From: Deltaproteobacteria bacterium CG11_big_fil_rev_8_21_14_0_20_47_16
GTDB lineage: Bacteria > UBA10199 > GCA-002796325 > 1-14-0-20-47-16
Length of the DNA stretch: 64,000 nucleotides
Direction: 5' to 3'
Assembly (NCBI GenBank): GCA_002796325.1
Contig: PCXA01000007.1
Span: 145,780 to 209,779, forward strand
In this document: one piece after another, positions 1 to 64,000 of the stretch
Numbering within the stretch: position 1 is the first letter of the stretch
How the letters are laid out: each line of letters opens with the position of its first letter
Notes under the pieces: generated by a model
Database searches by the model: none
What the model was told of the DNA's origin: nothing
What the model saw: only the letters and a program-made list of their open reading frames with translations
Program-made: the position numbers and the translations under genes

Positions 1-1004
1 ATTGTGGCGCGTGTTTCATCATCGCTGACCACACAACCTGAAATCATAGTGGCCATCTTGGTCGCATCTTGATCAAATAAATGGCTTAAGCGTTCAAAGT
101 TACTGGGGTTACCCACGTCCATTGCGTTGGAAATGGTGTGGTGTGTCGCGTGTGGTGTGAATGTTCCTGATTGCAAATAGCGGGGAAGTGCGTCGTTGGC
201 ATTGCTGGCGGCGACAAAATGCGCAATTGGTGCACCCATACGCTGGGCGATGACTCCGGCAGTTAAGTTGCCAATATTTCCCGTGGGCACAACGATGACA
301 CAGTTAGGGTGTTGAAGAGCTGCAAACCAATAATAGAATGTCTGTGGAATCAGTCGCCCAATGTTGATGGAGTTGGCAGAGGTAAGGTGCCAACCCTGCG
401 GCGCCGGTTGTGTAAGTCGCGCCTTCACTAATCGTTGGCAGTCATCAAATATCCCAGCAACAGAAACGGCCTGCACATTGCCACCCCAAGTGGCAATCTG
501 CTGTTCTTGCACACGACTGATGCGTCCCTGCGGATAGAGAATAATCGTCCGGATTCGTTTTCGGCCATGACATGCTGCAGCCACCGCGCTCCCTGTATCA
601 CCAGAGGTCGCTGTCAATACCAGCGCTTGTTCATTGTCGCGCTCCAAGAGGGTATCAAGGATGCGCATCAAGAATTGTGCAGCAACGTCTTTGAAGCTTA
701 GGCTTGGCCCATGAAAAAGTTCGCAGCAGGATTGGTTGTTGCCCAAGTCCTGTAGTGGGATGTCGAATGTGTAAGCGTCGTGTGTAATCTTTTTTAGAAG
801 AGTCGCATCTAAATTGTCTTGAAACCAAATAGCAGCCAATTGTTCTGCAAGCTGCGCAAACGAAAGTCCCTTCCAGTGTTGCCATGTGGATTTTGCGATA
901 GCTGGAATTTGTTCTGGTAAGTACAATCCGCCATCAGGTGCCAGCCCCTGAAGTAGGGCGGTCTTTAAATCGCTCACTGCACCACGCGTGCTGATGTATT
1001 TCAT
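1..1004 (-). CDS. thrC: Threonine synthase, 3' end outside window (C-terminus missing)
   Basis: Manual reverse translation from ATG at 1004..1002 gives MKYISTRGAVSDLKTALLQGLAPDGGLYLPEQIP..., with FKD, TSGDTGSAVA and SNAMDVGNPSNFERL motifs; open frame continues to position 1. Not in ORF track because no stop in window. Start overlaps thrB stop (ATGA). Confidence 0.85.
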   Translation of the reverse strand, partial: MKYISTRGAVSDLKTALLQGLAPDGGLYLPEQIPAIAKSTWQHWKGLSFAQLAEQLAAIWFQDNLDATLLKKITHDAYTFDIPLQDLGNNQSCCELFHGPSLSFKDVAAQFLMRILDTLLERDNEQALVLTATSGDTGSAVAAACHGRKRIRTIILYPQGRISRVQEQQIATWGGNVQAVSVAGIFDDCQRLVKARLTQPAPQGWHLTSANSINIGRLIPQTFYYWFAALQHPNCVIVVPTGNIGNLTAGVIAQRMGAPIAHFVAASNANDALPRYLQSGTFTPHATHHTISNAMDVGNPSNFERLSHLFDQDATKMATMISGCVVSDDETRAT

Positions 1005-1930
1005 ATGATACGGGCTCCCGGGTTGTGGAGTGTGCCTATCCAGGTGTCGGCCTTTAACCCAGCTTCAGAAAAGGCGCGCACCATTGCGATGGATATTTTT
1101 TCGATCTGGGTCTTTTCATTGCAGAGCGCCAGAACAGACGGACCTGAACCGGAAATGGTGCAGCCCAACGCGCCGGCGTTGAGGGCGGCAAGCTTAACTG
1201 TGTTGTATCCAGGAATAAGTTGCGCACGTACTGGTTCTATAATTTTGTCTTCGAGTGCGCGCCCAACATGGTGCGTATCCCCCGCAGCGAGTGCCGCAAT
1301 CAGCATTGCAACATTCGCCCATTGCTGTGTGGCGTCTTTTAAAGAAACCGTTGCTGGCAAGATGCGGCGCGCATCAGCGGTGCTGACCATGTAATGAGGA
1401 TGCACGACAATATAATGTAATGATGCTGGTGTATGAACATGAATCCAGTCAGCAGGGTCATGTTGACGAATCACCACAAATCCACCTAACAAGCACGGCG
1501 CTACGTTGTCTGCATGGCGTGCACCACTGACAACAGCCTCGCCGTCGAGAGCGCTCTGTAACAGCGCTTCTGTTTTAAGTGGTGATCCCAACAGTGCATT
1601 GACTGCAACGACAGCGGCAACTGCGCTGGCAGCCGAGCTCCCCAGTCCTGAACCGAGCGGAATCCCGGTGTTGCTATGGAGTGACACGCTAGCAGTAGAT
1701 TGAAGTTGTGCCAAAAGTGACAACGCCGCAGCGCCCGCCGTATTCTTCAATGGATCTGTTGGAATCTTGGAGTCATCACAGGATACGGTGACTTTGCTGC
1801 CGGTGGTTGTCGTGAGCGTGGCAGTAACGGACACACATGGTTCAGCGAGTGCGAAGCCCAAGGTGTCAAATCCAGGTCCCACATTGGCAACGGTCGCAGG
1901 TGCAATGGCAGTGATTGATTTTGTCATCAT
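1001..1930 (-). CDS. thrB: Homoserine kinase (GHMP kinase)
   Basis: ANVGPGFD and PLGSGLGSSAA motifs; start overlaps thrA stop. Confidence 0.9.
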   Translation of the reverse strand: MMTKSITAIAPATVANVGPGFDTLGFALAEPCVSVTATLTTTTGSKVTVSCDDSKIPTDPLKNTAGAAALSLLAQLQSTASVSLHSNTGIPLGSGLGSSAASAVAAVVAVNALLGSPLKTEALLQSALDGEAVVSGARHADNVAPCLLGGFVVIRQHDPADWIHVHTPASLHYIVVHPHYMVSTADARRILPATVSLKDATQQWANVAMLIAALAAGDTHHVGRALEDKIIEPVRAQLIPGYNTVKLAALNAGALGCTISGSGPSVLALCNEKTQIEKISIAMVRAFSEAGLKADTWIGTLHNPGARII

Positions 1931-4389
1931 TAACTCGTGAGTAAATTGGCCACTTTCAAAATATCCGCAAACACACCACCCGCAGTGACTTCCGGTCCGG
2001 CACCAGGGCCGCGCACAATGAGCGGATTTTTAAGGTAGCGTTTCGTGGTGAAGATGACCATGTTGTCGCCGCCCACCAAATTGCCAAATGGGGAATTCCT
2101 TTCAACGGCACGCAATTCAATCGCACATTTTCCATCCTTGATACGGCCAATATAGCGTAGCACCTTACCGGAATTTTTGGCAGCTGCCATTTTTTTGGCA
2201 TACAATGTGTCAACCTGTGGCAACTCTTTGAAAAATTCCGCTACCGATTTGGCTTTCCATAACGCTGCGGGCAGGAGTGGTTCGATTTTCACTTTTGATA
2301 GTTCCACGTGAGCACCGCACAAACGCGCGAGTATCACGAGTTTTCGGGCGACATCCATTCCGGACAAGTCGTCACGTGGATCCGGTTCGGTATAACGCAT
2401 CTCGTGTGCTTTTTTGACAATCGCACTAAAGGATTTTTCCTTTTCCAATTCGCTAAACAGATATCCCAATGTGCCCGAAAGTAGTCCTTCAATATGAATA
2501 ATGTCATCGCCACTGTTCAATAAATCTTGCAACGTGGAGATGATGGGCAGTCCGGCGCCCACGCAGGCCTCACAATAATAGTATGAGTTGCGTTTGCGTA
2601 CAGCCGTTTGGAGTTCGTTGTAAAATTTTTGCGACAAGGTGTTGGCCTTTTTATTGGGGGTGACCACGCTAAATCCTTTGCCCAGCCATGTCGGAAATTG
2701 CTGTGCCACCATTTCATTGGCGGTGGCGTCAACGATGATCAAGTTTTCAAGATGGCTTTCTTCAAGCATTGTGGTGAAGTGGTCCAATGTCATTTTGCTA
2801 CGGCAGGCATTGAGTTGTTGTTCCCAGGTCTTGAGCGAAATGCCATCCGTATTGAATAAAAAGTGACGGCTATTGGCAATGCCCACCACCCGTAAATCCA
2901 AGTCGTTGTCGCGGTTGAGTCGTGTCTGTCCATCGCGAATTTGATTGATCAACGCTTTGCCGATGGCGCCCTTACCAATAATAGCCACATGAACATGGCG
3001 TTTGGCCAAGTGAAACGCGCCATGAATGACGTTGAGTGCCTTGATGTGATCAGTGCTGGGCACCACAAACGAAATATTTTGTTCGGATGATCCCTGTGCC
3101 ACCGCAATCACATTAATATGATTGTTACCTAGTGAACTAAAAAGACGTCCCGCAATGCCTGGTGTACCGCGCATGGCAGAGCCCACCACAGCAATGACTG
3201 TAATGTCATCGAGTGTAGCGATACGCCGAATCTGTTTACGTCGGCATTCGGATTCAAATTCATTTTTCAAAACGGCAACCGCGCGCGCGGCATCGCTTTG
3301 TTTGACCACACAACAGATACTTTGTTCGCTAGATGCCTGCGAAATCAGTGTGACGTTGATGCCCGCGCGTGCGAGTGTATCAAAAAGCCGGGCAGAAATT
3401 CCAACCACACCCACCATGCCTGCGCCTTCCAACGTGAGTAGGCTCATGTCTGGAATCGATGTGATTCCTTTGATAATTGGACCACCTAAGTCAGGTTTAT
3501 GGGTAATGATGGTGCCGGGAAATTTTATATTGAGTATGTTGCGCATGACGAGCGGGATGCCCGCTTCAACCGCCGGAATGACCGCGCGTGGATGCAAGAC
3601 CTTGGCGCCAAAGTAGGCAAGTTCCATGGCTTCAGCAAAACTCAGTTGTGTGAGTGGAAATGCATCTTTGACCACGCGGGGATCGGCGCTCAACACGCCA
3701 TCCACATCACTCCAGATTTCAATTTTGTTGGCGTCCAGAAGTGCACCCACGAGTGCAGCGGTGTAGTCTGACCCGTTGCGGCCCACTGTGGTAGGGATGC
3801 CATCTACGGTTGCGGCAATGAATCCGGTAATCACGGGAACTTTCTTCTTCCATTGTGAGGCGGCTGTTTTGGTCAGCTTGCGTGATATAGCCATATCCAC
3901 ATTGGCTGCGCCAAAATTGCTGTCAGTAACAATGAATTGGCGTGCGTCGGCAGCGAGTGCAGGAATCTTTTTGCTCGCGAGCATCGCGGCAATAATTTGT
4001 GAAGAAAGTAGCTCACCAAATCCAATGACACGATCTTGTGTGCGCGGACTGCACTCTTGTAAATGCGCAATACCGTCGCATAGCTCTGTGAGTTCTGAAA
4101 AGAGGTCGTGTATAGCGGCAAGTGCTATTTTTTGCTGAAATTTAGGTACCAGCGCATCCAGTGTGTGCTGATGCAATTGTATCAGGCTTTGTAATTCTTT
4201 GTGCCAGATCTTGCCATTTGAGGATTTGGCAGCGTCAATGAGTGTAAGCAAGCGGTTTGTGACTCCGTAAAGTGCAGAAACCACCACCACAACTGGGCCA
4301 TTCTGATGGGCGGCTCTCACAACATCGGCCACGCGTTTGCAATTCTCAGCATTTTTAAGGGTGCTACCCCCAAATTTCATAATGTGCAT
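1930..4389 (-). CDS. thrA: Bifunctional aspartate kinase / homoserine dehydrogenase
   Basis: 819 aa; N-terminal MKFGGSTL aspartokinase signature and C-terminal homoserine dehydrogenase region. Confidence 0.9.
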   Translation of the reverse strand: MHIMKFGGSTLKNAENCKRVADVVRAAHQNGPVVVVVSALYGVTNRLLTLIDAAKSSNGKIWHKELQSLIQLHQHTLDALVPKFQQKIALAAIHDLFSELTELCDGIAHLQECSPRTQDRVIGFGELLSSQIIAAMLASKKIPALAADARQFIVTDSNFGAANVDMAISRKLTKTAASQWKKKVPVITGFIAATVDGIPTTVGRNGSDYTAALVGALLDANKIEIWSDVDGVLSADPRVVKDAFPLTQLSFAEAMELAYFGAKVLHPRAVIPAVEAGIPLVMRNILNIKFPGTIITHKPDLGGPIIKGITSIPDMSLLTLEGAGMVGVVGISARLFDTLARAGINVTLISQASSEQSICCVVKQSDAARAVAVLKNEFESECRRKQIRRIATLDDITVIAVVGSAMRGTPGIAGRLFSSLGNNHINVIAVAQGSSEQNISFVVPSTDHIKALNVIHGAFHLAKRHVHVAIIGKGAIGKALINQIRDGQTRLNRDNDLDLRVVGIANSRHFLFNTDGISLKTWEQQLNACRSKMTLDHFTTMLEESHLENLIIVDATANEMVAQQFPTWLGKGFSVVTPNKKANTLSQKFYNELQTAVRKRNSYYYCEACVGAGLPIISTLQDLLNSGDDIIHIEGLLSGTLGYLFSELEKEKSFSAIVKKAHEMRYTEPDPRDDLSGMDVARKLVILARLCGAHVELSKVKIEPLLPAALWKAKSVAEFFKELPQVDTLYAKKMAAAKNSGKVLRYIGRIKDGKCAIELRAVERNSPFGNLVGGDNMVIFTTKRYLKNPLIVRGPGAGPEVTAGGVFADILKVANLLTS

Positions 4390-4411
4390 AGCGCGGCCTT
4401 TTGACAGAAAT

Positions 4412-4963
4412 TTACTTGGAATTCGAGGATAAAAAACTAATCAGTGTTTGCCCGTATTTGCGCTCATCGGTCAACTCATAACCTTCAGGTGGCGTTAAGA
4501 CTTCTTTAGGAAAGTGTTCACAGATGATTTTGCCTTCTGGTGCCAGTAAACTTGCATCCACAATTTGTCGAATCGATGGATTGACCAAGTTCTTATTATA
4601 AGGGGGGTCGACAAAGATCAGGTCAAATTGTGCTGATTCCCGACCGAGTTTGGCTATTCCAGTGGCAGCTGCGTAGGGAATGAGCGTCGTTTGGGCCTCA
4701 AATTTGCAAATTGCAATGTTTTTACGAATCAACTCAATGGCTTCACGGCCAGAATCAATAAATGTGGCATGTGAAGCACCCCGCGAAAGCGCCTCCAGAC
4801 CGATGTTGCCTGTCCCTGCAAAGCAGTCCAGCACACGCAAGCCTTCAACATTCCATAGAATATTGAAGATCGCTTCCTTCACTTTGTCGAGTGCAGGGCG
4901 GATGCCTTCTCCCTTAGGTGTGGCAAGTCGTAAGCTCTTTCGAGTACCGGCAATGATACGCAT
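4412..4963 (-). CDS. rsmD: 16S rRNA (guanine966-N2)-methyltransferase RsmD
   Basis: 183 aa; FAGTGNIGLEALSRGA SAM motif and DPPY motif. Confidence 0.85.
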   Translation of the reverse strand: MRIIAGTRKSLRLATPKGEGIRPALDKVKEAIFNILWNVEGLRVLDCFAGTGNIGLEALSRGASHATFIDSGREAIELIRKNIAICKFEAQTTLIPYAAATGIAKLGRESAQFDLIFVDPPYNKNLVNPSIRQIVDASLLAPEGKIICEHFPKEVLTPPEGYELTDERKYGQTLISFLSSNSK

Positions 4964-4989
4964 AATGCGTCATTTACGCGTTTTGCGCG

Positions 4990-5017
4990 TGACAACAAGA
5001 AAATGTTTGCGTAAAAT
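4990..5017 (+). promoter_or_regulatory. Candidate sigma70-type promoter (TGACAA-N16-TAAAAT) for the BON lipoprotein gene
   Basis: Hexamers read directly in the rsmD / lipoprotein divergent intergenic region; GGAGG RBS at 5031..5035 precedes ATG 5040. Confidence 0.3.
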
Positions 5018-5039
5018 GCCCAAAAAATTCGGAGGATTC

Positions 5040-5855
5040 ATGAAAAAAATTATCGTCAAACTCACACTCATCACTCTTGTTGTAACACTTGCAGCTTGTT
5101 CTTCAACACCTGTGCGACGTTCTGCCAAGGAAACATGGACTGACACCATGACGGCTTCCAAAGTGCGCTACAAACTGATGAAGGATAAAGAGGTACACAA
5201 AGGTCGCATGCATGTTGAAGTTTATCGAGGTGAGGTAACTCTGACGGGACGCGCTGCAACTGAAGCTGAGAAGGCCCGGGCGGAAACACTGGCCAAATCT
5301 GTCAAACATGTGACCGGTGTTGAAAATTATGTCCATATCGTGGGTACTGGCAAGCCAGATTCCGCCGTTGCAGTTGCTGCGCCAATTACTCCAGTTGTAA
5401 CAGATACCATTACGGAAAAGGTGCTCGTTAAAGAAGAGGTTGTGGTCTCCGATAATGCTATTGCAGCCGTTCCAACGGTTCGAGAATCCACTGGTAAGCC
5501 TGCACGTTTGATCCCAGGTCGTAAGGCAAGTGAGCCCAAAAAGGTGGCCAGTCGTACCAAGGCACCTGCTAAAATCGGCGAAGATGACAAACCTGCGGCT
5601 ATTCGCAAAGTGCCAGCTGAACCGGCTCAGGTGGTGGGGCGGTCATCAACCGGTCTGCCTTGGGATGGTGAGGTTTACGAGGATGATACCTCCAGTGTGA
5701 CACCAGTAGCGGCCTCAAAGGCCCCTGCTGAGGCAATTGCCACCCGGACGCCAGCCAAGTCTAAAGTCGATAATAAGGCCCCAGTTAGTCAGCCGACGGA
5801 TGATTTGGCCGCGGAAGCCGCTCAGGAGCTCGAAAAACTCCGTTCCAAACGCTAA
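5040..5855 (+). CDS. BON-domain (OsmY-like) lipoprotein with Ala/Pro/Lys-rich tail
   Basis: MKKIIVKLTLITLVVTLAACSS lipobox signal; ORF track start 4680 is an antisense extension into rsmD. Confidence 0.65.
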   Translation: MKKIIVKLTLITLVVTLAACSSTPVRRSAKETWTDTMTASKVRYKLMKDKEVHKGRMHVEVYRGEVTLTGRAATEAEKARAETLAKSVKHVTGVENYVHIVGTGKPDSAVAVAAPITPVVTDTITEKVLVKEEVVVSDNAIAAVPTVRESTGKPARLIPGRKASEPKKVASRTKAPAKIGEDDKPAAIRKVPAEPAQVVGRSSTGLPWDGEVYEDDTSSVTPVAASKAPAEAIATRTPAKSKVDNKAPVSQPTDDLAAEAAQELEKLRSKR

Positions 5856-5917
5856 AAATCCTTGCCCAGTCAGCATTTGCGCGATAGTAAGCCCCCTCCT
5901 ATATGAAAGGGGTTTTT

Positions 5918-6838
5918 ATGAAGCGTTTGATGTTAGTTTTCACAATTCTACTGACTACTCTTCCTGCTTGGGCCGCACCGCAGGCTACCCCCGTCCCAAC
6001 TACAGAGGTTGTCGCAGCTCCTCAAGAAGATCCCTCAGTTTCTGCTGAAGAAGCACGATTTGAAGCCAAGGCTAAAGCGGCTCAAGAGAAGGCTGCACGC
6101 AAAGCTGCAAAAAAAGAAGCGAAGGCCGATAAATTGGCGCAAGATCGTGGTATCTTTTACACCAATGGACGCATGGATTTTGTGAAGTTAGACACCATGA
6201 AGTCCAAATTGGTGAAAGCGCGTAACCCCCAGCACCCTGCTCAAATTAGCGTAGAGCAAATGAAGTTGTATCTGTCTTCTATTATAGTTTCCGAAAACAA
6301 TCTTCTTAAGAAGGCACCTGAAATTGAACGCGTCTATAATGATAGCGCAGTTGATTTTCTGGCTCCTATTATTGTGAAGGCGTTTAACAACGCCAAACCA
6401 GATGAAGCGGTTACAGTCTCATGGTTGACCAAGGATCCTTATTTTGTGATTCGCAATGATCGCATTGCCATTAGCACCATGTGGGTCCAAAACGGTCAAT
6501 TGTATGTTCAGTTCAATAAGCTTCTTGCAAAGTTGGTCGGGGATACAGACAAGAAGGACAATATTAACTTCGTCGTTGGTAATGCCAAGAGCCTGCACAT
6601 TAAATTGGTATCCAACGGTTCTGTTGTGGTGACCAATAAACACAAACACGAAGTGGCTATTAATATGGCAGGTGATTTTTCAAATGTGCAAACACCTGAC
6701 ACAGCAACGGCTCAGACAAGTACTTCCAAATCTACTGTTAAGCAGCGTTTGATGGACTTGGATCAGCTGCGCAAAGATAAAATGATTACAGAGCCAGAAT
6801 ACCTGTCTAAACGGAAAAAGATTTTAGATAACTTGTAA
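5918..6838 (+). CDS. Secreted protein with C-terminal SHOCT-like motif
   Basis: Signal peptide MKRLMLVFTILLTTLPAWA; C-terminal LRKDKMITEPEYLSKRKKIL; AAAGGGG RBS before ATG 5918. Confidence 0.55.
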   Translation: MKRLMLVFTILLTTLPAWAAPQATPVPTTEVVAAPQEDPSVSAEEARFEAKAKAAQEKAARKAAKKEAKADKLAQDRGIFYTNGRMDFVKLDTMKSKLVKARNPQHPAQISVEQMKLYLSSIIVSENNLLKKAPEIERVYNDSAVDFLAPIIVKAFNNAKPDEAVTVSWLTKDPYFVIRNDRIAISTMWVQNGQLYVQFNKLLAKLVGDTDKKDNINFVVGNAKSLHIKLVSNGSVVVTNKHKHEVAINMAGDFSNVQTPDTATAQTSTSKSTVKQRLMDLDQLRKDKMITEPEYLSKRKKILDNL

Positions 6839-6883
6839 TTCATCCGCGTAGGCGTTGGGGGACGCTTGAGCAAAGGAGTTGTT

Positions 6884-7369
6884 ATGAAACAAATATACCC
6901 CCTAGGACTAATCATTGTTGCGGTTGTTGCAACAGCATGTACGCGGTATTCCTATCCATCATCGTCGGCGATGCCGGCACTATCTGCTCAAGCCAATTTG
7001 TCATCATCGACATCGCCAAATTCTCTTAAGTCTTCATCTTCTGCCAAAATTGTAGATGTTGCGTGTGTGGGCAGCGACTATCAATTACGAGTGTCGTATC
7101 AGCAAGATTTTGACAAAGTGATTCAGCAGGACTTGCAGTATCAGGTTTTTCCGGAATCAAGTGAAGAGATTAGGCAGGTAACCCATCCTACGGGAACTGT
7201 TCCTATTGAGACTGTTGCTCCTAAAGGCGAGGTTACATTTGTAATCCCCGCAACCAAATTCCAAGAATCGCAGTCTGATATTGTGTTGCGATTGCGCATC
7301 AAGAGTCAGCAGATTATCGAAGCCACGTCCCCATACGACATTATTCACGTGAGCCACGGCTGCAACTAA
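6884..7369 (+). CDS. Small Ser-rich lipoprotein, hypothetical
   Basis: MKQIYPLGLIIVAVVATAC lipobox; AAAGGAG RBS upstream of ATG 6884. Confidence 0.5.
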   Translation: MKQIYPLGLIIVAVVATACTRYSYPSSSAMPALSAQANLSSSTSPNSLKSSSSAKIVDVACVGSDYQLRVSYQQDFDKVIQQDLQYQVFPESSEEIRQVTHPTGTVPIETVAPKGEVTFVIPATKFQESQSDIVLRLRIKSQQIIEATSPYDIIHVSHGCN

Positions 7370-7378
7370 TCCCTGTTT

Positions 7379-8503
7379 TTATACCACCAGTTTTTTAGGG
7401 AAACTGCCGATGATTTTGCATCCTGTTTTGGTGACCACCACGACGTCTTCAATGCGTACGCCGCCAATTCCCGGATAATAAAGCCCAGGTTCTACTGTTA
7501 CCACATTGCCAGGTTTGAGCACCCATGATGCTGAGCTAATGCGGACGGGGTCTTCATGGAGTGCGAGTCCCAACCCATGTCCAGTGCCGTGGAAGAATCC
7601 AACCAGACGTCCCTTTTCAGGGCGGGTGGTAAAGCCCAATGAATTGAAAAATTCCTGAATGGCAGTATGAATGGTTTGTCCATTAACACCCGGGCGAATC
7701 ATGCGTAGCGCCATTTCCTGCGCTTCACGTACGGCCAAATAAATAAGCTGAAGATCCCGGGATGGTTTGCCTTTACAGAAGGTGCGAGTGGCATCACCAA
7801 AGAACCGTGTCTCCGCATTTTGTGGAAAAATATCGACGATAACGGATTGGTGGGGGCGAACAGGGCCATGTCCTGCATTGTGGGGTTCGGTGCTATCGTC
7901 GCCGCAGGCAATAATAATTCCAGTGGGGCAGTCATAACCTTGTTGCACTAAAAAGGTCTTTGCAGCGGCATGTAAAAATTCGGACGTTAGGACCTTGCCT
8001 TTGTAATATAGCTTACTCCCCGAAATGCGGCTGGCCTTGAGAATAGAGGCCACATGGCCAATGGCCTGGAATGTGACTTTTTGGGCCGCGGCAATTTTTT
8101 GCAACTCTGTGGGCGTTTTGGTCAGGCGCTTGGGGCAAAAGGGATGAGTGCCCAAATTGACTTTGATGCCACTCTTGCGTAGTTGATCCACCAAAATGGC
8201 CGGCATATAGGGGTGGACCTCAACCGTTTTGATGCGAAAATCATTTAAAAGGGCCCGAATCATGTCGGATTCACCTAACCGGCGATTCAACGATTTCATC
8301 TTGCGGAAAAAGTCACTATAGGGAAATATGCGCCGCACTCGGGCCTTCCGCTTCATTTCATCGATTTCGGTGTTAGGGACTACGGCACAGGGTTTGCCCT
8401 GGGCTTCCAGGTAAATGATGGGATCGGCCGAGGTGGCCCCCAAGGCATAAGCAAGGTCGGGGTTTTCAGCAGGAACACCATAGATCAGTCGGTTTTTGGT
8501 CAT
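7379..8503 (-). CDS. M24-family metallopeptidase (Xaa-Pro aminopeptidase / prolidase-like)
   Basis: Pita-bread fold motifs VVDIFP, HGTGHGLGLALHE, GVRIEDVVVVT; start uncertain (8503 or 8563). Confidence 0.75.
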   Translation of the reverse strand: MTKNRLIYGVPAENPDLAYALGATSADPIIYLEAQGKPCAVVPNTEIDEMKRKARVRRIFPYSDFFRKMKSLNRRLGESDMIRALLNDFRIKTVEVHPYMPAILVDQLRKSGIKVNLGTHPFCPKRLTKTPTELQKIAAAQKVTFQAIGHVASILKASRISGSKLYYKGKVLTSEFLHAAAKTFLVQQGYDCPTGIIIACGDDSTEPHNAGHGPVRPHQSVIVDIFPQNAETRFFGDATRTFCKGKPSRDLQLIYLAVREAQEMALRMIRPGVNGQTIHTAIQEFFNSLGFTTRPEKGRLVGFFHGTGHGLGLALHEDPVRISSASWVLKPGNVVTVEPGLYYPGIGGVRIEDVVVVTKTGCKIIGSFPKKLVV

Positions 8504-8528
8504 GGCCTGATCAAAATAGGAGTTGCGT

Positions 8529-8972
8529 ATGAAGTCAATAGTCGTTCGTTGGATTTTAGGCATTTTTATGATGATGGGCGTATGTTTTTTGCCCAGCTGT
8601 CAGCAGCACCATGCATCCAACTATCATTTTAAAAAAACCCACGTTGAAGAACAATCGCATTATACGGCAGAAGGTGTGGCGTCGTGGTATGGACCGGGAT
8701 TTCAGGGACGTAAAACAGCAAGCGGTAAGCGTTTCAACACACACAACCTCACAGCTGCTCATCGCACGCTACCATTTGGAACCAAGGTGCTAGTTACCAA
8801 TCTTGAAAATGACAAAACCGTTGAAGTAGAGATTAATGATCGCGGTCCAGTCAAAAGGACCAAGCGCCTTATCGACTTGTCTCATGCGGCCGCAAAAAAG
8901 CTGGGATTTGCCTCCGCCGGAATTACAAAGGTGCGTGTGGAAGTGATTGAGAAAGATAAAATCGATGGCTGA
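8529..8972 (+). CDS. rlpA: Septal ring lytic transglycosylase RlpA-family lipoprotein
   Basis: Lipobox LPSC; double-psi beta-barrel motif ASWYGPGFQGRKTASG...VEINDRGP; AGGAG RBS. Confidence 0.8.
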   Translation: MKSIVVRWILGIFMMMGVCFLPSCQQHHASNYHFKKTHVEEQSHYTAEGVASWYGPGFQGRKTASGKRFNTHNLTAAHRTLPFGTKVLVTNLENDKTVEVEINDRGPVKRTKRLIDLSHAAAKKLGFASAGITKVRVEVIEKDKIDG

Positions 8973-11607
8973 AGCTGAAATTCCAAAAGCCTATGCACCA
9001 CAAGATGTGGAGCCTCGTTGGTACGCCAGTTGGGAAAAAGCTGGGTATTTTACAGCGCCCCAAACAGGCGCCAATCCGTTTTGTATTGTGATTCCGCCGC
9101 CAAACGTGACCGGATCGCTTCACATGGGCCACGCCCTTAATAATACCTTACAAGATACGCTGACCCGCTGGCACCGCATGAAGGGGGACGCCACACTTTG
9201 GATGCCGGGAACTGACCACGCCGGGATTGCCACGCAAAATGTGGTGGAACGTGAATTGCTTAAAAAAGAGAAGATACGTCGCCATCAAATTGGGCGTGAG
9301 GCCTTGATCGATCGCATTTGGAAGTGGAAGGACCAATACGGCGATCGGATCATCTCACAGCTCAAGGCGATTGGGTCATCATGTGATTGGACACGGACGC
9401 GATTTACGATGGATGAGGGTTTGTCCAAGGCGGTGCGTGAAAACTTTGTGCGTCTGTATGATGATGGGTTGATTTACCGTGGCAAATACATCGTGAACTG
9501 GTGTCCGCGGTGTCAGACTGCGCTCGCCGATGACGAAGTGGAACACGAAGAAAAGAAAAGTCACCTCTGGCACATTCGCTATCCCTATGTGGATAATCCC
9601 AAAGATGGTATTACGGTTGCCACCACGCGTCCCGAGACACTTTTGGGAGATACGGCGGTGGCCGTCAATCCCAAGGACGATCGTTATCAAAATTTAATCG
9701 GTAAACAGGTCACGTTGCCTGAAACGGGTCGCAGCATTCCGATTGTGGGCGATGACTTTGTAGATGCATCGTTTGGAAGCGGTGCTGTTAAAGTCACACC
9801 AGCTCATGACCCCAACGATTTTCAAATTGGCCAACGTCACAATTTGCCGCAACTCAATATTATGAATGCGGATGCAACCATTGCAGATACCGCACCCGAG
9901 AAATATCGGGGACTCAAGCGAGAAGACTGTCGTAACCAGCTTCTGCAGGATTTAACGGATCATGGTTATTTGGTGAAGACGGAAGACCACACCCATTCGG
10001 TGGGGCATTGCTATCGGTGCCATACAGTTGTTGAACCATGGTTGTCCGATCAGTGGTTTGTGAAGATGCAGCCACTTGCAAAGATGGCGATTGCAGCAAC
10101 CAAGAATGGCAAAGTTAATTTTCATCCCAAGCGATGGACTGATTTTTATCTCTCATGGCTCGAAAATGTGCGCGATTGGTGCATTTCCCGTCAGATCTGG
10201 TGGGGGCATCGCATTCCCGTGTGGTATTGTCAGGCGGGTAAAAATTGTAAACCCATTGTTGCGACAATGGATCCTGAGAAATGCCCTCATTGCGGCAGCA
10301 CCGCTTTGGAGCAAGATTCAGATGTTTTGGACACCTGGTTTTCATCGGCCCTCTGGCCATTTTCGACATTGGGATGGCCTGATAAAACACCCGAGTTGGA
10401 GACGTATTATCCTACCAGTGTATTGATCACGGATCGTGGCATTATTTTCTTCTGGGTGGCGCGCATGGTGATGATGGGAATGTACCACATGAAGAAAGAG
10501 CCGTTTAAAGATGTGTACATCAATGGCACTGTTCTGGATAAATTTGGTCGTAAGATGAGTAAGTCTCACCCCGAGACGTGTATTGATCCATTGGACATTG
10601 TGGCGCGCTACGGTGCAGATGCCATGCGTTATGCGCTGGTGCAGTTGACAACCGAAGGGCAAGATATTGCACTAGATGAACAGAAGTTTGAAGTGGGGCG
10701 TAATTTTTGTAATAAGATTTGGAATGCAGCACGGTTCATTCAAATGCAGGAAGCAAGCGCTATTGCGGGTGATGCGATTGAGTTGTCGTTTGCAGATAAA
10801 TGGATTTTGAATCGTCTGCATCACGCCATACATCGCATTACAACTGCACTTGAAAATTATACATTCGATGATGTGGCTAAGACACTTTATGATTTTGTCT
10901 GGCGTGACTATTGCGATTGGTATGTGGAATCGATCAAGCCTATCTTACAAGGGCCGGATAGTATTGCCAAGAAGTCGACGATGGCCACAATGCGTCAGGT
11001 ATTTTTGACGGCACTACAGCTGATGCATCCCGTGATGCCATTTATTAGTGAAGAGCTTTGGCAATCCTTGGGAGGCGAAGGTTCGGTGATGGTCAGTGCA
11101 TTTCCAATGCTGAATGCGCCAGCGCCTTACGCACCCGAAGCGCAGGATTTTGAATTGATGAAGAGTGTGGTGTCGGTAATGCGGAATGTACGTGGAGAAT
11201 ATCAAGTGCCACCATCGCAAAAAGTAGATGCTGTTTTTAAATCCACCCCTAGTGAACAAAAAATACTACTGGCGCAACTTGACTACATTCAGCGCCTAGG
11301 CGGCATTGATAACTGGTCTGCCGTGGGTGCAGATGCTGTGTTTGACAATACAACAGCCGTGGCCGTAGTGAGTCAGGGAATTGAGCTTGGCTTCCCGGGA
11401 TTAGTCGATATTGAAAAGGAAAAGGTACGTCTGAACAAGGCGATTGATAATCTCAAAAAGATGGTAAAGTCTGTTGAAGGAAAGTTGGCTAACAAAGGAT
11501 TTGTGGATCGCGCACCCGCAGACGTGGTGGCCAAAGAACGTGAACGCTTGGCGCAAAATTGTGCGGAGTTATCCAAACTAGAAGACGCATATAAGCGACT
11601 CTTATGA
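8965..11607 (+). CDS. valS: Valine--tRNA ligase
   Basis: PPPNVTGSLHMGH and KMSKS motifs; C-terminal coiled coil; start overlaps rlpA stop. Confidence 0.95.
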   Translation: MAEAEIPKAYAPQDVEPRWYASWEKAGYFTAPQTGANPFCIVIPPPNVTGSLHMGHALNNTLQDTLTRWHRMKGDATLWMPGTDHAGIATQNVVERELLKKEKIRRHQIGREALIDRIWKWKDQYGDRIISQLKAIGSSCDWTRTRFTMDEGLSKAVRENFVRLYDDGLIYRGKYIVNWCPRCQTALADDEVEHEEKKSHLWHIRYPYVDNPKDGITVATTRPETLLGDTAVAVNPKDDRYQNLIGKQVTLPETGRSIPIVGDDFVDASFGSGAVKVTPAHDPNDFQIGQRHNLPQLNIMNADATIADTAPEKYRGLKREDCRNQLLQDLTDHGYLVKTEDHTHSVGHCYRCHTVVEPWLSDQWFVKMQPLAKMAIAATKNGKVNFHPKRWTDFYLSWLENVRDWCISRQIWWGHRIPVWYCQAGKNCKPIVATMDPEKCPHCGSTALEQDSDVLDTWFSSALWPFSTLGWPDKTPELETYYPTSVLITDRGIIFFWVARMVMMGMYHMKKEPFKDVYINGTVLDKFGRKMSKSHPETCIDPLDIVARYGADAMRYALVQLTTEGQDIALDEQKFEVGRNFCNKIWNAARFIQMQEASAIAGDAIELSFADKWILNRLHHAIHRITTALENYTFDDVAKTLYDFVWRDYCDWYVESIKPILQGPDSIAKKSTMATMRQVFLTALQLMHPVMPFISEELWQSLGGEGSVMVSAFPMLNAPAPYAPEAQDFELMKSVVSVMRNVRGEYQVPPSQKVDAVFKSTPSEQKILLAQLDYIQRLGGIDNWSAVGADAVFDNTTAVAVVSQGIELGFPGLVDIEKEKVRLNKAIDNLKKMVKSVEGKLANKGFVDRAPADVVAKERERLAQNCAELSKLEDAYKRLL

Positions 11608-12509
11608 GCAACGACCGCGATATTACAGTAAAAATGCAAGCCAAACGGCATGTGACAGCTAGTCGTACAGCAATAAAATCTCCACTTGCAACTCTGATTC
11701 AAATGGCGCTTGCTGAAGACATCGGCAGTGGTGATGTTACGACCAAAGCTATTGTGGATCCCAAGCTTCAAGCACGTGCGATTATTGAATCTCAGTCTCC
11801 ATTAGTCTTGTGTGGAATGGATGTTGCCCGAAAAGTGGCGCATACAGTGGATGCGCGTCTTACATGGAAAGCTTTTAAAAAGGATGGCGATTTTTGTGAA
11901 GCAGAGGAACCCTTAGCAGAACTTTCTGGAAATGCATCGAGTCTTTTGGTGGCAGAGCGAACAATGCTCAATTTTTTGCAGCATCTATCGGGAATTGCAA
12001 CTCAAACGCACAAGTATGCAGATGCCATCAAACATACCAAAGCCAAAGTGACTGATACACGTAAAACAATTCCGGGTTATCGTGAATTAGCCAAGGCAGC
12101 AGTGTTAGCCGGTGGCGGTGTGAATCATCGCATGGGATTATATGATCGATACCTCGTCAAAAATAATCACATCGACATGGCTGAATCTGTTCCCGATGCA
12201 TTGGAATCCATTCGTATGCACGGTAAGCCAGGGATAATGCTTGAGGTAGAGTGTCGTGATTTCGATGAGCTGGAAGAGGCGATTGAGTTTGGTGCGAAAA
12301 TGGTTTTATTGGATAACTTTCCAATTGATGACGTACGTAAGGCAATCCGCTTGGTAGCGGGGCGTGTTCTGGTGGAAGTCTCTGGCGGTATTACACTTGA
12401 TAATATTGTGTCATACGCTGAATCTGGCCCCAATTTTATTGCTGTCGGTGCACTCACTCATTCGGCGCCCGCAGTGCCCATTCATATGTTGATTGAACCC
12501 ATATCGTAG
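11604..12509 (+). CDS. nadC: Nicotinate-nucleotide pyrophosphorylase (quinolinate phosphoribosyltransferase)
   Basis: TRKTIPGYRELAKAAVLAGGGVNHRMGLYD motif; ATGA overlap with valS. Confidence 0.9.
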   Translation: MSNDRDITVKMQAKRHVTASRTAIKSPLATLIQMALAEDIGSGDVTTKAIVDPKLQARAIIESQSPLVLCGMDVARKVAHTVDARLTWKAFKKDGDFCEAEEPLAELSGNASSLLVAERTMLNFLQHLSGIATQTHKYADAIKHTKAKVTDTRKTIPGYRELAKAAVLAGGGVNHRMGLYDRYLVKNNHIDMAESVPDALESIRMHGKPGIMLEVECRDFDELEEAIEFGAKMVLLDNFPIDDVRKAIRLVAGRVLVEVSGGITLDNIVSYAESGPNFIAVGALTHSAPAVPIHMLIEPIS

Positions 12510-12520
12510 GTAATCTTGTT

Positions 12521-13627
12521 GTGAGTACATCTCTCTACATTCATATCCCTTGGTGTCTGCACAAATGTAGCTACTGCGACTTTTATTCGCTGCCCTCAGC
12601 ATCAGATGCGGTGCCTGGCTCAGGTTATGTGGATCGCTTGATTGAGGAAATAAATGTATCTGCGATCAACGGAACACTCCACTCCATCTTTCTTGGTGGT
12701 GGTACACCGTCTATGATTGCGCCAAGTGACTTGGGGCGATTGCTTAATAGTATTTCAAAAAAATATGATATGCCTTCTGAGATTACACTCGAAGCAAATC
12801 CTGAAACTTTGAATGAATCCGTTCTGCGTGAATTGCGTGCAGTGGGATTTACACGCCTGTCATGTGGAGTGCAGTCATTTGATGCAGGGCAGCTGCAATT
12901 TTTAGAGCGTGTGCACTCTGCAGACAAGGCGCGCGACGCATTGCGCGCCGCCAGTCGCGCTGGTTTTGAAAATCGCAATCTGGATTTGATTTACACGCTC
13001 CCCAGTCAAACGATGGCCGATCTTGAAAATGATTTGCATGACGCCATTGCTCTGGAGCCCACCCATATTTCGGCGTATCAACTGATTGTAGAGCCTGGAA
13101 CGCCATTAGAACGCAAAGTGGAGAGTGGTGATGTGACACTCCCTGATGAAGAAATTGCCATTGCCATGTGGCACCGCGTGCGTAAAATTTTGGGTGAGGC
13201 AGGGTATACAGCATATGAAGTTTCCAATTTTGCCCAGCCAGGTTTTGAATGTATACATAATGTTCATTATTGGGAATGTGGCGACTACTTGGGAATTGGA
13301 ACGGGTGCGGTCTCACGCATTGGTCAACATCGCTGGCGTCGTGCGCGCAATACCAAATCCTATATGATGGGTGAGTTGCATGTGGATCAGGAAGAATATC
13401 TCACCGATCAAGAAATGCGTACGGAGGTCTGTATGTTGGGGTTGCGTATGACGTGTGGACTTGATCTGGAAAGGTTTGAATCGCGTTTTGGAAAATCATT
13501 TGAATCATTTTACCCTGGTAGAATTGCTGCATGGAAAGAAAAGGGCCTAGCCACCGGCGATTCTCATCTTCAGCTAACACCTTCTGGAATGCTCTTGTTA
13601 GATAGTCTTGTGAGCGAATTAGTCTAG
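12521..13627 (+). CDS. hemW: Radical SAM heme chaperone HemW (HemN-like)
   Basis: LYIHIPWCLHKCSYCDF radical-SAM CxxxCxxC; GTG start. Confidence 0.85.
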   Translation: MSTSLYIHIPWCLHKCSYCDFYSLPSASDAVPGSGYVDRLIEEINVSAINGTLHSIFLGGGTPSMIAPSDLGRLLNSISKKYDMPSEITLEANPETLNESVLRELRAVGFTRLSCGVQSFDAGQLQFLERVHSADKARDALRAASRAGFENRNLDLIYTLPSQTMADLENDLHDAIALEPTHISAYQLIVEPGTPLERKVESGDVTLPDEEIAIAMWHRVRKILGEAGYTAYEVSNFAQPGFECIHNVHYWECGDYLGIGTGAVSRIGQHRWRRARNTKSYMMGELHVDQEEYLTDQEMRTEVCMLGLRMTCGLDLERFESRFGKSFESFYPGRIAAWKEKGLATGDSHLQLTPSGMLLLDSLVSELV

Positions 13628-15519
13628 TCGAACCCCGTTTTAAGGTCAAAATTCATGGGAATTTCTGTGTTACCATCCAAAGTGACATTGGCCAGTATGA
13701 CATCGGTAGAACAGCGATCGGAAAACCACAATGCAGACCCGTTTGTTGTATAGAAAGCAAATGTACCATTCCCCAAATCTATGGAAGGAATGGTATTATC
13801 AAATGGGTCTTGTGAATCCACCACAATCAATACAAGGTTGTCGTTGGTATCAGATGTAATCTGCGCCATGTTGACTTGGCAGTCATGTGATGCTGGGTCG
13901 GCATTAAAAGGTGCCCTGTATAAGATGTGAAGTGCGGCAAGTGGTTTTACACCAAGGTTAACTGAATCCCAATTGCCATTAGAGACAGCCAAGTCATAGT
14001 TAGGTTGGTTAATTGAATGATAGTTACGCAATGCAACAGCCTTAATCATTGCCTCTTTGAAAGTCAGATGCGTACCAGCCAGAGTGGCAGCATCGAGTCG
14101 ATGGCCAAAACTTTGGCCATTGGCGCCTTCAAATGCGCGGAACATGGCAGGCAGTGTTGAAATATGTCCATCAGATATCAATGCATAGAATTCAAATGTT
14201 CTATATGGCTCAATGTCGTTTGATGTTGTGTTTAATGGCACTGTCCATTTACGTGGTTGATTTTCAATGGTCCGACTTTGAACGCGACGCGCATCTTCAC
14301 CCACAAAGAAGTAGTTACCTACAAAATCAGCAGTACCTTCTATGAATGCTTTGTTTGTAGTAACTCTTGCGCCACCAGCGCCAGAGCAGCTCGGACACAT
14401 TGCGGCTTGAATGGCGTGTGTCAGTTCATGTGCAACAACATCGCCCGCAACTTCGAGGACTGGTGGGTCATCATATTCTTCGCCAAAGACTAAAAGGCCA
14501 TTGCTGTGAAAGTAACAACCAATGACGCTAGCATGTTCGTCAGTATTCCTGCAGCGCTGGTTGGCATTGGTGAAATAAGCAATGTTATACGCTGCAGTCT
14601 TGTCAGGCATTGCCTGTAGCTGTTCCTTTGTTGGTGTACCGTCATTGCGACTATCGATGAGGTCTTGCACCGTCATTTGTGCCACAATGACATTTGTAAA
14701 TCCTTTCGCAGACATTTTTGTGGAGAGATCGTTCAGTTGATCGCGTAGAGTAAGAACAGGTGAACGTCCTAATCCCAATGCAGGGTCAAATTCTGTGGTG
14801 TTGCAACTCCCTGCGCCATCGTCAGACAATCGATCATTTTCACAAATAACTGCCCATGATTGTTGTCCCAGTGGTGTAAGTACGTTCCGGGAAGTTTTTG
14901 TATGAGTGACACGCTTGCTGGCGTTAGCAGATGGTGCTGCTGATGATGATGATGATGCAACGACTTTGAGTTCTTTTCCAACAACGACAATGGCATGAAT
15001 GGTACTAGCGCTTGCCATTAAGCGAATGGTCATTATTCCTGCATCCATATTTAGACTGCCAATGATGGGTATCCATGTCGGATCGCCTGTACCCACATCA
15101 TCGGCCATTTCATCTCCTTCAATTTTGACTTTGACATAAACAGCTTTGCCGCTCGAAAACGCCTTTTCGAGTAATTGTTTATCGAATGGAATGGAAAGTG
15201 TCATTGGAGCGTCTGCTTTGACACTTTGGATGTTTGAAAATGTGATACTGACCGGAGATGAAATCGCCTCTGCATTGCCAATATCTGAAATATCAACAGA
15301 ACTATTACCATCCAATGTAATATCTAGTGATTTATCGAAACTACCTTCTGAAATTGAAATACCTGCACCGCTGTCACTGAGTGTGGAGTTGCCGCCAGAA
15401 GTTTGGTTGGATGCTGGGATTGATGTGGCTGTTCCACCACCACTGCATGATTGCATCATCAATAATGGCCCCACTACTAAGAGCAGGTGACAAATTATGT
15501 TCTTCAGGGATGATTTCAT
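13624..15519 (-). CDS. Secreted gluzincin-type zinc metalloprotease lipoprotein
   Basis: Lipobox signal MKSSLKNIICHLLLVVGPLLMMQSC; HELTH zinc motif followed about 26 residues later by a glutamate (AFIEGTADF), as in thermolysin-like NExxSD; poly-Ser linker. Confidence 0.6.
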   Translation of the reverse strand: MKSSLKNIICHLLLVVGPLLMMQSCSGGGTATSIPASNQTSGGNSTLSDSGAGISISEGSFDKSLDITLDGNSSVDISDIGNAEAISSPVSITFSNIQSVKADAPMTLSIPFDKQLLEKAFSSGKAVYVKVKIEGDEMADDVGTGDPTWIPIIGSLNMDAGIMTIRLMASASTIHAIVVVGKELKVVASSSSSAAPSANASKRVTHTKTSRNVLTPLGQQSWAVICENDRLSDDGAGSCNTTEFDPALGLGRSPVLTLRDQLNDLSTKMSAKGFTNVIVAQMTVQDLIDSRNDGTPTKEQLQAMPDKTAAYNIAYFTNANQRCRNTDEHASVIGCYFHSNGLLVFGEEYDDPPVLEVAGDVVAHELTHAIQAAMCPSCSGAGGARVTTNKAFIEGTADFVGNYFFVGEDARRVQSRTIENQPRKWTVPLNTTSNDIEPYRTFEFYALISDGHISTLPAMFRAFEGANGQSFGHRLDAATLAGTHLTFKEAMIKAVALRNYHSINQPNYDLAVSNGNWDSVNLGVKPLAALHILYRAPFNADPASHDCQVNMAQITSDTNDNLVLIVVDSQDPFDNTIPSIDLGNGTFAFYTTNGSALWFSDRCSTDVILANVTLDGNTEIPMNFDLKTGFD

Positions 15520-15545
15520 AGTGTTTGTAATTGTACGGGGTAGGT

Positions 15546-15553
15546 GGGGGGGG
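15546..15553. repeat. Homopolymeric G8 tract (C8 on coding strand) in the 5' region of the metalloprotease gene
   Basis: Read directly: ggtggggggggtggg, about 27 nt upstream of start codon 15519. Confidence 0.9.
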
Positions 15554-15582
15554 TGGGCTAGCCAATCGTTTGGCATAAAAAA

Positions 15583-15609
15583 AGGCCCCCAAAAATGGGG
15601 GCCTTTTTT
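15583..15609. terminator. Bidirectional intrinsic terminator
   Basis: AGGCCCCC-aaaaat-GGGGGCCT stem-loop flanked by an A-run and a T-run. Confidence 0.7.
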
Positions 15610-15631
15610 ATAACAAAATCAGTGTGTTAGA

Positions 15632-15976
15632 CTATTTCTTTGCTAAAAATTCACAACCAGTTGGTGGATTTGGGCTGGTCTGCATTTGATCGCAGGTCCA
15701 TTTGCCCAAGCCTGCCACACAAGCATCCAGTTCTGACTTGGTTACTGTGGGGAAAGGCTGACCATTTTTTCCTTCAATGACCTGAGTTGAAAGGGCCTTT
15801 TCACAGTCATCCATGGTAGGTCCACCCTGGGGTAGACATTCAATCATCTTGGCGCACATGGCCTTTGGTAAGACTTTGGCGACTTCTTCCTTGGGAAGCG
15901 AGCCACCCTTACTACAAGCCACGGTGGCAAGCCCAACTGCTGCCAATGCGGCCATAACGAAATATGCTTTTTTCAT
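15632..15976 (-). CDS. Small Cys-rich lipoprotein, hypothetical
   Basis: MKKAYFVMAALAAVGLATVAC lipobox; six further Cys in about 90 mature residues. Confidence 0.6.
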   Translation of the reverse strand: MKKAYFVMAALAAVGLATVACSKGGSLPKEEVAKVLPKAMCAKMIECLPQGGPTMDDCEKALSTQVIEGKNGQPFPTVTKSELDACVAGLGKWTCDQMQTSPNPPTGCEFLAKK

Positions 15977-16085
15977 AATTCCTCCTTGGGAATAGGGGCG
16001 GCATTAGCATGGCCTTGTGCAGAGACCAAGAAAAAACTGAAGCCAAATGGGCAGGTCCTATCCTTGACACGTCCGAGATGGGTTG

Positions 16086-16103
16086 TTAGACCCCCAAGTC
16101 TAA
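16086..16103. promoter_or_regulatory. CIRCE-like inverted repeat (TTAGAC-N6-GTCTAA) upstream of hrcA
   Basis: Perfect 6-bp inverted repeat just before the hrcA start; shorter than canonical CIRCE (TTAGCACTC-N9-GAGTGCTAA). Confidence 0.35.
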
Positions 16104-16109
16104 AACTAT

Positions 16110-17162
16110 ATGCATCTCATGAACTTACAATTAACGGAACGAGAAGCGCTGGTGTTGCGTATGTTGGTGGAGCGTTATTTACATCATGCAGAACCAGTTG
16201 GGTCGCAGGCGCTTGCCGAGGACTTATTAGCGCAGGGCATTACGTTGTCATCAGCGTCAGTGCGTAGCACACTGGGTACATTGTCTTCTGCAGGATTTTT
16301 GGAACAGCCCCATACTTCTGCGGGGCGAATTCCCACACGTGATGGGCTGACGGTTTATGTCCGCCATCTCATGCAGCCCAAAACTTTAAGTAACGGTGAA
16401 GTAATGGCCATTCAAAATCATTTATCATCTCAAACAGGGGACTTGGTGACTGTATTGCGTGAGACCTCGCGTCTGCTGAGTCAACTTTCTCAATATGCTG
16501 CTGTTGTGATGACGCCTCGTACCGAAGTTGTACGCATTAAACATATTGAATTTGTGCAATTAAGCGCACGTCGTGTTTTGGGAGTATTGGTAGCTCAAAA
16601 CGGTACTGTCTTTAATCGCCCTATGGACGCCGATTCTCAGATGACATTGAGTGATCTCGAAAGAATGACTAACTACTGCAATATGTTTTTCTTTGGACTT
16701 ACAATCGAAGAGGCTATTGAGAAAGCCCACACTGAAATGCGTGAGGCAAGCCGTGCCTATGATGAAATTTTAGGACGTGCATTGGCAATGTCTACACAAG
16801 TTTTAGAATGCAGCGCAGGTAATGAGGTTATTATTGATGCCCCTTGGGGTGTGTTAGATCAGCATGCATCAATGCCAATGCTACAAGTGCGTCGGCGCTT
16901 GGCGATTCTGCAGGAGAAAACGCGTCTGGTTCAGGTCATGCAGCAGTTCCAAGAGGCAGGGAAGGCACATGTTGCTGTGGGATGTGATGATCCTCAAGAT
17001 CCATTACATGAATGTGGCATGGTGACTGCACCATATTCCGAGGGGAAAACAGTGTTGGGGTGTATTGGTGTGTTGGGTCCGACTCGCATGGATTATTCTC
17101 GCGTGGTACCAATGGTTGAGTCTGCCGCGCAGTATATCGGTGAATGGTTAACAGGAAAATAA
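16110..17162 (+). CDS. hrcA: Heat-inducible transcription repressor HrcA
   Basis: N-terminal winged-helix region with PVGSQALAE; length and layout typical; start 16110 or 16119. Confidence 0.9.
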   Translation: MHLMNLQLTEREALVLRMLVERYLHHAEPVGSQALAEDLLAQGITLSSASVRSTLGTLSSAGFLEQPHTSAGRIPTRDGLTVYVRHLMQPKTLSNGEVMAIQNHLSSQTGDLVTVLRETSRLLSQLSQYAAVVMTPRTEVVRIKHIEFVQLSARRVLGVLVAQNGTVFNRPMDADSQMTLSDLERMTNYCNMFFFGLTIEEAIEKAHTEMREASRAYDEILGRALAMSTQVLECSAGNEVIIDAPWGVLDQHASMPMLQVRRRLAILQEKTRLVQVMQQFQEAGKAHVAVGCDDPQDPLHECGMVTAPYSEGKTVLGCIGVLGPTRMDYSRVVPMVESAAQYIGEWLTGK

Positions 17163-17165
17163 TTA

Positions 17166-17743
17166 TGACAGAAAAAGCCAAAACGAAAGTGGATGAATTG
17201 AGGGATGCCTTGAAAAAGCGTAAAGAAGTAGAAGAAGCGAATGTCGACTCAGAAGATGCTACAGTTGAGGAAAATAGCTTAGAGGGTGAATTGAATGCTG
17301 CTCGTGAAGAGGCGAAGGAACACTACGACAAGCTTCTGCGCGTTATGGCTGATTTTGATAATTTTCGTCGTCGCAATGAAAAGGAAAAGAAGGAAGCTAT
17401 CAAGTTTGCAAATGAAGAACTGATACAAGAACTTCTGACGGTAATGGACCATATGGACCAAGCACTTTCCCACATCAAGCAAAGCGACAGTGCCGAGGCA
17501 AAAAATTTGGCGCTGGGTGTGGAGCTGGTAGTTAAGCAGCTTGCAAGCACACTAGAGAAATACGGGCTCAAACCCGTGGATGCAGTGGGTCAGGTGTTTG
17601 ATGCCAAACTCCACGAGGCATTACAGATGGTGGATGCTGAAGATGTTGCCCCAGGTACGGTTGTTGCGCAACATAGGCGGGGTTATTTATTGGGGGACCG
17701 TTTGTTACGTCCGGCATTGGTTGATGTTGTTCGTGAAAAATAG
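17166..17743 (+). CDS. grpE: Nucleotide exchange factor GrpE
   Basis: MADFDNFRRRNEKEK motif. Confidence 0.9.
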
Positions 17744-17761
17744 ATTTTTACAGGGGGATAT

Positions 17762-19042
17762 ATGAAGCGGTTGTTATGTGTTGTAGCGGTTTCGGTATTG
17801 GCGCTCAGCCATTGTGCTACGAGTGGAAATAAGTCGAATGGTAGTGGACAGTCTGTTAAGCCAACCAAAGGGACTTTTAGAATCGGTGTTGTCTTGCCAC
17901 TATCTGGTAAGTATAAACTGTACGGCGAGTCTGCATTTCATGGCATTGAATGTGCTGCTGGCGTAGTTGACCCATGTACCAGTCCAATTCATGTTGAGTT
18001 GATTGTTAAAGATTCACGTGGTGATGCTGCGACCGCGGCAACAGCGGTTGAAGAATTGGTCGCTCAAGATCATGTTATGGCAATTATTGGTCCTCTGATG
18101 AGTCGTGAAGTGATTGCAGCCGCTCAGAAGGCGCAGCAACTGCAAGTTCCCCTTATTAGTCTCAGTCAAAAAGACGGTGTAACAGACATTGGTAATTTTA
18201 TTTTCCGGGTGGCATTAAATACATCATCACAAGTTGATACGTTAGTGGATTATGCTGTAAAGCAGAAGGGCTATAAAACGTTTGGCATTTTGTATCCTAC
18301 CAATGCTTATGGTTTAACATTTCGTGCTGCGTTCGCAGAAGCTGTGACCAAAGCGGGCGGCAGGGTTGTTGCAGAACGTGGTTATGGGGAAGAAATTGCA
18401 AATATAGTGGATGCATCGAGCCAGCAAGATGCACCACCTGTTGTTCGGTCTAGGAGTGGTGTTGGAACAGATGGTACTTGGCATGAAGCTGGGAAGAGTA
18501 CACGCAGCAGTGTGCCAATTGGTTCAGAGATACCGGTTGAAGGAATGAGTGTGCGGCCAAAAATCCCAACAATTAAAGGCGCTGAAGTTATTTTTATTCC
18601 CGATTCTTACCGTGCCGTAGTCAATATGGTTCAATATGGTGATGCGGACATGTTTAAGGGGGTACAGCTATTGGGTACCAACCGTTGGGATGAAAGTGGT
18701 TTGCTTGATGTGGCATCCAATGTTGATGGTGCTGTGTTTGTTGATGGTTTTTTTGCCAACAGTGACAACATTGGTGTTCAAAAGTTTGTAGAGACGTTCC
18801 GACAGGCATATCAAATCAAGCCAACAATTTTGGAAGCACAGGCATATGATGCAACCCTCATGGTTGAAAAGGCGATTGAACGTGGTGGACGCAAACCAGC
18901 CAGCATGCGCAATGCACTTGATAATTTGTCCAACGTCAAAGGTTTGATTGGACGTATTAGTTTTGGACCTGGTCGTGATGCAGAGAAGCAGCTGGTGCTA
19001 TTGACAGTTTCCAATGGTTCTATTGTCGAATTACGAAAGTAA
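17762..19042 (+). CDS. Periplasmic-binding-protein type 1 fold lipoprotein (LpoA-like or branched-chain amino-acid binding-like)
   Basis: Lipobox LALSHCAT; FRIGVVLPLSGKY motif; no ABC permease or ATPase nearby. Confidence 0.65.
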   Translation: MKRLLCVVAVSVLALSHCATSGNKSNGSGQSVKPTKGTFRIGVVLPLSGKYKLYGESAFHGIECAAGVVDPCTSPIHVELIVKDSRGDAATAATAVEELVAQDHVMAIIGPLMSREVIAAAQKAQQLQVPLISLSQKDGVTDIGNFIFRVALNTSSQVDTLVDYAVKQKGYKTFGILYPTNAYGLTFRAAFAEAVTKAGGRVVAERGYGEEIANIVDASSQQDAPPVVRSRSGVGTDGTWHEAGKSTRSSVPIGSEIPVEGMSVRPKIPTIKGAEVIFIPDSYRAVVNMVQYGDADMFKGVQLLGTNRWDESGLLDVASNVDGAVFVDGFFANSDNIGVQKFVETFRQAYQIKPTILEAQAYDATLMVEKAIERGGRKPASMRNALDNLSNVKGLIGRISFGPGRDAEKQLVLLTVSNGSIVELRK

Positions 19043-19045
19043 TCC

Positions 19046-20026
19046 ATGCAAGAATTTGAATTTATTCATCGTGTGACTGATATGCTACCAAGCCAGGCAG
19101 AGGGCTTGTTGTGTGGTATTGGTGACGATTGTGCTGTATTTGCTGGAAATGGTGGGCGAGATTGGCTCATTTCTACCGATGGATTTACCGAAGGTGTGCA
19201 TTTTCAGGCTGCATGGGCATCTCCTTCAGATATTGGACGAAGATGTTTGGAAGCTGCAGTGAGTGACATTGCTGCGATGGGTGGTCGTCCTCGTTACGTC
19301 ATGGTTTCAATTTCAATTCCAAACACCATGAGTGAATCTGATGCGATGGCATATATGCAGGGCATTTCTGCATCGGCAGCAGATTACCAAATGATTATCA
19401 TTGGTGGGGATACAACAACCTCTAAGCAGGGACTGCATTTGGCGATTACAGTGATTGGTGATGTTCGGCATGGTGCTTCACTGTATCGCAGAGGCGCACG
19501 TGTGGGAGATGTGGTGTATGTGACAGGTGTTTTGGGTGGATCTATGGCGGGGTTGAATGTTCTGGAGACAAAACGTACTGGATATCAGGAAGAAGTGAAT
19601 CGGTTTCTTCGCCCAACGGCACGTGTGGCAAGCGGTGCCTGGCTTTCGGATACAGGTTGCGTAACTAGCATGATTGATGTGAGTGATGGGTTGATTCAAG
19701 ATTTGGGTCATGTGGCAAAGGCCAGTGGTGTAGGTCTTGTGGTTGAGTCTGGTAGTATTCCATGTTGGCAAACCGAAAAGGGTGCGGTTAACATTGAGAC
19801 AGCATGTGCCAGTGGTGAAGAATATGAACTGGCATTTACTGTAGATGGTTTACGAGATAGTGCATTTCAGCGTCTTTTACCGGCAGCTCTTGGTCAATTG
19901 GGACATCCCATTACACGTATTGGACAGGTAGTTGCAGGATCTGGTGTTATTGTGCGCAAGCCAGACGGTGGTGTGTTGTCCTTGGATAAGTCAGGGTATG
20001 CTCACTGTATTGGTAAATCTGCATGA
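19046..20026 (+). CDS. thiL: Thiamine-monophosphate kinase
   Basis: AIR-synthase-related fold motifs GDDCAV and IIGGDTT. Confidence 0.85.
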   Translation: MQEFEFIHRVTDMLPSQAEGLLCGIGDDCAVFAGNGGRDWLISTDGFTEGVHFQAAWASPSDIGRRCLEAAVSDIAAMGGRPRYVMVSISIPNTMSESDAMAYMQGISASAADYQMIIIGGDTTTSKQGLHLAITVIGDVRHGASLYRRGARVGDVVYVTGVLGGSMAGLNVLETKRTGYQEEVNRFLRPTARVASGAWLSDTGCVTSMIDVSDGLIQDLGHVAKASGVGLVVESGSIPCWQTEKGAVNIETACASGEEYELAFTVDGLRDSAFQRLLPAALGQLGHPITRIGQVVAGSGVIVRKPDGGVLSLDKSGYAHCIGKSA

Positions 20027-21027
20027 ATATTGAATATAGAATAGCGCTTTTGGTGGTACTCATTTTTTGTTCAGCTTTTTTTTCTGGAACAGAAACAGCT
20101 CTGTTTTCATTATCACGTCTTGAGCTTGAGCGACTTCGGGATTCACCGCGTCCCATGGCGGCTGGCATGCTCACGCTTCTTAAGCGTCCACGACAGGTCC
20201 TAACCACCATTTTGTTTGGGAATGAATTGGTTAATATTTCAATCGCAATGGTTTTTGGAACTATTGTGTACGATTATTGTGGTCACTTGGGATGGAGATG
20301 GACCGCTCTTATTTCGGCTTGCGTTGCAACTCCAATACTCTTGTTGTTTGGTGAAATGATTCCCAAAAATTTGGCACTGCGTTATGCACCTATTTTGGCA
20401 CCCATTTTATCTGTGCCGTTGCGATGGTTTTATTGGGCGATTTCACCGATAAGGGTTGTGCTATCTGGAATTGCTAATTGGTGTGTGCGTCGCTTTGGTG
20501 GCGATCCAGATATGGCCAGCCCATTGATCATGGAAGAAGAGTTTCGGCGATTGGTGGATTTGGGCGTTGCCGGAGGTGCAATTAAAACAACTGAACATGA
20601 CTTGATTGACCAGGTTTTTGCATTTGGCGACACCCGTGTTCAAGAATGGGCGACTGCAATTGATCAGACATTCTCCATTCCACTCAAAGCCTCCTTTGAT
20701 GAAGCAGTTGCAATGGTGCGTGAATCAACTTATTCGCGAGTACCCGTGTATCAGGATAATCCGAATGATATTGTTGGAATGATTTATACACGTGATTTAC
20801 TGGTTTCATGGCACCATCGCCGTATGGGACGCATGCGCGAGCTAGAGGAAATTGTAAGGCCAGTACTGTTTATGCCGTTCAATACCCGTGTTGAAGATGC
20901 GCTTCGTGATTTTCAAAAATCAAAAATTCATTTGGCTGTTGTGACAGATGAACAGCAGGTTGCTGTTGGTATTTTGACCATGGATGAGCTGCTAGATCGA
21001 CTCTTTGGTTTGAAAGGTCAATCATGA
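20023..21027 (+). CDS. CNNM/DUF21 + CBS membrane protein (CorC/TlyC family)
   Basis: N-terminal DUF21 helices (FFSGTETALFS) and CBS pair. Confidence 0.8.
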   Translation: MNIEYRIALLVVLIFCSAFFSGTETALFSLSRLELERLRDSPRPMAAGMLTLLKRPRQVLTTILFGNELVNISIAMVFGTIVYDYCGHLGWRWTALISACVATPILLLFGEMIPKNLALRYAPILAPILSVPLRWFYWAISPIRVVLSGIANWCVRRFGGDPDMASPLIMEEEFRRLVDLGVAGGAIKTTEHDLIDQVFAFGDTRVQEWATAIDQTFSIPLKASFDEAVAMVRESTYSRVPVYQDNPNDIVGMIYTRDLLVSWHHRRMGRMRELEEIVRPVLFMPFNTRVEDALRDFQKSKIHLAVVTDEQQVAVGILTMDELLDRLFGLKGQS

Positions 21028-22262
21028 GCTTAGTATTTGTTATTATTTTATTAGTGTTTTGTGTTGTTTCGGAAAGTTTTTTTTCAGGGACCGAAATTGC
21101 CATGGTCTCGGCAGATCGCCTACGTCTAAAGGCGCTAGCAGCCAAGGGGTCTTCTCGTGCGAAGTTGGCTTGTTGGTGGATGTCGCATCCCGCAAAGCTT
21201 TTTAGTACCACATTGATTGGGACCAACTTATCTACAGTTTTGGCTTCAACAATTGCGACTATTTTTCTGATCACGAACTATGGCGAGAAGTATGGCCCTC
21301 TAGCTATTGCCATTGCACCAATAACACTCGTATTTGGTGAGATCATTCCAAAAAGCTTGTTTCAGTCTTATGCAACGCCAATTGCATTGCGCGTATCCCC
21401 GATTCTAACTTCATTTTCTACATTGTTTTTTCCAGCAGTATGGATCTATTCCAAAATCACCAATTTTCTATTGGGTGGTGTACGTGAATATAGTGGTACC
21501 GAAAAGCCTCTGGCGCGTGAGGAACTCCAGTTGTTGATTACCTCAAGCACACATCCCGAAAGTGATTTGCGTCCGATTGAACGCACAATGATTAAGCGGA
21601 TTTTGAAGCTTGCAGAGAAGCGTGTGCGGCATATTCAAATTCCTACAACGGATATGGTAGCAGTCCCGACAACAATGCCAGCCTCTGAGGCGGAGCATAT
21701 TTGTGATATGACGGGGTACTCGCGGTTACCTGTATATGAAGATCGACCCTATCAATTTGTGGGTATCTTACATGACGTGGATTTGATCGATGGTGTTGAT
21801 CATCGCCCCTTATCAGAGCTGATTCATCCACCGCTATTTGTGCCTGAAGAGATGCACTTGAATGATCTGTTTTTGCTTTTTCGTGAACGAAAAGAGGAAA
21901 TGGCGTTAGTTGTTGATGAATTTGGCGGAGTTTCAGGTTTGGTGACACTCTCAGATGTTTTTGAAGAGGTGGTAGGTGAAATTCGTGATGAAATGGATTT
22001 AACCCGTAAGCGTTATCATGCGCTAGGACGCGACCACTATTTGGCCAGTGGTCGACTTGAAATTGTAGAAGCCAATGAAAATTTGTTTTTAAGAATTCCA
22101 TTGGGAGATTATTCAACTATTGCAGGATATTTGTTGTGGCATTTTGGACGGTTGCCCAAGGTGGGTGAGTCAATTGATATTGGAGCGTGGCATTATGTGA
22201 TTCGTGCGGTCAGTCCGCGAGCCATTTTAGAAATCGAAATTAGTCGTGCACAAGACTTATAA
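21024..22262 (+). CDS. CNNM/DUF21 + CBS + CorC_HlyC protein (hemolysin-like, Mg/Co efflux family)
   Basis: Paralogous architecture (FFSGTEIAMVS); ATGA overlap with the preceding paralog. Confidence 0.8.
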   Translation: MSLVFVIILLVFCVVSESFFSGTEIAMVSADRLRLKALAAKGSSRAKLACWWMSHPAKLFSTTLIGTNLSTVLASTIATIFLITNYGEKYGPLAIAIAPITLVFGEIIPKSLFQSYATPIALRVSPILTSFSTLFFPAVWIYSKITNFLLGGVREYSGTEKPLAREELQLLITSSTHPESDLRPIERTMIKRILKLAEKRVRHIQIPTTDMVAVPTTMPASEAEHICDMTGYSRLPVYEDRPYQFVGILHDVDLIDGVDHRPLSELIHPPLFVPEEMHLNDLFLLFRERKEEMALVVDEFGGVSGLVTLSDVFEEVVGEIRDEMDLTRKRYHALGRDHYLASGRLEIVEANENLFLRIPLGDYSTIAGYLLWHFGRLPKVGESIDIGAWHYVIRAVSPRAILEIEISRAQDL

Positions 22263-22276
22263 CTGAGGAGAACAGT

Positions 22277-22831
22277 ATGGCACATCAACCAAAAGGAGGA
22301 CGCCTACCATTTGGTGTTATCGCACCAGATTTTACGCTCCGTGCAACCGATGGTAAGGAATACAGTTTGCACCGTCAAAAGGGACAATACGGAACGGTTG
22401 TAATATTCTCATGCAATCACTGTCCCTATGTGCAGGCCTACGATGAACGAATTAACGCATTAGCCGGAACATACATGCCAAAGGGAATTCAATTTTTTGT
22501 CATTAATTCGAATGATGAACATGTTTATGCAGATGACAGTTTTGAAATGATGCAGAAGAAAGTGATTCAAAATGCATTAGTATACCCATACCTACACGAT
22601 GCGACTCAACAAGTGGCTGTTGAATATGGTGCAGGTTGCACACCTGAAGTATTTGCGTTTGATGATCATTTACGATTAATTTATACGGGTCGAATTGATG
22701 ACAATATGGATCAACCGGAAAAGTCCACCCAGCGCTATTTGCGAGATACGTGTGAAGCTATGTTGGCTCGGCGCCATCCCGAAGTTCGTGAAGTGCATCC
22801 AATTGGTTGTAGCATCAAATGGAAAAGGTAA
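22277..22831 (+). CDS. Thioredoxin-fold protein (redoxin / AhpC-TSA-like)
   Basis: CNHCP active-site-like motif; AGGAG RBS. Confidence 0.7.
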   Translation: MAHQPKGGRLPFGVIAPDFTLRATDGKEYSLHRQKGQYGTVVIFSCNHCPYVQAYDERINALAGTYMPKGIQFFVINSNDEHVYADDSFEMMQKKVIQNALVYPYLHDATQQVAVEYGAGCTPEVFAFDDHLRLIYTGRIDDNMDQPEKSTQRYLRDTCEAMLARRHPEVREVHPIGCSIKWKR

Positions 22832-23706
22832 CGCCAAAGTGCCCCATATTTTATGAATGTGGCGGCTGCCAATTGCAGGATATGGCATATGCTGATCAAC
22901 TGCAATTAAAGTATGTGGCGGTATGTGAGGCCTTAACGCAAATTGCCCAGCTTCGTTCGCCAAATGTTTTACCAACAGTTGCTGCATCTCATCCTTGGCA
23001 TTATCGAACACGCATAACGTTGCATTGTGATCGCAATGGGCGCATTGGTTTTTATCGTAGGGGAACTCATGATGCGATTGAATTTGATGAGTGTCCTATT
23101 GCTGCACCAGGAGTTAATGCAAAACTAGCTGCAGAAAAGAAGAAGATCACAGGACGTCCTGGGCACTACGAAGTGCGTATTGATGATGGTGAAGGATTTA
23201 CGCAAATCAATCCTGAACAGAATAAGGAGCTACAGCAGTTGTTATGTGATGGACTATCGGGACGGTCTGCAACGGTAGTTGTGGAGCTGTTTTGCGGGAA
23301 TGGTAATTTTAGCTTTCCCATCGCTCCATTGGTTGGCAAACTTTACGGGTGTGATTCTCACGAAGGCTCAATTACAGCAGCAATCGCTCAAGCTAAATCC
23401 CAAAAAGTAAAGAATGTGCAATTTGCCGCAGCCGAGTCGCACAAGTTTATGCGGACTCTACAAAATCAGGGTGTGAAAGCAGATGGTTTGGTTTTAGATC
23501 CACCACGTCGCGGAGCCCCTGAAGTGATTCAGTCAATTTTAGAAATGCTGCCACAGTGGATATGTTATATTTCATGCAATCCCGAAACATTTGCCTCTGA
23601 CTTAAAGGCACTTTGCCAGGGTGGTTACAGGTTAGAATCCTGCCAACCCGTAGATATGTTTCCACAGACGAATCATGTTGAAACGATTAGTTGGTTGTCG
23701 CGGTAA
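22819..23706 (+). CDS. Class I SAM-dependent RNA methyltransferase (RlmD/TrmA-like) with N-terminal Cys cluster
   Basis: CPIFYECGGCQ cluster; C-terminal YISCNPETF motif. Confidence 0.75.
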   Translation: MEKVTPKCPIFYECGGCQLQDMAYADQLQLKYVAVCEALTQIAQLRSPNVLPTVAASHPWHYRTRITLHCDRNGRIGFYRRGTHDAIEFDECPIAAPGVNAKLAAEKKKITGRPGHYEVRIDDGEGFTQINPEQNKELQQLLCDGLSGRSATVVVELFCGNGNFSFPIAPLVGKLYGCDSHEGSITAAIAQAKSQKVKNVQFAAAESHKFMRTLQNQGVKADGLVLDPPRRGAPEVIQSILEMLPQWICYISCNPETFASDLKALCQGGYRLESCQPVDMFPQTNHVETISWLSR

Positions 23707-24684
23707 TTACTGACCCAGCAAATATGCAAACATGAGTGGGGCAACGATTGTGGCATCGGACTCAATGATGAACTTGGGTGTTTCTGCGGCCAATTTGCCC
23801 CAGGTGATTTTTTCATTGGGAACGGCACCAGAATATGAGCCATAGCTCGTGGTAGAATCGCTAATCTGACAGAAGTAGCCCCAGAGTGGAACGCTTGTGC
23901 GCTGCATATCTTGGTGTAACATGGGAACGACACAGATGGGGAAGTCGCCTGCAATACCGCCACCGATTTGGAAGAATCCGAGTGATGTGTTCTTTGTGGT
24001 TTCGGTATAATAATCTGCCAACCACTTCATAGTTTGAATGCCGCCCTTAACAGTGGTGACATTTTTGACATTTCCTAACATGCAGTGTGCAGTGTACATA
24101 TTGCCTAATGTGGAATCTTCCCAACCCGGTACAAAGATGGGCAGATTTTTTTTGCTCGCTGCAACCATCCAAGAATCTTTAGGATCAATTTGATAGTGCT
24201 TTTCAATCGCACCACTGCGTAAAATTTTATACATGAATTCGTATGGGAAGTACTGCTCACCCTTATTGTCAGCCATTTTCCATTCTTCCAAAACGACTGC
24301 CTCAATGCGACGCATGGCTTCGCCTTCGGGAATGCAGGTGTCGGTGACGCGATTTAAATGGCGATCCAGCAGCTTTTGTTCATCAGCTGCAGTGAGGTCA
24401 CGATAATGGGGAACGCGTTCGTAGTGGTCGTGCGCTACTAGGTTGTAAATATCTTCTTCCAAATTAGCACCTGTGCAGCAAATGGCATGCACTTTGTCTT
24501 GGCGGATCATTTCAGCCAATGTCAGTCCCAATTCGGCGGTACTCATGGCTCCTGCGAGCGTCATGAACATTTTGCCACCTTTGGCCAAATGGGCCTCATA
24601 GGCCTTCACCGCGTCCATGAGTGCCGCAGCATTAAAGTGACGGTAGTTGTGCTCGATAAATTGTGAAACGGGACCTTTAGCCAT
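23707..24684 (-). CDS. Deoxyhypusine synthase-family protein (possible homospermidine synthase-like)
   Basis: Family recognised from overall sequence; AAGGAGG RBS before ATG 24684; ORF track start is a 5' extension. Confidence 0.75.
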   Translation of the reverse strand: MAKGPVSQFIEHNYRHFNAAALMDAVKAYEAHLAKGGKMFMTLAGAMSTAELGLTLAEMIRQDKVHAICCTGANLEEDIYNLVAHDHYERVPHYRDLTAADEQKLLDRHLNRVTDTCIPEGEAMRRIEAVVLEEWKMADNKGEQYFPYEFMYKILRSGAIEKHYQIDPKDSWMVAASKKNLPIFVPGWEDSTLGNMYTAHCMLGNVKNVTTVKGGIQTMKWLADYYTETTKNTSLGFFQIGGGIAGDFPICVVPMLHQDMQRTSVPLWGYFCQISDSTTSYGSYSGAVPNEKITWGKLAAETPKFIIESDATIVAPLMFAYLLGQ

Positions 24685-24779
24685 GATGCGCCTCCTTGAT
24701 TCTGTTTGCGTGATAAATATAGATGCTGTAAAGCCTCGATTAAACCGATCTGTCAAGAAATTCTGAAAGGATGATTCCC

Positions 24780-25955
24780 ATGGCACAGCTCAAAACCACT
24801 GATTATTTCAACATTAGCGGGCTTTTGACGGATGACGAAATTCAAATTCAGAACATGGCGCGTGATTTTGTGGTGGATGAAGTTCTGCCGGTGATTACGC
24901 AACATTATCGTGATGGCACGTTTCCCATGGAGCTGGTACCTAAGATGGGGCAGCTGGGATTTTATGGTGCCAATCTGCCAGAGGAATATGGCTGTGCGGG
25001 CTTGAATAACGTTGCCTACGGTATTTTGATGCAAGAGTTGGAGCGCGGTGATTCCGGTGTTCGCAGTTTTGCGAGCGTGCAGGGTGCACTCGTGATGTAT
25101 CCGATTTTTGCGTATGGTTCTGAAGAGCAAAAGAAGCATTGGTTGCCTAAACTGGCCAAGGGCGAGAAAATCGGATGCTTTGGTTTAACGGAGCCCGATC
25201 ATGGGTCTGACCCTGCGGGCATGGAAACCAAGGCACGTCGCGATGGCAACGACTGGGTGTTGCATGGGGCCAAGATGTGGATCACGAATGGAACCATTGC
25301 TGACGTAGCGGTGGTGTGGGCCAAAGATGAAGCGGGTGTGGTGCAAGGATTTTTGGTGGAGAAGGGCATGAAGGGATTTTCGGCGCCTGAAATGACCGGG
25401 AAATTAAGTCTGCGCGCATCGGTGACATCGGAGTTGGTGTTGGATGAGGTGCGTGTACCCGATGCCACGCATCGCTTGCCCAAGACACAGGGACTTAAAT
25501 CCGCACTGGGGTGCTTGACGCAGGCACGTTACGGCATTGCGTGGGGTGGTGTGGGTGCTGCGATTGCGTGTTATGAATGTGCGCTGGAATACGCCAAGAG
25601 TCGTGTGCAATTTGACAAACCGATTGCAGGGTTTCAATTGGTGCAGCGTAAACTGGTGGAGATGCTAACCGAAATTACAAAAGGGCAGTTGTTGGCATTG
25701 CAACTTGGTCGCCTCAAAGACAAAAATGAAGCCAAATTTTTTCATGTGTCGATGGGCAAGATGAATAATATTCAACTCGCTCGCGACTGCGCGCGCACCG
25801 CACGCGAAATTTTAGCAGCGAATGGTATTTTGGATGAGTACCCTGTGATGCGCCACATGATGAATATTGAATCGGTCTACACCTACGAAGGCACCAATGA
25901 CATGCACACCTTAATTTTGGGTGAGCACATCACAGGTATTCCCGCGTATCGGTAG
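24780..25955 (+). CDS. gcdH: Acyl-CoA dehydrogenase, glutaryl-CoA dehydrogenase-like
   Basis: GCFGLTEPDHGSD and YEGTNDMH motifs; about 390 aa. Confidence 0.8.
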   Translation: MAQLKTTDYFNISGLLTDDEIQIQNMARDFVVDEVLPVITQHYRDGTFPMELVPKMGQLGFYGANLPEEYGCAGLNNVAYGILMQELERGDSGVRSFASVQGALVMYPIFAYGSEEQKKHWLPKLAKGEKIGCFGLTEPDHGSDPAGMETKARRDGNDWVLHGAKMWITNGTIADVAVVWAKDEAGVVQGFLVEKGMKGFSAPEMTGKLSLRASVTSELVLDEVRVPDATHRLPKTQGLKSALGCLTQARYGIAWGGVGAAIACYECALEYAKSRVQFDKPIAGFQLVQRKLVEMLTEITKGQLLALQLGRLKDKNEAKFFHVSMGKMNNIQLARDCARTAREILAANGILDEYPVMRHMMNIESVYTYEGTNDMHTLILGEHITGIPAYR

Positions 25956-26465
25956 TTACAAAAATCCAATCTTGCGTTTGGATGTGGATGTGGGTGGTGT
26001 CATGAGTTGGCGCAGGGCATCGAAGACCACCTTGAATTTCTGATCGTAACCTTTCTCCATTTTGTGCAACTTTTTCGCGAGGTCTTTGTGGTTGATGAGG
26101 AGTTGTCTTAATTTTACAAATGTTCGCATGATCTCAATATTGACCTGTATGGCGCGTCGGCTATTTAAAACGCTGGAGAGCATGGCGACACCCTGTTCTG
26201 TAAAGACATATGGAATATACTTTCGGTGTTCTCCGCGGCCCACTTTTAAGGTCGCAATTTGCGACCTTAAAAGTGCAACTTCTTGATTATTAAGGGAAAA
26301 CATGAAATCCTCAGGAAAACGCTCAATATTGCGCCTTACCTGCTCATTGAGCCGCTTCGTGGGGACTCCGTAAAGTGTGGCCAAATCGCTATCCAACATC
26401 ACCTTGTGCCCCCGAATCAACAAGATCTTCTGTTCAATATGTTCCTCTGGTAGCAATGCTGTCAT
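25956..26465 (-). CDS. ORF6N (KilA-N-like) domain DNA-binding protein
   Basis: IRGHKVMLDSDLATLYGVPTKRLNEQVRRNIERFPEDFMF; stop abuts convergent gcdH. Confidence 0.75.
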   Translation of the reverse strand: MTALLPEEHIEQKILLIRGHKVMLDSDLATLYGVPTKRLNEQVRRNIERFPEDFMFSLNNQEVALLRSQIATLKVGRGEHRKYIPYVFTEQGVAMLSSVLNSRRAIQVNIEIMRTFVKLRQLLINHKDLAKKLHKMEKGYDQKFKVVFDALRQLMTPPTSTSKRKIGFL

Positions 26466-26595
26466 CTGACACCTCCGAAAGTCTTTCAGCAAAAACAATG
26501 CCAGCGCCTAATGATCGATGTATGCAACTTGAAGTGCGATGCTGTTGCAAAACTGAACAAGTCGCTCTAAAAAGTGCTCATCAAAGGGGGATTCA

Positions 26596-27045
26596 ATGAT
26601 CGCAGCATTCTTTAATTGGTTTACCGTCATCATGATGGTTTGTGGTCTTTTAGCTGTATGGCGCTGCAAAAGGGCCCAATGGTTTTTCTTATTTGCGGTG
26701 GGTGTGGTTGGGATTTGGGCATTTATTTTTCATGTATTCTTTTCTGAATTAGCTTCCTCAAGCATTGGCTGGGCGCCATCCCCGTTTGAATTTGAAGTCG
26801 GTGTGGCCAATTTGGGCATGGGTGTGGCCGGGATTATGGCACTCTGGTTTGGACTGGAATTTGCGATTGCGGTAGCAGTCATTAATACCTGTTTCAATTG
26901 GGGTGCGGCTTATGGTCATGTGCATCAGATGATTGTGGCGCACAATTTTGCAGTAAATAATGCAGGCCCCATTTTCTGGACGGATATTTTGATTCCGATT
27001 GTACTGTGGATTTTAATCCAACGTTGGCGTAAGGCGGGTGCATGA
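26596..27045 (+). CDS. Hypothetical integral membrane protein
   Basis: Four predicted hydrophobic helices; ATGA coupling to yjbQ. Confidence 0.5.
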
Positions 27046-27461
27046 AATCTTATCGCAAAGAATTGTGGTTTAATATCCCGTCGCGATGCGGCTTTGTGAA
27101 TATCACGTCCGATGTTGAAAAATGCCTCAAGGAAAGTGGTGTGCAAGAAGGTTTGGTGTTGGTAAATGCCATGCACATTACGGCATCGGTTTTTATTAAT
27201 GATGATGAGCGTGGCTTGCATCATGACTATGATAAATGGCTAGAAAAGTTGGCACCCCATGCACCGACGGATCAGTATCGCCACAATGACACTGGCGAAG
27301 ATAACGCGGACGCCCATATGAAACGTCAGATTATGGGGCGCGAGGTGGTGGTGGCGATTACTCAAGGCAAATTGGATTTTGGGCCGTGGGAGCAAGTTTT
27401 TTATGGTGAATTTGATGGGCGTCGCAAAAAGCGCGCATTAATCAAAATTATTGGAGACTAA
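27042..27461 (+). CDS. yjbQ: YjbQ/UPF0047 family (secondary thiamine-phosphate synthase)
   Basis: [27 protein letters not shown] motif. Confidence 0.8.
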
Positions 27462-27463
27462 AA

Positions 27464-28027
27464 ATGGCTGAGAAGTGTCGGTGTGCCTGGGTAACAGACG
27501 ATCAAATTTATAAGGACTATCATGACAATGAATGGGGCCGTCCTGTTCATGACGACCAAAAATTATTTGAAGCGATTGTGTTAGATGCCTTTCAGGCGGG
27601 GCTTTCCTGGCTTACCATTCTTAAAAAGCGCGAAAATTTTCGCGAGGCATTCCATGGGTTTGATGTGCAAAAAGTGGCTAGTTACAACACGCGCCAAGTG
27701 GATTTGTTGATGCAAAATGCAGGTATTGTGCGCAACCGTCTTAAGATTCAAGCGGCTACAACAAACGCACGTCTCATTATTCGCATGCAAGAGCATCACG
27801 GATCGTTTGATAAATATATTTGGCAGTTTGTAAATGGTAAGCCCATCATCAACCATCGCAAAACAATTGCGGAAATACCAGCAACGAGCCCGGAATCAGA
27901 CGCCATGAGCCGTGATCTGAAGAAAAGGGGATTTAAGTTTATTGGATCGACGATTTGTTATGCATTCATGCAGGCCACAGGCATGGTGAATGACCATACC
28001 GTGGATTGTTTCCGATATAAGGCTTAA
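27464..28027 (+). CDS. tag: DNA-3-methyladenine glycosylase I
   Basis: Strong match to Tag signature: YHDNEWG, GLSWLTILKKRENFR, GSTICYAFMQATGMVNDH. Confidence 0.9.
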   Translation: MAEKCRCAWVTDDQIYKDYHDNEWGRPVHDDQKLFEAIVLDAFQAGLSWLTILKKRENFREAFHGFDVQKVASYNTRQVDLLMQNAGIVRNRLKIQAATTNARLIIRMQEHHGSFDKYIWQFVNGKPIINHRKTIAEIPATSPESDAMSRDLKKRGFKFIGSTICYAFMQATGMVNDHTVDCFRYKA

Positions 28028-29004
28028 ACCTTTCCGTGGGTTTCCCAGTTATACGCTGTTTCACAGATCGTGCGCAGGTTGTTGTACTGTGGTTTCCACC
28101 CCAGAACCCTTTGAATTTTATCTGAGTTGGCAATGAGTGCGGGTGGGTCACCTGCACGACGTGGCTTTTCAACGCACTTAAACTTCTTTCCACTCACATC
28201 CATAACCATGTTGAGAACTTCGCGAACGGAAGATCCTTGGCCATAGCCACAGTTCATGATTTCGGATTTTCCACCTTTTAACAAATAATCCAGCGCTGCA
28301 ACGTGGGCGTTGGCTAGGTCAACGACATGAATATAATCCCGAATACCGGTGCCGTCGGCAGTATCAAAATCAGTGCCGTAAATATCCACGTGGTCTCGTT
28401 TGCCACAGGCAGCTTCGCATGCCACTTTAATGAGGTGCGTGGCCTCGGGTGTTGCTTGTCCCAAGCTACCGTCGGGTTGAGCACCTGCCACGTTGAAATA
28501 CCGAAGTGCAACATAGTTAATGGCACCTGTTTTGGCCACATCGGCCAAAATCTTTTCAACCATTAGTTTGGATTCCCCATACGGGTTGATGGGGTTGGTG
28601 GGAGACGTTTCATCAACCATAGTTGTTTCGGAAACACCATACACCGCGGCGGTGGATGAAAAGAGGATGTTTTTAACGCCACTATCTGTGCAGGCTGCAA
28701 TCAGGTTTCGGCTCGCACAGGTGTTGTTAGCGTAATATTTAAGCGGATTCGCAACGGATTCTGGAACAACCGTGTAGCCTGCAAAGTGAATGACAGCACT
28801 GACTGCGTTGTCACGCATGAGTTGTGACATGAGTGCAATATCGCCGGCGTCTCCCTCGATAAATTTGGCATTTTTGGGAACGGCCCAACGGTGACCCGTG
28901 TATAAAGAATCTACAAGCACGAGTTTGAAACCAGCCTCATTCAGTTGCCTACATGTGTGAGACCCGATGTAACCCGCGCCGCCTGTGACCAGAATTGTGT
29001 TCAT
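28024..29004 (-). CDS. galE: UDP-glucose 4-epimerase
   Basis: ILVTGGAGYIGSH Rossmann motif and YGESK catalytic motif. Confidence 0.85.
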   Translation of the reverse strand: MNTILVTGGAGYIGSHTCRQLNEAGFKLVLVDSLYTGHRWAVPKNAKFIEGDAGDIALMSQLMRDNAVSAVIHFAGYTVVPESVANPLKYYANNTCASRNLIAACTDSGVKNILFSSTAAVYGVSETTMVDETSPTNPINPYGESKLMVEKILADVAKTGAINYVALRYFNVAGAQPDGSLGQATPEATHLIKVACEAACGKRDHVDIYGTDFDTADGTGIRDYIHVVDLANAHVAALDYLLKGGKSEIMNCGYGQGSSVREVLNMVMDVSGKKFKCVEKPRRAGDPPALIANSDKIQRVLGWKPQYNNLRTICETAYNWETHGKV

Positions 29005-29065
29005 ATGCTCCACAAAAGCATCTTTACTGCTCGATTGTCTACGATCTTTTTGATATAGAAAATCT

Positions 29066-29668
29066 ATGTCAAAACATTCAGCAGCTATTGCGCTGTTAGT
29101 CACGATACTTGCGCTTGGAATATCCTATATCGGTGCCTTTGATCGCTTGACCTGGTTTTTAGAGTCGCTTCCAGTGTTGATTGGCATTCCAATATTGGTT
29201 TTATCCCACAAGCGATTTCCACTATCGTCGTTACTTTATGGTCTTTTAGCCTTTCATGCAATTGTGTTGCTGGTGGGTGCGCATTATACATATGCCCGTG
29301 TGCCGCTTTTTGATTGGATTGGTGCTTCGTGTGGCTGGGGCCGTAACAATTATGATAAGTTTGCTCATTTTATACAGGGATTTATTCCGGCAATCCTGGT
29401 GCGTGAAGTTTTGATTCGTACGTCACCGCTTAAGGGAAATCGGTGGTTACCTCCATTGGTTGTAAGCACCTGTCTTGCGATTAGTGCAGCTTATGAATTA
29501 TTTGAATGGCTTGTGGCGGAAGCATTGGGTATTTCGGCAGATGACTTTTTAGGGATGCAGGGATATATTTGGGATACTCAAACTGATATGACAATGGCAT
29601 TGGTTGGGGCGATAATGGCATTGATTATTTTATCGCGGTATCATGATCGCTCAATAGCCAATATTTAG
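29066..29668 (+). CDS. DUF2238/YjdF-like membrane protein
   Basis: Multi-helix hydrophobic protein; family assignment by recall. Confidence 0.55.
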   Translation: MSKHSAAIALLVTILALGISYIGAFDRLTWFLESLPVLIGIPILVLSHKRFPLSSLLYGLLAFHAIVLLVGAHYTYARVPLFDWIGASCGWGRNNYDKFAHFIQGFIPAILVREVLIRTSPLKGNRWLPPLVVSTCLAISAAYELFEWLVAEALGISADDFLGMQGYIWDTQTDMTMALVGAIMALIILSRYHDRSIANI

Positions 29669-29686
29669 AATAGTTTAGGAGAAGCG

Positions 29687-31627
29687 ATGTCTACATCAAT
29701 TATTAATACACGCAAAATTGTACGTATGTTTTCAATTGTGCCCATGGTTATAGGTGGGGGAGTAATTCTGCTTTGGATTATCCATGAGACCCTGCCACCA
29801 TTATTTGATGAAGTGCTGGTCATGAAGCTCAATCCCTCAATTGGAATTTTTTTGTCAGGGGTGGCTATTTGGTTGTCACAAAGTGACTCTGCGCGAAATC
29901 AGTTAATACGCCGAATTTGTGGTATTATCATCTTGGCAATTGGTGCTATCGCAGTAATTGAATATCTATTTCATATCAATCTTGGAATTGATCAGTTATT
30001 AGTTGTGGATCACTTCCGTACAATTGAAGACCTTCCAGGTCGCATGCCGCCCCGTGCAGCGTTTAGTTTAACGTTATTGGGCATGGTTTTTCTATTTTCC
30101 GCGCAAAATTTAAAAACACGATACTTAAATTCATTTGTGTTTCTTATTGTAGGTCTGTCGTCATTGCAGGCGTTAATTGGGTACCTATACACAGCGCCAG
30201 CACTCTATTCATATACGCCGATTATTCGTATGCCCATACATGGTGCGATTGCATTTCACTTGTTAGCGCTAGGTGTGTGTCTGGGATACACGCGAGTGGC
30301 GATAATGGATGTTTTAGTTGCCAAGGGTAGTGGTGGGCGCATTTCTAGACGTTTGATTCCCGCAATAGCCTTTTTGTTATTATTGATTTGGTGGCTACGT
30401 TTGGAAGGACAGCGTGCCGGTCTATATAGTTTGGAAATGGGATCGGTAATTACCATTTTTATATCACTCAATGTGGTGGGCGCGCTAGTTTTATGGGGAT
30501 CCAATATTGTTCAAAAGTCTGAAGCGGTTTTAGAAAAGGAAACAGAGATTGCTGAGCAGGGTCGCCAACGACTTTATAAAATTTTGAATAACACCCCTGC
30601 CATTGTCTTTATCAAAGATGAAAAGGGTCATTACATTTTTATTAATAGCCAATTTCAAAATTTGTTTGGTGTGACACCTGAAAAATTTTTGGGAAAGACC
30701 GATTACGAACTTTTTTCAAAAGAATATGCCGATGTATTTCGTAAAAATGATGAGCAAGTAGCGCGGGAAGATAGGGCGATTCAAATGGAAGAAATCGTAC
30801 CTTTGGTTGACGGAAATCATTATTACTTGTCTGTTAAGTTTCCGTTGATTGATCCTGTGTTGGGCGTTCGCGGAATTTGTGGTATTGCAACGGATATTAC
30901 TGAGCGTAAGAAGGCCGAAGAGGCGTTAGAAACTGCTGCACAAATGAAGTCCAGCTTTGCATCAATGGTGTCGCACGAATTGCGTACGCCGTTGACGGTC
31001 ATTAAGGGCGCAGTGGAAATGGTTGAAGACGGTATTGACGGTCCCATCAATGAAAAGCAGAAGCAACATTTGGAAATTGCCAATCGCAATGTGGACCGAT
31101 TGAATCGGCTCATTGATAATATTTTGGATTTCCAAAAGTTGGAATCGGGGCAGATTAAGCTGAATATCACGTTAACTAATATCAATACCCTTATTAACGA
31201 GGTTGTCGAAGGGTTTGATCAAGTGGCTGCTGCAAAAAATATTCAAATTGTTCAAAATTTGCAAACCACCTTGCCAAAAGTGTGTTGTGATAAAGATTCA
31301 CTTATTCAGGTGCTGACGAATTTAATTAACAATGCCATCAAATTTATGGATCAGGGTAAAATTACAGTGACCTCTCAGCAAAAAGGCCAAAATGTGGAGC
31401 TGTGTGTGGCTGATCAGGGTGTTGGCATTCAGAAAGATGATATTCCAAAGTTGTTTCAGGCATTTAGTCGAATTGCCACCCCAGGGCACAAGTCACCGGG
31501 TACTGGATTAGGTTTGGTCATCTGTCAGAAAATTATCGAGGCCCATAAAGGGCGTATTTGGGTCGAATCAGAATTTGGTAAGGGAACACAATTCTATGTG
31601 TCGTTGCCAATCTCTCAAGGCTGTTAG
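29687..31627 (+). CDS. Membrane sensor histidine kinase with PAS domain
   Basis: N-terminal TM helices; PAS region; HisKA H-box SHELRTPL; HATPase_c G-boxes. Confidence 0.85.
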   Translation: MSTSIINTRKIVRMFSIVPMVIGGGVILLWIIHETLPPLFDEVLVMKLNPSIGIFLSGVAIWLSQSDSARNQLIRRICGIIILAIGAIAVIEYLFHINLGIDQLLVVDHFRTIEDLPGRMPPRAAFSLTLLGMVFLFSAQNLKTRYLNSFVFLIVGLSSLQALIGYLYTAPALYSYTPIIRMPIHGAIAFHLLALGVCLGYTRVAIMDVLVAKGSGGRISRRLIPAIAFLLLLIWWLRLEGQRAGLYSLEMGSVITIFISLNVVGALVLWGSNIVQKSEAVLEKETEIAEQGRQRLYKILNNTPAIVFIKDEKGHYIFINSQFQNLFGVTPEKFLGKTDYELFSKEYADVFRKNDEQVAREDRAIQMEEIVPLVDGNHYYLSVKFPLIDPVLGVRGICGIATDITERKKAEEALETAAQMKSSFASMVSHELRTPLTVIKGAVEMVEDGIDGPINEKQKQHLEIANRNVDRLNRLIDNILDFQKLESGQIKLNITLTNINTLINEVVEGFDQVAAAKNIQIVQNLQTTLPKVCCDKDSLIQVLTNLINNAIKFMDQGKITVTSQQKGQNVELCVADQGVGIQKDDIPKLFQAFSRIATPGHKSPGTGLGLVICQKIIEAHKGRIWVESEFGKGTQFYVSLPISQGC

Positions 31628-31640
31628 AAAGTAGCGTGCG

Positions 31641-32657
31641 ATGAAACGATTAAAAATAAGTTTAGTGCTTTTAACATTGGTTTGCGCAGGGATTGCATAT
31701 GCCATTCCTATGGATCAGGTGCCCAATCCAAAATCCAGTGCGGGCCTTTGGGTGCAAGATCAGGCTCAGATTTTGGGTCCTGCATATATTCAACTTATTA
31801 ATAACGTGGCTGAGCAATTACATGACAAGGCGGGTGTTGAAATGGCACTTGTCACTGTCGATAATCTGGATGGGGAGTCCGTTGAAAATTATGCCAACAC
31901 GCTGTTTAATCGTTATGGTGTGGGTGAGGCAGGCAAAGATAACGGTATTCTCATTTTAATTGCGCGCGATGATCGCAAAACGCGAATTGAAGTGGGCTAT
32001 GGCTTGGAAGCCGTGATTAACGATGCCAAAGCAGGGCGTATTTTAGACCAGACCGCCATTCCATGGTTCCATGATAATCAATTTGGTCGCGGCCTGTATG
32101 AAACCAGTAAAGCTCTAGCTGTTGAAATTTCGGGAGCGATTGGCTCAACGCTGAGTGTGACAGATCCCGCGACTTGGCCAGAACAACCCACAGTTACATT
32201 TGAAAAAGCCCCTCTACGTAAAGGGGTGGTGGTGCTGGTCATTATGTTGGTGTCAATTTTGTTTGGAATCCCAACAATCCTGTTGTTGCTATGGTATGGC
32301 CTGCGATATGCACTTCAAAAATCACCTGAAAAGAAACTGCTGGCCGTGTCGCCGAACGATTCAGTGGAAGCGGCGTTTTTGTTTATGGGGCCCATTGTTG
32401 CAGGCATGATCGGATACGATCAAGGAAATCTATGGGTTGGATTAATTGGCGCGCCCATTCCCATCTTCTTTTGGTGGCTGGTTCGAAAATTTCGCGTGCG
32501 TCTTGCAAAACCACTGCTTGATGCAGGAGTTAAGTTGCCCAAGGAAGAAATAGAAAAACGACGTAAGAAATTGCATTCGAGTAGTCACGGTGGTGGTTCT
32601 CGTAGTAGCTTTGGTGGTGGCAGTTCCGGTGGTGGTGGAGCAAGTCGTAGCTTTTAA
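31641..32657 (+). CDS. TPM-domain (YgcG-like) membrane protein with Gly/Ser-rich C-terminal tail
   Basis: Signal peptide; TPM core GILILIARDDRKTRIEVGYGLE; two TM helices; tail HGGGSRSSFGGGSSGGGGASRSF. Confidence 0.7.
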   Translation: MKRLKISLVLLTLVCAGIAYAIPMDQVPNPKSSAGLWVQDQAQILGPAYIQLINNVAEQLHDKAGVEMALVTVDNLDGESVENYANTLFNRYGVGEAGKDNGILILIARDDRKTRIEVGYGLEAVINDAKAGRILDQTAIPWFHDNQFGRGLYETSKALAVEISGAIGSTLSVTDPATWPEQPTVTFEKAPLRKGVVVLVIMLVSILFGIPTILLLLWYGLRYALQKSPEKKLLAVSPNDSVEAAFLFMGPIVAGMIGYDQGNLWVGLIGAPIPIFFWWLVRKFRVRLAKPLLDAGVKLPKEEIEKRRKKLHSSSHGGGSRSSFGGGSSGGGGASRSF

Positions 32658-32670
32658 ACGGAGGCGTAAA

Positions 32671-33384
32671 ATGCAATCAAAAATAAAATGGGTTGTTTGT
32701 ATGGCTGCAATGATGATGATCTCTGGCACGGCACATGCCTACAAAATTAAATCAAAGTCGATTACAATCAATAAACCCAAAGAGCGTTATGAAGTGTCTG
32801 TGTCATATCCCGTTATTAAGGGATTAAAGAATAAAGATATCGAAGCGACACTGAATCAAACTATGTTGGATTGGGCACAAGCGCGCATTACCCAGTTCGA
32901 CAAGGTAATTGCAGAGATGCAAAGTGAAGGAATGGGTTCTAATTTGCCAGGTGAAAATGCGCTCAGTATTACATTTAATGCAAGGGTAAAGAGTGACGTG
33001 ATGTTGGGCATTTCGTGGGATGTGTATAAAAATTTTATTGGCAATGCACACCCGAGCGAAGTGCTAAATCCAATTATGTATAATCTTGAAACGGGCAAGG
33101 TCATTGCGTTGGCCGACCTTTTTAAACCCGGGAGCCATTATCTCAAGCGACTATCTAAAATTTGTACGGAACGTCTCAATGAAAGTTTTGCAGGCTCGGG
33201 CTTTACATTATTTGAAGACGGACTCAAACCCACTACTGAAAATTACGCCAACTTCTTAGTGCGACCCGAAGGGCTCTATTTCGTATTCAACCCTTACCAG
33301 GTTGCTCCGTACGTTGCTGGGATTCAAGAAGTGGTCATTCCTTATCCATTCCTACAAGATATTTTGTTGACTAAGTATCAGTAG
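32671..33384 (+). CDS. DUF3298/DUF4163 (RsiV-like) secreted protein
   Basis: Signal peptide MQSKIKWVVCMAAMMMISGTAHA; domain by recall. Confidence 0.6.
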   Translation: MQSKIKWVVCMAAMMMISGTAHAYKIKSKSITINKPKERYEVSVSYPVIKGLKNKDIEATLNQTMLDWAQARITQFDKVIAEMQSEGMGSNLPGENALSITFNARVKSDVMLGISWDVYKNFIGNAHPSEVLNPIMYNLETGKVIALADLFKPGSHYLKRLSKICTERLNESFAGSGFTLFEDGLKPTTENYANFLVRPEGLYFVFNPYQVAPYVAGIQEVVIPYPFLQDILLTKYQ

Positions 33385-33424
33385 GGCATCGCCTAAACCT
33401 TGCATTTTTAGCGTATCTATATAT

Positions 33425-33467
33425 AAACGCCACGAGAGTTGATCGAAGGAGACCGCGTGGCGTTTTT
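33425..33467 (+). promoter_or_regulatory. Perfect 10-bp stem hairpin (AAACGCCACG / CGTGGCGTTT) with 21-nt loop and T-run, enclosing the aminotransferase RBS and start
   Basis: Read directly; loop holds GAAGGAG, stem holds the GTG start candidate at 33457. Confidence 0.5.
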
Positions 33468-34776
33468 GCATCCCCACATTAAAACCAAACTTCCCGGACC
33501 TAAATCCAAAAGGGTCCTGGCACTCGATGAAAAATACGTCTCACCGTCTTATACCCGTAGCTATCCTCTTGTTGCCAAAAGTGGTCGTGGGTCGTTTATT
33601 GAAGACATGGACGGCAACGTCTTTCTCGATTTTACATCCGGCATTGCAGTGACTGCGTCAGGCCATTGTCACCCACGTGTGGTAAAGGCGATTCAAGAGC
33701 AAGCCGCCAAACTCATTCACATGTCAGGCACCGATTTTTATTATCCCCAACAAGCAGAGCTTGCTAAGCGCCTGGTGAACCTGTTTCCTGGTGGAAAGGG
33801 CAGTGGTAAGGCATTCTTGACCAATTCGGGCGCAGAATCCGTCGAAGCCGCATTAAAGCTCGCCCGCTGGGTGACCAAACGTCCGCAGATCATTTCATTT
33901 TTGGGGGCTTTCCATGGGCGTACCATGGGCGCGTTGTCCGTGACTGGGAGTAAAATCACACAAAAGGAACGATTCTTTCCGCTCGTTCCAGGTGTGACGC
34001 ATGTGCCGTATCCGGATCCGTATCACACGCCCAAAGGGATGACACCGGATGACTATACCAACTTTTGTTTAGACTGGATTTCTGAACGCATTTTCAAAAC
34101 GATTGTGCCACCATCTGAAGTTGCTGCAATTATTGTCGAACCCATTCAAGGTGAGGGTGGATATATTGTCCCTCAAAATAGTTTCTTCAAAGGATTGCGC
34201 AAAATTTGTGATGCACACGGCATTTTGCTGATTGTTGATGAAGTACAAAGCGGAATTGGACGCACGGGCAAAATGTTTGCAATCGAACACACGGGTGTAA
34301 CACCGGATATTATTTGTATCGCCAAGGGCATTGCTTCAGGATTGCCGTTGGGTGCCATGATCGCGCGCGGGTCTATTATGCATTGGACAACCGGTGCACA
34401 CGCCAACACATTTGGGGGTAACCCTTTGGCCTGTGTGGCGGCAACCGCCACGTTGGATTTGTTAGATGAAGGCATGATGAAAAATGCGGCCAAGCAAGGT
34501 GAGTATTTGATGAAAAATTTGCAGGGCATGATGCGTCGCCACTCTGAAATTGGAGATGTGCGGGGCAGAGGCCTCATGGTGGGTGCTGAAATCGTGTCTG
34601 ACCGCAAACGTAAGACCCGCGCACCCAAACGGCGGAACGACATTGTCGATAAGGCGTTTCGCAAGGGGCTTCTGCTTTTAGGCTGTGGCCCCAATACCAT
34701 TCGGTTTGCGCCACCGCTTTCTGTGACGCGTGCCGAAGTGGATATGGCACTCAAAATATTTGAGGCATGTTTATGA
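33457..34776 (+). CDS. Class III PLP-dependent aminotransferase (GabT- or lysine-aminotransferase-like)
   Basis: KLPGPKS N-terminus and DEVQSGIGRTGKMFA lysine region; start is GTG 33457 or TTG 33439. Confidence 0.85.
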   Translation: MAFLHPHIKTKLPGPKSKRVLALDEKYVSPSYTRSYPLVAKSGRGSFIEDMDGNVFLDFTSGIAVTASGHCHPRVVKAIQEQAAKLIHMSGTDFYYPQQAELAKRLVNLFPGGKGSGKAFLTNSGAESVEAALKLARWVTKRPQIISFLGAFHGRTMGALSVTGSKITQKERFFPLVPGVTHVPYPDPYHTPKGMTPDDYTNFCLDWISERIFKTIVPPSEVAAIIVEPIQGEGGYIVPQNSFFKGLRKICDAHGILLIVDEVQSGIGRTGKMFAIEHTGVTPDIICIAKGIASGLPLGAMIARGSIMHWTTGAHANTFGGNPLACVAATATLDLLDEGMMKNAAKQGEYLMKNLQGMMRRHSEIGDVRGRGLMVGAEIVSDRKRKTRAPKRRNDIVDKAFRKGLLLLGCGPNTIRFAPPLSVTRAEVDMALKIFEACL

Positions 34777-36329
34777 AAGATAAAATCAGTTTATTATCGG
34801 GTAGCGTTGTTGAAACGGGCACCAAGACATTTACCTCTATCAATCCTGCCGACACATCAGACACAGTTGCCACATTTGCGCATGCCAGTCGTGACCAGGT
34901 GAAAGTCGCCTGCGAGCGTGCACGCAAAGCATTTGCCAGTTGGAAAAAAGTACCTGCACCGGTGCGAGCGGGCATTATTCAAAACTGGGGTCGCTTAATT
35001 GAATCCAACAAAGAAGCGTTATCGCAATTGGTGAGTCGCGAAATGGGCAAACCATTGCGCGAAGCGCGCGGCGATGTGCAAGAAGCGATTGATACATGCA
35101 ATTTTTTTGTGAGTGAAGGGCGCCGCTTGTATGGCATGACCGTTCCATCAGAGATGGCCAATAAAGAGTGTTATACCTATCGCCGTCCGATTGGCGTCTT
35201 TGGTTGTATTTCTGCTGGCAATTTTCCGGTTGCGGTGCCGTCCTGGTATTTTGTGCCGGCGTTACTCTGTGGCAACACCTGCGTGTGGAAGCCCTCGGAA
35301 GATTCACCACTGACATCCTACTACCTGACGCAACTATTGTACAAAGCAGGCCTGCCAGACGGCGTGTTTTCAGTCGTGTTTGGTTCGGGTGCCAAGGGGC
35401 CAGGGGAATATTTAATTGATGGCGTGAATGACGGATGGATCGACAAATTTGGATTTACGGGGTCTACTGAAGTTGGTCGCCATATCGGCGAAGTCTGCGG
35501 CAAAAATTTACAAACGCCGTGTCTAGAGCTGGGTGGCAAAAATCCTATGGTCGTCATGGACGATGCGGACTTGGAATTGGCCACGACGGGCGCGCTGTGG
35601 TCTGGATTTGGTACCGCTGGCCAACGCTGCACCAGTCTGGGTAATTTGATTCTTCATACTCAAATTCGCGAAAAATTTCTCGGCATGCTCATGAAAAAAC
35701 TGGCCGCCATGGTGATCGGCGATCCTGCGAACCCCACAATTACATATGGTCCCATGATCAGTGAAAAATTCATGAATGATCACTTACGTAATCTGGACAA
35801 GTTGGTTAGTAAAACCCATAAGCTTTTGACGACGCAAAATGGCCGTATTACAGAGAAGAATCCCTGGGCTAATTGGGTTGGGGAATCTCCTGACGATGGC
35901 TACTTTTGTTTTCCCACAATTGTGGACAATGTCACACCAGACGATGAAATTTATCGGACCGAAACGTTTGGTCCCATGTTCAATGTCATGACGTGCAAAA
36001 ATTTAGATGAGGCTATCCGGTTGGCAAATGGTACCGGTTACGGCCTCTCATCAGCCATTTACACGAACACACCGGCGTCCGTGTACCAGTGGAAGGAAGA
36101 CATCAACGCCGGGATGACGAGTATTAACAATTCAACCACGGGTGCTGAGGCCCATTTGCCCTTTGGGGGCAATGGGAAGTCCGGCAACGGGTCGCGCCAA
36201 TCCGGCGTATGGGTATTGGATCAATTCACACGGTGGCAGTCCGTGAACTGGGATATGAGTGGAAAACTGCAGCTGGCCCAAATGGATACCGGATATGTAA
36301 GCGCAGATCTAGAGTACCGCATTCCCTAA
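34773..36329 (+). CDS. NAD(P)-dependent aldehyde dehydrogenase
   Basis: LELGGKNP and FTGSTEVG motifs, catalytic Cys in GQRCTS; ATGA overlap with aminotransferase stop. Confidence 0.85.
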   Translation: MKDKISLLSGSVVETGTKTFTSINPADTSDTVATFAHASRDQVKVACERARKAFASWKKVPAPVRAGIIQNWGRLIESNKEALSQLVSREMGKPLREARGDVQEAIDTCNFFVSEGRRLYGMTVPSEMANKECYTYRRPIGVFGCISAGNFPVAVPSWYFVPALLCGNTCVWKPSEDSPLTSYYLTQLLYKAGLPDGVFSVVFGSGAKGPGEYLIDGVNDGWIDKFGFTGSTEVGRHIGEVCGKNLQTPCLELGGKNPMVVMDDADLELATTGALWSGFGTAGQRCTSLGNLILHTQIREKFLGMLMKKLAAMVIGDPANPTITYGPMISEKFMNDHLRNLDKLVSKTHKLLTTQNGRITEKNPWANWVGESPDDGYFCFPTIVDNVTPDDEIYRTETFGPMFNVMTCKNLDEAIRLANGTGYGLSSAIYTNTPASVYQWKEDINAGMTSINNSTTGAEAHLPFGGNGKSGNGSRQSGVWVLDQFTRWQSVNWDMSGKLQLAQMDTGYVSADLEYRIP

Positions 36330-36363
36330 TGGGACTTGTGCACCTGTAGAAACGAGTTTCACA

Positions 36364-37776
36364 ATGTTTGGTCGCTTAGCTGTAAATCGCGATCAGGTGG
36401 ACGAATGTCGCAATAAGGCGCGCCTTATTGCCGAGCATATCCGCAAGATTGCAGAACATCACACAACCCTATCTGTTGAACAAGCCACATTGCGTGCGTT
36501 GGGTGCAGCAGGGAATTCACCGCAACCCATCATTCATGCCATTGCCAAAAAACTCGGTCCACAGTCGCTTAAGCTAGGTGTGGCGGGTTGGTTGGGGCGC
36601 ATCATGGTGGCACACAAATTGTCTCCGGAAAAGGCAGCTCAATTTTTAGCGCATCATGGATTGGGTAAGCCTGATTCTTTAAAGGATGTCCCCTGGAGTC
36701 AGGCACAGCGGGTGGTGCGCGAGTCTTTTGATAAATGGTCACGTAGTTTGCCGAAGCGCAGCAATGGGCGCATGAGGAATGGACAGTTTCGAGTGGCGGT
36801 ACAGGTGGAAACGGGCGACGCTCAAAAAGATTTAGCGCAGCTTTACTCTGCTTGGAAGGAATCTGATTTGGCCGTGGTGCAGGTGCCATATGGTTTGTCG
36901 GCGGATGGTATTGCCTCTCAGCGAGGTGGATTTATTTTTAAGAAGGGTTATCCTTTGCAAAAACAGATGCGTCGGGCGGTAGCAAAAAATGGTTCCGACG
37001 AAAAGTTGGTTTGCTGGGCAGGGGCAATGGCGCCTGAAACCGCAGTTGTGGCCGCTGAAATCCCTAGAACTCGTATGCGTGTGGACCCGATTTCCCGCAT
37101 TCATCAGGAAAAGATGGATCCACGCAAGGCTGTTATCGAATACAATATGATTTTGCGATTGTCGGCACGCACAGGTCTGCGATTGCACAATAATTTACAA
37201 GCATGGACTAGTTCCGCGTACGAAACCCACTTTTATCAAGCGATAGCCATGCAAATTGTTCTAGAGCAGTGGCTTATGTATTATCGCGGTGAACCCGAAG
37301 CCCAAGTAATTGTCTTGCCTGAGATCGCATCTCAAAATGGGGTACCCGATTTGGTTTCTGCGTTGGCGCGTAATCAATTGTGTCGCGAAATTTTTCCCCA
37401 GTCTGAAATGTGGCAACACACAGATGCCCCAAGTGCTGCATGGGACTCTGGTGTTGCGGCTGTTATTGGTCAAAGTGGTGTGATGGTGCCACAGACTGTT
37501 GATCGCAAATCAATTGCTGCGCTAGGAGCGGTATTCAAGCCACTTGCGTATGAATGTCAATTCAGCGATCACGGTCAACTCAGTCGTCTAATGCATACAT
37601 TGCTCGATCGCAGTATGAAGGAATTGCTTCGCCTATATCGCAACACCTGGAGTAAAGTTGTTCAACAGGATCATAGTGGTTTATTTGCCATGTCCAAGTT
37701 CACACATGGCAGTGATACTGTAATTGAAAAGGATCGCCGTTACTGGAACCCAATGGAAGAATGGTTCGGAGGTTAA
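36364..37776 (+). CDS. Lysine 5,6-aminomutase alpha-subunit (KamD)-family protein, orphan
   Basis: N-terminal EHHTTLSVEQATLRALG, internal CREIFPQ and C-terminal KDRRYWNPM resemble KamD motifs as recalled; no B12-binding beta subunit adjacent. Confidence 0.5.
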   Translation: MFGRLAVNRDQVDECRNKARLIAEHIRKIAEHHTTLSVEQATLRALGAAGNSPQPIIHAIAKKLGPQSLKLGVAGWLGRIMVAHKLSPEKAAQFLAHHGLGKPDSLKDVPWSQAQRVVRESFDKWSRSLPKRSNGRMRNGQFRVAVQVETGDAQKDLAQLYSAWKESDLAVVQVPYGLSADGIASQRGGFIFKKGYPLQKQMRRAVAKNGSDEKLVCWAGAMAPETAVVAAEIPRTRMRVDPISRIHQEKMDPRKAVIEYNMILRLSARTGLRLHNNLQAWTSSAYETHFYQAIAMQIVLEQWLMYYRGEPEAQVIVLPEIASQNGVPDLVSALARNQLCREIFPQSEMWQHTDAPSAAWDSGVAAVIGQSGVMVPQTVDRKSIAALGAVFKPLAYECQFSDHGQLSRLMHTLLDRSMKELLRLYRNTWSKVVQQDHSGLFAMSKFTHGSDTVIEKDRRYWNPMEEWFGG

Positions 37777-37777
37777 T

Positions 37778-38704
37778 ATGTCCGGAGTTGGCATTATTTT
37801 AAATCCGCATTCGCGTAGTAACCGCCGCAATCCCGGTCGTGTCAGGCGTTTGGGGTTCATTGTAGGTGATAAAGGGTCGTGCCACGCGACCAAAGATATT
37901 TTGGATGTGGGGCGAATTGCGCAGCAATTTAAGGAGCGTAATGTAGAGATATTGGGGATTAGTGGTGGTGATGGTACCAATCATTGTACGTTGACGCGTG
38001 TGCTTCAAGTGTATGGCGACGCCAAGCTACCTAAAATTGCATTCCTACGTGGTGGGACCATGAATAATGTGGCAAATTGCATTGGAATCAAAGGAACGCC
38101 CGAGCAAATTTTAGCTAATTTGATTAGTAAGCATGACGCAGGTGAAGAATTTAAGACGGTTGAGCTGGATATGATGACTGTGAATGGAGAATATGGATTT
38201 TTGTTTGGTGTTGGTGTGGTGGAGCGCTTTATGGAACATTATTACCGAGTGAAGGGATCAATGGTTTGGGCGGGTGTTTTGCTTGCACGTTGCATTCTTG
38301 CGCAGATTTTTAGGACACCATTTATCGATGAAATGTTTGAACGCTTTGACTGTAAAATTGAAGTAGATGGTGAGGTGTGGCCGTATAAAAATTATAATAT
38401 CATCCATGCCGGAACGGTTGAAACCTATGGATTAGGTTTCGATCCCTTCTATCGTGCACGTGAAAGGGAAGGGCACACACATATTATCGGATCGTCTGTT
38501 TTGCCATCCGATATTGGTTGGTCGCTCCCTAAGATCTGGATGCGCAAACCCACAAACTGTGAAAATGAATTAAGTTCTGTGGCAAAGCGTGTTGTAATCA
38601 CGTTTTCTGAGCCTCAGCCATATTTTGTAGATGGGGATATCAAAGCACCTACCACCCGCATTGAAATATCCTGTGATAAGCGAATTAGTTGTATTGTGAG
38701 TTAA
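37778..38704 (+). CDS. DAGK_cat-family lipid kinase (diacylglycerol / sphingosine / ceramide kinase-like)
   Basis: GGDGT motif; GGAGG RBS; start 2 nt after KamD-like stop. Confidence 0.7.
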   Translation: MSGVGIILNPHSRSNRRNPGRVRRLGFIVGDKGSCHATKDILDVGRIAQQFKERNVEILGISGGDGTNHCTLTRVLQVYGDAKLPKIAFLRGGTMNNVANCIGIKGTPEQILANLISKHDAGEEFKTVELDMMTVNGEYGFLFGVGVVERFMEHYYRVKGSMVWAGVLLARCILAQIFRTPFIDEMFERFDCKIEVDGEVWPYKNYNIIHAGTVETYGLGFDPFYRAREREGHTHIIGSSVLPSDIGWSLPKIWMRKPTNCENELSSVAKRVVITFSEPQPYFVDGDIKAPTTRIEISCDKRISCIVS

Positions 38705-38706
38705 TC

Positions 38707-41283
38707 TTACTGAAAATCATACATCTCTATGCCGCGCTCGGGATTGGCGGCAAAGACAATGCTACCAGAAGAATCAATGTCGGTGAATTGACATTCGGAG
38801 CAGTTCTCTCCAAACCCGCCATCCAGATCCAAAAGGGCAGCAGGATGTAATCCGTTCGTGCCGTTTAATTGGACAAGGTAATGACCACCAGCTGACACTA
38901 CTTTTCCTGTGGGGGCATCAACTGCTTCCTTAAAGATATTGAAACCGATATCCAAAATACGTGTGGTGGTAGCGCTTTCAATCCAACGCAGGAAACCATT
39001 GGGGTGTAAGTTGATAAACGTGTTCTGAAGTCGAACAGCAGATAGGCCAGATGCAGTATCGGCTTGTGGAAGTGGTGTAATTTCACCAGTTGGATTACAT
39101 GAATTGATGTCGGGTGCCATTTGTGGGCTAACATGCATATTCATTAACCACACATTGTACGTAGGGTTATAATGTTGGAAGAATCCCCTTAGGACAAAGT
39201 CACCTGCTTGAGGATCTGGAACAACACTTAGGCGACCCAAAAATTGAGCTTGATCATTGAGCTTTCCATAGCTGGTATTCCATGAATAATTATTGTTGGG
39301 ATCAACGATATCGCTGCATCCTTGAATAGTTGCTACGCGATTGAACATGGAAGCTGCAGAAATGTCCATTTGTGCAACGATAACGCGATACCGATTGGCA
39401 ATACCGTCCCATCCATGAACTAAAATTGCAAGATGGTAGATATTGGGTAATGCAGGATTGGTAAATACTTTGATATCATCAACACGTTCAAACTCACCGT
39501 TAACTCCCATTCCGCTAAATGCTCCCAAGGTATATAGATCAAATATACCAGTTTTATTGGAAGCCTTACTTAGAGAAAAGGCCATGACGGCAGGACCCTT
39601 GATGGCAGTGCTGATATTGTCACCAGTAATGGTATCCTTATAGACCCTCACACGTGGTCCTAGTGTGCCATGGCGCACATCAAAGATGAGACCACCCGAG
39701 TGAAATAGTCTGGCATTATTAGCGTCTGCCACGGAGTCATTATCTTGAGCATTGACGATCGGAAATGATGCATAATCATCAGATACTGTACTCTGAAATA
39801 CAGTCGCGTTCTTGGCCGTGTCGTTATAGCTGACAGATCTATTGCCAATGTTCAGTACTTTTGTGATGGCGGTGTATGGTACAGTCGTTGGTTCCCCTAG
39901 ACCATTTTGATAGTCTTTGTGCTCCCAAATAGCCGTTGTGGGACCAGTTGGTAGAAACTGTGGTACTGTGACAATCGTCTTAACGCCTACGTTGATTTCG
40001 TCAGTAGTAGATCGCATTGTTGCACTACGAACATAATCAAAAGGTTGTTTGGTGGGCCACACAGACCATTTTTGTTGAGTTGGTCCGGCAAAAAAGTTGT
40101 CAACGCGCGCAATGCTGTCCAAGCCACGAATGAATGCTGTAGAAACAAAAGTGTCCATGCGCCCCATTCGGAAATCACCAAGTTTTGCAGGAATGCCAGA
40201 CCATAGGTTTGCGATTGGAGTGCCAATGGGTGTGTTATAAGTTGCAATACCACTTTCCAAAACGGTGGGTGCTGAGAGTTGATAGCTTGTGCCAAATAAG
40301 AATATGGCTGTGGAGGTAATGTTAATATCTGACGCAAAGAATCGATCAAACTTTCCAAGTTGCATCACAAATGGCTCAACAGGTGTCTGACGAGCAATAT
40401 CGATCAAATATGCAGTTGATTGAAATGACAGCCATTCGTTTTGTAATGCCAGCTTGAACTGATCTGCACTTACAAATTCTTCTGGTAATCGTGATGACGT
40501 TAAGAATGCAGCTAATGTACTATCTGCTACAACTTTAGTGGGATGAAAGAGGCGTTTATCCTTGGCATTTGCAGGATCCACAGGATGATCCTTGGCTTGA
40601 TACGCAACAAACATGCAGCCAAACCCCAATTGAAGATCAGAAAGCTTTGCAATGAGTACGTTGTCATCAGCCACCATGTAGACCATTTCAGTAGGCTGCT
40701 CTCCTGCAGATAAAATTTGGTTTTTGGCAGTGGCAACGGATCGGATGCGCGTGATGGCATCTACGGACTTTTGGGATACAACTGAAAATGAATTCCCATT
40801 GTAATTCAGGCCAATAATATCGAGACCGCCGTCTGTTCCAACAAGCACTGTTGGATTGCTCGCATTTCCAGTAATAATAATGCTGCGGATCATGTTGTGG
40901 GTAGTCAAGGAAAGCGAATCACCAATATGTAATTTCCGTCCCTCATTCCATACCGGAATATAGCCAGAGAGTTGCTTGATGATGGCATATGCTGTTGTGG
41001 TTCCACCCCAGCTTTTACGATAGGCCCGCTGCATGGCAGTAGTGGCATATGTGGTTAAACTGACGGGGTTACCTGTTGTAATGTCTGAAAAGGCCCATTG
41101 TCCTGGGAGAGTGCCACATTCAGAGACCTTGGTGACGTTGCCAACGGCAGGGGCCTCAATAGTGGTAGGAGTAATGGTCGTTGTCGGGTTTTCAGGCGTT
41201 ATGTCGCCACTGCCGCCACATGCAGTCAAAAGTGTGGCAGTTAACAGTGTAAAAATAAAGGGTTTTTTAATAAGATCCCCCAT
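38707..41283 (-). CDS. Large (858 aa) lipoprotein, no recognisable domain
   Basis: Lipobox LLTACGGS; GGAGG RBS; Thr/Asn/Gly-rich, beta-rich composition. Confidence 0.6.
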   Translation of the reverse strand: MGDLIKKPFIFTLLTATLLTACGGSGDITPENPTTTITPTTIEAPAVGNVTKVSECGTLPGQWAFSDITTGNPVSLTTYATTAMQRAYRKSWGGTTTAYAIIKQLSGYIPVWNEGRKLHIGDSLSLTTHNMIRSIIITGNASNPTVLVGTDGGLDIIGLNYNGNSFSVVSQKSVDAITRIRSVATAKNQILSAGEQPTEMVYMVADDNVLIAKLSDLQLGFGCMFVAYQAKDHPVDPANAKDKRLFHPTKVVADSTLAAFLTSSRLPEEFVSADQFKLALQNEWLSFQSTAYLIDIARQTPVEPFVMQLGKFDRFFASDINITSTAIFLFGTSYQLSAPTVLESGIATYNTPIGTPIANLWSGIPAKLGDFRMGRMDTFVSTAFIRGLDSIARVDNFFAGPTQQKWSVWPTKQPFDYVRSATMRSTTDEINVGVKTIVTVPQFLPTGPTTAIWEHKDYQNGLGEPTTVPYTAITKVLNIGNRSVSYNDTAKNATVFQSTVSDDYASFPIVNAQDNDSVADANNARLFHSGGLIFDVRHGTLGPRVRVYKDTITGDNISTAIKGPAVMAFSLSKASNKTGIFDLYTLGAFSGMGVNGEFERVDDIKVFTNPALPNIYHLAILVHGWDGIANRYRVIVAQMDISAASMFNRVATIQGCSDIVDPNNNYSWNTSYGKLNDQAQFLGRLSVVPDPQAGDFVLRGFFQHYNPTYNVWLMNMHVSPQMAPDINSCNPTGEITPLPQADTASGLSAVRLQNTFINLHPNGFLRWIESATTTRILDIGFNIFKEAVDAPTGKVVSAGGHYLVQLNGTNGLHPAALLDLDGGFGENCSECQFTDIDSSGSIVFAANPERGIEMYDFQ

Positions 41284-41378
41284 CGTAGGGCCTCCATACC
41301 TATTATCGGTAGAAATTGCAAAAAGTTGCCTAATATGAACCTTTTTATTTCCGTCATCTCCTTGAGGGAGAGGGCTGC

Positions 41379-41927
41379 CTACTTTGCCATTTTGCGTGCC
41401 CAGTTACCCACCGCAATGGAAGCAGCAGCATAGAGTAGCGGAAGCCACATGGGGATTCTGAGAAAGTCAGGATAGGTGTAGTGGAATTCACCAATGTAGC
41501 TCAGTGTGCTTTCAATGGTGCAGCCAATAATGACTGTAATAACAAGGGGTGGAATTGCGTGCCAACTTCGGTTCCAACGCCATGCCATCAGAAACACCAA
41601 AATACTCAGAACAATGGTTTTGCCAAAATCCGAATAAGATAGAAAAGCACTTGCGGCATATACCATGAGAAAAGCAATCAATCCGGTGACGACCTCGGAC
41701 CACGACAGATTTTTTGAGGAGACGTGAAAGACACGATCATAATATAAATGACCATAAGCAACTGCAAGTGTTGCAGATCCAAACAAAATTGGAACCCACC
41801 ACGCCGTATTTAGGATCCAAGGATCAGTGTAATATAAAATGCCAGAGATATTGTGGAAGCCATCAGAAATGGCACCGGCGATTCCGCCAATGACAAACAT
41901 TATGATGGCGCGTTTCCATGTCAACAT
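41379..41927 (-). CDS. Hypothetical integral membrane protein
   Basis: Five or six hydrophobic helices; immediately downstream of murU-like gene. Confidence 0.5.
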   Translation of the reverse strand: MLTWKRAIIMFVIGGIAGAISDGFHNISGILYYTDPWILNTAWWVPILFGSATLAVAYGHLYYDRVFHVSSKNLSWSEVVTGLIAFLMVYAASAFLSYSDFGKTIVLSILVFLMAWRWNRSWHAIPPLVITVIIGCTIESTLSYIGEFHYTYPDFLRIPMWLPLLYAAASIAVGNWARKMAK

Positions 41928-41929
41928 GA

Positions 41930-42658
41930 CTATGACCTCATGTGTACCGGGTTTAAGCGAATAATACCGTCTAAAATATCAATGCGGGTCTTTTCGTATC
42001 GTTCAATAGTGCCAATATCGTTCCAATATCCAGTATGACAAATAGTGTCAAAAATCGCACCACTTGCAATAAGTGGTTTGTAACCATCGTTGATCACGGA
42101 TGATTCACCGTCTGGTAGTTGAGCAATGAGTCTTGGCGTGACAATTTGGACGCCTGCAAAAGTGACATCACCTTCACCAAATCCTGTGAGACGTCCATTG
42201 TCTGCAACACTCACAAGGCCATAATTATCTTCTGCTGAAACAGGGCAGGTGACCATAAGGCCTGCATGTTCGGGATTAAATGCTGCTATAACCGTTTTTA
42301 AATTGATGCCCATGAGTGTGTCGGCATTGATCGCAATGAATGGTTTATCTTCAAAAAATGGTGCTGCCTTCTTGAGTCCACCACCACTTCCTAAAATAGT
42401 GGGTTCTTCAGAATATGAAATACGCATTCCCCATTGGGATCCATCACCACAATACTCTGAGACTTGCTCACCTAAATAATGCAGATTGATTATGACATCA
42501 CGAATGCCCGCCGTTTGCAGTAGGCCTAGGCTATAGGCAATAAGTGGATGACCATCCATGGGAAGCATGGGTTTGGGTGTGCTATCGGTGAGTGGACGCA
42601 ACCGCGTTCCAAACCCAGCAGCAAGGAGCATAGCTTTGGTAATAGTCATGACTGCCAC
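41930..42658 (-). CDS. murU: Sugar-1-phosphate nucleotidyltransferase, MurU-like
   Basis: LLAAGFGTRLRPLTDSTPKPMLP nucleotidyltransferase motif; paired with AmgK-like kinase. Confidence 0.7.
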   Translation of the reverse strand: MAVMTITKAMLLAAGFGTRLRPLTDSTPKPMLPMDGHPLIAYSLGLLQTAGIRDVIINLHYLGEQVSEYCGDGSQWGMRISYSEEPTILGSGGGLKKAAPFFEDKPFIAINADTLMGINLKTVIAAFNPEHAGLMVTCPVSAEDNYGLVSVADNGRLTGFGEGDVTFAGVQIVTPRLIAQLPDGESSVINDGYKPLIASGAIFDTICHTGYWNDIGTIERYEKTRIDILDGIIRLNPVHMRS

Positions 42659-43680
42659 TCCGGGACATATGGGGTGAGTAGTGCCAGCAATTCAGGTCCG
42701 TCGTTAATTCGGTTTAATGCATCGCGAGCGTATCCCAGTGAAGTAGGAATAAATTCTAGGTAGTTGGGGTTTCCCTTAACGCGATCAATATATACAAAAC
42801 GTCCTGCATCTTTTAACTTGCGCTGCACAGTCACCAAATCAAAAGCACTTTGTACTTCTAAAAGAGGCATGTCCCGTAATGCTGCATATTGACCTATCAA
42901 CTTTTGCAAGACATCTGCAGATAAGGTGACGTAAGAATCGCGCAACAATGCGACCAGATCGTAAATATAAGGTCCACGAAGGGCATCCTGAAAGTCAATC
43001 ACTACAAGTGAGTCATTTTGGATGAGGATGTTCCGACTCTGATAATCACGGTGGGTAAATCCGTATGGGAGCTCGGTGATGGCCTTAGTAATACGATTTG
43101 TAATTGCTCTACATTCCTTTTGAACTTTTTCAGGTAGCGCTTCATTACGTCGTGCATCAATTGCCCATTCAATAAAGTGGGCAAATTCCCAGTTAAGCAA
43201 GGTGGCATCGAATGAACGCTGTAGGGCGATACATTCATGCGGACGTGCGGTGCCACATTGTGCCTGAATGGTTGAGAGTAAATCAACAGCCTTCCCATAC
43301 CAGAATAATTTGTCTGTATCTGAGGTTTGCGCAACCTTGGTGTAAAGTAATGTGTCGCCACAATCTTCAAGTAACATCATGCGAAGATCAGGGCTAAAGA
43401 ATATAATGTCTGGGACGGGAATTGCGTTTGATTTTAAAAATCTTTGAACATTCTGAAATGGGGTTTCTTCGATCGTCCCAGAAAAATTGGTAATTTCTTC
43501 AGATGCACTTGCCTTACCCTCTGGCAGTTGCATGACAATGTAGCTTCGACCATCTTTTAGGAATAATCGATAGTAGGTGCGATACGAGGCATCACCATGC
43601 AATTTAGTAATGGATTCAACTGTTGGTGCTTCTGCAAATGCTTCACTTAATAAGTGTGTGATTTTAGTGTCAGTAGTCAT
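42646..43680 (-). CDS. amgK: Aminoglycoside-phosphotransferase-fold kinase, AmgK-like (anomeric MurNAc/GlcNAc kinase)
   Basis: HRDYQSRNILI catalytic loop and IDFQDA; overlaps murU-like start. Confidence 0.65.
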   Translation of the reverse strand: MTTDTKITHLLSEAFAEAPTVESITKLHGDASYRTYYRLFLKDGRSYIVMQLPEGKASASEEITNFSGTIEETPFQNVQRFLKSNAIPVPDIIFFSPDLRMMLLEDCGDTLLYTKVAQTSDTDKLFWYGKAVDLLSTIQAQCGTARPHECIALQRSFDATLLNWEFAHFIEWAIDARRNEALPEKVQKECRAITNRITKAITELPYGFTHRDYQSRNILIQNDSLVVIDFQDALRGPYIYDLVALLRDSYVTLSADVLQKLIGQYAALRDMPLLEVQSAFDLVTVQRKLKDAGRFVYIDRVKGNPNYLEFIPTSLGYARDALNRINDGPELLALLTPYVPEWQS

Positions 43681-43724
43681 GTGGCCGCTATTAGCGGGCC
43701 GCAGGGACAAATGCAACGATGCAA

Positions 43725-44129
43725 TTATGGTGTAATTGTCATTTGTTTGTCAGCATTGCTCAGGTTGGTAATGACAAGTACGGCAATGTTCTGAAGACCT
43801 AATGGGGCATCTGCGGGAATGACAAAAGTGAGGGTTTCACCAGCACTTGCAACCCCATACTGAATGCCAGTGGTTTGCACTGAATCAGCATTGGTACCCA
43901 CCATAACAATGTCAAACGCCTCAAGCGTTGAAAATCCGATACCTGTGAGCGTGACTGTGTCTCCGCGGGCTGCAGTTGTTGGGCTAATTGAAAAAATGAG
44001 TGGTGGTTCCAGGCCTGTTGGTATGCTGGGGTCGACATCAGTTGTAACTGTATCTGCACCCACTTGGGCACCACCACATCCAGATATGAAGAGCAGACCC
44101 AAGATTAGCAATGGTTTGAGATGTTTCAT
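43725..44129 (-). CDS. IPT/TIG-domain lipoprotein
   Basis: Lipobox LLFISGCGG; Ig-like PTTAARGDTVTLTGIGF. Confidence 0.55.
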   Translation of the reverse strand: MKHLKPLLILGLLFISGCGGAQVGADTVTTDVDPSIPTGLEPPLIFSISPTTAARGDTVTLTGIGFSTLEAFDIVMVGTNADSVQTTGIQYGVASAGETLTFVIPADAPLGLQNIAVLVITNLSNADKQMTITP

Positions 44130-44161
44130 TGCGATGACGGTATCTCGAGAAATAAGGGGAG

Positions 44162-44764
44162 TCAACAGTTTGAAGAACCTGGATGTTTTGCCACGGGCAA
44201 GATGCCTTCTTGTACTAAAACATCACGCAGCCGCTGGTCGCCAGTTGCTAAAAAGCGCTCATAGCATTCTAAAAGATTAATATCAGTCAAGTTGCGGCCT
44301 GCCTTACCAACGTCGTTTACAACATCTACTAAATGACGAAACTTAATGCCCATCTCTTCAAAAACCTCCGAAAATCCACGCTGTCCCGGCATGGACGAGG
44401 CTAGGGTAAGGTAAGCACCACCGCCCATTCGGATATAATAGTCGAGTGTTTTAAAGCGACGAGTGGCACGTTCAGGAAAAATGCCAGCCACAAACAGGGC
44501 GTTATCTCCCAAAAACTTAAGGGTACGAACCCGTGTTGCGGTATCCCCATGGACGGCGCGTTCTAGCAGCAATGCCAGAGGTGTGTCTTCTGGTTGACCA
44601 CCAACACAATCAAATGCCTTGTCTGTTTTTTTGAGCTCAGAGAGTAGATTGACGATATAGAATTCGCTGTCTTCGGTGAGCGAGATCTTATGTTTTACAA
44701 TGGCCCTTCGGACGAGGTCCCTAAAGAATGACAACAGACTACTGTTTTCAACGACATCTGCCAT
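44162..44764 (-). CDS. Hypothetical cytoplasmic protein (200 aa)
   Basis: Codirectional ORF with no recognisable motif; heads the amgK-murU gene string. Confidence 0.45.
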   Translation of the reverse strand: MADVVENSSLLSFFRDLVRRAIVKHKISLTEDSEFYIVNLLSELKKTDKAFDCVGGQPEDTPLALLLERAVHGDTATRVRTLKFLGDNALFVAGIFPERATRRFKTLDYYIRMGGGAYLTLASSMPGQRGFSEVFEEMGIKFRHLVDVVNDVGKAGRNLTDINLLECYERFLATGDQRLRDVLVQEGILPVAKHPGSSNC

Positions 44765-44805
44765 ACTGCTAAATTTTAAAGATTATTTGCCCTAGTGTCA
44801 ATTGG

Positions 44806-46137
44806 CTAATTGGCAGGGGGGGTGGGAGGGGTCTTGGTCGCGGGCGCCGCCACTGTGGGAGGTGTTTCGAGGAGGTAGCGATAACTATCCGCCAAACTAT
44901 GATACAGATTACGGGTTCCCATCAAACGTGCCAAGAGATAGGCAATGAGTGCAGCTAACATGATGGGTAGGAGCATTTGGTGATGTCCTGTCATTTCAAA
45001 AATAATAACAAAAGCGGTCATGGGTGCTTGAATGGCACCCGATAGGAAAGCGGCCATACCAATCATGGCACAGGCGCTAATTGGTGCGTTTAGCCAATGA
45101 CCCATATTGGCGCCTAACGCTGCGCCCATGGATAAGGATGGTGCAAAGATGCCTCCCGCAATTCCTGACCAATAGGTAAACAAAGTGGCACCCATTTTAG
45201 TCCAGGGGAAAATGAAGACCCAATTGTCATAATCACCATTTACCAAACGTTGGGCGGCTTCGTTACCAGGGCCTAGCACGTTGGGGCCACTAATGGTGGC
45301 AAGACCCAGAAGCGCAAATGACAAAATGACAATCAATATGATTTGGGATCGACGGCTATAGAAGAGGCTCAGTACTCGGCGACCATTGAGGAGTGCAGCA
45401 GCAAATAGAATTCCGGCTAAACCAGAAAACACGCTAACGGCCAAGATCGCGTCCAAACGAATAGCGGGTGGGTCTGCGAGTTTACCAAAATAGGTGTAGT
45501 CGCCGGTAAATGTTTTGGCGGCAATGGCTGCAATAATGATAGACATGAGCACCACATCTTTAATGCTGCCAAAATATTCGGGCATGAGTTCTTCAATGGC
45601 AAATGTTACTCCAGCCAGTGGGGTATTAAACGCGGCGGCTAAACCAGCTGCGCCACCCGCTACCACTGCTGATTTCATGTCAAAGTTCAAACCTAAGAAA
45701 CGTCGGAACAAAAGTAAAATGCCTACAAAGACGCAGGCAGCCACATGGACGGTTGGGCCTTCACGGCCGGTTGATGCACCGGCCCAAATAGCAATGTAAA
45801 GAGCGAGTATTTTAACAACGAGTGTCTTAAATGATGTGAGCGGTGCAAGCTTATGCTGGTTATGCACTGTTGCATGTTCGGCCGCAAAAACGGCTTGTGG
45901 GATACCAGCGCCTGCTGCACAAGGTGCTAACCAGCGAATCATGGTAACGCTGATAATGAACAATATGGGGGTGGTAAGCCATGCCCAGTAGCCAATATGC
46001 CAAAAATCCAATCGTTCATAGATGACCGCATCAAACCCAAGCATGAATAAAACGCAGGCGACCCCGGTAATTGCAGCCGCAGTTAAATAGCCAAACAGGG
46101 TTAAGCCATAGCGATGTTTGAGGAACTCTTTAAACAT
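44806..46137 (-). CDS. ClC-family chloride channel / H+-Cl- antiporter
   Basis: GREGP and GIAGGIFAPSL selectivity motifs. Confidence 0.85.
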   Translation of the reverse strand: MFKEFLKHRYGLTLFGYLTAAAITGVACVLFMLGFDAVIYERLDFWHIGYWAWLTTPILFIISVTMIRWLAPCAAGAGIPQAVFAAEHATVHNQHKLAPLTSFKTLVVKILALYIAIWAGASTGREGPTVHVAACVFVGILLLFRRFLGLNFDMKSAVVAGGAAGLAAAFNTPLAGVTFAIEELMPEYFGSIKDVVLMSIIIAAIAAKTFTGDYTYFGKLADPPAIRLDAILAVSVFSGLAGILFAAALLNGRRVLSLFYSRRSQIILIVILSFALLGLATISGPNVLGPGNEAAQRLVNGDYDNWVFIFPWTKMGATLFTYWSGIAGGIFAPSLSMGAALGANMGHWLNAPISACAMIGMAAFLSGAIQAPMTAFVIIFEMTGHHQMLLPIMLAALIAYLLARLMGTRNLYHSLADSYRYLLETPPTVAAPATKTPPTPPAN

Positions 46138-46143
46138 GATGGG

Positions 46144-47145
46144 TTATTGTTCAGTATTCATATCGGTGGTTGCTGGTGGTTCAAAAAGATCCTTGGATAC
46201 CCGTGTTAGATAAAATGCACCGACGATGGCCTTAAGTAACATGTTTCCGAAAATCCATAGCAAGCTAGAGCTGAGAATGATGGCTGCAGCTGTGAGTTCG
46301 CCACTGGCAATTAATGGTGACTGTACACTGTTTTGCAGCAGTTCAATGAGTGCACTATTGGTGATTCCCAATCCGCTTGGGCTAATGGGTAAAATTCCCA
46401 AAATAAAAGCAATTGGAGTGGCCCCAAGAACGGTCAAAAATGGGGCATGTGCATTGTAGGTGAGTAGTACGACATACATACAAGAAATAATGCTGGCATG
46501 CACGGGAGTGCGCATCAATGCCATTTTGGCATAGTCGCTAAGATGCGCTTCATGGAAGATCCGAAGAAACTTCTTTTGACGCAACCATTGGGTGACGCGC
46601 CATGGCTTGTTACTCCAGTAGTGCCAGTAGAAAAGATGTAAGATAAGTGCAACGGCAGCAAAGGCACCAAACCCACGTACTGTAGGACCCAAGTGCACGC
46701 CACGAATTTGAAAGTCCTCAAAGAAGGATCCTAAAACTGCCATTCCGATTAGCCAGTATAGATCTACAAGCGCTACGAAGGCAAATGTGCCCAGAACTTC
46801 CCATATGGGAATTTGCTTAGTGCGCTTTAAGTAATAGGCGAAGGCGCCTTGGCTGGCACCGTAATTGAGAATCATGATGAGATAAGTGACAGCGCGTGCG
46901 GGCATGAGTTCTTTAAAGCTAATGGGATGATGGAATCTAGACAGTACTGCAGAGAATGCCCAGTTATCCAACGCAAAGACAAAGAAGAAATAGAAAAGCG
47001 AAAAACCAGAAAACCACAATAAATTTGCGTGTTTAGCGGCGTTTATGAGGGAGGAGATAGGGTAGCTGTGGAAGAGCCAAGCAAAGATTCCAATGGCGAC
47101 TGCCCAAGGTCCAACCAATTTGAATATGTGAATTATGCGTTTCAT
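46144..47145 (-). CDS. Lysylphosphatidylglycerol-synthase-TM-like (flippase-like, UPF0104) membrane protein
   Basis: Polytopic membrane protein; family by recall; start uncertain (47145 preferred because 47292 sits inside a terminator hairpin). Confidence 0.55.
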   Translation of the reverse strand: MKRIIHIFKLVGPWAVAIGIFAWLFHSYPISSLINAAKHANLLWFSGFSLFYFFFVFALDNWAFSAVLSRFHHPISFKELMPARAVTYLIMILNYGASQGAFAYYLKRTKQIPIWEVLGTFAFVALVDLYWLIGMAVLGSFFEDFQIRGVHLGPTVRGFGAFAAVALILHLFYWHYWSNKPWRVTQWLRQKKFLRIFHEAHLSDYAKMALMRTPVHASIISCMYVVLLTYNAHAPFLTVLGATPIAFILGILPISPSGLGITNSALIELLQNSVQSPLIASGELTAAAIILSSSLLWIFGNMLLKAIVGAFYLTRVSKDLFEPPATTDMNTEQ

Positions 47146-47297
47146 TGTTTTTTCTAAGCAACTTTTTCCGTAACCAACCGATAACCTACATGAGTGAGGA
47201 TGAATACAAAAAAACACCAAAAGTAAATGACTTGGTGGGGCACGGGGGAAGGAGATACGCCCCATCCCATAATCCCCCACTCCTTCTCCCAAACAAA

Positions 47298-47332
47298 ACG
47301 CCTTCGCTTATGCGAGGGCGTTTTTGTTTTTT
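47298..47332. terminator. Intrinsic terminator downstream of proC
   Basis: ACGCCTTCGC-ttat-GCGAGGGCGT stem followed by T-rich run on both strands. Confidence 0.55.
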
Positions 47333-47334
47333 CA

Positions 47335-48147
47335 CTATTCGAGCTCCTGAGCACGTTGGATAGCGGCAGCGACTGTTTCAGAAAGAATGTCGGCACAGTC
47401 ACTACTGTTCAAATGTTTTAATCCCTCAATTGTAATACCACCTGGTGAGCTAACTTCATGAATCAGCTCAGGGAGGGTGGCGTATCTCTTTTGTGCTAAC
47501 AAGCTGGCGCCTGAGAATGTTTGGAGTGTCAGATCGGTTGCTAGTTTTTCTGCAAGACCTGCTCTTGTGCCGGCTTTGATGAATGCTTCCATCAGCCAAA
47601 ATACAAATGCAGGACCCGATCCAGCAAGTGCCATAACGGCGTTGGCTTGGGATTCCGGAACTTCGGCAACAGTACCCACGGCCTCACACAAACGCAGTAC
47701 CCATTGCTTTTGTGCATTTGTACAGATGGGGTCAAAGCTGACAGCTTGGGCTGCCATGCCGATACGTGCCGCAGTATTACTCATCACACGTACGACAGGG
47801 ACATCCTTGCCAATCGTTTCCTTAATTTTAGCGATTGAGGCACCTGTTGCGAGCGAAATAATCAGGTGCTTGTCAGTAATGCGATCTGATATTTCCGTTA
47901 GTACGCTGGTAAGATCAATGGGTTTAACCGCCAAGATGATTGTGTCAGATGTGTCAACCACATCTGAGTTGGTTCGTGTTGCCAATATTTGAAAGTCATG
48001 GTGCAACCGCTGTTGGCTTGTACTTGTTTTGGTATGCACAACAATATGTTGAGGCGGACATATTTTTTTGGCCAGAACGCCTGCAATAAATACGGTAGCC
48101 ATTTTGCCACCACCGATAAATCCAATTTTGTGACTATGGTTGGTCAT
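47335..48147 (-). CDS. proC: Pyrroline-5-carboxylate reductase
   Basis: IGFIGGGKMA Rossmann motif and C-terminal dimerisation region. Confidence 0.9.
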   Translation of the reverse strand: MTNHSHKIGFIGGGKMATVFIAGVLAKKICPPQHIVVHTKTSTSQQRLHHDFQILATRTNSDVVDTSDTIILAVKPIDLTSVLTEISDRITDKHLIISLATGASIAKIKETIGKDVPVVRVMSNTAARIGMAAQAVSFDPICTNAQKQWVLRLCEAVGTVAEVPESQANAVMALAGSGPAFVFWLMEAFIKAGTRAGLAEKLATDLTLQTFSGASLLAQKRYATLPELIHEVSSPGGITIEGLKHLNSSDCADILSETVAAAIQRAQELE

Positions 48148-48159
48148 ATATCCTCCAAT

Positions 48160-51081
48160 TTATTTTTCTAGCATTTCTGGTGCAAATCCACGTCTCATCG
48201 TGTTTTCCGAAATGTTGCGTGGTTCCATAAATTGCAGCAAGTAATCTGGACCACCTGCTTTACTACCCACACCTGACAACTTAAATCCACCAAAAGGGTG
48301 GCGGTGCACAATGGCGCCGGTGCACGGACGATTGATATATAAATTACCCACATTAAAATCACGTTTAGCGATTTCAATGTTGATCGGTGAGCGCGAATAG
48401 ACACCGCCTGTCAATGCGAACGGCGTACCATTTGCAATAGCAATGGCGTCTTCAAATGTTTTAACTTTAATGATGGCAAGGACGGGTCCAAAAATTTCCT
48501 CTTGGGCAATGCTGTGGTCAGGTTTCACATCAGTAAAGATGGTAGGTGGTACAAAATATCCATCTGTTGGAACGCTTCCCTGATAAATCATGTGTGATTG
48601 TTGGCTTCCCTTTTCGATGTAACTCAATATTTTTGTCTGTGCGTCGTGATCAATCACGGGTCCCATGACGGTTTCTGGAACTATGGGGTCACCAATGACC
48701 ATACTCTTTGTGGCATCCACCAATCGTTCCACAAAGCGGTCATAATTTTCTTCCAGCACAATAGCGCGTGAGCAGGCAGAACATTTCTGTCCCGAAAATC
48801 CAAATGCGGATTTTAAAACACCTGCTACCGCTTCATCCAAATCAGCATCCGCATCGACGATAATGGCATTTTTACCACCCATCTCAGCAACGATGCGTTT
48901 GACGTGATCTTGCTGGGCTTCAAAATGATTGGCATGTTGAATGATGGACAGTCCCACTTCACGCGATCCTGTGAATGTCACAAATGAAGTATGACTATTT
49001 TCTACTAAATAGTTTCCAACCACTGATCCCTTACCCGGTAAAAAATTTAAAACACCATCGGGTAGGCCCGCTTCTGTGAAGAGCGCCATGAGTTGCGTGC
49101 CAACAATCGTGGATTGTTCAGACGGTTTATAAATAATACAATTACCCGTCACAAGTCCTGCGGCCACCATGCCCATCGAAATAGCGAGTGGAAAATTCCA
49201 TGGTGCAATGACGACACCGACACCTTTGGGAATGTAGTGATACCAGTTGGTTTCACCTGGAACACTGCCGCTCATATCACCAGAAGCGATGCGCTCCATC
49301 TCTTGTGCGTAATAGCGTAGAAAATCGATCGCCTCGCAGACATCGGCATCTGCTTCAGCCCAGGGTTTACCCACTTCTAATACTTGCATTGCGGATAGCT
49401 CGAATCGTCGTGATTCTGCAATGTCTGCGGCATTGCGCAAAATAGTGGCACGTTCTTTTACTGGAACATAGCGCCACGTTTGAAATGCCTTCTGTGCGGC
49501 AGCAATGGCTTGGTCGGCATGCATCGTATCGGCCATCGCATAGGTGCCAATGATTTGGTCGGGATGTGTGGGATTGACAGAGGTATTGCGTGTCTTACTA
49601 TCAATTGATTTTCCCCCAATGATGAGCGGATAGTGTCTGCCCAATTGGGATTTTACGCTTCGCAATGCTGCGATCATTTTGTCACGTTGATTGGCATCCC
49701 CAAAATCAGCCACAGCGATGTTGGCAAAGCTTGTATGGGGGGGTGTCCACGACTTATTCTTTGCAACGGGTGTAGCAAGTAACGTATCGATACTGGTCTC
49801 GTCAGCAAAACTCATTTTAAGCCAGGATTCATTTGATGTATTTTCAAGCAATCGTCTTACTAGATACGCCATGCCGGGAATAAGTGCGCCAACCGGTGCG
49901 TATTCACGTACCTGATATCCCATTTGAATAATGGCCTGCTTGATGGGTTCTGCCATGCCGAAGAGTGTTTGAAATTCAAACGCGTTGGCATCAAGCCCGC
50001 AGTCTTTGGCGCAGACCATTGCATGTGCAATACTGCGGACATTGTGACTTGCAATGGCGGCGCCCACATAAGTATTATTTTGCAAGAGTAGGGCGGTGAT
50101 GCGTTCAAAACTTGCATCCGTGTCAGCTTTGTTAATGAATACGGGACATGGCCAATCTTTCTGTGAGGCGTTCAAGGCTTCGTAATCCCAGTAGGCACCC
50201 TTTACCAATCGTACCGTGATGCGGACGTTCTGTTCTTTTGTCCATGCGATGAGATCTGCCACATCACGTTCGGTGTCACGCAGGTAAGCCTGCATCGCAA
50301 TGCCCGCAAGGGTATAGCCCGCCATGCTGGGATCACTCACCACATCTTTGAATGCCTGTAGCGTTACAGCTTTGTGCGCGTAGCTTTCCATATCCAAGTT
50401 GATGAAAACGCCCAATTCTTTGGCCAATTGAAATATGGGCAAGAGTCGTTTTTTCAATTCTGAAACAGTGTGGTCAAATGCAGCAGGATTAATTTGCGAG
50501 TATATCGCAGATAGTTTGACAGATACGTTAAGAGGTTTGCGAATTTTTTCAGCAGATTTCCATTTGGGAACTTCAGCATGCAATGTGCGAATGATATTTA
50601 AATACTCATTTTGGTAATGGCGCGACTCTGTTTCTGATAATGCCGCTTCGCCCAAAATATCAACAGTGAATGCATAACCATTGTCTGTGATTTTATGGAG
50701 ACCTTTGAGTGCATCATTTGCATTTTCACCCACAATAAATTGGCGCGCCATTTGTTCGATGTTTTTCTTAATGGCAGTGCCCGCAATTTTGGACCCAATC
50801 CCTGTTGCGGCAATGGACCCAATGCCCCACTGAAAAAATGGAGGCAGCTCCTGACCATCCCCCATAAAATATTCTTTCAGGTGTTTGCCGACTTGTTCGG
50901 AAGAGTTCAAATAGGGAAGGACGTCAACAAAGCGAAACAGAGAAACTTTGAATTCGGGTTTTTGCATGGCCCAATCCATCATTTTTCCAGTCCACCAACT
51001 TTTATCGAAGATGGATGCCTTTTGGCCCTTCATGGCATCCAAAATGCGCTTACCTGTTTCGAAAATCTGATCTTGTGACAT
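48160..51081 (-). CDS. putA: Bifunctional proline dehydrogenase / L-glutamate-gamma-semialdehyde dehydrogenase
   Basis: 973 aa; N-terminal PRODH barrel and C-terminal ALDH; no N-terminal ribbon-helix-helix DNA-binding domain. Confidence 0.9.
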
Positions 51082-51166
51082 GCCAGCCCCAATGATTTAG
51101 CGATTTTAGGTTGAAAGAGTAAGGCACCTTATGGCACTGCTCGCCACCTAACAGCAAGGAGATCAT

Positions 51167-51571
51167 ATGAAAAAATTTTTAATTGCAGCTGTCGTGATTC
51201 TAACAGTGCCGCTATTGGCACAAGGAGCAACTAAAATGACAAAGCCAGATGGATTGGTGATTGAAGATATCAAAGTGGGTACCGGTGCAATGGCGACCCC
51301 TGGCCATGTTGTAAGCGTGCATTACACAGGTTGGTTAACCAACGGCACCAAGTTTGATAGCTCGGTAGATCGTAAGCAGGCATTTGAATTCCCCTTGGGT
51401 GAAGGGCGCGTCATCAAGGGTTGGGACGAAGGCGTTGCCGGTATGAAAGTGGGCGGTAAGCGCAAACTCACCATTCCACCACAATTGGGGTATGGCGCAC
51501 GTGGTGCGGGTGCGGTCATTCCGCCAAACGCAACTCTCGTATTTGATGTGGAATTGTTGGGTGTGAAGTAA
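51167..51571 (+). CDS. Secreted FKBP-type peptidyl-prolyl cis-trans isomerase
   Basis: Signal peptide; [16 protein letters not shown] and [21 protein letters not shown] motifs. Confidence 0.85.
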
Positions 51572-51579
51572 GGTAAAAG

Positions 51580-51612
51580 CCCCGGTTATCTTTTAGATGA
51601 CCGGGGTTTTTT
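51580..51612. terminator. Intrinsic terminator after FKBP gene
   Basis: CCCCGGT / ACCGGGG stem, 13-nt loop, TTTTTT. Confidence 0.7.
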
Positions 51613-52231
51613 GATTATCCGGATTAAAAAACTGCAAGGAAAAGCCCGCAAATGAAGCTGTAGCCCCCCCTGTTTCGGCAAACAGTGCACAGATTCCACC
51701 AACAAAGGCAGTTGCATATCCCAAGGCTTTAAATGTTGGCGATGTCCACCAAGCCCTCGTGATAGATACAGGAGACTTCTCCCGAAAGAGAGAAAGTTGA
51801 ACAGGTACTGTCGCTGGCCTTTTGCTGCGCACCACAGCAGGTGTCGGTGGTGGAGGTGGAGGTGGCTGACAGTCATCGGGGTGGTCGTCGAGATACTGTC
51901 GCGCAACACGATGTCTGAATTCCGCTTTTTCCTGTGGTGTGCTGAAGCGATGAGAGTGCGCCTGCCTAAAATTTGAGTCTGCAGCCCAACTCATCGGACG
52001 TCTGGATGTTGATTCCCAACGCCAATTTGCTGCCTCATAGGAACTATTTCTGGCGGGTTGACGTATCATATTGGTATCAAGATTCGAAAAATCCACTAGA
52101 TCATCGTACCGCGAATTCCAATCGATTCTAGATCCACCATTCGACCGTTCACCACACAACGCATTAATGCAGCTTGGAAGGTTTTGAAAGCATCCTTGAG
52201 GGGGAGTTGCATTGTTTGGCGGTATACCCAT
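51593..52231 (-). CDS. Hypothetical Pro-rich protein with C-terminal hydrophobic anchor
   Basis: Good RBS (AAAGAGAGGA); CxxxxxxxCxxxC near N-terminus, PPPPPPPTP tract, C-terminal hydrophobic segment. Confidence 0.5.
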   Translation of the reverse strand: MGIPPNNATPPQGCFQNLPSCINALCGERSNGGSRIDWNSRYDDLVDFSNLDTNMIRQPARNSSYEAANWRWESTSRRPMSWAADSNFRQAHSHRFSTPQEKAEFRHRVARQYLDDHPDDCQPPPPPPPTPAVVRSKRPATVPVQLSLFREKSPVSITRAWWTSPTFKALGYATAFVGGICALFAETGGATASFAGFSLQFFNPDNQKTPVI

Positions 52232-52356
52232 AATAAGAGTCCTCTCTTTACTCTGTTAGGGTATCGGCTGTCATGTGAAAAGGTTGCTATGGTTACTAAA
52301 ATATAGATATCAACCATCTAATTTTTATATGTTTTCTATGATTGTGCTTCTGTGGG

Positions 52357-52947
52357 TTATTTTCGCCCAGTTGCGACAATATAGACTTCGGTTGATCCCT
52401 TACGGGTAGCCTGGGTATGAACGATCTGGGCTTTTTGGAAGTGGGGGCGAATGGCCTCGAGTAATTTGGGAGTGTCTTCACCAAACAGCAACTTAATGAC
52501 CAAATTTCCGCCGGGTCGGAGGAGCTCTTGCGCCCACTGCCAGGCCAGTTCACCCAAATCGTAGGATCGACACTGGTCCTGAAACTTAACACCGCTGGTG
52601 TTGGGTGCCATGTCGGATAGGACGCAGTCATAAGTGGGGCTGTGCTCACGAGCGGCAAAATAGGTGGCGTTGGCCTCTAAATCTGCCTGAATCACACGAA
52701 TATTGCCCGCAGATTGAATTTTGACCGGTAAACGGTCAATTCCTACGACAATTCCGCTTGAACCGACCTGTTTTGCCACAAATTCCAGCCAACTGCCGGG
52801 TGCACAGCCCAAGTCCAGCACGCTGTCACCTGGCCCAAATAATCTAAATTTTCGATATAATTCTTCGAGTTTGTAGACCGCTCGGCTCGCATGACCCTCA
52901 CGCTTGGCCTTGTCATAATAGTGATCTTTCCGTTTATACTGTGCCAT
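52357..52947 (-). CDS. rlmE: 23S rRNA (uridine2552-2'-O)-methyltransferase RlmE/FtsJ
   Basis: SRAVYKLEEL and DLGCAPGSW motifs. Confidence 0.85.
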   Translation of the reverse strand: MAQYKRKDHYYDKAKREGHASRAVYKLEELYRKFRLFGPGDSVLDLGCAPGSWLEFVAKQVGSSGIVVGIDRLPVKIQSAGNIRVIQADLEANATYFAAREHSPTYDCVLSDMAPNTSGVKFQDQCRSYDLGELAWQWAQELLRPGGNLVIKLLFGEDTPKLLEAIRPHFQKAQIVHTQATRKGSTEVYIVATGRK

Positions 52948-53107
52948 AGAATTATTTGCGCCTTCTCACACAACTTTTACCCAAATCCAGCCGATAATAC
53001 AATTGAGGGTAGTGTTTGTTCCCCACTTTGGGGCCAAAACTCCCCACTTCGTTAGGGCGCCTAACACAGGTCCTAATGAGGGGATAGAAAAAAGATAAGG
53101 AAAATCA

Positions 53108-53185
53108 ATGGTTTTAGGCATTCCGATTTCCGTGATTTTTGTTTGGGTACTTGGCCTGGCTTTTGCTTATCTAGCAGGTAGGTAA
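53108..53185 (+). CDS. Possible small ORF encoding a 25-aa hydrophobic peptide
   Basis: ATG preceded by AAGGA at about 9 nt; single predicted TM helix; below ORF-track size cutoff. Confidence 0.3.
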   Translation: MVLGIPISVIFVWVLGLAFAYLAGR

Positions 53186-53224
53186 GTTGGCCCATGGTGG
53201 GCCAGCCAATATAAAGAGGATGTT

Positions 53225-53533
53225 ATGGCAATGATCGTTCCAAAAATTCCAGCAAGTTCTGCAGAGGCCATTCGCGTGGCCCAGCAGATTATGACTGGCG
53301 AACCATCAGCGGACGCTACATCGATGACAGAATGTGGTGTAAGCGAATTTGCCGCTCGTGGTTTGGTGCGATCTTCAGGTCAGGGGCGTGTTGCAGGTTC
53401 TATGTGGGCACCCAAGGCCAAAGTGGGACCAGACTACGATCGACTGGCTGCATTTATTGATTCATTACCAGCTGAGTTGCAGGCCGATGTGATGGTAGCG
53501 ATTGCGCAAGATGCGTTTAAGGGGGCCATATGA
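53225..53533 (+). CDS. Hypothetical protein (102 aa)
   Basis: AAAGAGGA RBS; ATGA overlap with downstream gene; no recognisable motif. Confidence 0.5.
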   Translation: MAMIVPKIPASSAEAIRVAQQIMTGEPSADATSMTECGVSEFAARGLVRSSGQGRVAGSMWAPKAKVGPDYDRLAAFIDSLPAELQADVMVAIAQDAFKGAI

Positions 53534-53838
53534 AGCAGACATGGACACGTGAGTCATTAACCAAATTGACAGAAGCCCTGATTGTGCGTGGGAGCAAGGC
53601 ACTGACCAATCGCCATTTTCGTACCAAGTTGGATCGTGATCAGAATTTGTTCATGAATCAGATTGTACGCGAAGCCAATGGGAATATTGCGTACAAGTCG
53701 GTGGACTTTGATTTGAATGGTAAAACGGACGAAGAAATCTGGAGCCGTATTGAGCAAACGCCGTATTTGGACGTCATTGAAGAGAATGCGGCCGTGGCAA
53801 TCATCAAGATGGCAGAGAAACTTAAATTAGTGAAATAA
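53530..53838 (+). CDS. Hypothetical protein (102 aa)
   Basis: Translationally coupled to the previous gene; no recognisable motif. Confidence 0.5.
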   Translation: MKQTWTRESLTKLTEALIVRGSKALTNRHFRTKLDRDQNLFMNQIVREANGNIAYKSVDFDLNGKTDEEIWSRIEQTPYLDVIEENAAVAIIKMAEKLKLVK

Positions 53839-53986
53839 TTGTGTGACAGACGCAACTTTTTCAAAAATTTGCCGATAATATAATTAGAAGGTCAAAAACT
53901 TAATAACCCGGGGGAGTGAGAAAGGTTTTTTATGAAGCTCTTCCGGTTTTTTAATGTTTGGATGTGGTGTATTCGCAGCTAGAGCT

Positions 53987-54023
53987 AAAAAGGCCAACGC
54001 CCTAATAGGGGCTTGGCCTTTTT
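53987..54023. terminator. Stem-loop / terminator between the hypothetical genes and tRNA-Phe
   Basis: AAAAAGGCCAA ... TTGGCCTTTTT stem with inner CCCT/AGGG helix; U-run on both strands. Confidence 0.5.
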
Positions 54024-54044
54024 GTTTGTGGCAAATGCGCTGCT

Positions 54045-54120
54045 TGGTGGACAGGGAGGGAATCGAACCCCCGACACGAGGATTTTCAATCCTCTGCTCT
54101 ACCGACTGAGCTACCTGTCC
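54045..54120 (-). tRNA. tRNA-Phe (anticodon GAA)
   Basis: Hand-folded cloverleaf: acceptor GGACAGG/CCTGTCC, D-arm GCTCAGTCGGTAGAGC, anticodon loop TTGAAAA, T-arm GGGGGTTCGATTCCCTC, encoded CCA; 76 nt. Confidence 0.9.
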
Positions 54121-54438
54121 CGATAGGGAGCGGCGTCATTAGTATAGGACGCAATTTGAGTCAAGATTTGGCTGAATAGGTTTTGGAAATAAAGAAGATA
54201 CATAGCAAGTTGCAAGAATCGTCATGAAGGAAGTAGGTGTGACTTGCTGATATTGCTCATGGATTTGGCAAAAATTGGGGGAGTGGTGGCGTAATTGACG
54301 CCTGCAGTTTGGTGTGATATAAGGCGCACCAAGTTTTTCGGCAGAAATCGCCACAACGTCTTGAATTTGAAGACTTATGTCGGTCTATTTTTTGACCAGG
54401 CTTTAGGAGATTTTTACCCAATTTTAAGGAGGTTTTGA

Positions 54439-54942
54439 ATGAGCAAGAGATCACAAGAGTTCAAAGTAGGCGATATCGCAGTTTATCCCGCACATGGTGT
54501 GGCAAAGATCTCGAGCATTGAGAGCCGTGAGATTATGGGCATGAAGCAAAAGTTCTACATCTTGAGTATCTTGGACAATGGCATGACGATCATGGTGCCA
54601 ACGGGTAATGTCAAGGCCGTGGGCTTGCGCGAGGTCATTGGCAAAGAAGAAGTGGATGCGGTTTATGCCATTTTACAAGAACGCGACATTGCCATTGATA
54701 ACCAGACCTGGAATCGCCGCTATCGCGAATACATGGACAAGATTAAAACGGGTTCGGTTTATGAAATTGCCGAAGTCATGCGCGATTTGTCACTGTTACG
54801 CTTCGATAAGGAACTTTCATTCGGTGAACGTAAAATGCTAGACACCGCACGTAGCTTGATTATCAAAGAATTGGCAATTGCCCAGAAGAAGGATGAAGCC
54901 AAGATTGCAGAAGAAATTGATACGATTTTTGAAGCTGCTTAA
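54439..54942 (+). CDS. carD: CarD/CdnL-family RNA-polymerase-binding transcription factor
   Basis: FKVGDIAVYPAHGVAKI Tudor-like N-terminus; AAGGAGG RBS. Confidence 0.85.
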   Translation: MSKRSQEFKVGDIAVYPAHGVAKISSIESREIMGMKQKFYILSILDNGMTIMVPTGNVKAVGLREVIGKEEVDAVYAILQERDIAIDNQTWNRRYREYMDKIKTGSVYEIAEVMRDLSLLRFDKELSFGERKMLDTARSLIIKELAIAQKKDEAKIAEEIDTIFEAA

Positions 54943-54962
54943 TTGTCCCCCCAAATGAGAAG

Positions 54963-54996
54963 GGCCCGTTGAATTACCATTCAACGGGCCTTTTTT
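54963..54996 (+). terminator. Intrinsic terminator after carD
   Basis: 12-bp stem GGCCCGTTGAAT / ATTCAACGGGCC, 4-nt loop, TTTTTT. Confidence 0.85.
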
Positions 54997-55023
54997 ATTG
55001 CGTTTCATGAGCGACCGCTCTAG

Positions 55024-55728
55024 ATGTCCCGCACGTTTATGAGCGTTACAGCCATTATTCCTGCAGCAGGCCAAGGTACCCGTATGGGTGCCACTCTCCC
55101 TAAGTCACTGATACCGATTGCTGGTGTTCCATTGGTTATTCATACACTGCGTCGATTTGATGCGGCGCCCTCTATTGATGAAGTGGTGATTGTGGCATCC
55201 CGGCAAGTGATGGAGCAGCTCCCAGAGTTGCTTGAGTCTTATGGCATTGAAAAAGTTACAACCGTAGTTTTGGGTGGAAAAGAACGTCAGGATTCTGTGC
55301 GTATCGGATTTGAAAATTGTGATGCAGATAACTGTGATGTTGTCGTGGTGCATGATGCGGCACGCCCATTGGTGACACCAGAAGAAATTGATGCGGTGGT
55401 GACGGCCGCGCGCGAATCAGGTGCCGCCATTTTAGGAGCACCACTAAAAGAAACAATTAAACAAGTTACGGGTGAAACGATTGATAAGACAATTGATCGT
55501 AGCCTGTTGTGGGGTGCGCAAACGCCACAGGCATTTCGATATGAAATCTTTGCAAGAGCTGTTTCAGAATCTGTAAGTGCAGAATTTTTAGGAACAGATG
55601 AGGCTAGTATTGTAGAGCGAATTGGAATTCCAGTGACGATGGTGCGAGGAAGCTATCGCAACATCAAGGTGACAACGCAAGAAGATGCCGATATTGCTGC
55701 CATGTGGTTGGCAAAGGAGATGCTATGA
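55024..55728 (+). CDS. ispD: 2-C-methyl-D-erythritol 4-phosphate cytidylyltransferase
   Basis: IIPAAGQGTRMG motif; start 55024 or 55039. Confidence 0.85.
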   Translation: MSRTFMSVTAIIPAAGQGTRMGATLPKSLIPIAGVPLVIHTLRRFDAAPSIDEVVIVASRQVMEQLPELLESYGIEKVTTVVLGGKERQDSVRIGFENCDADNCDVVVVHDAARPLVTPEEIDAVVTAARESGAAILGAPLKETIKQVTGETIDKTIDRSLLWGAQTPQAFRYEIFARAVSESVSAEFLGTDEASIVERIGIPVTMVRGSYRNIKVTTQEDADIAAMWLAKEML

Positions 55729-55730
55729 GC

Positions 55731-56204
55731 ATGCGTGTGGGAATGGGTTATGATATTCACAAGATGTCGCCAGGGCGCCCGTGTATTTTGGGTGGGGTTA
55801 CCATTCCGTCGCCATTGGGTCCGGAGGGTCATTCAGATGCAGACGTTGTCATCCATGCCTTGATGGATGCAATGTTGGGTGCACTAGGGCAAGGTGATAT
55901 TGGTCAGCATTTTCCCAATACAGATCCAAAATACAAAGATGCCAACAGCATGGAGTTGCTGTCACATATTATGAAAATCGTCGTACAGCGCGGCTATCGT
56001 GTGGTGAATTGCGATATTATGGTCATTGCAGAAGAACCAAGAATGGGACCCCATATTCCAGAAATGCGCACGGTTATTGCGAAGGCGCTTGCCGTTGGGA
56101 CAACCAGTGTGAGTGTGAAAGCCACAACCAATGAGGGCTTGGGGGCAATCGGTCGTAAAGAGGGCATTGCTGCGCAGGCCGTGTGTCTTTTAGAAACTCT
56201 ATGA
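55731..56204 (+). CDS. ispF: 2-C-methyl-D-erythritol 2,4-cyclodiphosphate synthase
   Basis: GMGYDIHKM and GHSDADV motifs; AAAGGAGA RBS; start 55725 or 55731, overlapping ispD stop. Confidence 0.9.
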   Translation: MRVGMGYDIHKMSPGRPCILGGVTIPSPLGPEGHSDADVVIHALMDAMLGALGQGDIGQHFPNTDPKYKDANSMELLSHIMKIVVQRGYRVVNCDIMVIAEEPRMGPHIPEMRTVIAKALAVGTTSVSVKATTNEGLGAIGRKEGIAAQAVCLLETL

Positions 56205-57652
56205 CGTTACAACTCTATAATACATTAAAACGTAAAAAAGAAGAATTTAAGCCGATTACACCTGGGCAGGTGAAGATGTACGTCTGCGGTGTGACAGTGT
56301 GGGATTATTGCCACTTGGGTCATGCACGCGCAGCCGTAACGTTTGATATGGTCGTTCGGTATCTGCGCTATTTGGGAAATAAAGTCACCTATGTGCGGAA
56401 CTTCACCGATGTGGATGATAAAATTATTAATCGTGCCAACAAAGAAAAGCGTGATTGGAAGGAGTTGGCGCAATTTTATATCGATGATTACGAAAAATCC
56501 ATGTCGCTGCTGGGTTGCGAATCGCCCAGTGATGAACCCAAGGCCAGTGAGTACATTCAGAACATGCAGGACATGATTGCGCAGTTGATCGACAACGGCC
56601 ATGCCTATGCCGCCAGTGGTGATGTATTCTATGCGGTGCGGTCATTTAATGGGTACGGCAAACTGTCGGGCAAAAAAATTGATGATTTGGAAAGTGGTGC
56701 GCGTGTTGAAGTGGGGGAAACGAAGCGTGACCCGCTGGACTTTGCACTGTGGAAGGCAGCCAAGCCAGGGGAACCTGCCTGGAAAAGCCCGTGGGGCGAG
56801 GGTCGGCCAGGATGGCATATTGAATGCTCATGCATGGCGAAGGCATTGTTGGGAGACACGTTTGATATTCATGGTGGTGGTCGCGATTTGATTTTCCCCC
56901 ATCATGAAAATGAAATTGCGCAATCCGAAGGGGCGAACGGTTGTGAGTTTGCACGTTATTGGATGCACAATGGAACGCTCGATATTGATTCTGAAAAAAT
57001 GAGCAAGTCGCTGGGCAATTATTTTACCGTACATGATGTGCTCAAAAATTATGATCCTGAAGTCGTGCGTTATTTCTTGCTCTCGGCCAATTATCGTTCG
57101 CCTTTGAATTACACGACGCAGGCGCTGGATGATGCGAAGAAGGCGCTCGATAAAATTTATGAGACGTCCGCACGTGTTAAATCAAATAGTGCGGGTCCTG
57201 CCGCCGATGGGAATCCCACTTTCGCTGCGGCTCAAGCGGGATCCCTCCCCTCGGCGTCACCCGCGCACATGTGGTTTCAGAAATTTACCGATGCCCTCAA
57301 TGATGATTTCAACACCCCCAAGGCCTATGCAGTAATCTTCGATGCTGTACGCGATGTGAATCGTGGGGATGCAGATGCGGTTGCGGCATGGCCACGGTTT
57401 ATTGAAGTGGTGTCAGAAACATTGGGGTTTGCAGGAAGCAATGCAGATGCCTATATAGAGCGCCAGACCCAGCTTGCCACGCAAAAATCGGGCGTGGATC
57501 CCGCTCAAATTGAGCAACTCCTGGCCGATCGCAAGGCCGCACGCGCTGCAAAGGACTTCAAAAAATCCGATGAAATTCGGGATCAGTTGACTGCTATGGG
57601 GGTCACCATCAAAGACCGTCCCGATGGCACGACCGAGTGGAAACTTAGTTAG
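56201..57652 (+). CDS. cysS: Cysteine--tRNA ligase
   Basis: HLGHAR (HIGH-type) and KMSKSLGN motifs; ATGA overlap with ispF. Confidence 0.9.
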   Translation: MTLQLYNTLKRKKEEFKPITPGQVKMYVCGVTVWDYCHLGHARAAVTFDMVVRYLRYLGNKVTYVRNFTDVDDKIINRANKEKRDWKELAQFYIDDYEKSMSLLGCESPSDEPKASEYIQNMQDMIAQLIDNGHAYAASGDVFYAVRSFNGYGKLSGKKIDDLESGARVEVGETKRDPLDFALWKAAKPGEPAWKSPWGEGRPGWHIECSCMAKALLGDTFDIHGGGRDLIFPHHENEIAQSEGANGCEFARYWMHNGTLDIDSEKMSKSLGNYFTVHDVLKNYDPEVVRYFLLSANYRSPLNYTTQALDDAKKALDKIYETSARVKSNSAGPAADGNPTFAAAQAGSLPSASPAHMWFQKFTDALNDDFNTPKAYAVIFDAVRDVNRGDADAVAAWPRFIEVVSETLGFAGSNADAYIERQTQLATQKSGVDPAQIEQLLADRKAARAAKDFKKSDEIRDQLTAMGVTIKDRPDGTTEWKLS

Positions 57653-58290
57653 GATTTAAGCTGTTGAATGGCCTTCGCATAATCCCCAGACTTAAACACC
57701 GCATTCCCTGCAACAAGGATTGATGCGCCAGCATCCAGGAAAAGTTTGAGTGTGTCGGGTGTGACGCCGCCGTCGGCTTGGATTGGAATCGCGTGATTCA
57801 ATTCTTTGAGTTTGTCCCGCACGATCTTCATTTTTTCCAAACAATCGGGGATCATTTTTTGTCCTGCGTAACCCGTTTGTACGGTCATGACCAAAACATA
57901 ATCAGCGAGTGGTAAGTAAGGGAGTAGTTCTTCAACCGGCGTCTTGGCGTCCACAACAATGCCGGCCTTGCAGCCCAGTTTTTGAATGGCTGGCAGTGTG
58001 ACTTTGGGATCGCAGGTTTCCACATGCACCGAAATCATCTGGCAGCCCGCCTTGGCGACGTCTTCAATAATAGCATCGGGATTGGTGACCATTAAGTGCG
58101 CATCAAACGGGAGTTGGGTGGCATTGCGAAGACCCGCAATGACTGGTGGGCCAAAGGTCAAGTTGGGATTGTAATGCCCGTCCATGATATCCCAATGAAT
58201 GATATCGGCGCCGGCGGCTTCAATGGCACGGATTTCATCGCCGAGTTTGGCAAAGTCAGCAGCTAAAATGGATGGCGCGATTTGAATCAT
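57649..58290 (-). CDS. rpe: Ribulose-phosphate 3-epimerase
   Basis: IAPSILAADFAKLG and HWDIMDGHY motifs. Confidence 0.9.
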   Translation of the reverse strand: MIQIAPSILAADFAKLGDEIRAIEAAGADIIHWDIMDGHYNPNLTFGPPVIAGLRNATQLPFDAHLMVTNPDAIIEDVAKAGCQMISVHVETCDPKVTLPAIQKLGCKAGIVVDAKTPVEELLPYLPLADYVLVMTVQTGYAGQKMIPDCLEKMKIVRDKLKELNHAIPIQADGGVTPDTLKLFLDAGASILVAGNAVFKSGDYAKAIQQLKS

Positions 58291-59213
58291 AGAAATTTAT
58301 CTCCTGCTTTGAGTGGATGTCCGTTTAAAAAATCTGCAGCGGTCATGGCACGGCTGCCTTCCATTTGCAATTGTGTGATGGCCAAACGCCCTTGCCCAGT
58401 CGCGACAACAATTTTGTCGTCCGCTTTTAGAATAGTACCCGGCGTTTCAGATGAGGCGAGTGGAATATCATGCGCCATATGAATCTTCACCAGTTTCCCA
58501 TTCCATTGCGTATGCGCCATGGGCCACGGGTTTAAACCGCGAACGAGGCGTGCAATGACGTCTGCGGGCAGCTCCCATTTGATGGCGCCGTGTTCCTTGC
58601 TCAGCTTTTCAGCATACGTGGATTTGCTGTCGTCTTGTTTTTGCGGCGTAATCTTGCCGGATTCCAACCCCGCCAGTGTTTCCACCATGACGCGTGCACC
58701 AATTTTGGCGAGTTTGTCGTGCATGTCACCGGCGGTATCCGTATCCGAAATGTTTACGGGGTACTGCATGAGCACGTCGCCTGCGTCGAGCGCTTCAACC
58801 AAATACATCGTGCTGACACCTGTTTTGCTATCCCCTTGAATGATCGGCCAGTTGATGGGGGCGGCGCCTCGATACAACGGTAGAAGTGATGGATGGAGAT
58901 TTACGCATTTGTACTTTGCAGCAGTCAGTAGTTCATTGGGAATAATTTGTCCGTAGGCCACGACCACAAAAATATCTGCGTTATGTGCAAGACAGTGGGC
59001 AATGGCTGCAGGATCACGCAGCTTTTCGGACTGAAAGAGGGAAATGCCTTTGGTGCGCGCATGCTCACCCAATGGTGGTGTGGCAAGCTTTTGGCCGCGC
59101 CCCGCAGGGCGATCGGGTTGGCAGACGACTTCGCAGATGTCGTGGCCTGCATCCATGAGTGCATCGAGTGTGGGGATGGCAAATTCAGCAGAGCCAAAAA
59201 ATAGAATTTTCAT
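58287..59213 (-). CDS. fmt: Methionyl-tRNA formyltransferase
   Basis: N-terminal formyltransferase fold with PSLLPLYRGAAPINW. Confidence 0.9.
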   Translation of the reverse strand: MKILFFGSAEFAIPTLDALMDAGHDICEVVCQPDRPAGRGQKLATPPLGEHARTKGISLFQSEKLRDPAAIAHCLAHNADIFVVVAYGQIIPNELLTAAKYKCVNLHPSLLPLYRGAAPINWPIIQGDSKTGVSTMYLVEALDAGDVLMQYPVNISDTDTAGDMHDKLAKIGARVMVETLAGLESGKITPQKQDDSKSTYAEKLSKEHGAIKWELPADVIARLVRGLNPWPMAHTQWNGKLVKIHMAHDIPLASSETPGTILKADDKIVVATGQGRLAITQLQMEGSRAMTAADFLNGHPLKAGDKFL

Positions 59214-59214
59214 G

Positions 59215-59751
59215 TCAACCCATCATGGTGGTGGGGTCACCACCGTCTTTGAGGATTTTTTTCAAACGGCGCAGGTAAAGATCACGCTTTAAGCGGCTTA
59301 CGTTGTCGATCAGCAGTTTGCCATGCAGGTGATCAATTTCATGTTGTAGGATTACTGCCAAAAATTCATCGGCATCAATGGTAATGTCTTTGCCGTCGCG
59401 ATCAATGGCCTCAACGATTACGTGCGAATTGCGTGTCATGGGCAGCAAAAATCCGGGAATGCTTAAACATCCTTCTTCCCACTCAATTTCACCTTCAGCA
59501 AATGTGATCTTGGGATTTACCAGCTGATAGAGCTGGGGTTTTGCATTTTCGCGATTGCTACTGGGATCCAATACAATGAGTTGCTGGCTCACGCCCACTT
59601 GCGGTGCGGCCAAACCCACGCCTGGCGCGGCATACATGGTCTCTGCCATGTCATCGAGCAGTTTGCGGATATCGTCTGTAATCTTGGCAACAGGTTTTGC
59701 CACCTGCTTTAAGACGGGTTCTGGAAATAATGTAATGGGAAGTACGGCCAT
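59215..59751 (-). CDS. def: Peptide deformylase
   Basis: GVGLAAPQVG, EGCLSIPG and HEIDHLHG motifs. Confidence 0.92.
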   Translation of the reverse strand: MAVLPITLFPEPVLKQVAKPVAKITDDIRKLLDDMAETMYAAPGVGLAAPQVGVSQQLIVLDPSSNRENAKPQLYQLVNPKITFAEGEIEWEEGCLSIPGFLLPMTRNSHVIVEAIDRDGKDITIDADEFLAVILQHEIDHLHGKLLIDNVSRLKRDLYLRRLKKILKDGGDPTTMMG

Positions 59752-59782
59752 ATGCGCTGGCTAGCATGGGGAAATTCTGGGG

Positions 59783-61801
59783 TCAAACAAAGTTCAACGG
59801 ATCAACATCAACGGTGACTTGCACGCCCGATGGGGCTTCAGCTGCGCTATGTTTTAAAATACAATCGGCAATGCCTGGAATTTGAGTGGCCGAATTGAGC
59901 TTAAGAAGCAGTTGCATGCGCGTTTTTCCGCGAAGTCGATAGAGGAGTGCGGGTGCTGGGCCCAAGACGATGCAGTCTGGCGCATGTCGCTCTAAAGTGG
60001 TTTGTAAATATTTCCCCAACACATCTGCGTAGTCAGTTCCCTTTTTTTCAACATTGCTGGCAATGGTGCAGGTGATGAGGCGACCGTATGGCGGATAACG
60101 CAGTTCCTCGCGGTTGTGTAATTCGGCGTCGGCAAATCCAGTATAGTCATGCTTGATCACATGCTGCAGGCAATAGTGCTCGGGTTGCATGGTTTGAATG
60201 AGTACATCACCTGGTAAATGTGCGCGGCCTGCGCGTCCGCTGGCTTGAGTCAGCAGCTGAAAGCTGCGTTCGGGTGCGCGAAAGTCAGGCATGTTCAAAC
60301 TCATCTCTGCCGAAATCACACCAACAAATGTAACGTGCGAAAAGTCATGGCCCTTGGCAATCATTTGGGTGCCGACCAAAATATCGATGTCTTGATTGTG
60401 CATGGATTGCAAAAGTTCGGTGCGTTGGGTTTGTGTGGAAACGGTGTCGCTGTCGAGGCGTGAAATGCGCGCTGTAGGAAAGTGGCCTTTTAAAATATCT
60501 TCAATGCGTTCTGCCCCAGCGCCAATGGGTTTCAAATCGATTCCCTTGCAAAGTTCGCAGCTATCCGGCGCATCCGTACAATAGTCACAATAGTGGCAGC
60601 GCAATTCATGTTTGCTGTGGTGATATGTCAGACTTAAATCGCAATTGGGGCAGGTATCGACGTGTCCACAAGATTCACACACCACAAATTGCGAAAACCC
60701 ACGGCGGTTGATGAGCAGTAAACTTTGTTCTCCGACATCCAATCGTTTTTGAAGTGCAGCCAATAGTTGTGGTGAAAAAAGTGGGAGCGGCTTTCCTTCT
60801 TCTTTGAGTGCGCGCATGTCCACCAATTGCACGTTGGGCATGACTTGGCCGGTGGCGCGTTCTGTGAGTGTGATGAGTTGGTATTTTCCCTGACGCGCAT
60901 TAAAAATGGATTCGAGCGATGGTGTCGCAGATCCTAAAACGACCGGAATCTTTTCCATCTTGGCGCGCATGACAGCCACATCGCGGCCGTTGTAGCGGGG
61001 TGAGCTGTCTTGTTTGTAAGAGGAATCGTGTTCTTCATCGACGATGATAAGGCCACACTTAGGTGTCGGAGCAAAAATTGCTGAACGTGTGCCGACGACA
61101 ATTTTGGCTTCGCCAAGTGCAATGCGTTGCCACTGGTGCGCGCGTTGTAATTCGGTGAGCGCGCTGTGATAGACTGCAACGGCATCGCCAAAGCGCTCGG
61201 TGAATCGCCCCAAGAGTTGTGGGGTCAGTGCAATTTCGGGCACCAATACGATGGCTTGTTCATTGCGTGCCATGGCTTCTGCGCAAGCGGCCATGTAGAC
61301 TTCTGTCTTACCGCTTCCGGTGACACCCTGAATCAAAATGGGTGCGAACTGCCCAAACTTCGCTGTGATTTGAGAAACGGCATCTTGCTGCGGCGTAAGA
61401 AGTATGGGGGCGTTAATGCCCTCGCGTGCCACGTGCGCGGTGTGCGCTTCGGCAAGTCGGCCTTTGCGCGTTGATTTTTTGGCAGCCTTCCAAAAGTGGG
61501 GTGGCAATGCGGATTGAATCACTTCCCCAATAGGTGCGGCGTAATAATCTGAAATCCATTTGCAAAGAGCAAGCGTGGCGGGCGACATGACCTGTTGTGT
61601 GTCGAGTAACTCATCAATGGGTCGGATCTTGGCATGCGCTGGTGCCGATGTATTAAGCGCCGTTACCATCGCGATGGCCGATTTTCGGCGCATGGTGATA
61701 CGGACGCGCATGCCGGGTTTGAGTGTGGCAACAAATTCTTCCGGTGCATCGTATGTAAATGTGGTGTTCAGTGGAACGGGAATGGCGACATCAATCAACA
61801 T
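59783..61801 (-). CDS. priA: Primosomal protein N' (replication restart helicase)
   Basis: Walker A GVTGSGKT, DEEH box, Cys-rich zinc-binding insert; ORF-track start is a 5' extension. Confidence 0.85.
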   Translation of the reverse strand: MLIDVAIPVPLNTTFTYDAPEEFVATLKPGMRVRITMRRKSAIAMVTALNTSAPAHAKIRPIDELLDTQQVMSPATLALCKWISDYYAAPIGEVIQSALPPHFWKAAKKSTRKGRLAEAHTAHVAREGINAPILLTPQQDAVSQITAKFGQFAPILIQGVTGSGKTEVYMAACAEAMARNEQAIVLVPEIALTPQLLGRFTERFGDAVAVYHSALTELQRAHQWQRIALGEAKIVVGTRSAIFAPTPKCGLIIVDEEHDSSYKQDSSPRYNGRDVAVMRAKMEKIPVVLGSATPSLESIFNARQGKYQLITLTERATGQVMPNVQLVDMRALKEEGKPLPLFSPQLLAALQKRLDVGEQSLLLINRRGFSQFVVCESCGHVDTCPNCDLSLTYHHSKHELRCHYCDYCTDAPDSCELCKGIDLKPIGAGAERIEDILKGHFPTARISRLDSDTVSTQTQRTELLQSMHNQDIDILVGTQMIAKGHDFSHVTFVGVISAEMSLNMPDFRAPERSFQLLTQASGRAGRAHLPGDVLIQTMQPEHYCLQHVIKHDYTGFADAELHNREELRYPPYGRLITCTIASNVEKKGTDYADVLGKYLQTTLERHAPDCIVLGPAPALLYRLRGKTRMQLLLKLNSATQIPGIADCILKHSAAEAPSGVQVTVDVDPLNFV

Positions 61802-62576
61802 GGTAATTATATCCAATATCGGTGGTAACACCGGTGGGAAGCTGGTCCGGTGCCATTTCGATCGCAAAGCGCAGCACTTGTCCACGCTTAACTTTAAAGG
61901 GTTTTCGAATCGGTAAAAACCCCTGCTTCCAATGGGTTGGCGCCGCATTAGGCGATGTCGAAAACGAAATGCCTTTGGCAAGTGTTAAGTCAAACCAGCC
62001 CGCGAATCCGGACACGGTTGCATCGCGGGTGATCGTAAACTGGGTTTCAATTGTAAAAATGGGATTTGTTTCAGTTAAAAAATGAATTGATGTTGCGATG
62101 GGGGCTGCTAAAAGTTGCGCTTCTGGAATGTGCTGCACCTTTGCGCGTGATTTTGTAGCCGCGGGTGCTAAGAGTAAGTCGACGTGATCGGGAATGATGG
62201 CGCCCCCTTTTTTCAAGAAGCGTTTTCGCGCATCAATGAGTGTGGGGAGCGTATTTTCATCGAGTGCTAAACTCCCCAACGTTTCACTGACAATCACATC
62301 TACTTTTTCAGGTAATTTGATTTCGCCGGACAAGCCTTGCACCCAGGTGATGCGATCATCTTTTTCAGCAAGCTGGATTGTCTCTTCATCAAATTCAATG
62401 GCGTACACTTTGCTGGCACCGGCATCTAATGCCATGTGTGATAGCACGCCCAAGCCTGCACCGATATCCGCCACCACCATACCCGGCTTAACGACTGCCT
62501 GAATGGCTTTTCGGTAAGCATCCATACGGATGCTGTCTTTTAATAAAATGGCATGGGTAGATAATAGTTCCGACAT
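61791..62576 (-). CDS. PRMT-like class I SAM-dependent methyltransferase (protein arginine methyltransferase fold)
   Basis: Motif I VADIGAGLGVLS, post-I VYAIE, VDVIVSETLG, and THWKQ loop; AAGGGG RBS; 3' end overlaps priA start. Confidence 0.6.
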   Translation of the reverse strand: MSELLSTHAILLKDSIRMDAYRKAIQAVVKPGMVVADIGAGLGVLSHMALDAGASKVYAIEFDEETIQLAEKDDRITWVQGLSGEIKLPEKVDVIVSETLGSLALDENTLPTLIDARKRFLKKGGAIIPDHVDLLLAPAATKSRAKVQHIPEAQLLAAPIATSIHFLTETNPIFTIETQFTITRDATVSGFAGWFDLTLAKGISFSTSPNAAPTHWKQGFLPIRKPFKVKRGQVLRFAIEMAPDQLPTGVTTDIGYNYHVD

Positions 62577-62790
62577 AGGAGCCCCTTATCAAAATGAGGA
62601 CTAAGTCCCAATAGAAAAGCCGTTGGTAGGCATGCTTCCTGCAACAGATAATCTCCGCCGTTTATTTATTTTGAGTACTGAGGGGGAAATGGCGTCTAAC
62701 ATGTTAAAATATAACAAAAATGATATTGGGGAGGGGGGTAAAACGCACCAATGTGCGAGGTGTCAATTTACCCCAATCAGGGCCTCTATA

Positions 62791-64000
62791 ATGCAGCGCA
62801 TTTTTGTTGTGTTGGGCGTAATCCTTCTAGGGGCAGGTTTAGCATGGGCCGCAGAAACCCTCAATTGGACATTCAGCATTGATAATCCCATTCAATTTGA
62901 CAGTTCTGAAATTGCACTTTCCAACGACATGGTTGTGTTGAAGGCCCAAAATCAAACCGCTAATAATAAAAATACATTTGATAGCGGCAAGTTTATTAAT
63001 AGCCTTTGGGATGACGTGAATCAGTATTTAGTGGTTCAGTCTGTCATCACATTGCCCAATAATGGTGGATCAACTGATTGGGCCAACATGGCGCAGAATC
63101 AAGTGCTGATTCATGCAGATGCATCCCCCGTATTTGATGGGTTCAATGAAGCGTTTCCCAATAGTTCCGGTCAGGAGATTCAAGCTACTTGTACAATGCC
63201 AAGTTGTCCTCAAGTTGACGCGACTGGTAAGATTGCAACATCGCTCTTTTTCGATGGTGTGAATGACTATCTTGCACTTTCTGGGACCTGGGGTGGTGCA
63301 GATTGGAATGAAGCTACAATTGAAGCATGGGTGCGTGTTGATGCGGTAACATCGGATATGCAAGCTATCGTATCTACGACTGCCGCGGACATGTTCGTTC
63401 ACTTCCAAATGCTCAAAACCGGAGATAAGTTTAACGTAGCTGTTTACGCAGATAATGGCAGCAAAGTGATCGACTTCGATCCATCCGCAAGTACACTCAC
63501 TGTTGGTGAATGGCATCATGTGGCAGCCAGTGTCAAGTCTGGGGATATTGCACTTTATGCGGATGGTATCAAAGTGGGTGGCAGTAATTTCACGTTTGGG
63601 TCATTGAAGCCTATCATTAATGGTAATGAATTTCGTGTGGGTAGTGGCTATGGTAAGGCACGTTTCTTTAGAGGAAAAATGGATGAGGTAGCGGTTTACA
63701 AGCGAGCTCTTACATCTGATGAAATTAAATCACACTTCGATAAGCAATCCGCAGGACTTGCCAGTTCGTACGAGTCCCGACTCTTTGTAGCTGGATCACC
63801 AGTGGTATGGAATGAGTTGTCATGGATGCCTGCCGGTCCAAATGGTGTGCAACTTCCAGATGATGCCCAAAAGGAATCATCTTACTATGCTGGTAATGCC
63901 GACATGACTGGCAACGTGATGTTGCTGCATTTCAATGATGAAGAAGGCACAAGTATGGTGGATTCATCAGGTCTAAAGAATAATGCAGTCTGTAGTGGCG
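62791..64000 (+). CDS. Secreted LamG / concanavalin-A-like lectin-domain protein, 3' end outside window
   Basis: Signal peptide MQRIFVVLGVILLGAGLAWA; FDGVNDYLAL...WHHVAA...FRGKMDEVAVYKRALTSDEI; frame open to window end by manual translation. Confidence 0.6.
   Translation, partial: MQRIFVVLGVILLGAGLAWAAETLNWTFSIDNPIQFDSSEIALSNDMVVLKAQNQTANNKNTFDSGKFINSLWDDVNQYLVVQSVITLPNNGGSTDWANMAQNQVLIHADASPVFDGFNEAFPNSSGQEIQATCTMPSCPQVDATGKIATSLFFDGVNDYLALSGTWGGADWNEATIEAWVRVDAVTSDMQAIVSTTAADMFVHFQMLKTGDKFNVAVYADNGSKVIDFDPSASTLTVGEWHHVAASVKSGDIALYADGIKVGGSNFTFGSLKPIINGNEFRVGSGYGKARFFRGKMDEVAVYKRALTSDEIKSHFDKQSAGLASSYESRLFVAGSPVVWNELSWMPAGPNGVQLPDDAQKESSYYAGNADMTGNVMLLHFNDEEGTSMVDSSGLKNNAVCSG

Follow-up and report, generated by a model that had tools for sequence, protein, structure and literature searches.

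An orphan PAS histidine kinase and two predicted envelope proteins in a loose, changeable gene neighbourhood

The window, as we call the whole 64,000-nucleotide stretch of DNA that was analysed, contains a histidine kinase gene followed by genes for a TPM/YgcG-type membrane protein and a secreted DUF4163+DUF3298 protein (Table 1). The kinase is an orphan, with no response regulator gene adjacent to it or in the same operon. It is probably a two-component sensor kinase of the ordinary orphan kind, lying in a short, probably co-transcribed string with two envelope proteins in a fast-turnover chromosomal slot. Because the trio proved to be a loose, changeable neighbourhood in related genomes, the finding is an ordinary one and a fixed signalling machine is not supported; nothing seen requires the envelope proteins to be the output of the kinase. 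The original prediction had taken the trio for an envelope signalling module with unconventional output, a view that gained no positive support and that the comparisons below oppose.

Table 1. Coordinates of the genes, kinase domains and downstream boundary in the window
Feature	Position	Strand	Evidence or identifier
DUF2238 (YjdF-like) membrane protein gene	29066..29668	+	Pfam PF09997, E 2e-54
Sensor histidine kinase, 646 aa (NCBI label 'hypothetical protein')	29687..31627	+	PIR20841.1
N-terminal membrane sensor domain of the kinase, aa 1-289, ~8 helices, short loops	29687..30553	+	
Cytoplasmic PAS domain of the kinase, aa 300-408	30584..30910	+	PF08448 PAS_4, E 2.3e-21
HisKA dimerisation/phospho-acceptor domain of the kinase, aa 420-488	30944..31150	+	PF00512, E 1.7e-21
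HATPase_c catalytic domain of the kinase, aa 535-643	31289..31615	+	PF02518, E 2.5e-30
TPM/YgcG-type membrane protein, 338 aa	31641..32657	+	PIR20842.1; PF04536, E 5.7e-36
Secreted DUF4163(PdaC)+DUF3298 protein, 237 aa	32671..33384	+	PIR20843.1
Cluster boundary: promoter-like element and hairpin	33398..33466	+	conserved in 6 loci

All three open reading frames were confirmed, and together with their Pfam domains they bear out the predicted adjacent and codirectional order of kinase, TPM protein and DUF4163+DUF3298 protein. The gaps are 13 nt between the kinase and TPM genes, 13 nt between the TPM and DUF3298 genes, and 18 nt between the kinase gene and the DUF2238 gene upstream. Because this spacing is tight, co-transcription of the kinase with the two downstream envelope genes is plausible. 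The same transcription unit may begin with the DUF2238 gene, which was found at the kinase-upstream position in no related locus (seen absent in L003, L088 and L090). A consensus scan of positions 28800-34000 found no terminator, and its promoter-like sites were not in excess over shuffled sequences; with counts at or below the shuffle level, the scan is uninformative either way on internal promoters. Rfam returned zero matches on 27500-35000 at E<=1, and PADLOC models returned zero matches to the four proteins, which are therefore not a known anti-phage defence system. The 64-kb window holds no second kinase gene, no second TPM gene and no LemA gene.

Downstream of the string, a promoter-like element, TTGCAT-16-TATAAA (33400-33427), is the single match to this motif in the window and is kept in six loci regardless of which gene lies upstream of it. 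Next comes a hairpin (33425-33466); both of its arms have changed together, and the 3′ arm contains the Shine-Dalgarno sequence and the GTG start of an aminotransferase gene. Bounded by these conserved elements is a conserved cluster of four genes encoding an aminotransferase, an aldehyde dehydrogenase, an aminomutase-like protein and a lipid-kinase-like protein. The element and hairpin indicate that this cluster is a separate unit; we considered the TPM gene as the first gene of the aminotransferase cluster and rejected this assignment because the cluster has its own conserved promoter-like element.

The kinase has PAS, HisKA and HATPase_c as its only Pfam domains and ends 3 residues past HATPase_c, with no fused receiver or HPt domain. 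Its H-box, HELRTPL, begins at residue 430, the phospho-accepting His430 being encoded at 30974-30976, and the N, G1 and G2 boxes (NLINNAIKF, DQGVG and GTGLG) are intact. A receiver-domain HMM applied to all frames of the 64-kb window found none (best E 0.04), so that at least the nearest 29 kb on each side of the kinase is free of receiver genes. In control loci this HMM detected each of the seven ORFs that Pfam annotates as receivers; in the clade loci L001, L003, L005 and L087-L091 there was no match. The initial description of a PAS histidine kinase without a response regulator in the window was thus correct.

Within the N-terminal membrane domain of the kinase, the loop GIDQLL...PGRM is conserved and D102 and R221 are invariant. 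No Pfam domain was detected in aa 1-289 even at E<=1, and an AF2 model of the domain (pLDDT 83) gave nothing significant in a Foldseek search against the PDB (best E 0.35). At E<=1e-3 the domain is matched by 10,757 representatives of 50%-identity clusters. This eight-helix kinase domain thus occurs in more than 10,000 such clusters, yet has neither a Pfam model nor a similar solved structure.

Outside the clade, full-length homologues (P0026, P0043 and P0064; 29-32% identity, 87-98% coverage) share the domain order of the kinase. For the cyanobacterial P0026 and P0043 (loci L006 and L174) and for P0064 (L173), the kinase gene is followed by an overlapping single-domain receiver gene, and many further homologues are hybrid kinase-receiver proteins. 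Because homologues outside the clade directly precede single-domain response regulators, this kinase family signals conventionally. In the clade, the TPM gene takes the position that the receiver gene has in the homologous operons elsewhere. Judging from the domains and intact motifs, the cue that the kinase senses through the eight-helix membrane domain and the cytoplasmic PAS domain is most likely membrane-associated or intracellular, and the kinase would autophosphorylate on His430. The phosphate would then pass to a response regulator whose gene would lie elsewhere in the genome; judged by the kinase homologues, this partner is most likely a single-domain CheY-like receiver.

The TPM_phosphatase domain of the second protein (aa 38-160, nt 31752-32120) scored 123.7 bits against a cut-off of 22.1 and covered model positions 1-123 of 125; its sequence relatives in the PDB are 7tbr, 2kw7 and 5anp. 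A signal peptide with predicted cleavage after AYA21 precedes the domain, which is predicted to be exported, and three predicted membrane segments follow it, ahead of a Gly/Ser tail (aa ~308-338) that ends in ...SSHGGGSRSSFGGGSSGGGGASRSF. A hydropathy scan gave the signal peptide and two membrane segments; the third segment and the cleavage site come from inspection of the sequence. This topology would place the TPM domain in the periplasm and the tail in the cytoplasm. Across 15 aligned sequences the tail motif GGG.SGGGG.S is invariant and the tail ends in GGGGASR[GS][FW]; the PF04536 match and this alignment agree with the predicted TPM (YgcG-like) membrane protein with a Gly/Ser-rich tail. 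A CxxC...CxxC zinc ribbon, found in all 14 aligned subfamily relatives, is missing from the window protein.

The TPM family has been proposed to act as a phosphatase or, more recently, as a chaperone-like helper in membrane-complex assembly, and its phosphatase/nucleotidase activity is disputed (PMC11237479; bioRxiv 10.1101/2025.01.14.632903). A role as phosphatase on the phospho-His of the kinase was rejected on topology, because export takes the TPM domain out of the cytoplasm, where the DHp domain of the kinase lies. In the literature, no functional study of YgcG was found, and a search for work pairing LemA with TPM surfaced only unrelated abbreviations.

For the third gene, the start is most likely the ATG at 32671, preferred because it has a ribosome-binding site (GGAGG) and gives a signal peptide that homologues also have. 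The GTG at 32590 was rejected: starting there, the gene would share 68 nt with the TPM gene, and its product would gain a Val-rich N-terminus that is not conserved. The protein comprises a PdaC/DUF4163 domain (aa 34-129; PF13739, E 2.6e-9) and a DUF3298 domain (aa 148-225; PF11738, E 3.1e-20). Cleavage of its signal peptide is predicted after AHA23, the AxA site and signal peptides being conserved in the homologue alignment, and no segment passed the hydropathy threshold for a membrane anchor. An AF2 model (pLDDT 87.5) matched the folds of 3CYG, RsiV (5JEN), BF2082 and PA4972 at TM-scores of 0.59-0.77, and 3CYG was the best match both by sequence and by structure. The modelled fold suggests a soluble periplasmic protein with the two-domain binding fold of the RsiV ectodomain, 3CYG and PA4972.

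Comparison with seven related metagenomic loci, most of them on short contigs, revealed the TPM gene as the sole constant member of the trio. Against a fixed trio, gene content varies between the housekeeping genes and the aminotransferase promoter: the kinase gene is missing from L089, where the TPM gene is kept, is joined in L003 and L005 by a second, inserted kinase of 296 aa with two membrane helices and a loop of ~8 residues, and is separated from the TPM gene by yjbQ in L090. The DUF3298 gene is missing from L003, L088 and L089, and in L003 and L089 a low-complexity protein of 183-187 aa stands in its place. The kinase (36-41% identity) and the TPM protein (38-61%) were compared alongside flanking housekeeping proteins, which are 67-91% identical between the window and the related loci, and a LysAminoMut_A-like protein (51-61%). 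Because the relatives are this close, shared gene order says little about shared function.

In the broader TPM family, 139 loci were collected, 70 from genomes and 69 from a metagenome scan with a clade-specific TPM alignment, in which the matches listed were all distant TPM loci (35-44% identity), with no further clade members among them. Within two genes of TPM, the 70 genome loci had LemA in 53, a kinase in 2, a receiver in 1 and DUF3298 in 0; the 69 metagenome loci, among the matches listed, had LemA in 39, a receiver in 1, and a kinase or DUF3298 in 0. LemA thus totals 92 of the 139, the metagenome part again being among the matches listed, and a Pfam scan of the immediate TPM neighbours agrees with the two-gene counts. 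The genome scan returned no close relative; its best match was a Bdellovibrio sp. MAG (42% identity), in which a DUF308 gene lies between the TPM gene and the nearby kinase gene, whose product is a soluble kinase of another type. The pairing of TPM with LemA, the kinase homologues with adjacent response regulators and the lack of anti-sigma features in the DUF3298 protein all count against a fixed trio.

Three observations speak against the ordinary-orphan reading: in five of the six informative clade loci the TPM gene has a kinase gene upstream of it, the TPM gene sits in the receiver slot, and the TPM gene is followed by the DUF3298 gene in four loci (the window, L087, L090 and L091/L092). 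The last of these would fit a functional unit made up of the TPM and DUF3298 proteins as a periplasmic pair for envelope maintenance or assembly, a membrane-tethered TPM protein with a soluble binding protein, to which the kinase is a mere neighbour. Both proteins are predicted to be exported. Moreover, close DUF3298 homologues (49-62% identity) number only ~10 in 5.8 billion proteins, and all three whose context was examined, in related loci, directly follow a TPM gene. We nevertheless regard such a pair as unlikely, since L003, L088 and L089 have the TPM gene without DUF3298, DUF3298 neighbours TPM in none of the 139 broader loci (metagenome part among the matches listed), and a 36%-identical DUF3298 homologue, P0252, has neither TPM nor a kinase among its neighbours.

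The order of the kinase and TPM genes could instead reflect a clade-specific accessory pairing, in which the TPM protein would sense alongside the orphan kinase or modulate it, and in relatives would do the same for the small second kinase; the DUF3298 protein would be an optional periplasmic partner. A periplasmic event at the TPM domain would reach the kinase through contacts of membrane helices or of the cytoplasmic tail, in the manner of LiaF or YycH/YycI. Besides the recurrent order, the end of a kinase gene extends 4 nt into the TPM gene in L088 and L003, and in the window the two genes are 13 nt apart; no clade locus has an adjacent receiver, and the TPM protein spans the membrane and in relatives carries a cytoplasmic zinc ribbon. 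Two-helix, short-loop kinases typically depend on accessory proteins for sensing, and the extra kinase of L003 and L005 is of this build. Against the pairing, L089 has TPM without any kinase, L090 has the two genes split by yjbQ, and gene order tells little among relatives this close. In addition, kinases lie near TPM in only 2 of the 139 other loci (metagenome part among the matches listed), and the window TPM protein has lost the zinc ribbon, its most obvious cytoplasmic interaction module. On balance we find this pairing improbable.

A stronger version would hold that, in this lineage, the TPM protein replaced the adjacent response regulator as the operon partner of the kinase and became a trans-membrane co-sensor or signalling partner, with the DUF3298 protein as an exchangeable periplasmic ligand-binding subunit; we give this little credence. 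To this role the TPM protein would bring an exported TPM domain, three helices and a cytoplasmic zinc-ribbon or Gly-rich tail.

The original prediction had also assigned the third protein to the anti-sigma RsiV type. In Firmicutes, RsiV serves both as anti-sigma-V factor and as lysozyme receptor (PDB 5JEN; PMC5014341), and the ectodomain fold did stand: the model matched 5JEN at E 1.3e-11 and TM-score 0.64-0.74, with a PDB sequence match to 5jen at E 1e-4. The anti-sigma domain, membrane anchor and sigma gene did not. That the protein signals envelope damage to transcription, as a receptor of the lysozyme type or as an anti-sigma factor, can be set aside as very improbable, for apart from the fold and a weak match to the NCBIfam RsiV model (57.9 bits against a cut-off of 250, aligning only model positions 84-282), the 237-aa protein opens with a cleavable signal peptide and has no N-terminal sigma-V-binding domain or anchor, an ECF sigma HMM, built from only two sequences and run without a positive control, found nothing in the window at E<=1, free-standing 3CYG and PA4972 fit the fold about equally well, and MPT64, with the same domains, does not bind lysozyme, which is not a general property of the fold (PMC5014341).

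As it stands, the ordinary orphan kinase with its two envelope neighbours matters little: orphan kinases are common, as are uncharacterised envelope proteins of the TPM and DUF3298 kinds, and only a few close relatives have the three genes in this arrangement, which is unstable even among them. A functional link between kinase and TPM protein, if true, would for the first time give the very large, uncharacterised YgcG/TPM family a part in signalling.

Among known systems, the kinases P0026, P0043 and P0064 have catalytic motifs identical in kind to those of the window kinase and the same N-terminal multi-helix membrane domain; genes of their type overlap one or two receiver genes downstream of them or carry a fused receiver, whereas here a TPM gene follows instead. 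LiaF-LiaS and YycH/YycI-WalK are cases in which a kinase needs membrane accessory proteins encoded on the same transcript, and the present locus resembles them in the tight linkage of a kinase gene to the gene of a membrane protein with an exported domain. Those systems retain an adjacent response regulator; here any such dependence would be hypothetical, and the linkage is not kept in L089 and L090. The DUF3298 protein shares with RsiV the two-domain DUF4163+DUF3298 ectodomain fold and differs from it in lacking a cytoplasmic sigma-binding domain, a membrane helix and an adjacent sigV-type gene. According to the modelled fold, it rather resembles free-standing 3CYG (Fervidobacterium) and PA4972/4E72 (P. 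aeruginosa), which, like BF2082/3S5T (Bacteroides) and secreted MPT64/2HHI (M. tuberculosis), are exported with the DUF4163/DUF3298 fold alone, although sequence identity is 15-19% and none has an established biochemical role that can be transferred; the likeness to RsiV is one of ectodomain fold only. The TPM protein is built like YgcG/COG1512 proteins, with a signal peptide, exported TPM domain, membrane anchor and Gly-rich C-terminal tail, and members of its subfamily have three membrane helices and, on the cytoplasmic side, one or two zinc ribbons, which the window protein itself has lost. Known relatives include B. subtilis YdjH of the PspA operon (PMC11237479); unlike YdjH and the widespread LemA-TPM gene pairs, the window gene has no LemA or PspA neighbour, and where the broader TPM family keeps company with LemA, the TPM gene of this clade neighbours a kinase.

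The open reading frames of the window include three co-directional genes exactly where a membrane histidine kinase, a TPM/YgcG-type membrane protein (TPM) and a DUF3298 protein had been proposed to form an envelope signalling module with unconventional output. The genes are separated by gaps of 13 and 13 nt and preceded by a DUF2238 membrane-protein gene, with 18 nt between it and the kinase; NCBI holds the three products as PIR20841.1–PIR20843.1, each annotated as hypothetical. The kinase has an intact H-box (HELRTPL, His430) and intact N, G1 and G2 boxes, approximately eight hydrophobic helices occupy its residues 1–289, and because it reached no NCBIfam equivalog cut-off we regard it as a generic PAS sensor kinase. 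TPM has a signal peptide, three predicted membrane segments (a hydropathy scan placed the signal peptide and two segments above threshold) and a C-terminal Gly/Ser tail. For the DUF3298 gene, the ATG at 32671 is the most likely start, because it follows a GGAGG ribosome-binding site and gives a signal peptide in common with homologues.

Features of the window and of related metagenomic loci, with coordinates
Feature	Position (strand)	Length	Content
Kinase	29687–31627 (+)	646 aa	PAS_4 aa 300–408, HisKA aa 420–488, HATPase_c aa 535–643 (Pfam)
Kinase N-terminal domain	29687–30553	aa 1–289	Eight helices
TPM	31641–32657 (+)	338 aa	TPM_phosphatase domain, 123.7 bits
DUF3298	32671–33384 (+)	237 aa from most likely start	PdaC/DUF4163 + DUF3298 (Pfam)
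Promoter-like element, then hairpin	33398–33466		TTGCAT-16-TATAAA; in 72-nt gap
Four-gene cluster	33457–38704		Class-III aminotransferase, aldehyde dehydrogenase, LysAminoMut_A-like (470 aa), DAGK_cat lipid-kinase-like
Lipoprotein-type protein	38707–41283 (−)	858 aa	N-terminus LLTAC; no Pfam family on record
Deoxyhypusine-synthase family	23707–24786 (−)		PF01916; precomputed annotation only
Second kinase, L003	10033–10923	296 aa	Between large kinase and TPM
Second kinase, L005	3465–4088		Between large kinase and TPM
Toxin–antitoxin and/or ORF6N genes, L003	2235–3694
Toxin–antitoxin and/or ORF6N genes, L089	808–2276
Toxin–antitoxin genes, L090	12734–13598

The N-terminal membrane domain of the kinase gave no Pfam match even at E ≤ 1, and its AF2 model (pLDDT 83) no significant PDB fold match. 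Even so, 10,757 representatives of 50%-identity clusters match it (E ≤ 1e-3) as the N-terminal part of signalling proteins of 270–1600 aa, with D102 and R221 invariant and a GIDQLL...PGRM loop conserved; the domain looks like a very common sensor module so far without a model.

A receiver-domain HMM trained on six textbook response regulators found no receiver when run over every reading frame of the 64-kb window (best E 0.04) or over approximately 85 kb of related clade loci; in three control loci it recovered 7/7 Pfam-annotated receiver ORFs. Searches of the same kind for an ECF sigma factor, LemA, a second kinase or a second TPM gene also came up empty for the window. The kinase is thus an orphan, as predicted, and because it lies more than 29 kb from both window ends, a standard pair just outside is excluded. 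Outside the clade, all three full-length homologues examined have an overlapping single-domain receiver gene directly downstream, and many others carry a fused receiver. These adjacent or fused partners argue that signalling in the kinase family is conventional, the window's copy having probably simply lost its adjacent partner.

For each protein we traced the nearest homologues to their contigs and compared the gene content there. Identity to the window proteins is 70–91% for YjbQ, adenine glycosylase, aminotransferase, aldehyde dehydrogenase and DAGK_cat, 67–68% for DUF6790, 38–61% for TPM and 36–41% for the kinase; with relatives this close, common gene order is mostly inheritance. Which genes separate the housekeeping genes from the aminotransferase promoter varies by locus.

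Gene content of the variable stretch in the window and related metagenomic loci
Locus	Genes in order
Window	DUF2238, kinase, TPM, DUF3298
L087	Partial kinase, TPM, DUF3298
L090	Kinase, YjbQ, TPM, DUF3298, followed by seven additional genes, a toxin–antitoxin pair among them
L091/L092	TPM, DUF3298
L088	Kinase, TPM (4-nt overlap); without DUF3298
L003/L004	Kinase, second 296-aa kinase, TPM (4-nt overlap), unrelated low-complexity 187-aa protein
L089	YjbQ, TPM, 183-aa protein; no kinase in whole 15.7 kb

TPM is the only constant gene; the presence of the kinase and that of DUF3298 vary independently. This variation among close relatives contradicts the three-gene module with unconventional output, which found no positive support. 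In relatives, the variable stretch contains or borders on duplicated ORF6N genes and toxin–antitoxin genes (HipA with an HTH partner; HepT-like with a nucleotidyltransferase), which fits a region of frequent gene turnover.

Consensus scans detected no intervening terminator, and promoter-like sites were not in excess. With gaps of 13–18 nt, DUF2238, kinase, TPM and DUF3298 are likely co-transcribed. Downstream of DUF3298, a promoter-like element is followed by a hairpin that encloses the Shine–Dalgarno sequence and GTG start of the aminotransferase gene. Element and hairpin are kept in six related loci irrespective of the upstream gene, and the hairpin arms co-varied (AAACGCCACG/CGTGGCGTTT in the window versus AAGCCCTCCGTC/GACGGGGGGCTT in relatives). 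This conservation suggests that the aminotransferase cluster is a separate unit and that the cluster under study would stop at 33384. If transcription starts just past the −10 element, the promoter's own transcript would be without the 5′ arm and, we speculate, the hairpin might act only on read-through RNA. The four-gene cluster is present in every relative, with no obvious pathway; its 470-aa protein weakly matches the lysine 5,6-aminomutase alpha TIM barrel (62.9 bits), with no beta/B12 subunit adjoining. At the position homologous to that of the 858-aa protein, L089 has unrelated small genes. Elsewhere in the window, the deoxyhypusine-synthase-family gene, in a bacterial genome, adjoins an acyl-CoA dehydrogenase gene. 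GC skew is positive in all 2-kb bins but one and cumulative skew climbs steadily over 1–64000, so the window appears to lie within one replichore, with neither origin nor terminus inside.

In the reading we consider probable, the kinase is an orphan of the ordinary sort that shares a transcript with two envelope proteins, in a slot of rapidly changing content, and would signal to a distant regulator, probably of CheY-like type. All the genes belong to known families. The wider neighbourhood of TPM bears on the alternatives. Among the matches listed by scans with TPM alignments, a TPM gene could be recognised in 70 genome loci and 69 metagenome loci; within two genes of TPM, LemA occurred in 53 and 39 of these, respectively, a kinase in 2 and 0, a receiver in 1 and 1, and DUF3298 in none. 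An unbiased Pfam scan of immediate neighbours gave 26 upstream and 10 downstream occurrences of LemA, and the 25 most frequent families listed per side included neither a kinase family nor DUF3298. A periplasmic pairing of TPM with DUF3298, adjacent in the window, L087, L090 and L091/L092, is unlikely. The most interesting surviving reading, a clade-specific accessory relationship between kinase and TPM, is at best a slim prospect: their adjacency is recurrent and sometimes overlapping, and L003 and L005 contain a small second kinase of the intramembrane-sensing type; L089 has TPM without a kinase. The 296-aa kinase, whose core shares 52% identity with that of the large kinase, lacks a sensor domain and has two membrane helices and a loop of approximately 8 residues; in L003 it overlaps the TPM start by 4 nt.

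Across 15 aligned TPM subfamily sequences, including the window's, the plan is a signal peptide, the TPM domain, three membrane helices, one or two CxxC...CxxC zinc ribbons, cytoplasmic and placed between the last helix and the tail, and an invariant GGG.SGGGG.S tail; the window's copy alone (1/15) has lost the ribbon and kept the tail. Positive residues following helices one and three, together with the relatives' cytoplasmic ribbons, point to an extracytoplasmic TPM domain and a cytoplasmic tail. A TPM 'phosphatase' acting on the kinase phospho-histidine is ruled out by this predicted export. The role of TPM is contested, between a phosphatase and a chaperone-like function in membrane-complex assembly (PMC11237479; bioRxiv 10.1101/2025.01.14.632903).

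Close homologues of the DUF3298 protein (49–62% identity) number only about ten in 5.8 billion proteins, and a homologue at 36% identity is flanked by neither TPM nor a kinase. The AF2 model of the window protein (pLDDT 87.5) fits 3CYG, the RsiV ectodomain (5JEN), BF2082 and PA4972 about equally (TM-score 0.59–0.77); sequence searches concur and add MPT64. The authors of the RsiV structure showed that MPT64 fails to bind lysozyme and concluded that such binding is not a general property of the fold (PMC5014341). The 'RsiV type' originally assigned to the protein holds for the ectodomain fold but no further: whereas RsiV joins a cytoplasmic sigma-V-binding domain and a membrane helix to its ectodomain, the window protein lacks both, a cleavable signal peptide being all that precedes the fold; it scores 57.9 bits on the RsiV model against a cut-off of 250, and has no sigma gene near its own. 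The window protein is best seen as a free-standing periplasmic member of the fold rather than an anti-sigma factor.

Follow-up and report, generated by a model that had tools for sequence, protein, structure and literature searches.

Gene organization of the locus

The window, which is the whole 64-kb stretch of DNA analysed here, contains four co-directional and tightly spaced genes, as the sequence-only reading had proposed, with no more than small gaps or overlaps between them (Table 1). The genes for the aminotransferase (AT) and the aldehyde dehydrogenase (ALDH) overlap by 10 nt, and 34 nt separate the ALDH gene from the gene for a KamD-like protein. The latter ends with a TAA stop codon at positions 37774-37776, and the start codon of the kinase gene follows 1 nt downstream, with a Shine-Dalgarno sequence (GGAGG, 37769-37773) that is located within the KamD-like coding sequence. 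Translation of the kinase gene is coupled to that of the KamD-like gene. Most likely, the kinase starts at ATG 37778 and comprises 308 aa, in line with all its homologues. For the AT, GTG 33457 is a possible alternative start, as GAAGGAG is present ahead of it. The open reading frames were matched by the respective Pfam families Aminotran_3, Aldedh, Lys-AminoMut_A and DAGK_cat.

Table 1. Genes of the operon and the gcdH-like gene, with positions counted from the first nucleotide of the window.
Feature	Position	Strand	Remarks
Class-III (omega-)aminotransferase (AT), PRK05769 type	33439..34776	+	445 aa; alternative start GTG 33457
NAD(P)-dependent aldehyde dehydrogenase (ALDH), Thermus ALDH530 type	34767..36329	+	520 aa
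KamD-like protein (distant KamD homologue)	36364..37776	+	470 aa; Pfam Lys-AminoMut_A
DAGK_cat-family two-domain kinase	37778..38704	+	308 aa; a start at 37724 would give 326 aa
Acyl-CoA dehydrogenase, glutaryl-CoA dehydrogenase-like (gcdH-like)	24771..25955	+	Pfam Acyl-CoA_dh_N/M/1; outside the operon

The aminotransferase, aldehyde dehydrogenase and gcdH-like genes

The AT matched Aminotran_3 (9e-129, 430 bits) and passed the NCBIfam model PRK05769 with 641 bits, the cut-off being 552. Its best relative in the PDB was the class-III aminotransferase 7VNO of Pyrococcus horikoshii (449 bits), which we take to be specific for ornithine and lysine, while an orthologue with 61% identity at the related locus L011 lies beside a bona fide P6C dehydrogenase and GcdH. 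On the basis of 7VNO and the context of L011 and L012, the AT is a probable lysine, ornithine or omega-amino-acid aminotransferase. The ALDH, in turn, matched Aldedh (1.5e-138) and had the Thermus enzyme 6FJX as its best PDB relative (564 bits), followed by Pcd/ALDH7A1 (245-271 bits); it is a probable semialdehyde dehydrogenase acting on the AT product. The model for P6C/2-aminoadipate-semialdehyde dehydrogenase (NF050084) was its best NCBIfam match, yet this assignment was rejected, as the score of 357 bits does not reach the cut-off of 730, which the ALDHs of L011 and L025 do pass (805 and 787 bits). Since the window ALDH stays below this cut-off, the lysine assignment of the AT and ALDH pair rests on context.

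This context includes the gcdH-like gene, located 7.5 kb from the operon, for which all NCBIfam scores were under the cut-off. The previously suggested link between this gene and the operon was borne out by five related loci (L011, L012, L025, L031 and L065), where orthologues with 68-76% identity are located in or next to the kinase operon, which is in each case of the AT/ALDH or the saccharopine type. The encoded enzyme may act further down the same route of lysine breakdown. A deoxyhypusine-synthase-like gene, for which a similar link had been suggested, never recurs near the operon in related loci, and this part of the proposal was dropped.

In oxidative lysine catabolism, an epsilon-aminotransferase or the saccharopine route leads to 2-aminoadipate semialdehyde, which is followed by a P6C/AASA dehydrogenase of the ALDH7 type and glutaryl-CoA dehydrogenase. 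Similarly, some related loci pair the same AT type with an equivalog-level P6C dehydrogenase and GcdH, others pair LKR/SDH-like genes with that P6C dehydrogenase, and the window combines the AT and the gcdH-like gene with an ALDH that occupies the equivalent position. The window ALDH, however, belongs to another, Thermus ALDH530-like subfamily. To our knowledge, neither a KamD-like protein nor a DAGK-fold kinase belongs to any version of oxidative lysine catabolism.

The KamD-like protein is a full-length KamD homologue that has lost its cofactor sites

The 470-aa protein had been noted for its resemblance to KamD, the alpha subunit of lysine 5,6-aminomutase (LAM). Four approaches identified it as a true homologue. 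It matched Lys-AminoMut_A (PF09043) with 2.6e-17 and 62.9 bits, compared to a gathering score of 25, over positions 1-364 of the 508 in the profile. With phmmer, the LAM alpha chains 1xrs_A, 8t0v_A and 9q1a_C from the PDB were matched at E-values of about 1e-11 to 1e-12, and a Foldseek search with the AF2 model placed 9q1a_C, 1xrs_A and 8t0v_A on top (E 1e-14). Furthermore, HHalign aligned the profile of the KamD-like family with canonical KamD over the full length (probability 100%, E 7e-40, ∼24% identity). This similarity is far above chance. Like LAM alpha, the protein has a (beta/alpha)8 barrel, preserved in the AF2 model with eight strands, plus N- and C-terminal helical segments, and it shares with canonical KamD conserved motifs within the first ∼95 and the last ∼70 residues, the motif R-E-x-F-P and the location in a lysine-catabolic operon. 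Its score for the NCBIfam equivalog NF052384 was 57.7 bits, about one tenth of the cut-off of 600.

Residues that contact PLP in LAM are Arg184, Gly187, Gln188, Ser189, Tyr236, Ser238, Tyr263, Arg268 and Asn299 (PMC3958899). These contacts were mapped onto the KamD-like protein by MAFFT and, separately, by HHalign. According to the MAFFT alignment, the window protein has kept 1 of 10 PLP residues. The HHalign comparison with canonical KamD revealed a deletion of the PLP phosphate loop along with the substitutions Y236A, S238A, Y263S, R268E, D298Q, N299A and E341A. Glu341, the proposed holder of the ribose of 5′-deoxyadenosine (dAdo), is thus an Ala in the window protein, and this position is variable within the KamD-like family. 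The contacts to PLP and to the dAdo ribose have thus disappeared from a protein that still has the barrel fold. All 22 KamD proteins encoded beside a typical KamE have 10 of 10 PLP residues, and every KamE-less copy has between 0 and 2. Among 56 such orphans, no novel residues conserved across clades were found in place of the lost PLP and dAdo contacts. The KamD-like protein would be unable to bind PLP or to position 5′-deoxyadenosine and is, therefore, not regarded as an aminomutase.

The absence of a KamE gene from the window, as reported earlier, was confirmed by searching all six frames of the 64 kb with HMMs built from related loci. No homologue of KamE, KamA, Kdd, Kce or Kal was detected, as nothing was matched at E ≤ 10 apart from one noise match for Kdd. 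In addition, no B12-binding Pfam domain was present among the annotated open reading frames of the window, and KamE was not found beside any of 21 orphan KamD-like genes in related loci. All catalytic members of the lysine-fermentation pathway are thus gone from the window, where the AT and ALDH are present instead. Unlike canonical KamD, the KamD-like protein lacks the PLP phosphate loop, the dAdo-ribose Glu and a KamE partner. It has the features of a pseudoenzyme, with catalytic and cofactor residues gone while the fold, an intact reading frame and purifying selection remain, as is seen for pseudoenzymes of metabolic enzymes in general. Our literature search found no described example of a pseudoenzyme derived from a subunit of a B12/PLP-dependent aminomutase.

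The kinase is the last gene of lysine-catabolic operons in related loci

The kinase matched DAGK_cat with 3.2e-11 and 43.4 bits (gathering score 23.6). Its motifs GGDGT, GGTxNN and DGD are 80-100% conserved, and its AF2 model (pLDDT 87) shows the two-domain lipid-kinase fold, for which Foldseek listed DgkB/BmrU, SphK1 and YegS first (TM 0.6-0.68), compared to 0.4-0.49 for NAD kinases. Judged by motifs and model, it is probably an active enzyme of the lipid-kinase kind. Going by the fold, its substrate may be lipid-like, and the amino-lipid role suggested earlier is neither favoured nor disfavoured by these results. It resembles the soluble DAGK_cat lipid kinases DgkB, BmrU and YegS and sphingosine kinase 1 in fold, motifs and length (about 300 aa), but shows only slight sequence similarity to them (profile E about 1e-6) and has a subfamily-specific motif, FIVGD[KR]GSC..T. 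Membership of the curated YegS/Rv2252/BmrU family was rejected at 36 bits, below the TIGR00147 cut-off of 118. We know of no report of a fixed operon link to lysine catabolism for a characterised DAGK_cat kinase.

Conservation of the gene neighbourhood was evident from 51 related loci, in which the kinase subfamily constitutes the last gene of an operon and is preceded by lysine-catabolic genes. A canonical or partial fermentation operon, Kdd-KamA-KamD-KamE(-Kal/Kat-Kce), is present in 28 of these, and an orphan KamD-like gene lies directly upstream of the kinase in 17. Another two (L030 and L047) combine a diverged KamD with a KamE lacking the DxHxxG cobalamin motif and are, by sequence, intermediates between the canonical and the orphan state. 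The remaining four (L005, L011, L012 and L019) have other lysine genes only, without KamD or a KamD-like gene, and the KamD-like protein is therefore not strictly needed by the kinase. Twelve distant kinases had no such lysine genes nearby. When four further orphans were sampled independently of the kinase, the kinase was found immediately downstream of all four.

In all but one of the 17 orphan loci, the KamD-like and kinase genes meet at junctions of -68 to +39 nt; the +127 nt of the exception, L064, was measured to a truncated kinase fragment. Seven loci (L014, L015, L017, L040, L064, L067 and L069) have a stand-alone pair of KamD-like and kinase genes without AT, ALDH or other lysine neighbours, and no fusion protein of the two was found. 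The KamD-like and kinase clades agree in neighbour-joining trees that are too crude for the number or direction of transitions. Genes that precede the kinase in related loci include BKACE, which corresponds to Kce, a hotdog Kal-like protein, saccharopine-pathway (LKR/SDH-like) dehydrogenases and a HemL-like (Kat-like) aminotransferase (cf. PMC3149608). Downstream of it, NTP_transferase/APH, c8, c11, c16 and an LPG_synthase_TM gene recur, the first two of which are found even beside distant kinases. In view of this extended synteny, part of the adjacency of the KamD-like and kinase genes could be inherited gene order.

Sister genomes carry, at the same position, a complete and ordinary lysine-fermentation operon ending in the same kinase gene, with the exact gene set of known fermentation clusters (kamA, kamD, kamE, kdd, kce, kal/kat; PMC3149608). 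In contrast to those clusters, the clusters of this lineage end with the DAGK_cat kinase; no such gene is named for the clusters described in the text of PMC3149608. Because of the ordinary operon in the sister genomes, the window gene is best read as a surviving remnant of that operon rather than a component of a new pathway.

Selection on the KamD-like genes is focused on the terminal segments

Intact, full-length reading frames of 430-555 aa were found in more than 50 orphans that are only 25-55% identical to each other. Comparison of the KamD-like genes of L003 and L004 gave a dN of 0.30 and a dS of about 1.5, where dS is saturated, so that dN/dS values are upper bounds only. The neighbouring kinase and ALDH genes showed a dN of 0.089, the KamD-like gene thus evolving about 3 times faster. 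Within the latter, dN amounted to 0.14 for the N-terminus, 0.40 for the barrel and 0.17 for the C-terminus, and the termini are therefore 2.5-3 times more constrained than the barrel. The orphans are under purifying selection, which acts mainly on the segments that flank the barrel at either terminus.

Residues conserved in at least 75% of the 56 orphans are located almost entirely within positions 5-92 and 397-463, and the conserved terminal residues are the same as in canonical KamD. Such conserved segments could simply reflect folding or dimerisation needs of any KamD-fold protein. Canonical KamD is most conserved in the barrel (0.8-0.9), whereas this is the least conserved part of the orphans (0.25-0.5). 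In the window clade, which has 90 invariant columns, 11% of the barrel positions are invariant compared to 31-34% in the termini, the invariant barrel residues being R138, N139, Y196, R237, Y260, W281, H289, E301, Q346, E348 and W350.

Discussion

It is on balance probable that an oxidative AT/ALDH route replaced the B12 route in this clade, and that the catalytically dead KamD has been kept as a kinase partner without enzymatic activity of its own. The operon would serve the catabolism of lysine, or of an omega-amino acid, in an uncultured 'deltaproteobacterial' groundwater lineage. Its ancestral state would have been a B12/PLP/radical-SAM operon, Kdd-KamA-KamD-KamE, often with Kal or Kat and Kce, followed by a lineage-specific DAGK-fold kinase. 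In the clade of the window, the oxidative AT and ALDH pair would have taken over from the fermentative enzymes, with the AT converting a terminal amine to an aldehyde and the ALDH converting the aldehyde to an acid, which would probably be passed on to glutaryl-CoA dehydrogenase. KamE, KamA and Kdd would have been lost, and KamD alone would have remained as a pseudoenzyme that keeps the barrel and, at both termini, the helical segments known from lysine 5,6-aminomutase as the 'accessory clamp'. Its role may be to scaffold or regulate the kinase as a subunit, via a surface that the canonical KamD of this lineage already had. We infer the evolutionary direction, the substrates of AT, ALDH and kinase, and the physical partnership between the KamD-like protein and the kinase. 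A non-catalytic role as kinase partner appears most likely because selection is focused on the clamp segments and the gene is translationally coupled to that of the kinase. Of the earlier idea that a KamD scaffold has been repurposed in a non-canonical lysine pathway, the repurposing and the lysine-catabolic operon were retained, but not catalysis of a step in the new pathway, as the residues contacting PLP and the dAdo ribose have been lost.

Conceivably, though we consider it unlikely, the KamD-like barrel has acquired a new, cofactor-independent activity that makes the kinase substrate or uses the kinase product in a two-step pathway. The eight-stranded barrel is indeed retained, some of its residues are invariant in the window's own clade, and tight coupling to a kinase that is catalytically competent by its motifs is typical of consecutive pathway steps. 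However, barrel conservation in the 56 orphans adds nothing beyond canonical KamD residues, the barrel is the faster-evolving and less invariant part of the protein, and four loci have the kinase without a KamD-like gene. Inherited gene order alone is an even less probable explanation, by which the KamD-like protein would act at another point of lysine catabolism; it might, for instance, be a regulatory subunit through which the AT/ALDH enzymes or a transporter sense lysine or nucleotides. This would fit the extended synteny, in which the kinase-NTP_transferase/APH arrangement predates the Kam link, the invariable position of the kinase after lysine-catabolic genes of several unrelated chemistries, and the reported allosteric control of LAM by ATP via an OraS-type module (PMC3958899). 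It is at odds with the seven two-gene units that have no lysine genes beside them, with junctions that overlap or span a few nucleotides, and with the matching clades of the two proteins.

We regard it as quite improbable that the KamD-like gene is a functionless, slowly decaying relic, kept for a ribosome-binding site or promoter of the kinase gene in its 3′ end. The Shine-Dalgarno sequence inside the coding sequence, the elevated evolutionary rate relative to the neighbours and the loss of all catalytic residues could be explained in this way, but intact reading frames in so many divergent orphans, a dN well under dS and the 90 invariant columns speak against it. Moreover, the N-terminus, which lies farthest from the kinase start, is the most conserved part, and no other gene of the old operon was retained likewise. 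Least credible by far is a remaining aminomutase that would catalyse the 1,2-shift of an amino group in lysine or a similar diamine together with a KamE or B12-binding subunit encoded elsewhere. The score above the Pfam gathering threshold agrees with such an activity, whereas the deleted phosphate loop, the replacement of 9 of 10 PLP contacts and of Glu341, the low equivalog score and the lack of KamE in the 64 kb or beside any of the 21 orphans all speak against it; even the KamE encoded beside the degenerate KamD in L030 and L047 lacks the cobalamin motif.

Returning to the role as kinase partner, we tentatively propose, as a possibility that goes further, that the clamp segments of KamD carry a second, cofactor-independent function as a dedicated partner (activator, scaffold, or nucleotide or lysine sensor) of a hitherto unrecognised DAGK-fold kinase with a firm tie to lysine catabolism throughout the lineage. 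After the loss of the B12 chemistry, this function alone would maintain the protein. If true, this would represent a new two-component module connecting amino-acid catabolism with the phosphorylation of a lipid or another hydrophobic alcohol, and it may illuminate why native lysine 5,6-aminomutase is activated by ATP, a long-standing puzzle.

Organization of the operon

The four codirectional genes that the sequence-only reading had described proved to be real, and the aminotransferase (AT), aldehyde dehydrogenase (ALDH), KamD-like protein and kinase each matched the expected Pfam family (see the table). The AT gene runs 10 nt into the ALDH gene, a gap of 34 nt separates ALDH from the KamD-like gene, and the kinase ATG at 37778 lies one base past the KamD-like stop codon, with the ribosome-binding site GGAGG located inside the final codons of the KamD-like gene. 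The AT open reading frame opens at TTG 33439; judging from the good Shine-Dalgarno sequence GAAGGAG in front of it, GTG 33457 may be the real start. The window sequence gave no Rfam match for a riboswitch, and no promoter or terminator delimiting the transcription unit exceeded the shuffled controls.

Features of the window, with Pfam matches or position relative to other genes
Feature	Position	Strand	Remarks
Deoxyhypusine-synthase-like gene	23707-24786	-	Divergent from the gcdH-like gene; called starts overlap by 16 nt
gcdH-like gene	24771-25955	+	
AT		+	Aminotran_3, 9e-129
ALDH		+	Aldedh, 1.5e-138
KamD-like, 470 aa		+	Lys-AminoMut_A, 2.6e-17; 62.9 bits against a gathering score of 25
Kinase		+	DAGK_cat, 3.2e-11
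FIVGD[KR]GSC..T motif	37856-37891	+	Kinase residues 27-38
Predicted lipoprotein, 858 aa	38707-41283	-	No Pfam domain; convergent with the kinase, stops 2 nt apart
NTP_transferase + APH-family kinase pair (MurU/AmgK-like)	41930-43716	-	
LPG_synthase_TM-only protein	46144-47292	-	Also in 10 related loci

The claim that the window encodes no KamE, the B12-binding partner of KamD, was borne out, as HMMs built from related loci and run on the window translated in all six frames matched no KamE, nor any KamA, Kdd, Kce or Kal. No B12-binding domain was present among the annotated window ORFs, the sole radical-SAM protein among them being HemN-like. KamE proteins are 67-80% identical across phyla among the 120 matches listed in a protein-database search.

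The KamD-like protein lacks the cofactor site of lysine 5,6-aminomutase

Phmmer, Foldseek and profile-profile alignment agreed that the 470-aa protein is a true homologue of the alpha subunit of lysine 5,6-aminomutase (LAM). Its phmmer matches in the PDB were LAM alpha chains only. The AF2 model (pLDDT 69) has eight strands between N- and C-terminal helices, and Foldseek ranked LAM alpha best, then ornithine aminomutase and then generic TIM barrels. A 13-member family profile aligned with the canonical KamD profile over its full length (HHalign; probability 100%, E 7e-40, 24% identity), and the protein remained far short of the NCBIfam equivalog threshold, at 57.7 bits against 600.

In LAM alpha, PLP is contacted by Arg184, Gly187, Gln188, Ser189, Tyr236, Ser238, Tyr263, Arg268 and Asn299, with Asp298 nearby, and Glu341 has been proposed to hold the dAdo ribose (PMC3958899). 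The sequence-only reading had asked whether such residues are kept, and we found them lost: in both the MAFFT and the HHalign alignments the phosphate loop is deleted, the other PLP positions are occupied by A, A, S, E, Q and A, and the Glu341 position is Ala. These losses rule out the KamD-like protein as a PLP/B12 aminomutase. It behaves like a pseudoenzyme, and as it lacks five of the six defining features tested, it stands outside the functional KamD family.

A word-seeded search returned the KamD-like family as rare, with 13 clusters at 43-54% identity; an exhaustive profile search returned 191 relatives that merge gradually into canonical KamD. Among unusually long members, three otherwise canonical KamD proteins of 744-802 aa (loci L042, L045 and L066) carry C-terminal extensions of ~230-290 aa, and the canonical-type KamD protein P0194 (841 aa) carries a 315-aa N-terminal extension. 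No Pfam domain was detected in the extensions of the three proteins scanned (P0191, P0193 and P0194).

Gene context of the kinase in related loci

Gene-neighbourhood conservation was assessed in 58 species-representative loci fetched by kinase alignment, whose neighbours were classed by reference proteins, Pfam and NCBIfam; the counts refer to 51 non-redundant loci with a kinase at least 41% identical to that of the window. A canonical or partly visible lysine-fermentation operon precedes the kinase in 28 of the 51. Such loci carry KamA, KamD, KamE and Kdd, often with a BKACE enzyme (Kce) and a Kal-like protein of the hotdog fold, or else with a HemL-like aminotransferase akin to Kat (PMC3149608). 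In the key locus, L007, the genes for Kdd, KamA, a 515-aa KamD and KamE (OAM_dimer plus B12-binding) are directly followed by the kinase gene. Seventeen loci have an orphan KamD-like gene, without KamE, immediately 5′ of the kinase, and in four KamD is absent while other lysine-catabolic genes are present. No lysine genes were found near the 12 kinases less than 40% identical to that of the window.

The remaining two loci, L030 and L047, combine a diverged KamD with a KamE homologue lacking the DxHxxG cobalamin motif. The KamD of L030 (pair at 7158-9820) keeps five of the ten PLP residues and that of L047 (pair at 4054-6556) one of ten, and from their sequences these loci resemble transitional stages, with both subunits on the way to losing their cofactors. 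Upstream in L047, Kdd and KamA both appear normal. As a separate observation, several KamE proteins and one orphan KamD-like protein of the lineage (L007:6813-7898, L013:3224-4234, L047:5546-6556 and L008:6562-8025) have long, extremely basic Lys/Arg-rich C-terminal tails, for example of the KPKRRRGKRGGRRHRKK type; typical KamE proteins of ~250 aa have none.

The orphans occur in several settings: with AT and ALDH (the window, L001, L003, L004 and L065); with lysine-ketoglutarate-reductase-like and saccharopine-dehydrogenase genes and a P6C dehydrogenase that exceeds its equivalog cut-off (L025 and L035); or, with no upstream lysine genes, as a free-standing pair with the kinase (L014, L015, L017, L040 and L064). 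The stop and start codons of the KamD-like and kinase genes usually overlap or nearly abut. When orphans were sampled via the KamD-like profile search, independently of the kinase, the kinase was directly downstream in all four.

The AT exceeds the NCBIfam equivalog threshold of PRK05769. Its nearest solved relative is 7VNO, a class-III aminotransferase of Pyrococcus horikoshii deposited under the name of a hypothetical 4-aminobutyrate aminotransferase and reportedly characterised as an ornithine/lysine omega-aminotransferase. In the related locus L011, the neighbours of an AT orthologue (61% identical) are a gene resembling glutaryl-CoA dehydrogenase and a bona fide P6C dehydrogenase. The window ALDH belongs to a separate subfamily nearest to a Thermus ALDH (564 bits) and falls short of the NCBIfam P6C-dehydrogenase threshold; its substrate can therefore be assigned from gene position only. 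Of the two upstream genes that had been suspected of belonging to the pathway, the gcdH-like gene gained support: five related loci, each of the oxidative type, have an orthologue of it next to the kinase operon. The other, the deoxyhypusine-synthase-like gene, was rejected as a pathway member, as it does not recur beside the related operons. At least one start codon of this divergent pair is probably miscalled.

Active-site loss and selection

Within the locus set, all ten PLP positions are preserved in each KamD that neighbours a typical KamE, and every KamE-less copy keeps none to two. In neighbour-joining trees, which are too crude for counting loss events, canonical KamD forms one short-branched clade and the orphans fall into three or more deep groups with long branches; the grouping of the orphans mirrors that of their kinases.

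The orphans are not pseudogenes, with intact open reading frames of ~430-555 aa in more than 50 sequences, often at 25-55% mutual identity. Since synonymous sites are saturated in all available pairs, dN/dS was dropped as an absolute measure, and we used relative dN and ratios that are therefore upper bounds. For the pair L003-L004, the KamD-like dN was 0.30 versus a dS of ~1.5, and dN was 0.089 for both the kinase and ALDH. By segment, KamD-like dN was 0.14 in the N-terminal 110 codons, 0.40 in the barrel and 0.17 in the C-terminal 80 codons. Invariant positions in the window clade made up 31-34% of the termini and 11% of the barrel. Of the residues shared by at least 75% of 56 orphans, nearly all fall within positions 5-92 and 397-463, and they are identical to those conserved in canonical KamD; this comparison revealed no orphan-specific conserved residues. 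Barrel conservation was 0.25-0.5 in orphans and 0.8-0.9 in the real enzyme. Berkovitch et al. are said to have described in 2004 that the N- and C-terminal segments of LAM form an accessory clamp around the barrel, touching the adenosyl group.

The kinase and its neighbours

The kinase subfamily comprises more than 325 clusters at the 90% identity level (45-87% identity) and is much commoner than the KamD-like family. The motifs GGDGT, GGTxNN and DGD are kept. The confident AF2 model (pLDDT 87) shows a two-domain lipid-kinase fold, which in Foldseek resembles DgkB/BmrU, SphK1 and YegS (TM 0.6-0.68) above NAD kinases; the sequence relation to these proteins is marginal only. Specific to the subfamily is FIVGD[KR]GSC..T, which may mark a substrate or partner site. 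Its Cys is invariant, and among Kam-linked kinases at least 41% identical, seven of the 12 positions are 97-100% conserved and the rest 48-82%; the motif is missing from distant kinases without lysine-gene neighbours.

Homologues of the lipoprotein 3′ of the kinase occupy the same place in L001 and L003, with a more distant one in L019; in L007, L022 and L061 the kinase is followed by proteins of comparable size. The NTP_transferase/APH pair is convergent with the kinase in L056-L060 and many more loci; as it also lies beside distant kinases without lysine genes, this synteny predates the Kam association. In ten loci the LPG_synthase_TM protein is encoded 4-8 kb 3′ of the kinase; it belongs to a longer stretch of synteny that also includes two small conserved proteins lacking Pfam domains. 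In about eight loci (L021, L024, L030, L033, L034, L036, L037 and L046) a uracil-DNA-glycosylase-family gene on the opposite strand and then a zinc-dependent phospholipase C gene lie soon 3′ of the kinase. Phospholipase C would yield diacylglycerol, which may hint at what the kinase phosphorylates.

Proposed pathway replacement and a probable partner for the kinase

The fermentation route is oxygen-sensitive and B12-dependent. Replacement of fermentative by oxidative routes is the simplest account of the compared sequences. The ancestral state in the lineage would have been a lysine-fermentation operon with the kinase last. In several clades, AT plus ALDH or the saccharopine pathway would then have supplanted the fermentation route at the same locus, and of the old genes KamD alone would have been retained, stripped of its cofactor sites. 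The window operon resembles known oxidative lysine catabolism but differs in adding the KamD-like protein and the DAGK-fold kinase; a limited literature search found no prior description tying either to oxidative lysine catabolism.

The constant adjacency to the kinase, the tight junctions and the selection on the shared clamp segments favour a non-catalytic kinase partner, and we infer that this is most likely what the KamD-like protein is. This reading is weakened by the KamD-less kinase loci and by the lack of a Rosetta-stone fusion, as a scan of eight KamD-family proteins of unusual length turned up no DAGK_cat domain. The extended regional synteny weakens it as well, and the terminal segments might be conserved just for folding. 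Amino-alcohol catabolism proceeds through a kinase, a class-III phospho-lyase and an ALDH, as in hydroxylysine kinase/PHYKPL/ALDH7A1, and the window encodes a kinase, a class-III aminotransferase and an ALDH; we rejected this route because the kinase also ends operons without an aminotransferase and because the AT belongs with the ornithine/lysine omega-aminotransferases. It is unlikely that the kinase serves to salvage or reactivate the B12 or PLP cofactor (as the classical 'E2'), since it is retained beside orphans that have lost their cofactors and in Kam-less operons, an objection that does not extend to the canonical operons.

With regard to what a kinase partner might do, native LAM is reported to show ATP allostery, which is restored by OraS (PMC3958899), and by analogy it is conceivable that the N-terminal module of the KamD-like protein senses nucleotides. 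Short matches to profile positions 1-100 were rejected as OraS proteins, being N-terminal KamD fragments at contig ends with merely sub-threshold OAM_alpha similarity. Support for the OraS link thus comes from published work (PMC3958899) and from a near-threshold match in P0182.

Implications

The loci together show a clear pattern that lends itself to testing. These are small soluble proteins, so that partnership, cofactor binding and kinase substrate are open to direct test via heterologous expression. Pfam-based automated annotation would label the orphans as lysine 5,6-aminomutase and thereby falsely predict lysine fermentation. The series from canonical through half-degenerate to orphan loci constitutes a natural experiment in the oxidative takeover of a B12-dependent route at one locus. 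The comparison of loci also highlights a widespread DAGK-fold kinase subfamily that ends lysine-catabolic operons of four different chemistries, this last place being the sole clue to its function. Subunits of B12/PLP radical enzymes are usually seen as purely catalytic and of no use without their partner, and a limited literature search found no earlier description of KamE-less KamD or of cobalamin-enzyme pseudoenzymes. KamD has nevertheless outlived its partner, cofactors and pathway, and has done so in no fewer than three deep clades, each time beside the same kinase, and this survival points to an unrecognised non-catalytic function.

Follow-up and report, generated by a model that had tools for sequence, protein, structure and literature searches.

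A structurally conserved hairpin over an aminotransferase start site as a candidate insulator between two co-directional operons

Known fold-back systems and the locus under study

In IS10, the transcript from the element's own promoter starts inside the repeat and is made without the 5' arm, while transcripts that arrive from outside fold up and are not translated. IS50 has an analogous protection against outside transcription. Fold-back inhibition of the IS10/Tn10 transposase was reportedly described by Davis, Simons and Kleckner in 1985. The left end of IS200 carries a Rho-independent terminator against impinging transcription and, separately, a stable stem-loop in the 5' untranslated region (UTR) of tnpA that hides a near-consensus Shine-Dalgarno (SD) sequence (PMC4513863).

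Here we describe a hairpin that lies between two co-directional groups of genes in an uncultured delta-like lineage. The assignment to this lineage comes from ValS, for which the closest named matches, 56%-60% identical, belong to metagenome-assembled genomes labelled Deltaproteobacteria. Positions refer to the window, by which we mean the whole 64-kb stretch of DNA that was analysed (Table 1). The upstream cluster, on the plus strand, encodes a PAS histidine kinase, a TPM-domain protein and a PdaC/DUF3298 protein, with 13 nt between genes. The DUF3298 gene is the last of the cluster and ends with a TAG stop codon at 33382-33384. The hairpin begins 41 nt past this stop codon, and the whole intergenic gap is 72 nt.

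The downstream group begins with a class-III aminotransferase gene, whose product scored 641 bits against NF004426 (cut-off 552) and which is the first of a four-gene operon. The second gene encodes an aldehyde dehydrogenase and overlaps the aminotransferase gene by ATGA. The third gene, of 470 aa, showed a weak partial match to the alpha subunit of lysine 5,6-aminomutase (58 bits versus a cut-off of 600), and we found no beta subunit of this enzyme near it. The fourth gene encodes a lipid-kinase-like protein. The third and fourth genes together span window positions 36364-38704, and the order of aminotransferase, aldehyde dehydrogenase, aminomutase-like and kinase-like genes recurs at a related locus, L084, which marks this as a conserved four-gene operon. 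The aminotransferase likely starts at GTG 33457, based on the public 439-aa gene call, the 5-nt spacing between AAGGAG and this GTG, and an alignment with the N-terminus of a relative (L088) that begins GTG GCA TTG. An alternative start, TTG 33466, abuts the stem.

Table 1. Features of the locus (window positions) and hairpins of the related loci.
Feature	Position	Strand	Loop	Details
PdaC/DUF3298 gene	32671-33384	+		237 aa (public gene call); Pfam PF13739 and PF11738
Promoter-like motif (proposed)	33400-33427	+		TTGCATTTTTAGCGTATCTATATATAA(A); -35 TTGCAT 33400-33405, 16-nt spacer, -10 TATAAA 33422-33427
Hairpin 5' arm	33425-33434	+		AAACGCCACG; takes in the final three bases of the proposed -10 and a G+C-rich discriminator
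Predicted transcription start of the aminotransferase operon	33434	+		+/-2 nt; from geometry, 7 nt after the proposed -10
Hairpin loop	33435-33455	+	21 nt	AGAGTTGATCGAAGGAGACCG; weak internal pairing; read from sequence
Shine-Dalgarno	33446-33451	+		AAGGAG; within the loop
Hairpin 3' arm	33456-33465	+		CGTGGCGTTT; includes the GTG start codon 33457-33459
Class-III aminotransferase gene	33457-34776	+		439 aa; acetylornithine aminotransferase family; Pfam PF00202, NCBIfam NF004426
T-run	33463-33467	+		TTTTT; terminator-type U-tract 3' of the stem's G+C core
L085 hairpin			5 nt	AAGCCCTCCGTC/GACGGGGGGCTT; -27.5 kcal/mol, z -7.8
L086 hairpin			16 nt	AACCCCC/GGGGGTT; -16.5 kcal/mol, z -3.4
L137 hairpin			9 nt	AAGCGCCTCC/GGGGGCGCTT; -17.5 kcal/mol, z -3.3
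L088 hairpin			9 nt	GCCCUUC/GGAGGGU; weaker 7-bp stem; -11.5 kcal/mol, z -0.8 (46-nt segment)

The hairpin and its conservation among relatives

A sequence-only reading of this DNA had described a perfect 10-bp stem with a 21-nt loop and a trailing T-run, placing the ribosome-binding site (RBS) of the aminotransferase gene in the loop and its GTG in the 3' arm, and had proposed RNA folding as a check. All of these elements are present in the sequence, with AAGGAG as the RBS. Seven of the ten pairs are G-C. Three of the five T's of the T-run are part of the stem, and five of the eight nucleotides directly after the outermost G-C pair are T. Folding of positions 33420-33472 (53 nt) with RNAfold returned the same hairpin, 33425-33465, as both minimum free energy (MFE) structure and centroid, at -18.3 kcal/mol. 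For this segment z was -3.5, with one of 200 shuffles equally good; in a 116-nt context, z was merely -0.7.

The perfect 10-bp repeat is not, by itself, beyond chance. Counting perfect inverted repeats with arms of 10 bp or longer and a spacer of 3-30 nt gave five distinct loci in the window, versus an average of about 2.7 per 64 kb in dinucleotide shuffles. The significance of the hairpin derives instead from its position and from its counterparts in relatives. The arm sequence showed no repetition beyond chance within the window, and the promoter-like motif that overlaps the 5' arm is unique there, so we rejected the reading as a repeated or mobile element. Elsewhere, at 26241-26275, a perfect 17-bp palindrome (CACTTTTAAGGTCGCAA-T-TTGCGACCTTAAAAGTG) is the longest perfect inverted repeat of the window; it falls in a possible minus-strand open reading frame (25956-26498), within a 2-kb stretch that has no large open reading frames.

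Relatives were sought in two collections. In a collection of species-representative genomes, the best aminotransferase homologues were only 52%-60% identical, and none carried the motif. A search with the N-terminal 120 aa, aimed at fragmentary relatives, yielded short fragments only. A large protein collection yielded five closer clusters, at 69%-81% protein identity, whose contigs we compared, so that the comparison covers only six independent lineages, the window and five relatives (L084, L085, L086/87, L088 and L137). Four of the five relatives have a hairpin as well, each with its own sequence; it begins at the terminal AA of the motif and extends up to or across the start codon. The L085 stem extends to 16 bp, with AUAU of the motif pairing with AUG, and in L137 the TTG start codon overlaps the stem end. 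The type of base pair differs between loci at motif positions 28, 30, 32, 33 and 35, including flips from G-C to C-G, and a C-G pair is constant across lineages at positions 29, 31 and 34.

The hairpins engage the translation start region in two ways. In L085, L086, L137 and L088, the 3' arm consists of a G-run SD and the 5' arm of a C-rich anti-SD, so the SD is paired. The window differs from these four hairpin-bearing relatives, with its SD in the loop and its start codon in the 3' arm. The AUG is also paired in L085 and L086. In RNAs of L085, L086 and L137 that begin at the predicted transcription start, the G-run SD was additionally predicted to pair with the conserved CCCGGGCCC codons of the K-V-P-G-P motif, at +25 to +40 from the start codon, about 30 nt into the gene. 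Such pairing may mask the SD a second time, more weakly, or may be an artefact of folding.

Stability around the start codon set these loci apart from more distant homologues. Folds of the region from -40 to +12 reached z of -3.3 or lower in four of the six loci that carry the motif; among 75 distant homologue loci none reached -3, and the median was -0.04. No structure is present in the spacer that separates the upstream stop codon from the motif. In L086 this spacer measures about 85 nt, and the hairpin nevertheless lies over the start site. An unstructured upstream spacer together with a hairpin between motif and start indicates that the hairpin position itself is maintained. Where the context of a relative is known, a co-directional gene lies 36-141 nt upstream, and the gap between that gene and the aminotransferase gene contained no second hairpin. 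The tails after the stems are U-rich, with five or six U's in eight nucleotides in four of the five hairpin-bearing loci and three in eight in L088, and the U-tracts of the relatives are interrupted (UUAUGUCUUUG). From this comparison, the hairpin is very probably a selected RNA structure, kept as a structure and not as a sequence.

The promoter-like motif and the predicted transcription start

The sequence-only reading had missed a promoter-like motif that overlaps the 5' arm and changes which RNA the hairpin is expected to act on. A 27-nt pattern, TTGCNNTTTNNNCNNATCTATATATAA (33400-33426), is identical in all five relatives and lies immediately 5' of the aminotransferase gene in each. A search that tolerated three mismatches gave no second copy in the window, and the motif was absent from 80 distant homologue loci and from a locus with 63% identity (L138). 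The gene upstream of the motif differs among the relatives (DUF3298, TPM or an unrelated open reading frame), but the aminotransferase gene always accompanies it. Conservation starts a few bases before TTGC and ends two bases after TAA.

Within the motif, an invariant block at the -35 position and another at the -10 position flank a partly variable spacer (TTGCAT/TTGCAA, 16 nt and TATAAN across the six loci), and this two-block conservation fits a promoter. The proposed -35 matches TTGACA at three to four of six positions. The proposed -10, TATAAN, matches at five of six; position -11 is A, and position -7 varies among A, G and C across the six loci. A consensus promoter and terminator scan called no promoter at the motif, either in the window or in L085, since the -10 does not end in T and the -35 matches at just three to four of six positions. 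We propose that the motif is a sigma-70-type promoter of the aminotransferase operon. Other promoter-like sites in the window look sigma-70-like, and its terminators are canonical. The motif is conserved beyond the contacts of sigma-70, in a run of 12 bases (ATCTATATATAA) and also in TTT and C of the spacer, and another factor may bind there. Three further readings were rejected, the first two by eye: a sigma-54 site (wrong GG-GC spacing), a sigma-32 site (wrong CTTG...CCCCAT spacing) and a minus-strand promoter at TATATATAA (neither a conserved -35 nor a gene on the minus strand).

In a scan across metagenomes, the motif gave 48 unrelated occurrences, none of which encoded a relative of the aminotransferase. 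Three of the 48 (L112, 173-288; L117, 5438-5571; L128, 2305-2440) are on AT-rich contigs of unrelated bacteria, each followed after 12-32 nt by a co-directional tRNA gene; the pattern there takes the form TTGCNNTTT-N6-ATCTATATATAA followed by T, which gives TATAAT. At L123, the pattern lies at 5670-5705 on the reverse strand of the locus (forward 336-362, minus strand), 9 nt before the ATG of an unannotated open reading frame that begins MAKKKAQDE and looks ribosomal-protein-like by eye; this may be another near-leaderless arrangement. Since 27-mers of this type precede tRNA genes and the MAKKKAQDE frame, they are what promoters look like in some bacteria.

Promoter geometry would place the transcription start of the aminotransferase operon within the hairpin. 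The predicted +1, G33434, is the last base of the 5' arm, and the C-G step there is a pyrimidine-purine dinucleotide, as found at the predicted +1 in five of the six loci. In the relatives other than L084, the predicted +1 lies close to where the 5' arm meets the loop. The closest relative, L084 (81% amino acid identity), keeps the motif (223-249) and has neither hairpin nor SD. Its ATG, at 257, lies exactly 7 nt after TATAAG, so the predicted +1 coincides with the first base of the start codon, the arrangement of a leaderless mRNA, and an indel of about 32 nt that bears the hairpin and the SD separates the window from this locus. If the promoter reading holds, L084 would be a natural leaderless variant of the same predicted promoter, and its register, with the ATG at +1, puts the start site of the window at about G33434.

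A similar geometry occurs elsewhere in the window. A near-consensus promoter, TTGACA-17-TAAAAT (11 of 12 positions; 44764-44801, minus strand), ends 8 nt before the ATG of a 200-aa open reading frame (44162-44764, minus strand) that has no Pfam or NCBIfam match. This gene probably has a leaderless or near-leaderless mRNA, which makes leaderless starts plausible in this organism.

Proposed function, alternatives and known systems

Our leading reading, which we put forward tentatively, is that the hairpin acts as a boundary insulator against RNA from the upstream operon, with the aminotransferase operon's own mRNA made without the 5' arm and translatable. The hairpin would mark the boundary between two co-directional operons and overlap the downstream promoter and translation start region. 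The motif at 33400-33426 would drive the operon of aminotransferase, aldehyde dehydrogenase, aminomutase-like and kinase-like genes, and polymerase starting from it at about G33434 would produce an mRNA without the 5' arm, in which the hairpin is unable to form; its 23-nt leader would leave AAGGAG and GTG accessible. RNA from the upstream kinase-TPM-DUF3298 operon would contain both arms and fold into the G+C-rich 10-bp stem followed by UUUUU, which may terminate much of the incoming transcription. In any RNA that reads through, the start codon (in the window) or the SD, paired with the anti-SD 5' arm (in relatives), would be buried. The net effect would be an aminotransferase operon expressed only from its own promoter.

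Calculated folding energies are consistent with this proposal. Opening the region from -13 to +13 was predicted to cost 16-26 kcal/mol in read-through RNA versus 7-12 kcal/mol in RNA from the predicted +1, a gap that is partly an effect of RNA length, as the cost at the hairpin-less L084 also falls, from 7.1 to 2.1 kcal/mol. We used opening energy because the mean unpaired probability of the start region separated long and short RNAs poorly. Stems of -17 to -27 kcal/mol in the only mRNA of the operon would nearly silence the gene, which fits a model in which the operon has its own promoter. Searches for a competing fold or alternative pairing found none, and the hairpin persisted in the MFE structures of long RNAs; the insulator reading explains how the gene could be expressed despite stems of up to -27.5 kcal/mol. 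With the motif as a promoter, the element would act on upstream RNA and would not be an on/off switch for the operon's own mRNA. Of the translational switch suggested in the sequence-only reading, the paired start codon stands, but the operon's own mRNA probably starts at about 33434 and could not form the hairpin.

The rival that survives best, although we consider it rather unlikely, is that the mRNA of the operon starts at or before A33425, from a promoter in another register or further upstream, so that the full hairpin forms in its 5' UTR and blocks translation until a trans-acting factor opens the stem. The opener could be a helicase, or a protein or small RNA (sRNA) with affinity for the conserved AU-rich sequence in its RNA form. 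In four relatives, the SD is paired to a 5' arm that is a classic anti-SD (CCUCC, CCCCC, CCCUUC), in L085 and L086 UUAUGU, which spans the AUG, is paired to AUAUAA of the motif, the conservation of the motif exceeds the needs of a promoter, and the proposed -10 has no T at -7. Stems that sequester the SD in a 5' UTR are also well documented, for example in IS200 tnpA (PMC4513863). However, we found no alternative pairing and no second conserved opener element, and the spacer is unstructured. The arms differ in every lineage, which makes a shared sRNA target unlikely. The ATG of L084 stands at the canonical +1 distance in a locus with neither hairpin nor SD, and for a switch that must open again, stems reaching 16 bp and -27.5 kcal/mol are very strong.

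Less probable still, and in our view distinctly unlikely, is a single long transcription unit in which the hairpin works as a plain or partial terminator. Here the motif would not be a promoter, transcription would come from the promoter of the upstream operon, and the hairpin would impose a fixed drop in downstream expression and stabilise the 3' end of the upstream mRNA, with its overlap of the RBS a by-product of the short gap. The A-tract, G+C stem and T-run do resemble other terminators of this genome, the hairpin follows a stop codon by 41 nt in a gap of just 72 nt, and upstream genes are co-directional in all relatives. Under this reading as under the leading one, the stem, at 10 bp and -18.3 kcal/mol (7-16 bp in relatives), agrees with the G+C-rich stems of about 5-14 bp typical of terminators, and TTTTT supplies the U-tract expected directly after the stem, but the 21-nt loop exceeds the usual 3-8 nt. 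The consensus scan called no terminator at the hairpin of the window, as a consequence of this loop, nor at that of L085. Yet this reading leaves unexplained why an invariant 27-nt motif accompanies the aminotransferase gene. The L086 gap could accommodate a terminator upstream of the motif and the hairpin still covers the start site, RNA that escapes termination would have a locked start site, and L084 is entirely without a hairpin.

We consider it very improbable that the element is a regulated attenuator, a riboswitch or an RNA thermometer that senses a ligand, tRNA, leader peptide or temperature. Terminator-like and RBS-masking features do occur together here, as in expression platforms. 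However, Rfam searches of the whole window at gathering score returned only a tRNA elsewhere, and a search of 33300-33600 at E <= 10 matched no family and gave two chance-level matches. The sole conserved sequence, of about 30 nt, is unstructured and too short for an aptamer, and we found no sensing domain. There is no small open reading frame or leader peptide upstream at the hairpin locus, where the preceding stop codon lies 41 nt from the stem, and no competing structure. The ROSE and fourU types of thermometer do not fit perfect, G+C-rich stems of 10-16 bp at -17 to -27 kcal/mol, and known RNA thermometers are far less stable than these stems. The regulated attenuator that had been proposed from sequence is thus without an Rfam family, a conserved aptamer, a leader peptide or an alternative pairing, while termination and masking of the start, proposed alongside it, are still the preferred readings. 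A chance inverted repeat without function is likewise highly unlikely: the shuffled expectation of about 2.7 perfect 10-bp repeats (spacer up to 30 nt) and the weak z in the 116-nt context would allow it, but independent hairpins stand at the same motif-anchored position in four other lineages versus none of 75 background loci.

A broader interpretation is that the invariant element of 27-30 nt and the freely evolving SD/anti-SD (or start-codon) clamp together form a dedicated regulatory module of this uncultured delta-like lineage. We regard this as unlikely, and the same judgement applies jointly to its two versions. In the first, the module would be a fold-back insulator embedded in a promoter, through which a metabolic operon could be expressed strictly from its own promoter; to our knowledge, this strategy has so far been described for transposases. 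In the second, it would be a translational switch, in which a factor binds the AU-rich RNA and opens the base of the clamp (AUAUAA:UUAUGU in L085 and L086).

If the boundary-insulator reading holds, 68 nt (33400-33467) would pack the terminator of one operon together with the promoter and start site of the next, and the origin of transcription would decide which RNA is translated. For annotation, a hairpin over an RBS is not necessarily a switch on that gene's own mRNA, and the position of the transcription start is needed before a switch is called.

Beyond its neat arrangement, the element is fairly ordinary in type. The window contains canonical, apparently bidirectional terminators at 15578-15609, 47295-47324, 53987-54023 and 54954-54999, each with an A-tract, a G+C stem, a loop of 1-7 nt and a T-tract. 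Like the Rho-independent terminators of this genome, the hairpin has an A-tract, a perfect G+C-rich stem and a T-run and follows a co-directional stop codon. In contrast to their loops of 4-7 nt, its loop is 21 nt, and unlike them it overlaps the promoter-like motif of the next operon and includes its RBS and start codon. The locus also touches on leaderless mRNAs, in which the start codon lies at the +1 of the promoter: L084 is alike, with its ATG 7 nt after the proposed -10 and no SD, and the minus-strand gene at 44764 shows a similar geometry. The aminotransferase gene of the window, unlike these, has a leader and a strong SD, and the leaderless variant serves as a clue to the start site only.

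The two transposon systems offer further parallels. As in IS200, a guard against upstream transcription would be combined with a stem that hides the SD or start codon; IS200 uses two hairpins, with the SD stem in its own 5' UTR, whereas here there is one hairpin that is probably absent from the operon's own mRNA. As in IS10/Tn10, the gene's start region is held in a hairpin by a segment lying 5' of it, and the operon's own transcript would start inside the repeat. The gene of IS10/Tn10 is a transposase, whereas here the hairpin covers the start of a metabolic operon with a predicted promoter and start site; if the reading is true, the logic of IS10 would extend to an amino-acid or amine catabolic operon of an uncultured lineage. 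Unlike that of IS10/Tn10, the hairpin of the window bears a U-run, so termination would be possible as well.

Follow-up and report, generated by a model that had tools for sequence, protein, structure and literature searches.

The window analyzed here, a 64-kb stretch of DNA from an uncultivated groundwater lineage, carried five closely packed genes at positions 41379–44764, all of them on the minus strand. A five-gene operon with these limits had been proposed in the initial annotation; the ORF check and a separate set of gene calls for the source metagenome contig both agreed with it. The genes and the neighboring features were as follows:

44162..44764, minus strand: gene 1, 200-aa soluble all-helical protein, putative clade-specific partner of the enzyme pair encoded by genes 3 and 4
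43725..44129, minus strand: gene 2, 134-aa lipoprotein with one putative Ig-like domain of the IPT/TIG type; ATG start, beginning with MKHLKPLLILGLLFISGC
42646..43680, minus strand: gene 3, 344-aa APH-fold kinase, AmgK-like (anomeric MurNAc/GlcNAc kinase family); ATG start
41930..42649, minus strand: gene 4, 239-aa minimal sugar-1-phosphate nucleotidyltransferase, MurU-like; ATG overlapping the kinase stop
41379..41927, minus strand: gene 5, 182-aa predicted six-TM protein of the INSIG family; ATG 2 nt after the nucleotidyltransferase stop
38707..41283, minus strand: probable sixth gene, 858-aa lipoprotein (lipobox LLTAC)
46144..47265, minus strand: 373-aa LPG_synthase_TM (MprF flippase-like) membrane protein, conserved upstream neighbor
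44806-46137: ClC gene, between the LPG_synthase_TM gene and gene 1
37778..38704, plus strand: DAGK_cat lipid kinase, conserved convergent neighbor (context only)
44773..44801, minus strand: sigma-70-like promoter candidate, TTGACA–17 nt–TAAAAT

The intergenic distances from gene 1 to gene 5 were 32, 44, −4, and 2 nt. The kinase stop and the nucleotidyltransferase ATG overlapped as ATGA, and the ATG of the membrane protein lay 2 nt past the nucleotidyltransferase stop; owing to these last two distances, the coupling of the kinase, the nucleotidyltransferase, and the membrane protein is real, which bears out the translational coupling proposed earlier for the first two. Alternative TTG starts were present for the lipoprotein (44165, giving 146 aa) and for the kinase (43716, giving 356 aa). 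The gene of the 858-aa lipoprotein was located 95 nt downstream of gene 5 on the same strand and was found in all close relatives. It followed the INSIG-like gene in the related loci L064, L065, L066, L070, and L071, with 36–46% identity of the encoded proteins. This lipoprotein had no recognizable domain and no match in Pfam, NCBIfam, or PDB; it showed weak similarity (E = 3e-4) to the 839-aa product of a neighboring gene in the wider clade. The operon comprises at least five genes, and the 858-aa lipoprotein is probably its sixth.

The top site of the promoter scan, TTGACA–17 nt–TAAAAT (11 of 12 positions matched), ended 8 nt upstream of the ATG of gene 1, which would leave a very short leader or none. 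The total of promoter sites found by the same scan in the region was not above chance expectation. Both hexamers aligned in the homologous loci L064 and L070 despite their diverged flanks, and not in L071, that is, in two of the three relatives aligned. Transcription would start from this sigma-70-like promoter directly upstream of the 200-aa gene. No RNA elements were found in or near the operon by the Rfam and tRNA scans.

The kinase matched Pfam APH (E = 5e-19) and, over the full model length, the NCBIfam AmgK model NF045759 with 116.9 bits, while other kinase families reached 26 bits at most. In Pfam, Choline_kinase gave 15.9 bits versus a cut-off of 29. Its motifs HRDYQSRN and IDFQD, representing the HxDxxxxN loop and the metal-binding DFxD, aligned with the same motifs of PDB 3csv. 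The scores were below the equivalog cut-offs of both AmgK models (116.9 versus 550 for NF045759; 85.7 versus 500 for NF045698). These cut-offs are narrow, since the 3csv fragment, whose best NCBIfam match was the second AmgK model, scored only 121.6 bits on NF045759. Some of the kinase homologues with 54% identity were labeled ‘N-acetylmuramate 1-kinase’ in JGI. As is characteristic of AmgK, the gene adjoined that of a murU-type nucleotidyltransferase, overlapping it in the window and being adjacent to it in 9/9 related loci.

The nucleotidyltransferase was covered by Pfam NTP_transferase at residues 8–225 of 239 (E = 2e-30). Its best NCBIfam model was MurU (NF045761, 174 bits), followed by a mannose-1-P guanylyltransferase model with 132 bits; homologues from the clade had 154 bits on the MurU model. 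The top PDB matches were the MurU chain 4y7t (E = 1e-34) and the MurU-labeled 8hhd (E = 3.6e-31). Identity to 4y7t was 36%, and only 22% in the C-terminal sugar-binding half. The N-terminal GxGxR...K nucleotide-binding signature was present: LAAGFGTRLRPLT...TPKP aligned to LAAGKGERMRPLT...TPKP of 4y7t. As with the kinase, the equivalog cut-offs were missed (174 versus 250 for NF045761; 85.9 versus 370 for NF045697); the MurU fragment of 4y7t had 117.7 bits on the second MurU model. A GlmU-like identity was rejected with 25.7 bits only.

By profile and structure-database searches, the two enzymes are closest to AmgK and MurU by a clear margin, and the catalytic motifs are in place. The naming of the pair in the initial annotation therefore stood up, with scores below the cut-offs, while the profile scores spoke against the other specificities it had mentioned, choline kinase and GlmU-like. 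The AmgK–MurU shortcut salvages MurNAc to UDP-MurNAc, bypassing MurA and MurB, and such pairs have reportedly been validated in Tannerella and Legionella as well. The experimentally validated Caulobacter enzymes share just 30.1% (AmgK) and 36.6% (MurU) identity with those of P. aeruginosa (PMC13046382). The likeness of our pair to the Pseudomonas enzymes is comparable to that of these Caulobacter orthologues (30–37% identity). Genes 3 and 4 thus probably encode a MurNAc salvage pair; given the sub-cut-off scores and the 22% identity in the sugar-binding half, its specificity for MurNAc is an inference. The AmgK-type kinase would convert MurNAc (possibly GlcNAc) and ATP to the sugar alpha-1-phosphate, from which the minimal uridylyltransferase of the MurU type would form UDP-MurNAc with UTP.

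An unlikely, though not far-fetched, alternative is that the pair activates a sugar other than MurNAc and that the NDP-sugar enters a clade-specific envelope glycoconjugate or glycolipid pathway, with the LPG_synthase_TM protein, the TIG lipoprotein, the INSIG-like lipid binder, the 858-aa lipoprotein, and the DAGK_cat kinase as participants. The persistence of envelope- and lipid-related neighbors without mention in the AmgK/MurU literature consulted points this way: the gene of the LPG_synthase_TM protein (Pfam PF03706, E = 4e-14) immediately precedes the 200-aa gene in L067, L071, L073, and L074, and DAGK_cat (Pfam) is found near the pair in L064, L067, L070, L073, and L074 with 40–77% identity. 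No glycosyltransferase, however, is present in the cluster, either in the window or in the related loci. The scores of both enzymes under the equivalog cut-offs, the poorly matching sugar-binding half, and the mannose-1-P guanylyltransferase score of 132 bits versus 174 for MurU are also consistent with a different sugar; yet AmgK and MurU are the top matches for both proteins at once, their adjacency is the hallmark of the salvage pair, and the level of similarity is that of validated orthologues from different classes. Recycling genes were absent nearby, which fits a different sugar too: none of anmK, mupP, nagZ, ampG, and ampD appeared in the Pfam lists spanning most of the window. A Kennedy-like choline kinase with a LicC-type cytidylyltransferase was rejected as the primary reading, the LicC chain 1jyk covering the first ~77 residues only (E = 2e-13).

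The two genes upstream of the probable MurNAc salvage pair had been placed outside the described pathway, and so they are, but they proved to be co-conserved with the pair across the clade. The lipobox Cys18-Gly19 of the gene 2 product was invariant in seven homologues. Its IPT/TIG label has 19.4 bits on Pfam TIG versus a cut-off of 20.9 (E = 1e-3), a weak match repeated in homologues. In all related loci, the gene next upstream of the kinase was a gene 2 homologue; the gene calls of the lipoprotein and the kinase overlapped by 4 nt in L064, L070, L071, L073, and L074. An apparent TIG+APH ‘fusion’ (P0248, L072) was discarded as a probable frameshift artefact, its TIG C-terminus being in a different frame. 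The 200-aa gene was found upstream of the pair in eight of the nine related loci. Genes 1 and 2, encoding a helical cytoplasmic protein and a small IPT/TIG lipoprotein, would be accessory genes specific to the clade and accompanying the pair; they are kept with it across an uncultivated “Deltaproteobacteria” clade, down to ~52% kinase identity.

The gene order CysS-IspF-IspD-CarD-FtsJ-LPG_synthase_TM-200aa-TIG-kinase-NTase was conserved clade-wide, so that the co-conservation may in part reflect inherited synteny and not functional linkage. Taken to its end, this would make the flanking genes neighbors by descent only, sharing strand and transcript with an ordinary amgK-murU pair and having unrelated functions, which we regard as improbable. 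Synteny of unrelated housekeeping genes does extend over more than ten genes between the window and L074. Elsewhere in the block, however, rearrangements have taken place (PutA-ProC, ClC, and other insertions), and the genes of the TIG lipoprotein, the kinase, and the nucleotidyltransferase nevertheless stayed contiguous, never being split in the nine related loci. In favor of simple descent, one or two genes are inserted between the 200-aa gene and the TIG gene in L067 and L073, and the 200-aa gene is missing in L072. The 4-nt overlaps of gene calls in several loci argue against descent alone.

For the INSIG-like gene, the evidence is likewise divided. Its start lay −4 to +2 nt from the nucleotidyltransferase stop in the window, L064, L070, and L071, and this distance stayed within 4 nt while the identity of the INSIG-like proteins dropped to 46–63%, contrary to what descent alone suggests. 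Linkage to the pair was confined to the sublineage of the window, the gene being absent from the operons of the wider clade. Conservation of the linkage in other phyla was rejected: a kinase/nucleotidyltransferase match within the fetched flanks was found in 0 of 59 INSIG-like loci. Their neighbors were unrelated, as descent only would have it, and variable: 17 loci had a Cys/Met PLP enzyme gene, some had TPR proteins, and the rest had a mixture of genes. The synteny of the flanking genes with the pair, put forward as a check of the operon, thus held for the two upstream genes across the clade and, for the INSIG-like gene, in its own sublineage only. We read the locus as a probable MurNAc salvage pair in new operon surroundings, to which an INSIG-like gene has unexpectedly been added.

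Gene 5 had been regarded as an uncharacterized polytopic membrane protein, possibly a transporter. This was not upheld: its only relatives in sequence and fold were INSIG proteins, and a transporter was rejected. Six hydrophobic segments were found by the hydropathy scan, and six helices in the AF2 model (pLDDT 97.2). A search of PDB with the single sequence retrieved Insig-2 (E = 5e-14) and MvINS (E = 5e-7); with the family profile, the values were 2.6e-37 for human Insig-2 (Insig-2 residues 31–212) and 5e-24 for MvINS. MvINS (TM 0.87–0.89) and Insig-2 (TM 0.72–0.75) were also the only significant matches of the model in Foldseek against PDB. The Pfam model PF07281 (INSIG) missed its threshold on gene 5 itself (13.8 bits versus a cut-off of 28) and matched 50 of 53 family members at E ≤ 1, with a best E-value of 6e-19; the NCBIfam ‘diacylglycerol-binding protein’ model was hit under its cut-off (E = 3e-11). 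By profile and predicted fold, gene 5 is a six-TM protein of the INSIG family.

Characterized proteins with the INSIG fold serve as partner subunits that bind lipids: MvINS with diacylglycerol, FigP with SpoVAF, and Insig with Scap. We know of no established function for bacterial INSIG homologues, and MvINS is, to our knowledge, uncharacterized in vivo. The bacterial INSIG-like family comprised 619 cluster representatives and was present in Myxococcota, Chloroflexota, Bdellovibrionota, and Nitrospirales; most of the best-matching representatives scored higher with Insig-2 than with MvINS. Judged by these scores, the wider bacterial family is nearer to eukaryotic Insig-2 than is MvINS, the only solved bacterial homologue, which is relevant to how the eukaryotic sterol-sensing machinery arose. 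In the annotated ~20 kb around the locus, no gene for a partner resembling Scap or HMG-CoA reductase was present.

In our preferred reading, to which we assign a probability of about 55%, the five or more genes of the locus form an operon with a salvage core of the AmgK/MurU type, clade accessory genes, and an INSIG-like add-on. In the window sublineage, the operon would have acquired two further genes, that of the INSIG-family protein, coupled to the MurU-like gene at its end, and that of the large lipoprotein. By analogy, and speculatively, the most likely role of the INSIG-like protein is to bind lipid as a membrane partner or regulator, not to transport the sugar. A long shot is that it was recruited as a dedicated partner of the cytoplasmic pair and would tether or gate the output of UDP-MurNAc or another UDP-sugar in response to a lipid of the membrane, for instance diacylglycerol or a polyprenyl carrier. 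If so, bacteria would have a counterpart of INSIG-type lipid feedback control, acting on envelope precursor supply, and the first functional handle on a large bacterial family. The translational coupling of an INSIG-like gene to a defined enzyme pair is in itself a concrete, testable context. If the pair is a true AmgK–MurU, a salvage route bypassing fosfomycin reaches an uncultivated groundwater lineage, and two accessory proteins traveling with the pair in this clade are pointed out.

Compared with the AmgK–MurU systems of Pseudomonas putida and P. aeruginosa, the locus shares an adjacent and coupled APH-fold kinase and minimal nucleotidyltransferase of ~230–240 aa, the best HMM and PDB matches for both, the catalytic motifs, and an identity within the range of validated orthologues. 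It differs in the sub-cut-off scores, the poorly conserved sugar-binding half, and the lack of anmK and mupP nearby; the 200-aa helical protein, the TIG lipoprotein, the INSIG-like protein, and the 858-aa lipoprotein are not found in the AmgK–MurU literature consulted. With Insig-1/2 and MvINS (PDB 4XU4), gene 5 has in common the predicted six-TM fold, a full-length profile match, and the AWWVP and PDF motifs; Phe115 of Insig-2 aligned to the invariant Phe86. Asp149 of Insig-2, which we take to be needed for Scap binding, aligned to Asn119 in gene 5 (Asp in most of the bacterial family), and Thr136 to Val106, while Insig-2 is without the intramembrane Asp22, His25, and Glu139 conserved in the bacterial family including MvINS. 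In the papers searched, INSIG proteins did not appear as operon partners of sugar-activating enzymes. FigP (YqhR) of Bacillus subtilis, a bacterial membrane protein of the INSIG fold and partner of the SpoVAF channel, is thought to bind a lipid and to serve another protein as a subunit instead of transporting (PMC10903944); gene 5 would resemble it in this. A SpoVAF-like gene is absent here, and organism and context differ.

Five head-to-tail minus-strand ORFs, as proposed in the initial annotation, were present at positions 44764–41379, and independent gene calls for the source metagenome contig (JGI 3300004208) agreed on all five, with ATG as the start codon of the lipoprotein, kinase, and nucleotidyltransferase genes. 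The proposed coupling of the latter two genes was also evident from their overlapping stop and start codons.

Genes and signals of the operon and its borders, in order of transcription (window positions)
47265–46144, minus strand, LPG_synthase_TM gene; 6 nt to the ClC gene
46137–44806, minus strand, ClC gene; 41 nt to the 200-aa gene
44801–44773, minus strand, promoter-like site TTGACA-17-TAAAAT; 11 of 12 positions match, the best site of the region
44764–44162, minus strand, gene for a 200-aa protein; 32 nt to the lipoprotein gene
44129–43725, minus strand, lipoprotein (TIG) gene; 44 nt to the kinase gene
43680–42646, minus strand, kinase gene; −4 nt to the nucleotidyltransferase gene, ATGA being common to the stop and the start
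42649–41930, minus strand, nucleotidyltransferase gene; 2 nt to the 182-aa gene
41927–41379, minus strand, gene for a 182-aa INSIG-like protein; 95 nt to the 858-aa lipoprotein gene
41283–38707, minus strand, 858-aa lipoprotein gene

The promoter-like site ended 8 nt short of the 200-aa gene's ATG, and both of its hexamers aligned in two homologous loci (L064 and L070) despite diverged flanks; thus, the transcription unit probably begins at the 200-aa gene. In a third homologous locus, L071, the hexamers did not align. No Shine–Dalgarno motif was visible before the 200-aa gene of the window (44764–44801), while the leaders of this gene in L064 and L071 were longer and contained GGAGG; judging by its sequence, the window transcript may be leaderless. 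Rfam and tRNA scans revealed no RNA family and no tRNA in the operon; the sole structured RNA detected in the window was a single tRNA-Phe (GAA) at 54045–54120 on the minus strand. At 47295–47324, in the interval separating proC from the LPG_synthase_TM gene, lies a strong, GC-rich hairpin of 13 bp with A-runs and T-runs on its flanks; it resembles a terminator acting in both directions, which would set a transcript boundary upstream of the LPG_synthase_TM gene.

The kinase had the APH fold (Pfam E = 5e-19), and its sole strong NCBIfam matches were two AmgK models (116.9 and 85.7 bits, full model length), other kinase families scoring at most 26 bits. Its sole PDB relative, 3csv, was 32% identical, and the two proteins align at the HRDxxxxN and IDFQD motifs. 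The nucleotidyltransferase, a single-domain protein of 239 aa, matched the MurU model best (174 bits), followed by the mannose-1-P guanylyltransferase model (132 bits); its best PDB matches, 4y7t (E = 1e-34) and 8hhd (E = 3.6e-31), are a MurU chain and a chain labelled MurU, respectively. Both proteins missed the NCBI equivalog cut-offs (116.9 vs. 550 bits and 174 vs. 250 bits, respectively). These cut-offs are narrow, as indicated by the scores of the 3csv fragment, which matches the second AmgK model best and gave 121.6 bits on the first one, and of the 4y7t MurU fragment, which reached 117.7 bits with the second of the MurU models, as well as by the genetically validated AmgK and MurU of Caulobacter, whose identities to their P. 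aeruginosa counterparts are just 30.1% and 36.6%, respectively (PMC13046382). By sequence, the window pair resembles the reference enzymes to the same degree as do accepted orthologues, which supports its membership in the AmgK/MurU families, the classification given in the initial annotation. Choline kinase, LicC, and GlmU readings of the pair gave far lower scores.

The kinase would convert MurNAc, possibly also GlcNAc, to the 1-phosphate, from which the nucleotidyltransferase would form UDP-MurNAc, bypassing MurA and MurB. The MurNAc specificity is what we infer; that the pair activates another sugar, for a clade-specific envelope glycoconjugate, is a possibility we regard as unlikely. Identity of the nucleotidyltransferase to 4y7t was 36% overall but uneven, with 50% for the half that binds the nucleotide and 22% for the one that binds the sugar, and no further recycling genes were found in Pfam lists spanning most of the 64-kb window; at the same time, AmgK and MurU were the best NCBIfam families for the two proteins.

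The 134-aa product of the second gene was a lipoprotein, as annotated, with a Cys-Gly after the hydrophobic N-terminal stretch invariant in seven homologues; the IPT/TIG assignment of its Ig-like domain was less firm, being a weak match slightly below the Pfam cut-off, found in homologues too. The full order of the 200-aa, TIG, kinase, nucleotidyltransferase, INSIG-like, and ~850-aa lipoprotein genes recurred in the close relatives L064, L070, and L071 (64–69% identity to the window for the kinase and 46–63% for the INSIG-like protein). Loci of the wider clade (L067/68/69, L073, L074/75) carried FtsJ, LPG_synthase_TM, ~200-aa, TIG, kinase, and nucleotidyltransferase genes, with identities of 51–54% for the kinase, 31–47% for the 200-aa protein, 31–38% for TIG, and 42–44% for the nucleotidyltransferase; the INSIG-like gene was missing from these blocks. 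Co-conservation of the flanking genes thus held for the upstream 200-aa and TIG genes, except in L072, where TIG, kinase, and nucleotidyltransferase alone were kept, and did not extend to the INSIG-like gene beyond the window sublineage. The operon is clade-specific. The window differed from other clade members in the insertion of the ClC chloride channel gene (44806–46137) between the LPG_synthase_TM and 200-aa genes and of FKBP-PutA-ProC (47335–51081) between FtsJ and LPG_synthase_TM. In a called 460-aa "fusion" of TIG and APH (P0248, L072:8001-9383), the TIG C-terminus lay in another reading frame than the remainder; the call therefore probably reflects an assembly frameshift, not a genuine fusion.

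A far longer run of unrelated housekeeping genes (CysS-IspF-IspD-CarD-FtsJ...) was also collinear between the window and L074, so part of the operon conservation is inherited gene order. That the flanking genes lie beside the pair through descent alone is nevertheless improbable in our estimation: TIG, kinase, and nucleotidyltransferase genes were uninterrupted in all related loci compared, with a 4-nt overlap between the TIG and kinase gene calls in several of them. The 200-aa gene was less tightly placed, L067 and L073 having inserted genes between it and TIG.

The 858-aa lipoprotein had no domain, PDB, or family match; it was conserved in relatives (36–46% identity) and showed weak similarity (E = 3e-4) to a wider-clade neighbour of 839 aa, both having FDRF..DI and C-terminal C..CQF.D motifs. 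The convergent block beside the operon (33439–38704), conserved across the clade, encoded a DAGK_cat lipid kinase, a 470-aa Lys-AminoMut_A homologue, an aldehyde dehydrogenase, and a class-III aminotransferase; together with the B12-binding/OAM_dimer and radical-SAM LAM_C genes added in L074, this gene content suggests a lysine aminomutase/degradation cluster.

The downstream 182-aa protein, initially suggested as a possible transporter, is not a candidate for one; its relatives in both sequence and fold are INSIG proteins. Direct sequence matches linked it to Insig-2 of vertebrates (E = 5e-14) and to MvINS, the mycobacterial homologue (E = 5e-7); in NCBIfam it came closest to the "diacylglycerol-binding protein" model, which is based on MvINS, but stayed under the cut-off, as it did for Pfam INSIG (13.8 bits, cut-off 28). 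Among 1.84 billion representatives, a sensitive search recovered 619 relatives (E ≤ 1e-3); the profile of 53 of them matched Insig-2 over residues 31–212 (E = 2.6e-37) and MvINS (E = 5e-24), and 50 of the 53 matched Pfam INSIG at E ≤ 1 (best 6e-19). The AlphaFold model (pLDDT 97.2, six helices) had MvINS (TM 0.87–0.89) and Insig-2 (TM 0.72–0.75) as its only significant Foldseek matches in the PDB. The protein thus has the INSIG fold. Its start lay no more than 4 nt from the nucleotidyltransferase stop throughout the window sublineage (window, L064, L070, L071).

A genome scan revealed 59 further INSIG-like loci (22–42% identity) in Myxococcota, Chloroflexota (Ktedonobacteria), Bdellovibrionota, Nitrospirales, Binatia, and Acidobacteriota MAGs. 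None of the 59 had kinase or nucleotidyltransferase homologues in the flanks compared (up to 8 kb), and the neighbours varied by lineage, with TPR proteins in some loci and assorted genes in others; the INSIG link to the pair is therefore not general but arose within the sublineage of the window. In 17 loci (e.g., L033:8428-9714), the gene of a ~428-aa Cys/Met-metabolism PLP enzyme followed on the same strand and overlapped the INSIG-like gene at its end, giving the family another conserved linkage, distinct from the first. A 3012-aa JGI metagenome protein (P0087), named acyl-CoA synthetase/HEAT repeat/dienelactone hydrolase, contained an INSIG-like segment (residues 319–485, E = 3e-14) and may be a fusion to lipid-metabolism domains; P0045 (375 aa) and P0056 (342 aa) also exceeded the usual ~180–200 aa. 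The family may be informative about where eukaryotic INSIG came from: 119 of 157 scored members (close homologues and best-scoring representatives) gave a better score with human Insig-2 than with MvINS, and no eukaryotic INSIG was among the top 150 representatives. Among the papers searched, none named INSIG together with Myxococcota.

In the alignment with Insig-2, the near-invariant Phe86 of the 182-aa protein corresponded to Phe115, and the AWWVP and PDF motifs were in common, while Asp149 corresponded to Asn119 (Asp in most of the bacterial family) and Thr136 to Val106; conserved Asp22, His25, and Glu139 were in common with MvINS, but not with Insig-2. By analogy with MvINS, which has bound diacylglycerol, and with FigP, the partner of SpoVAF (PMC10903944), the protein could, speculatively, be a lipid-binding membrane partner. 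The pair itself would add a member to the known AmgK-MurU kind; new is its operon context, with conserved accessory genes and an INSIG-like add-on.
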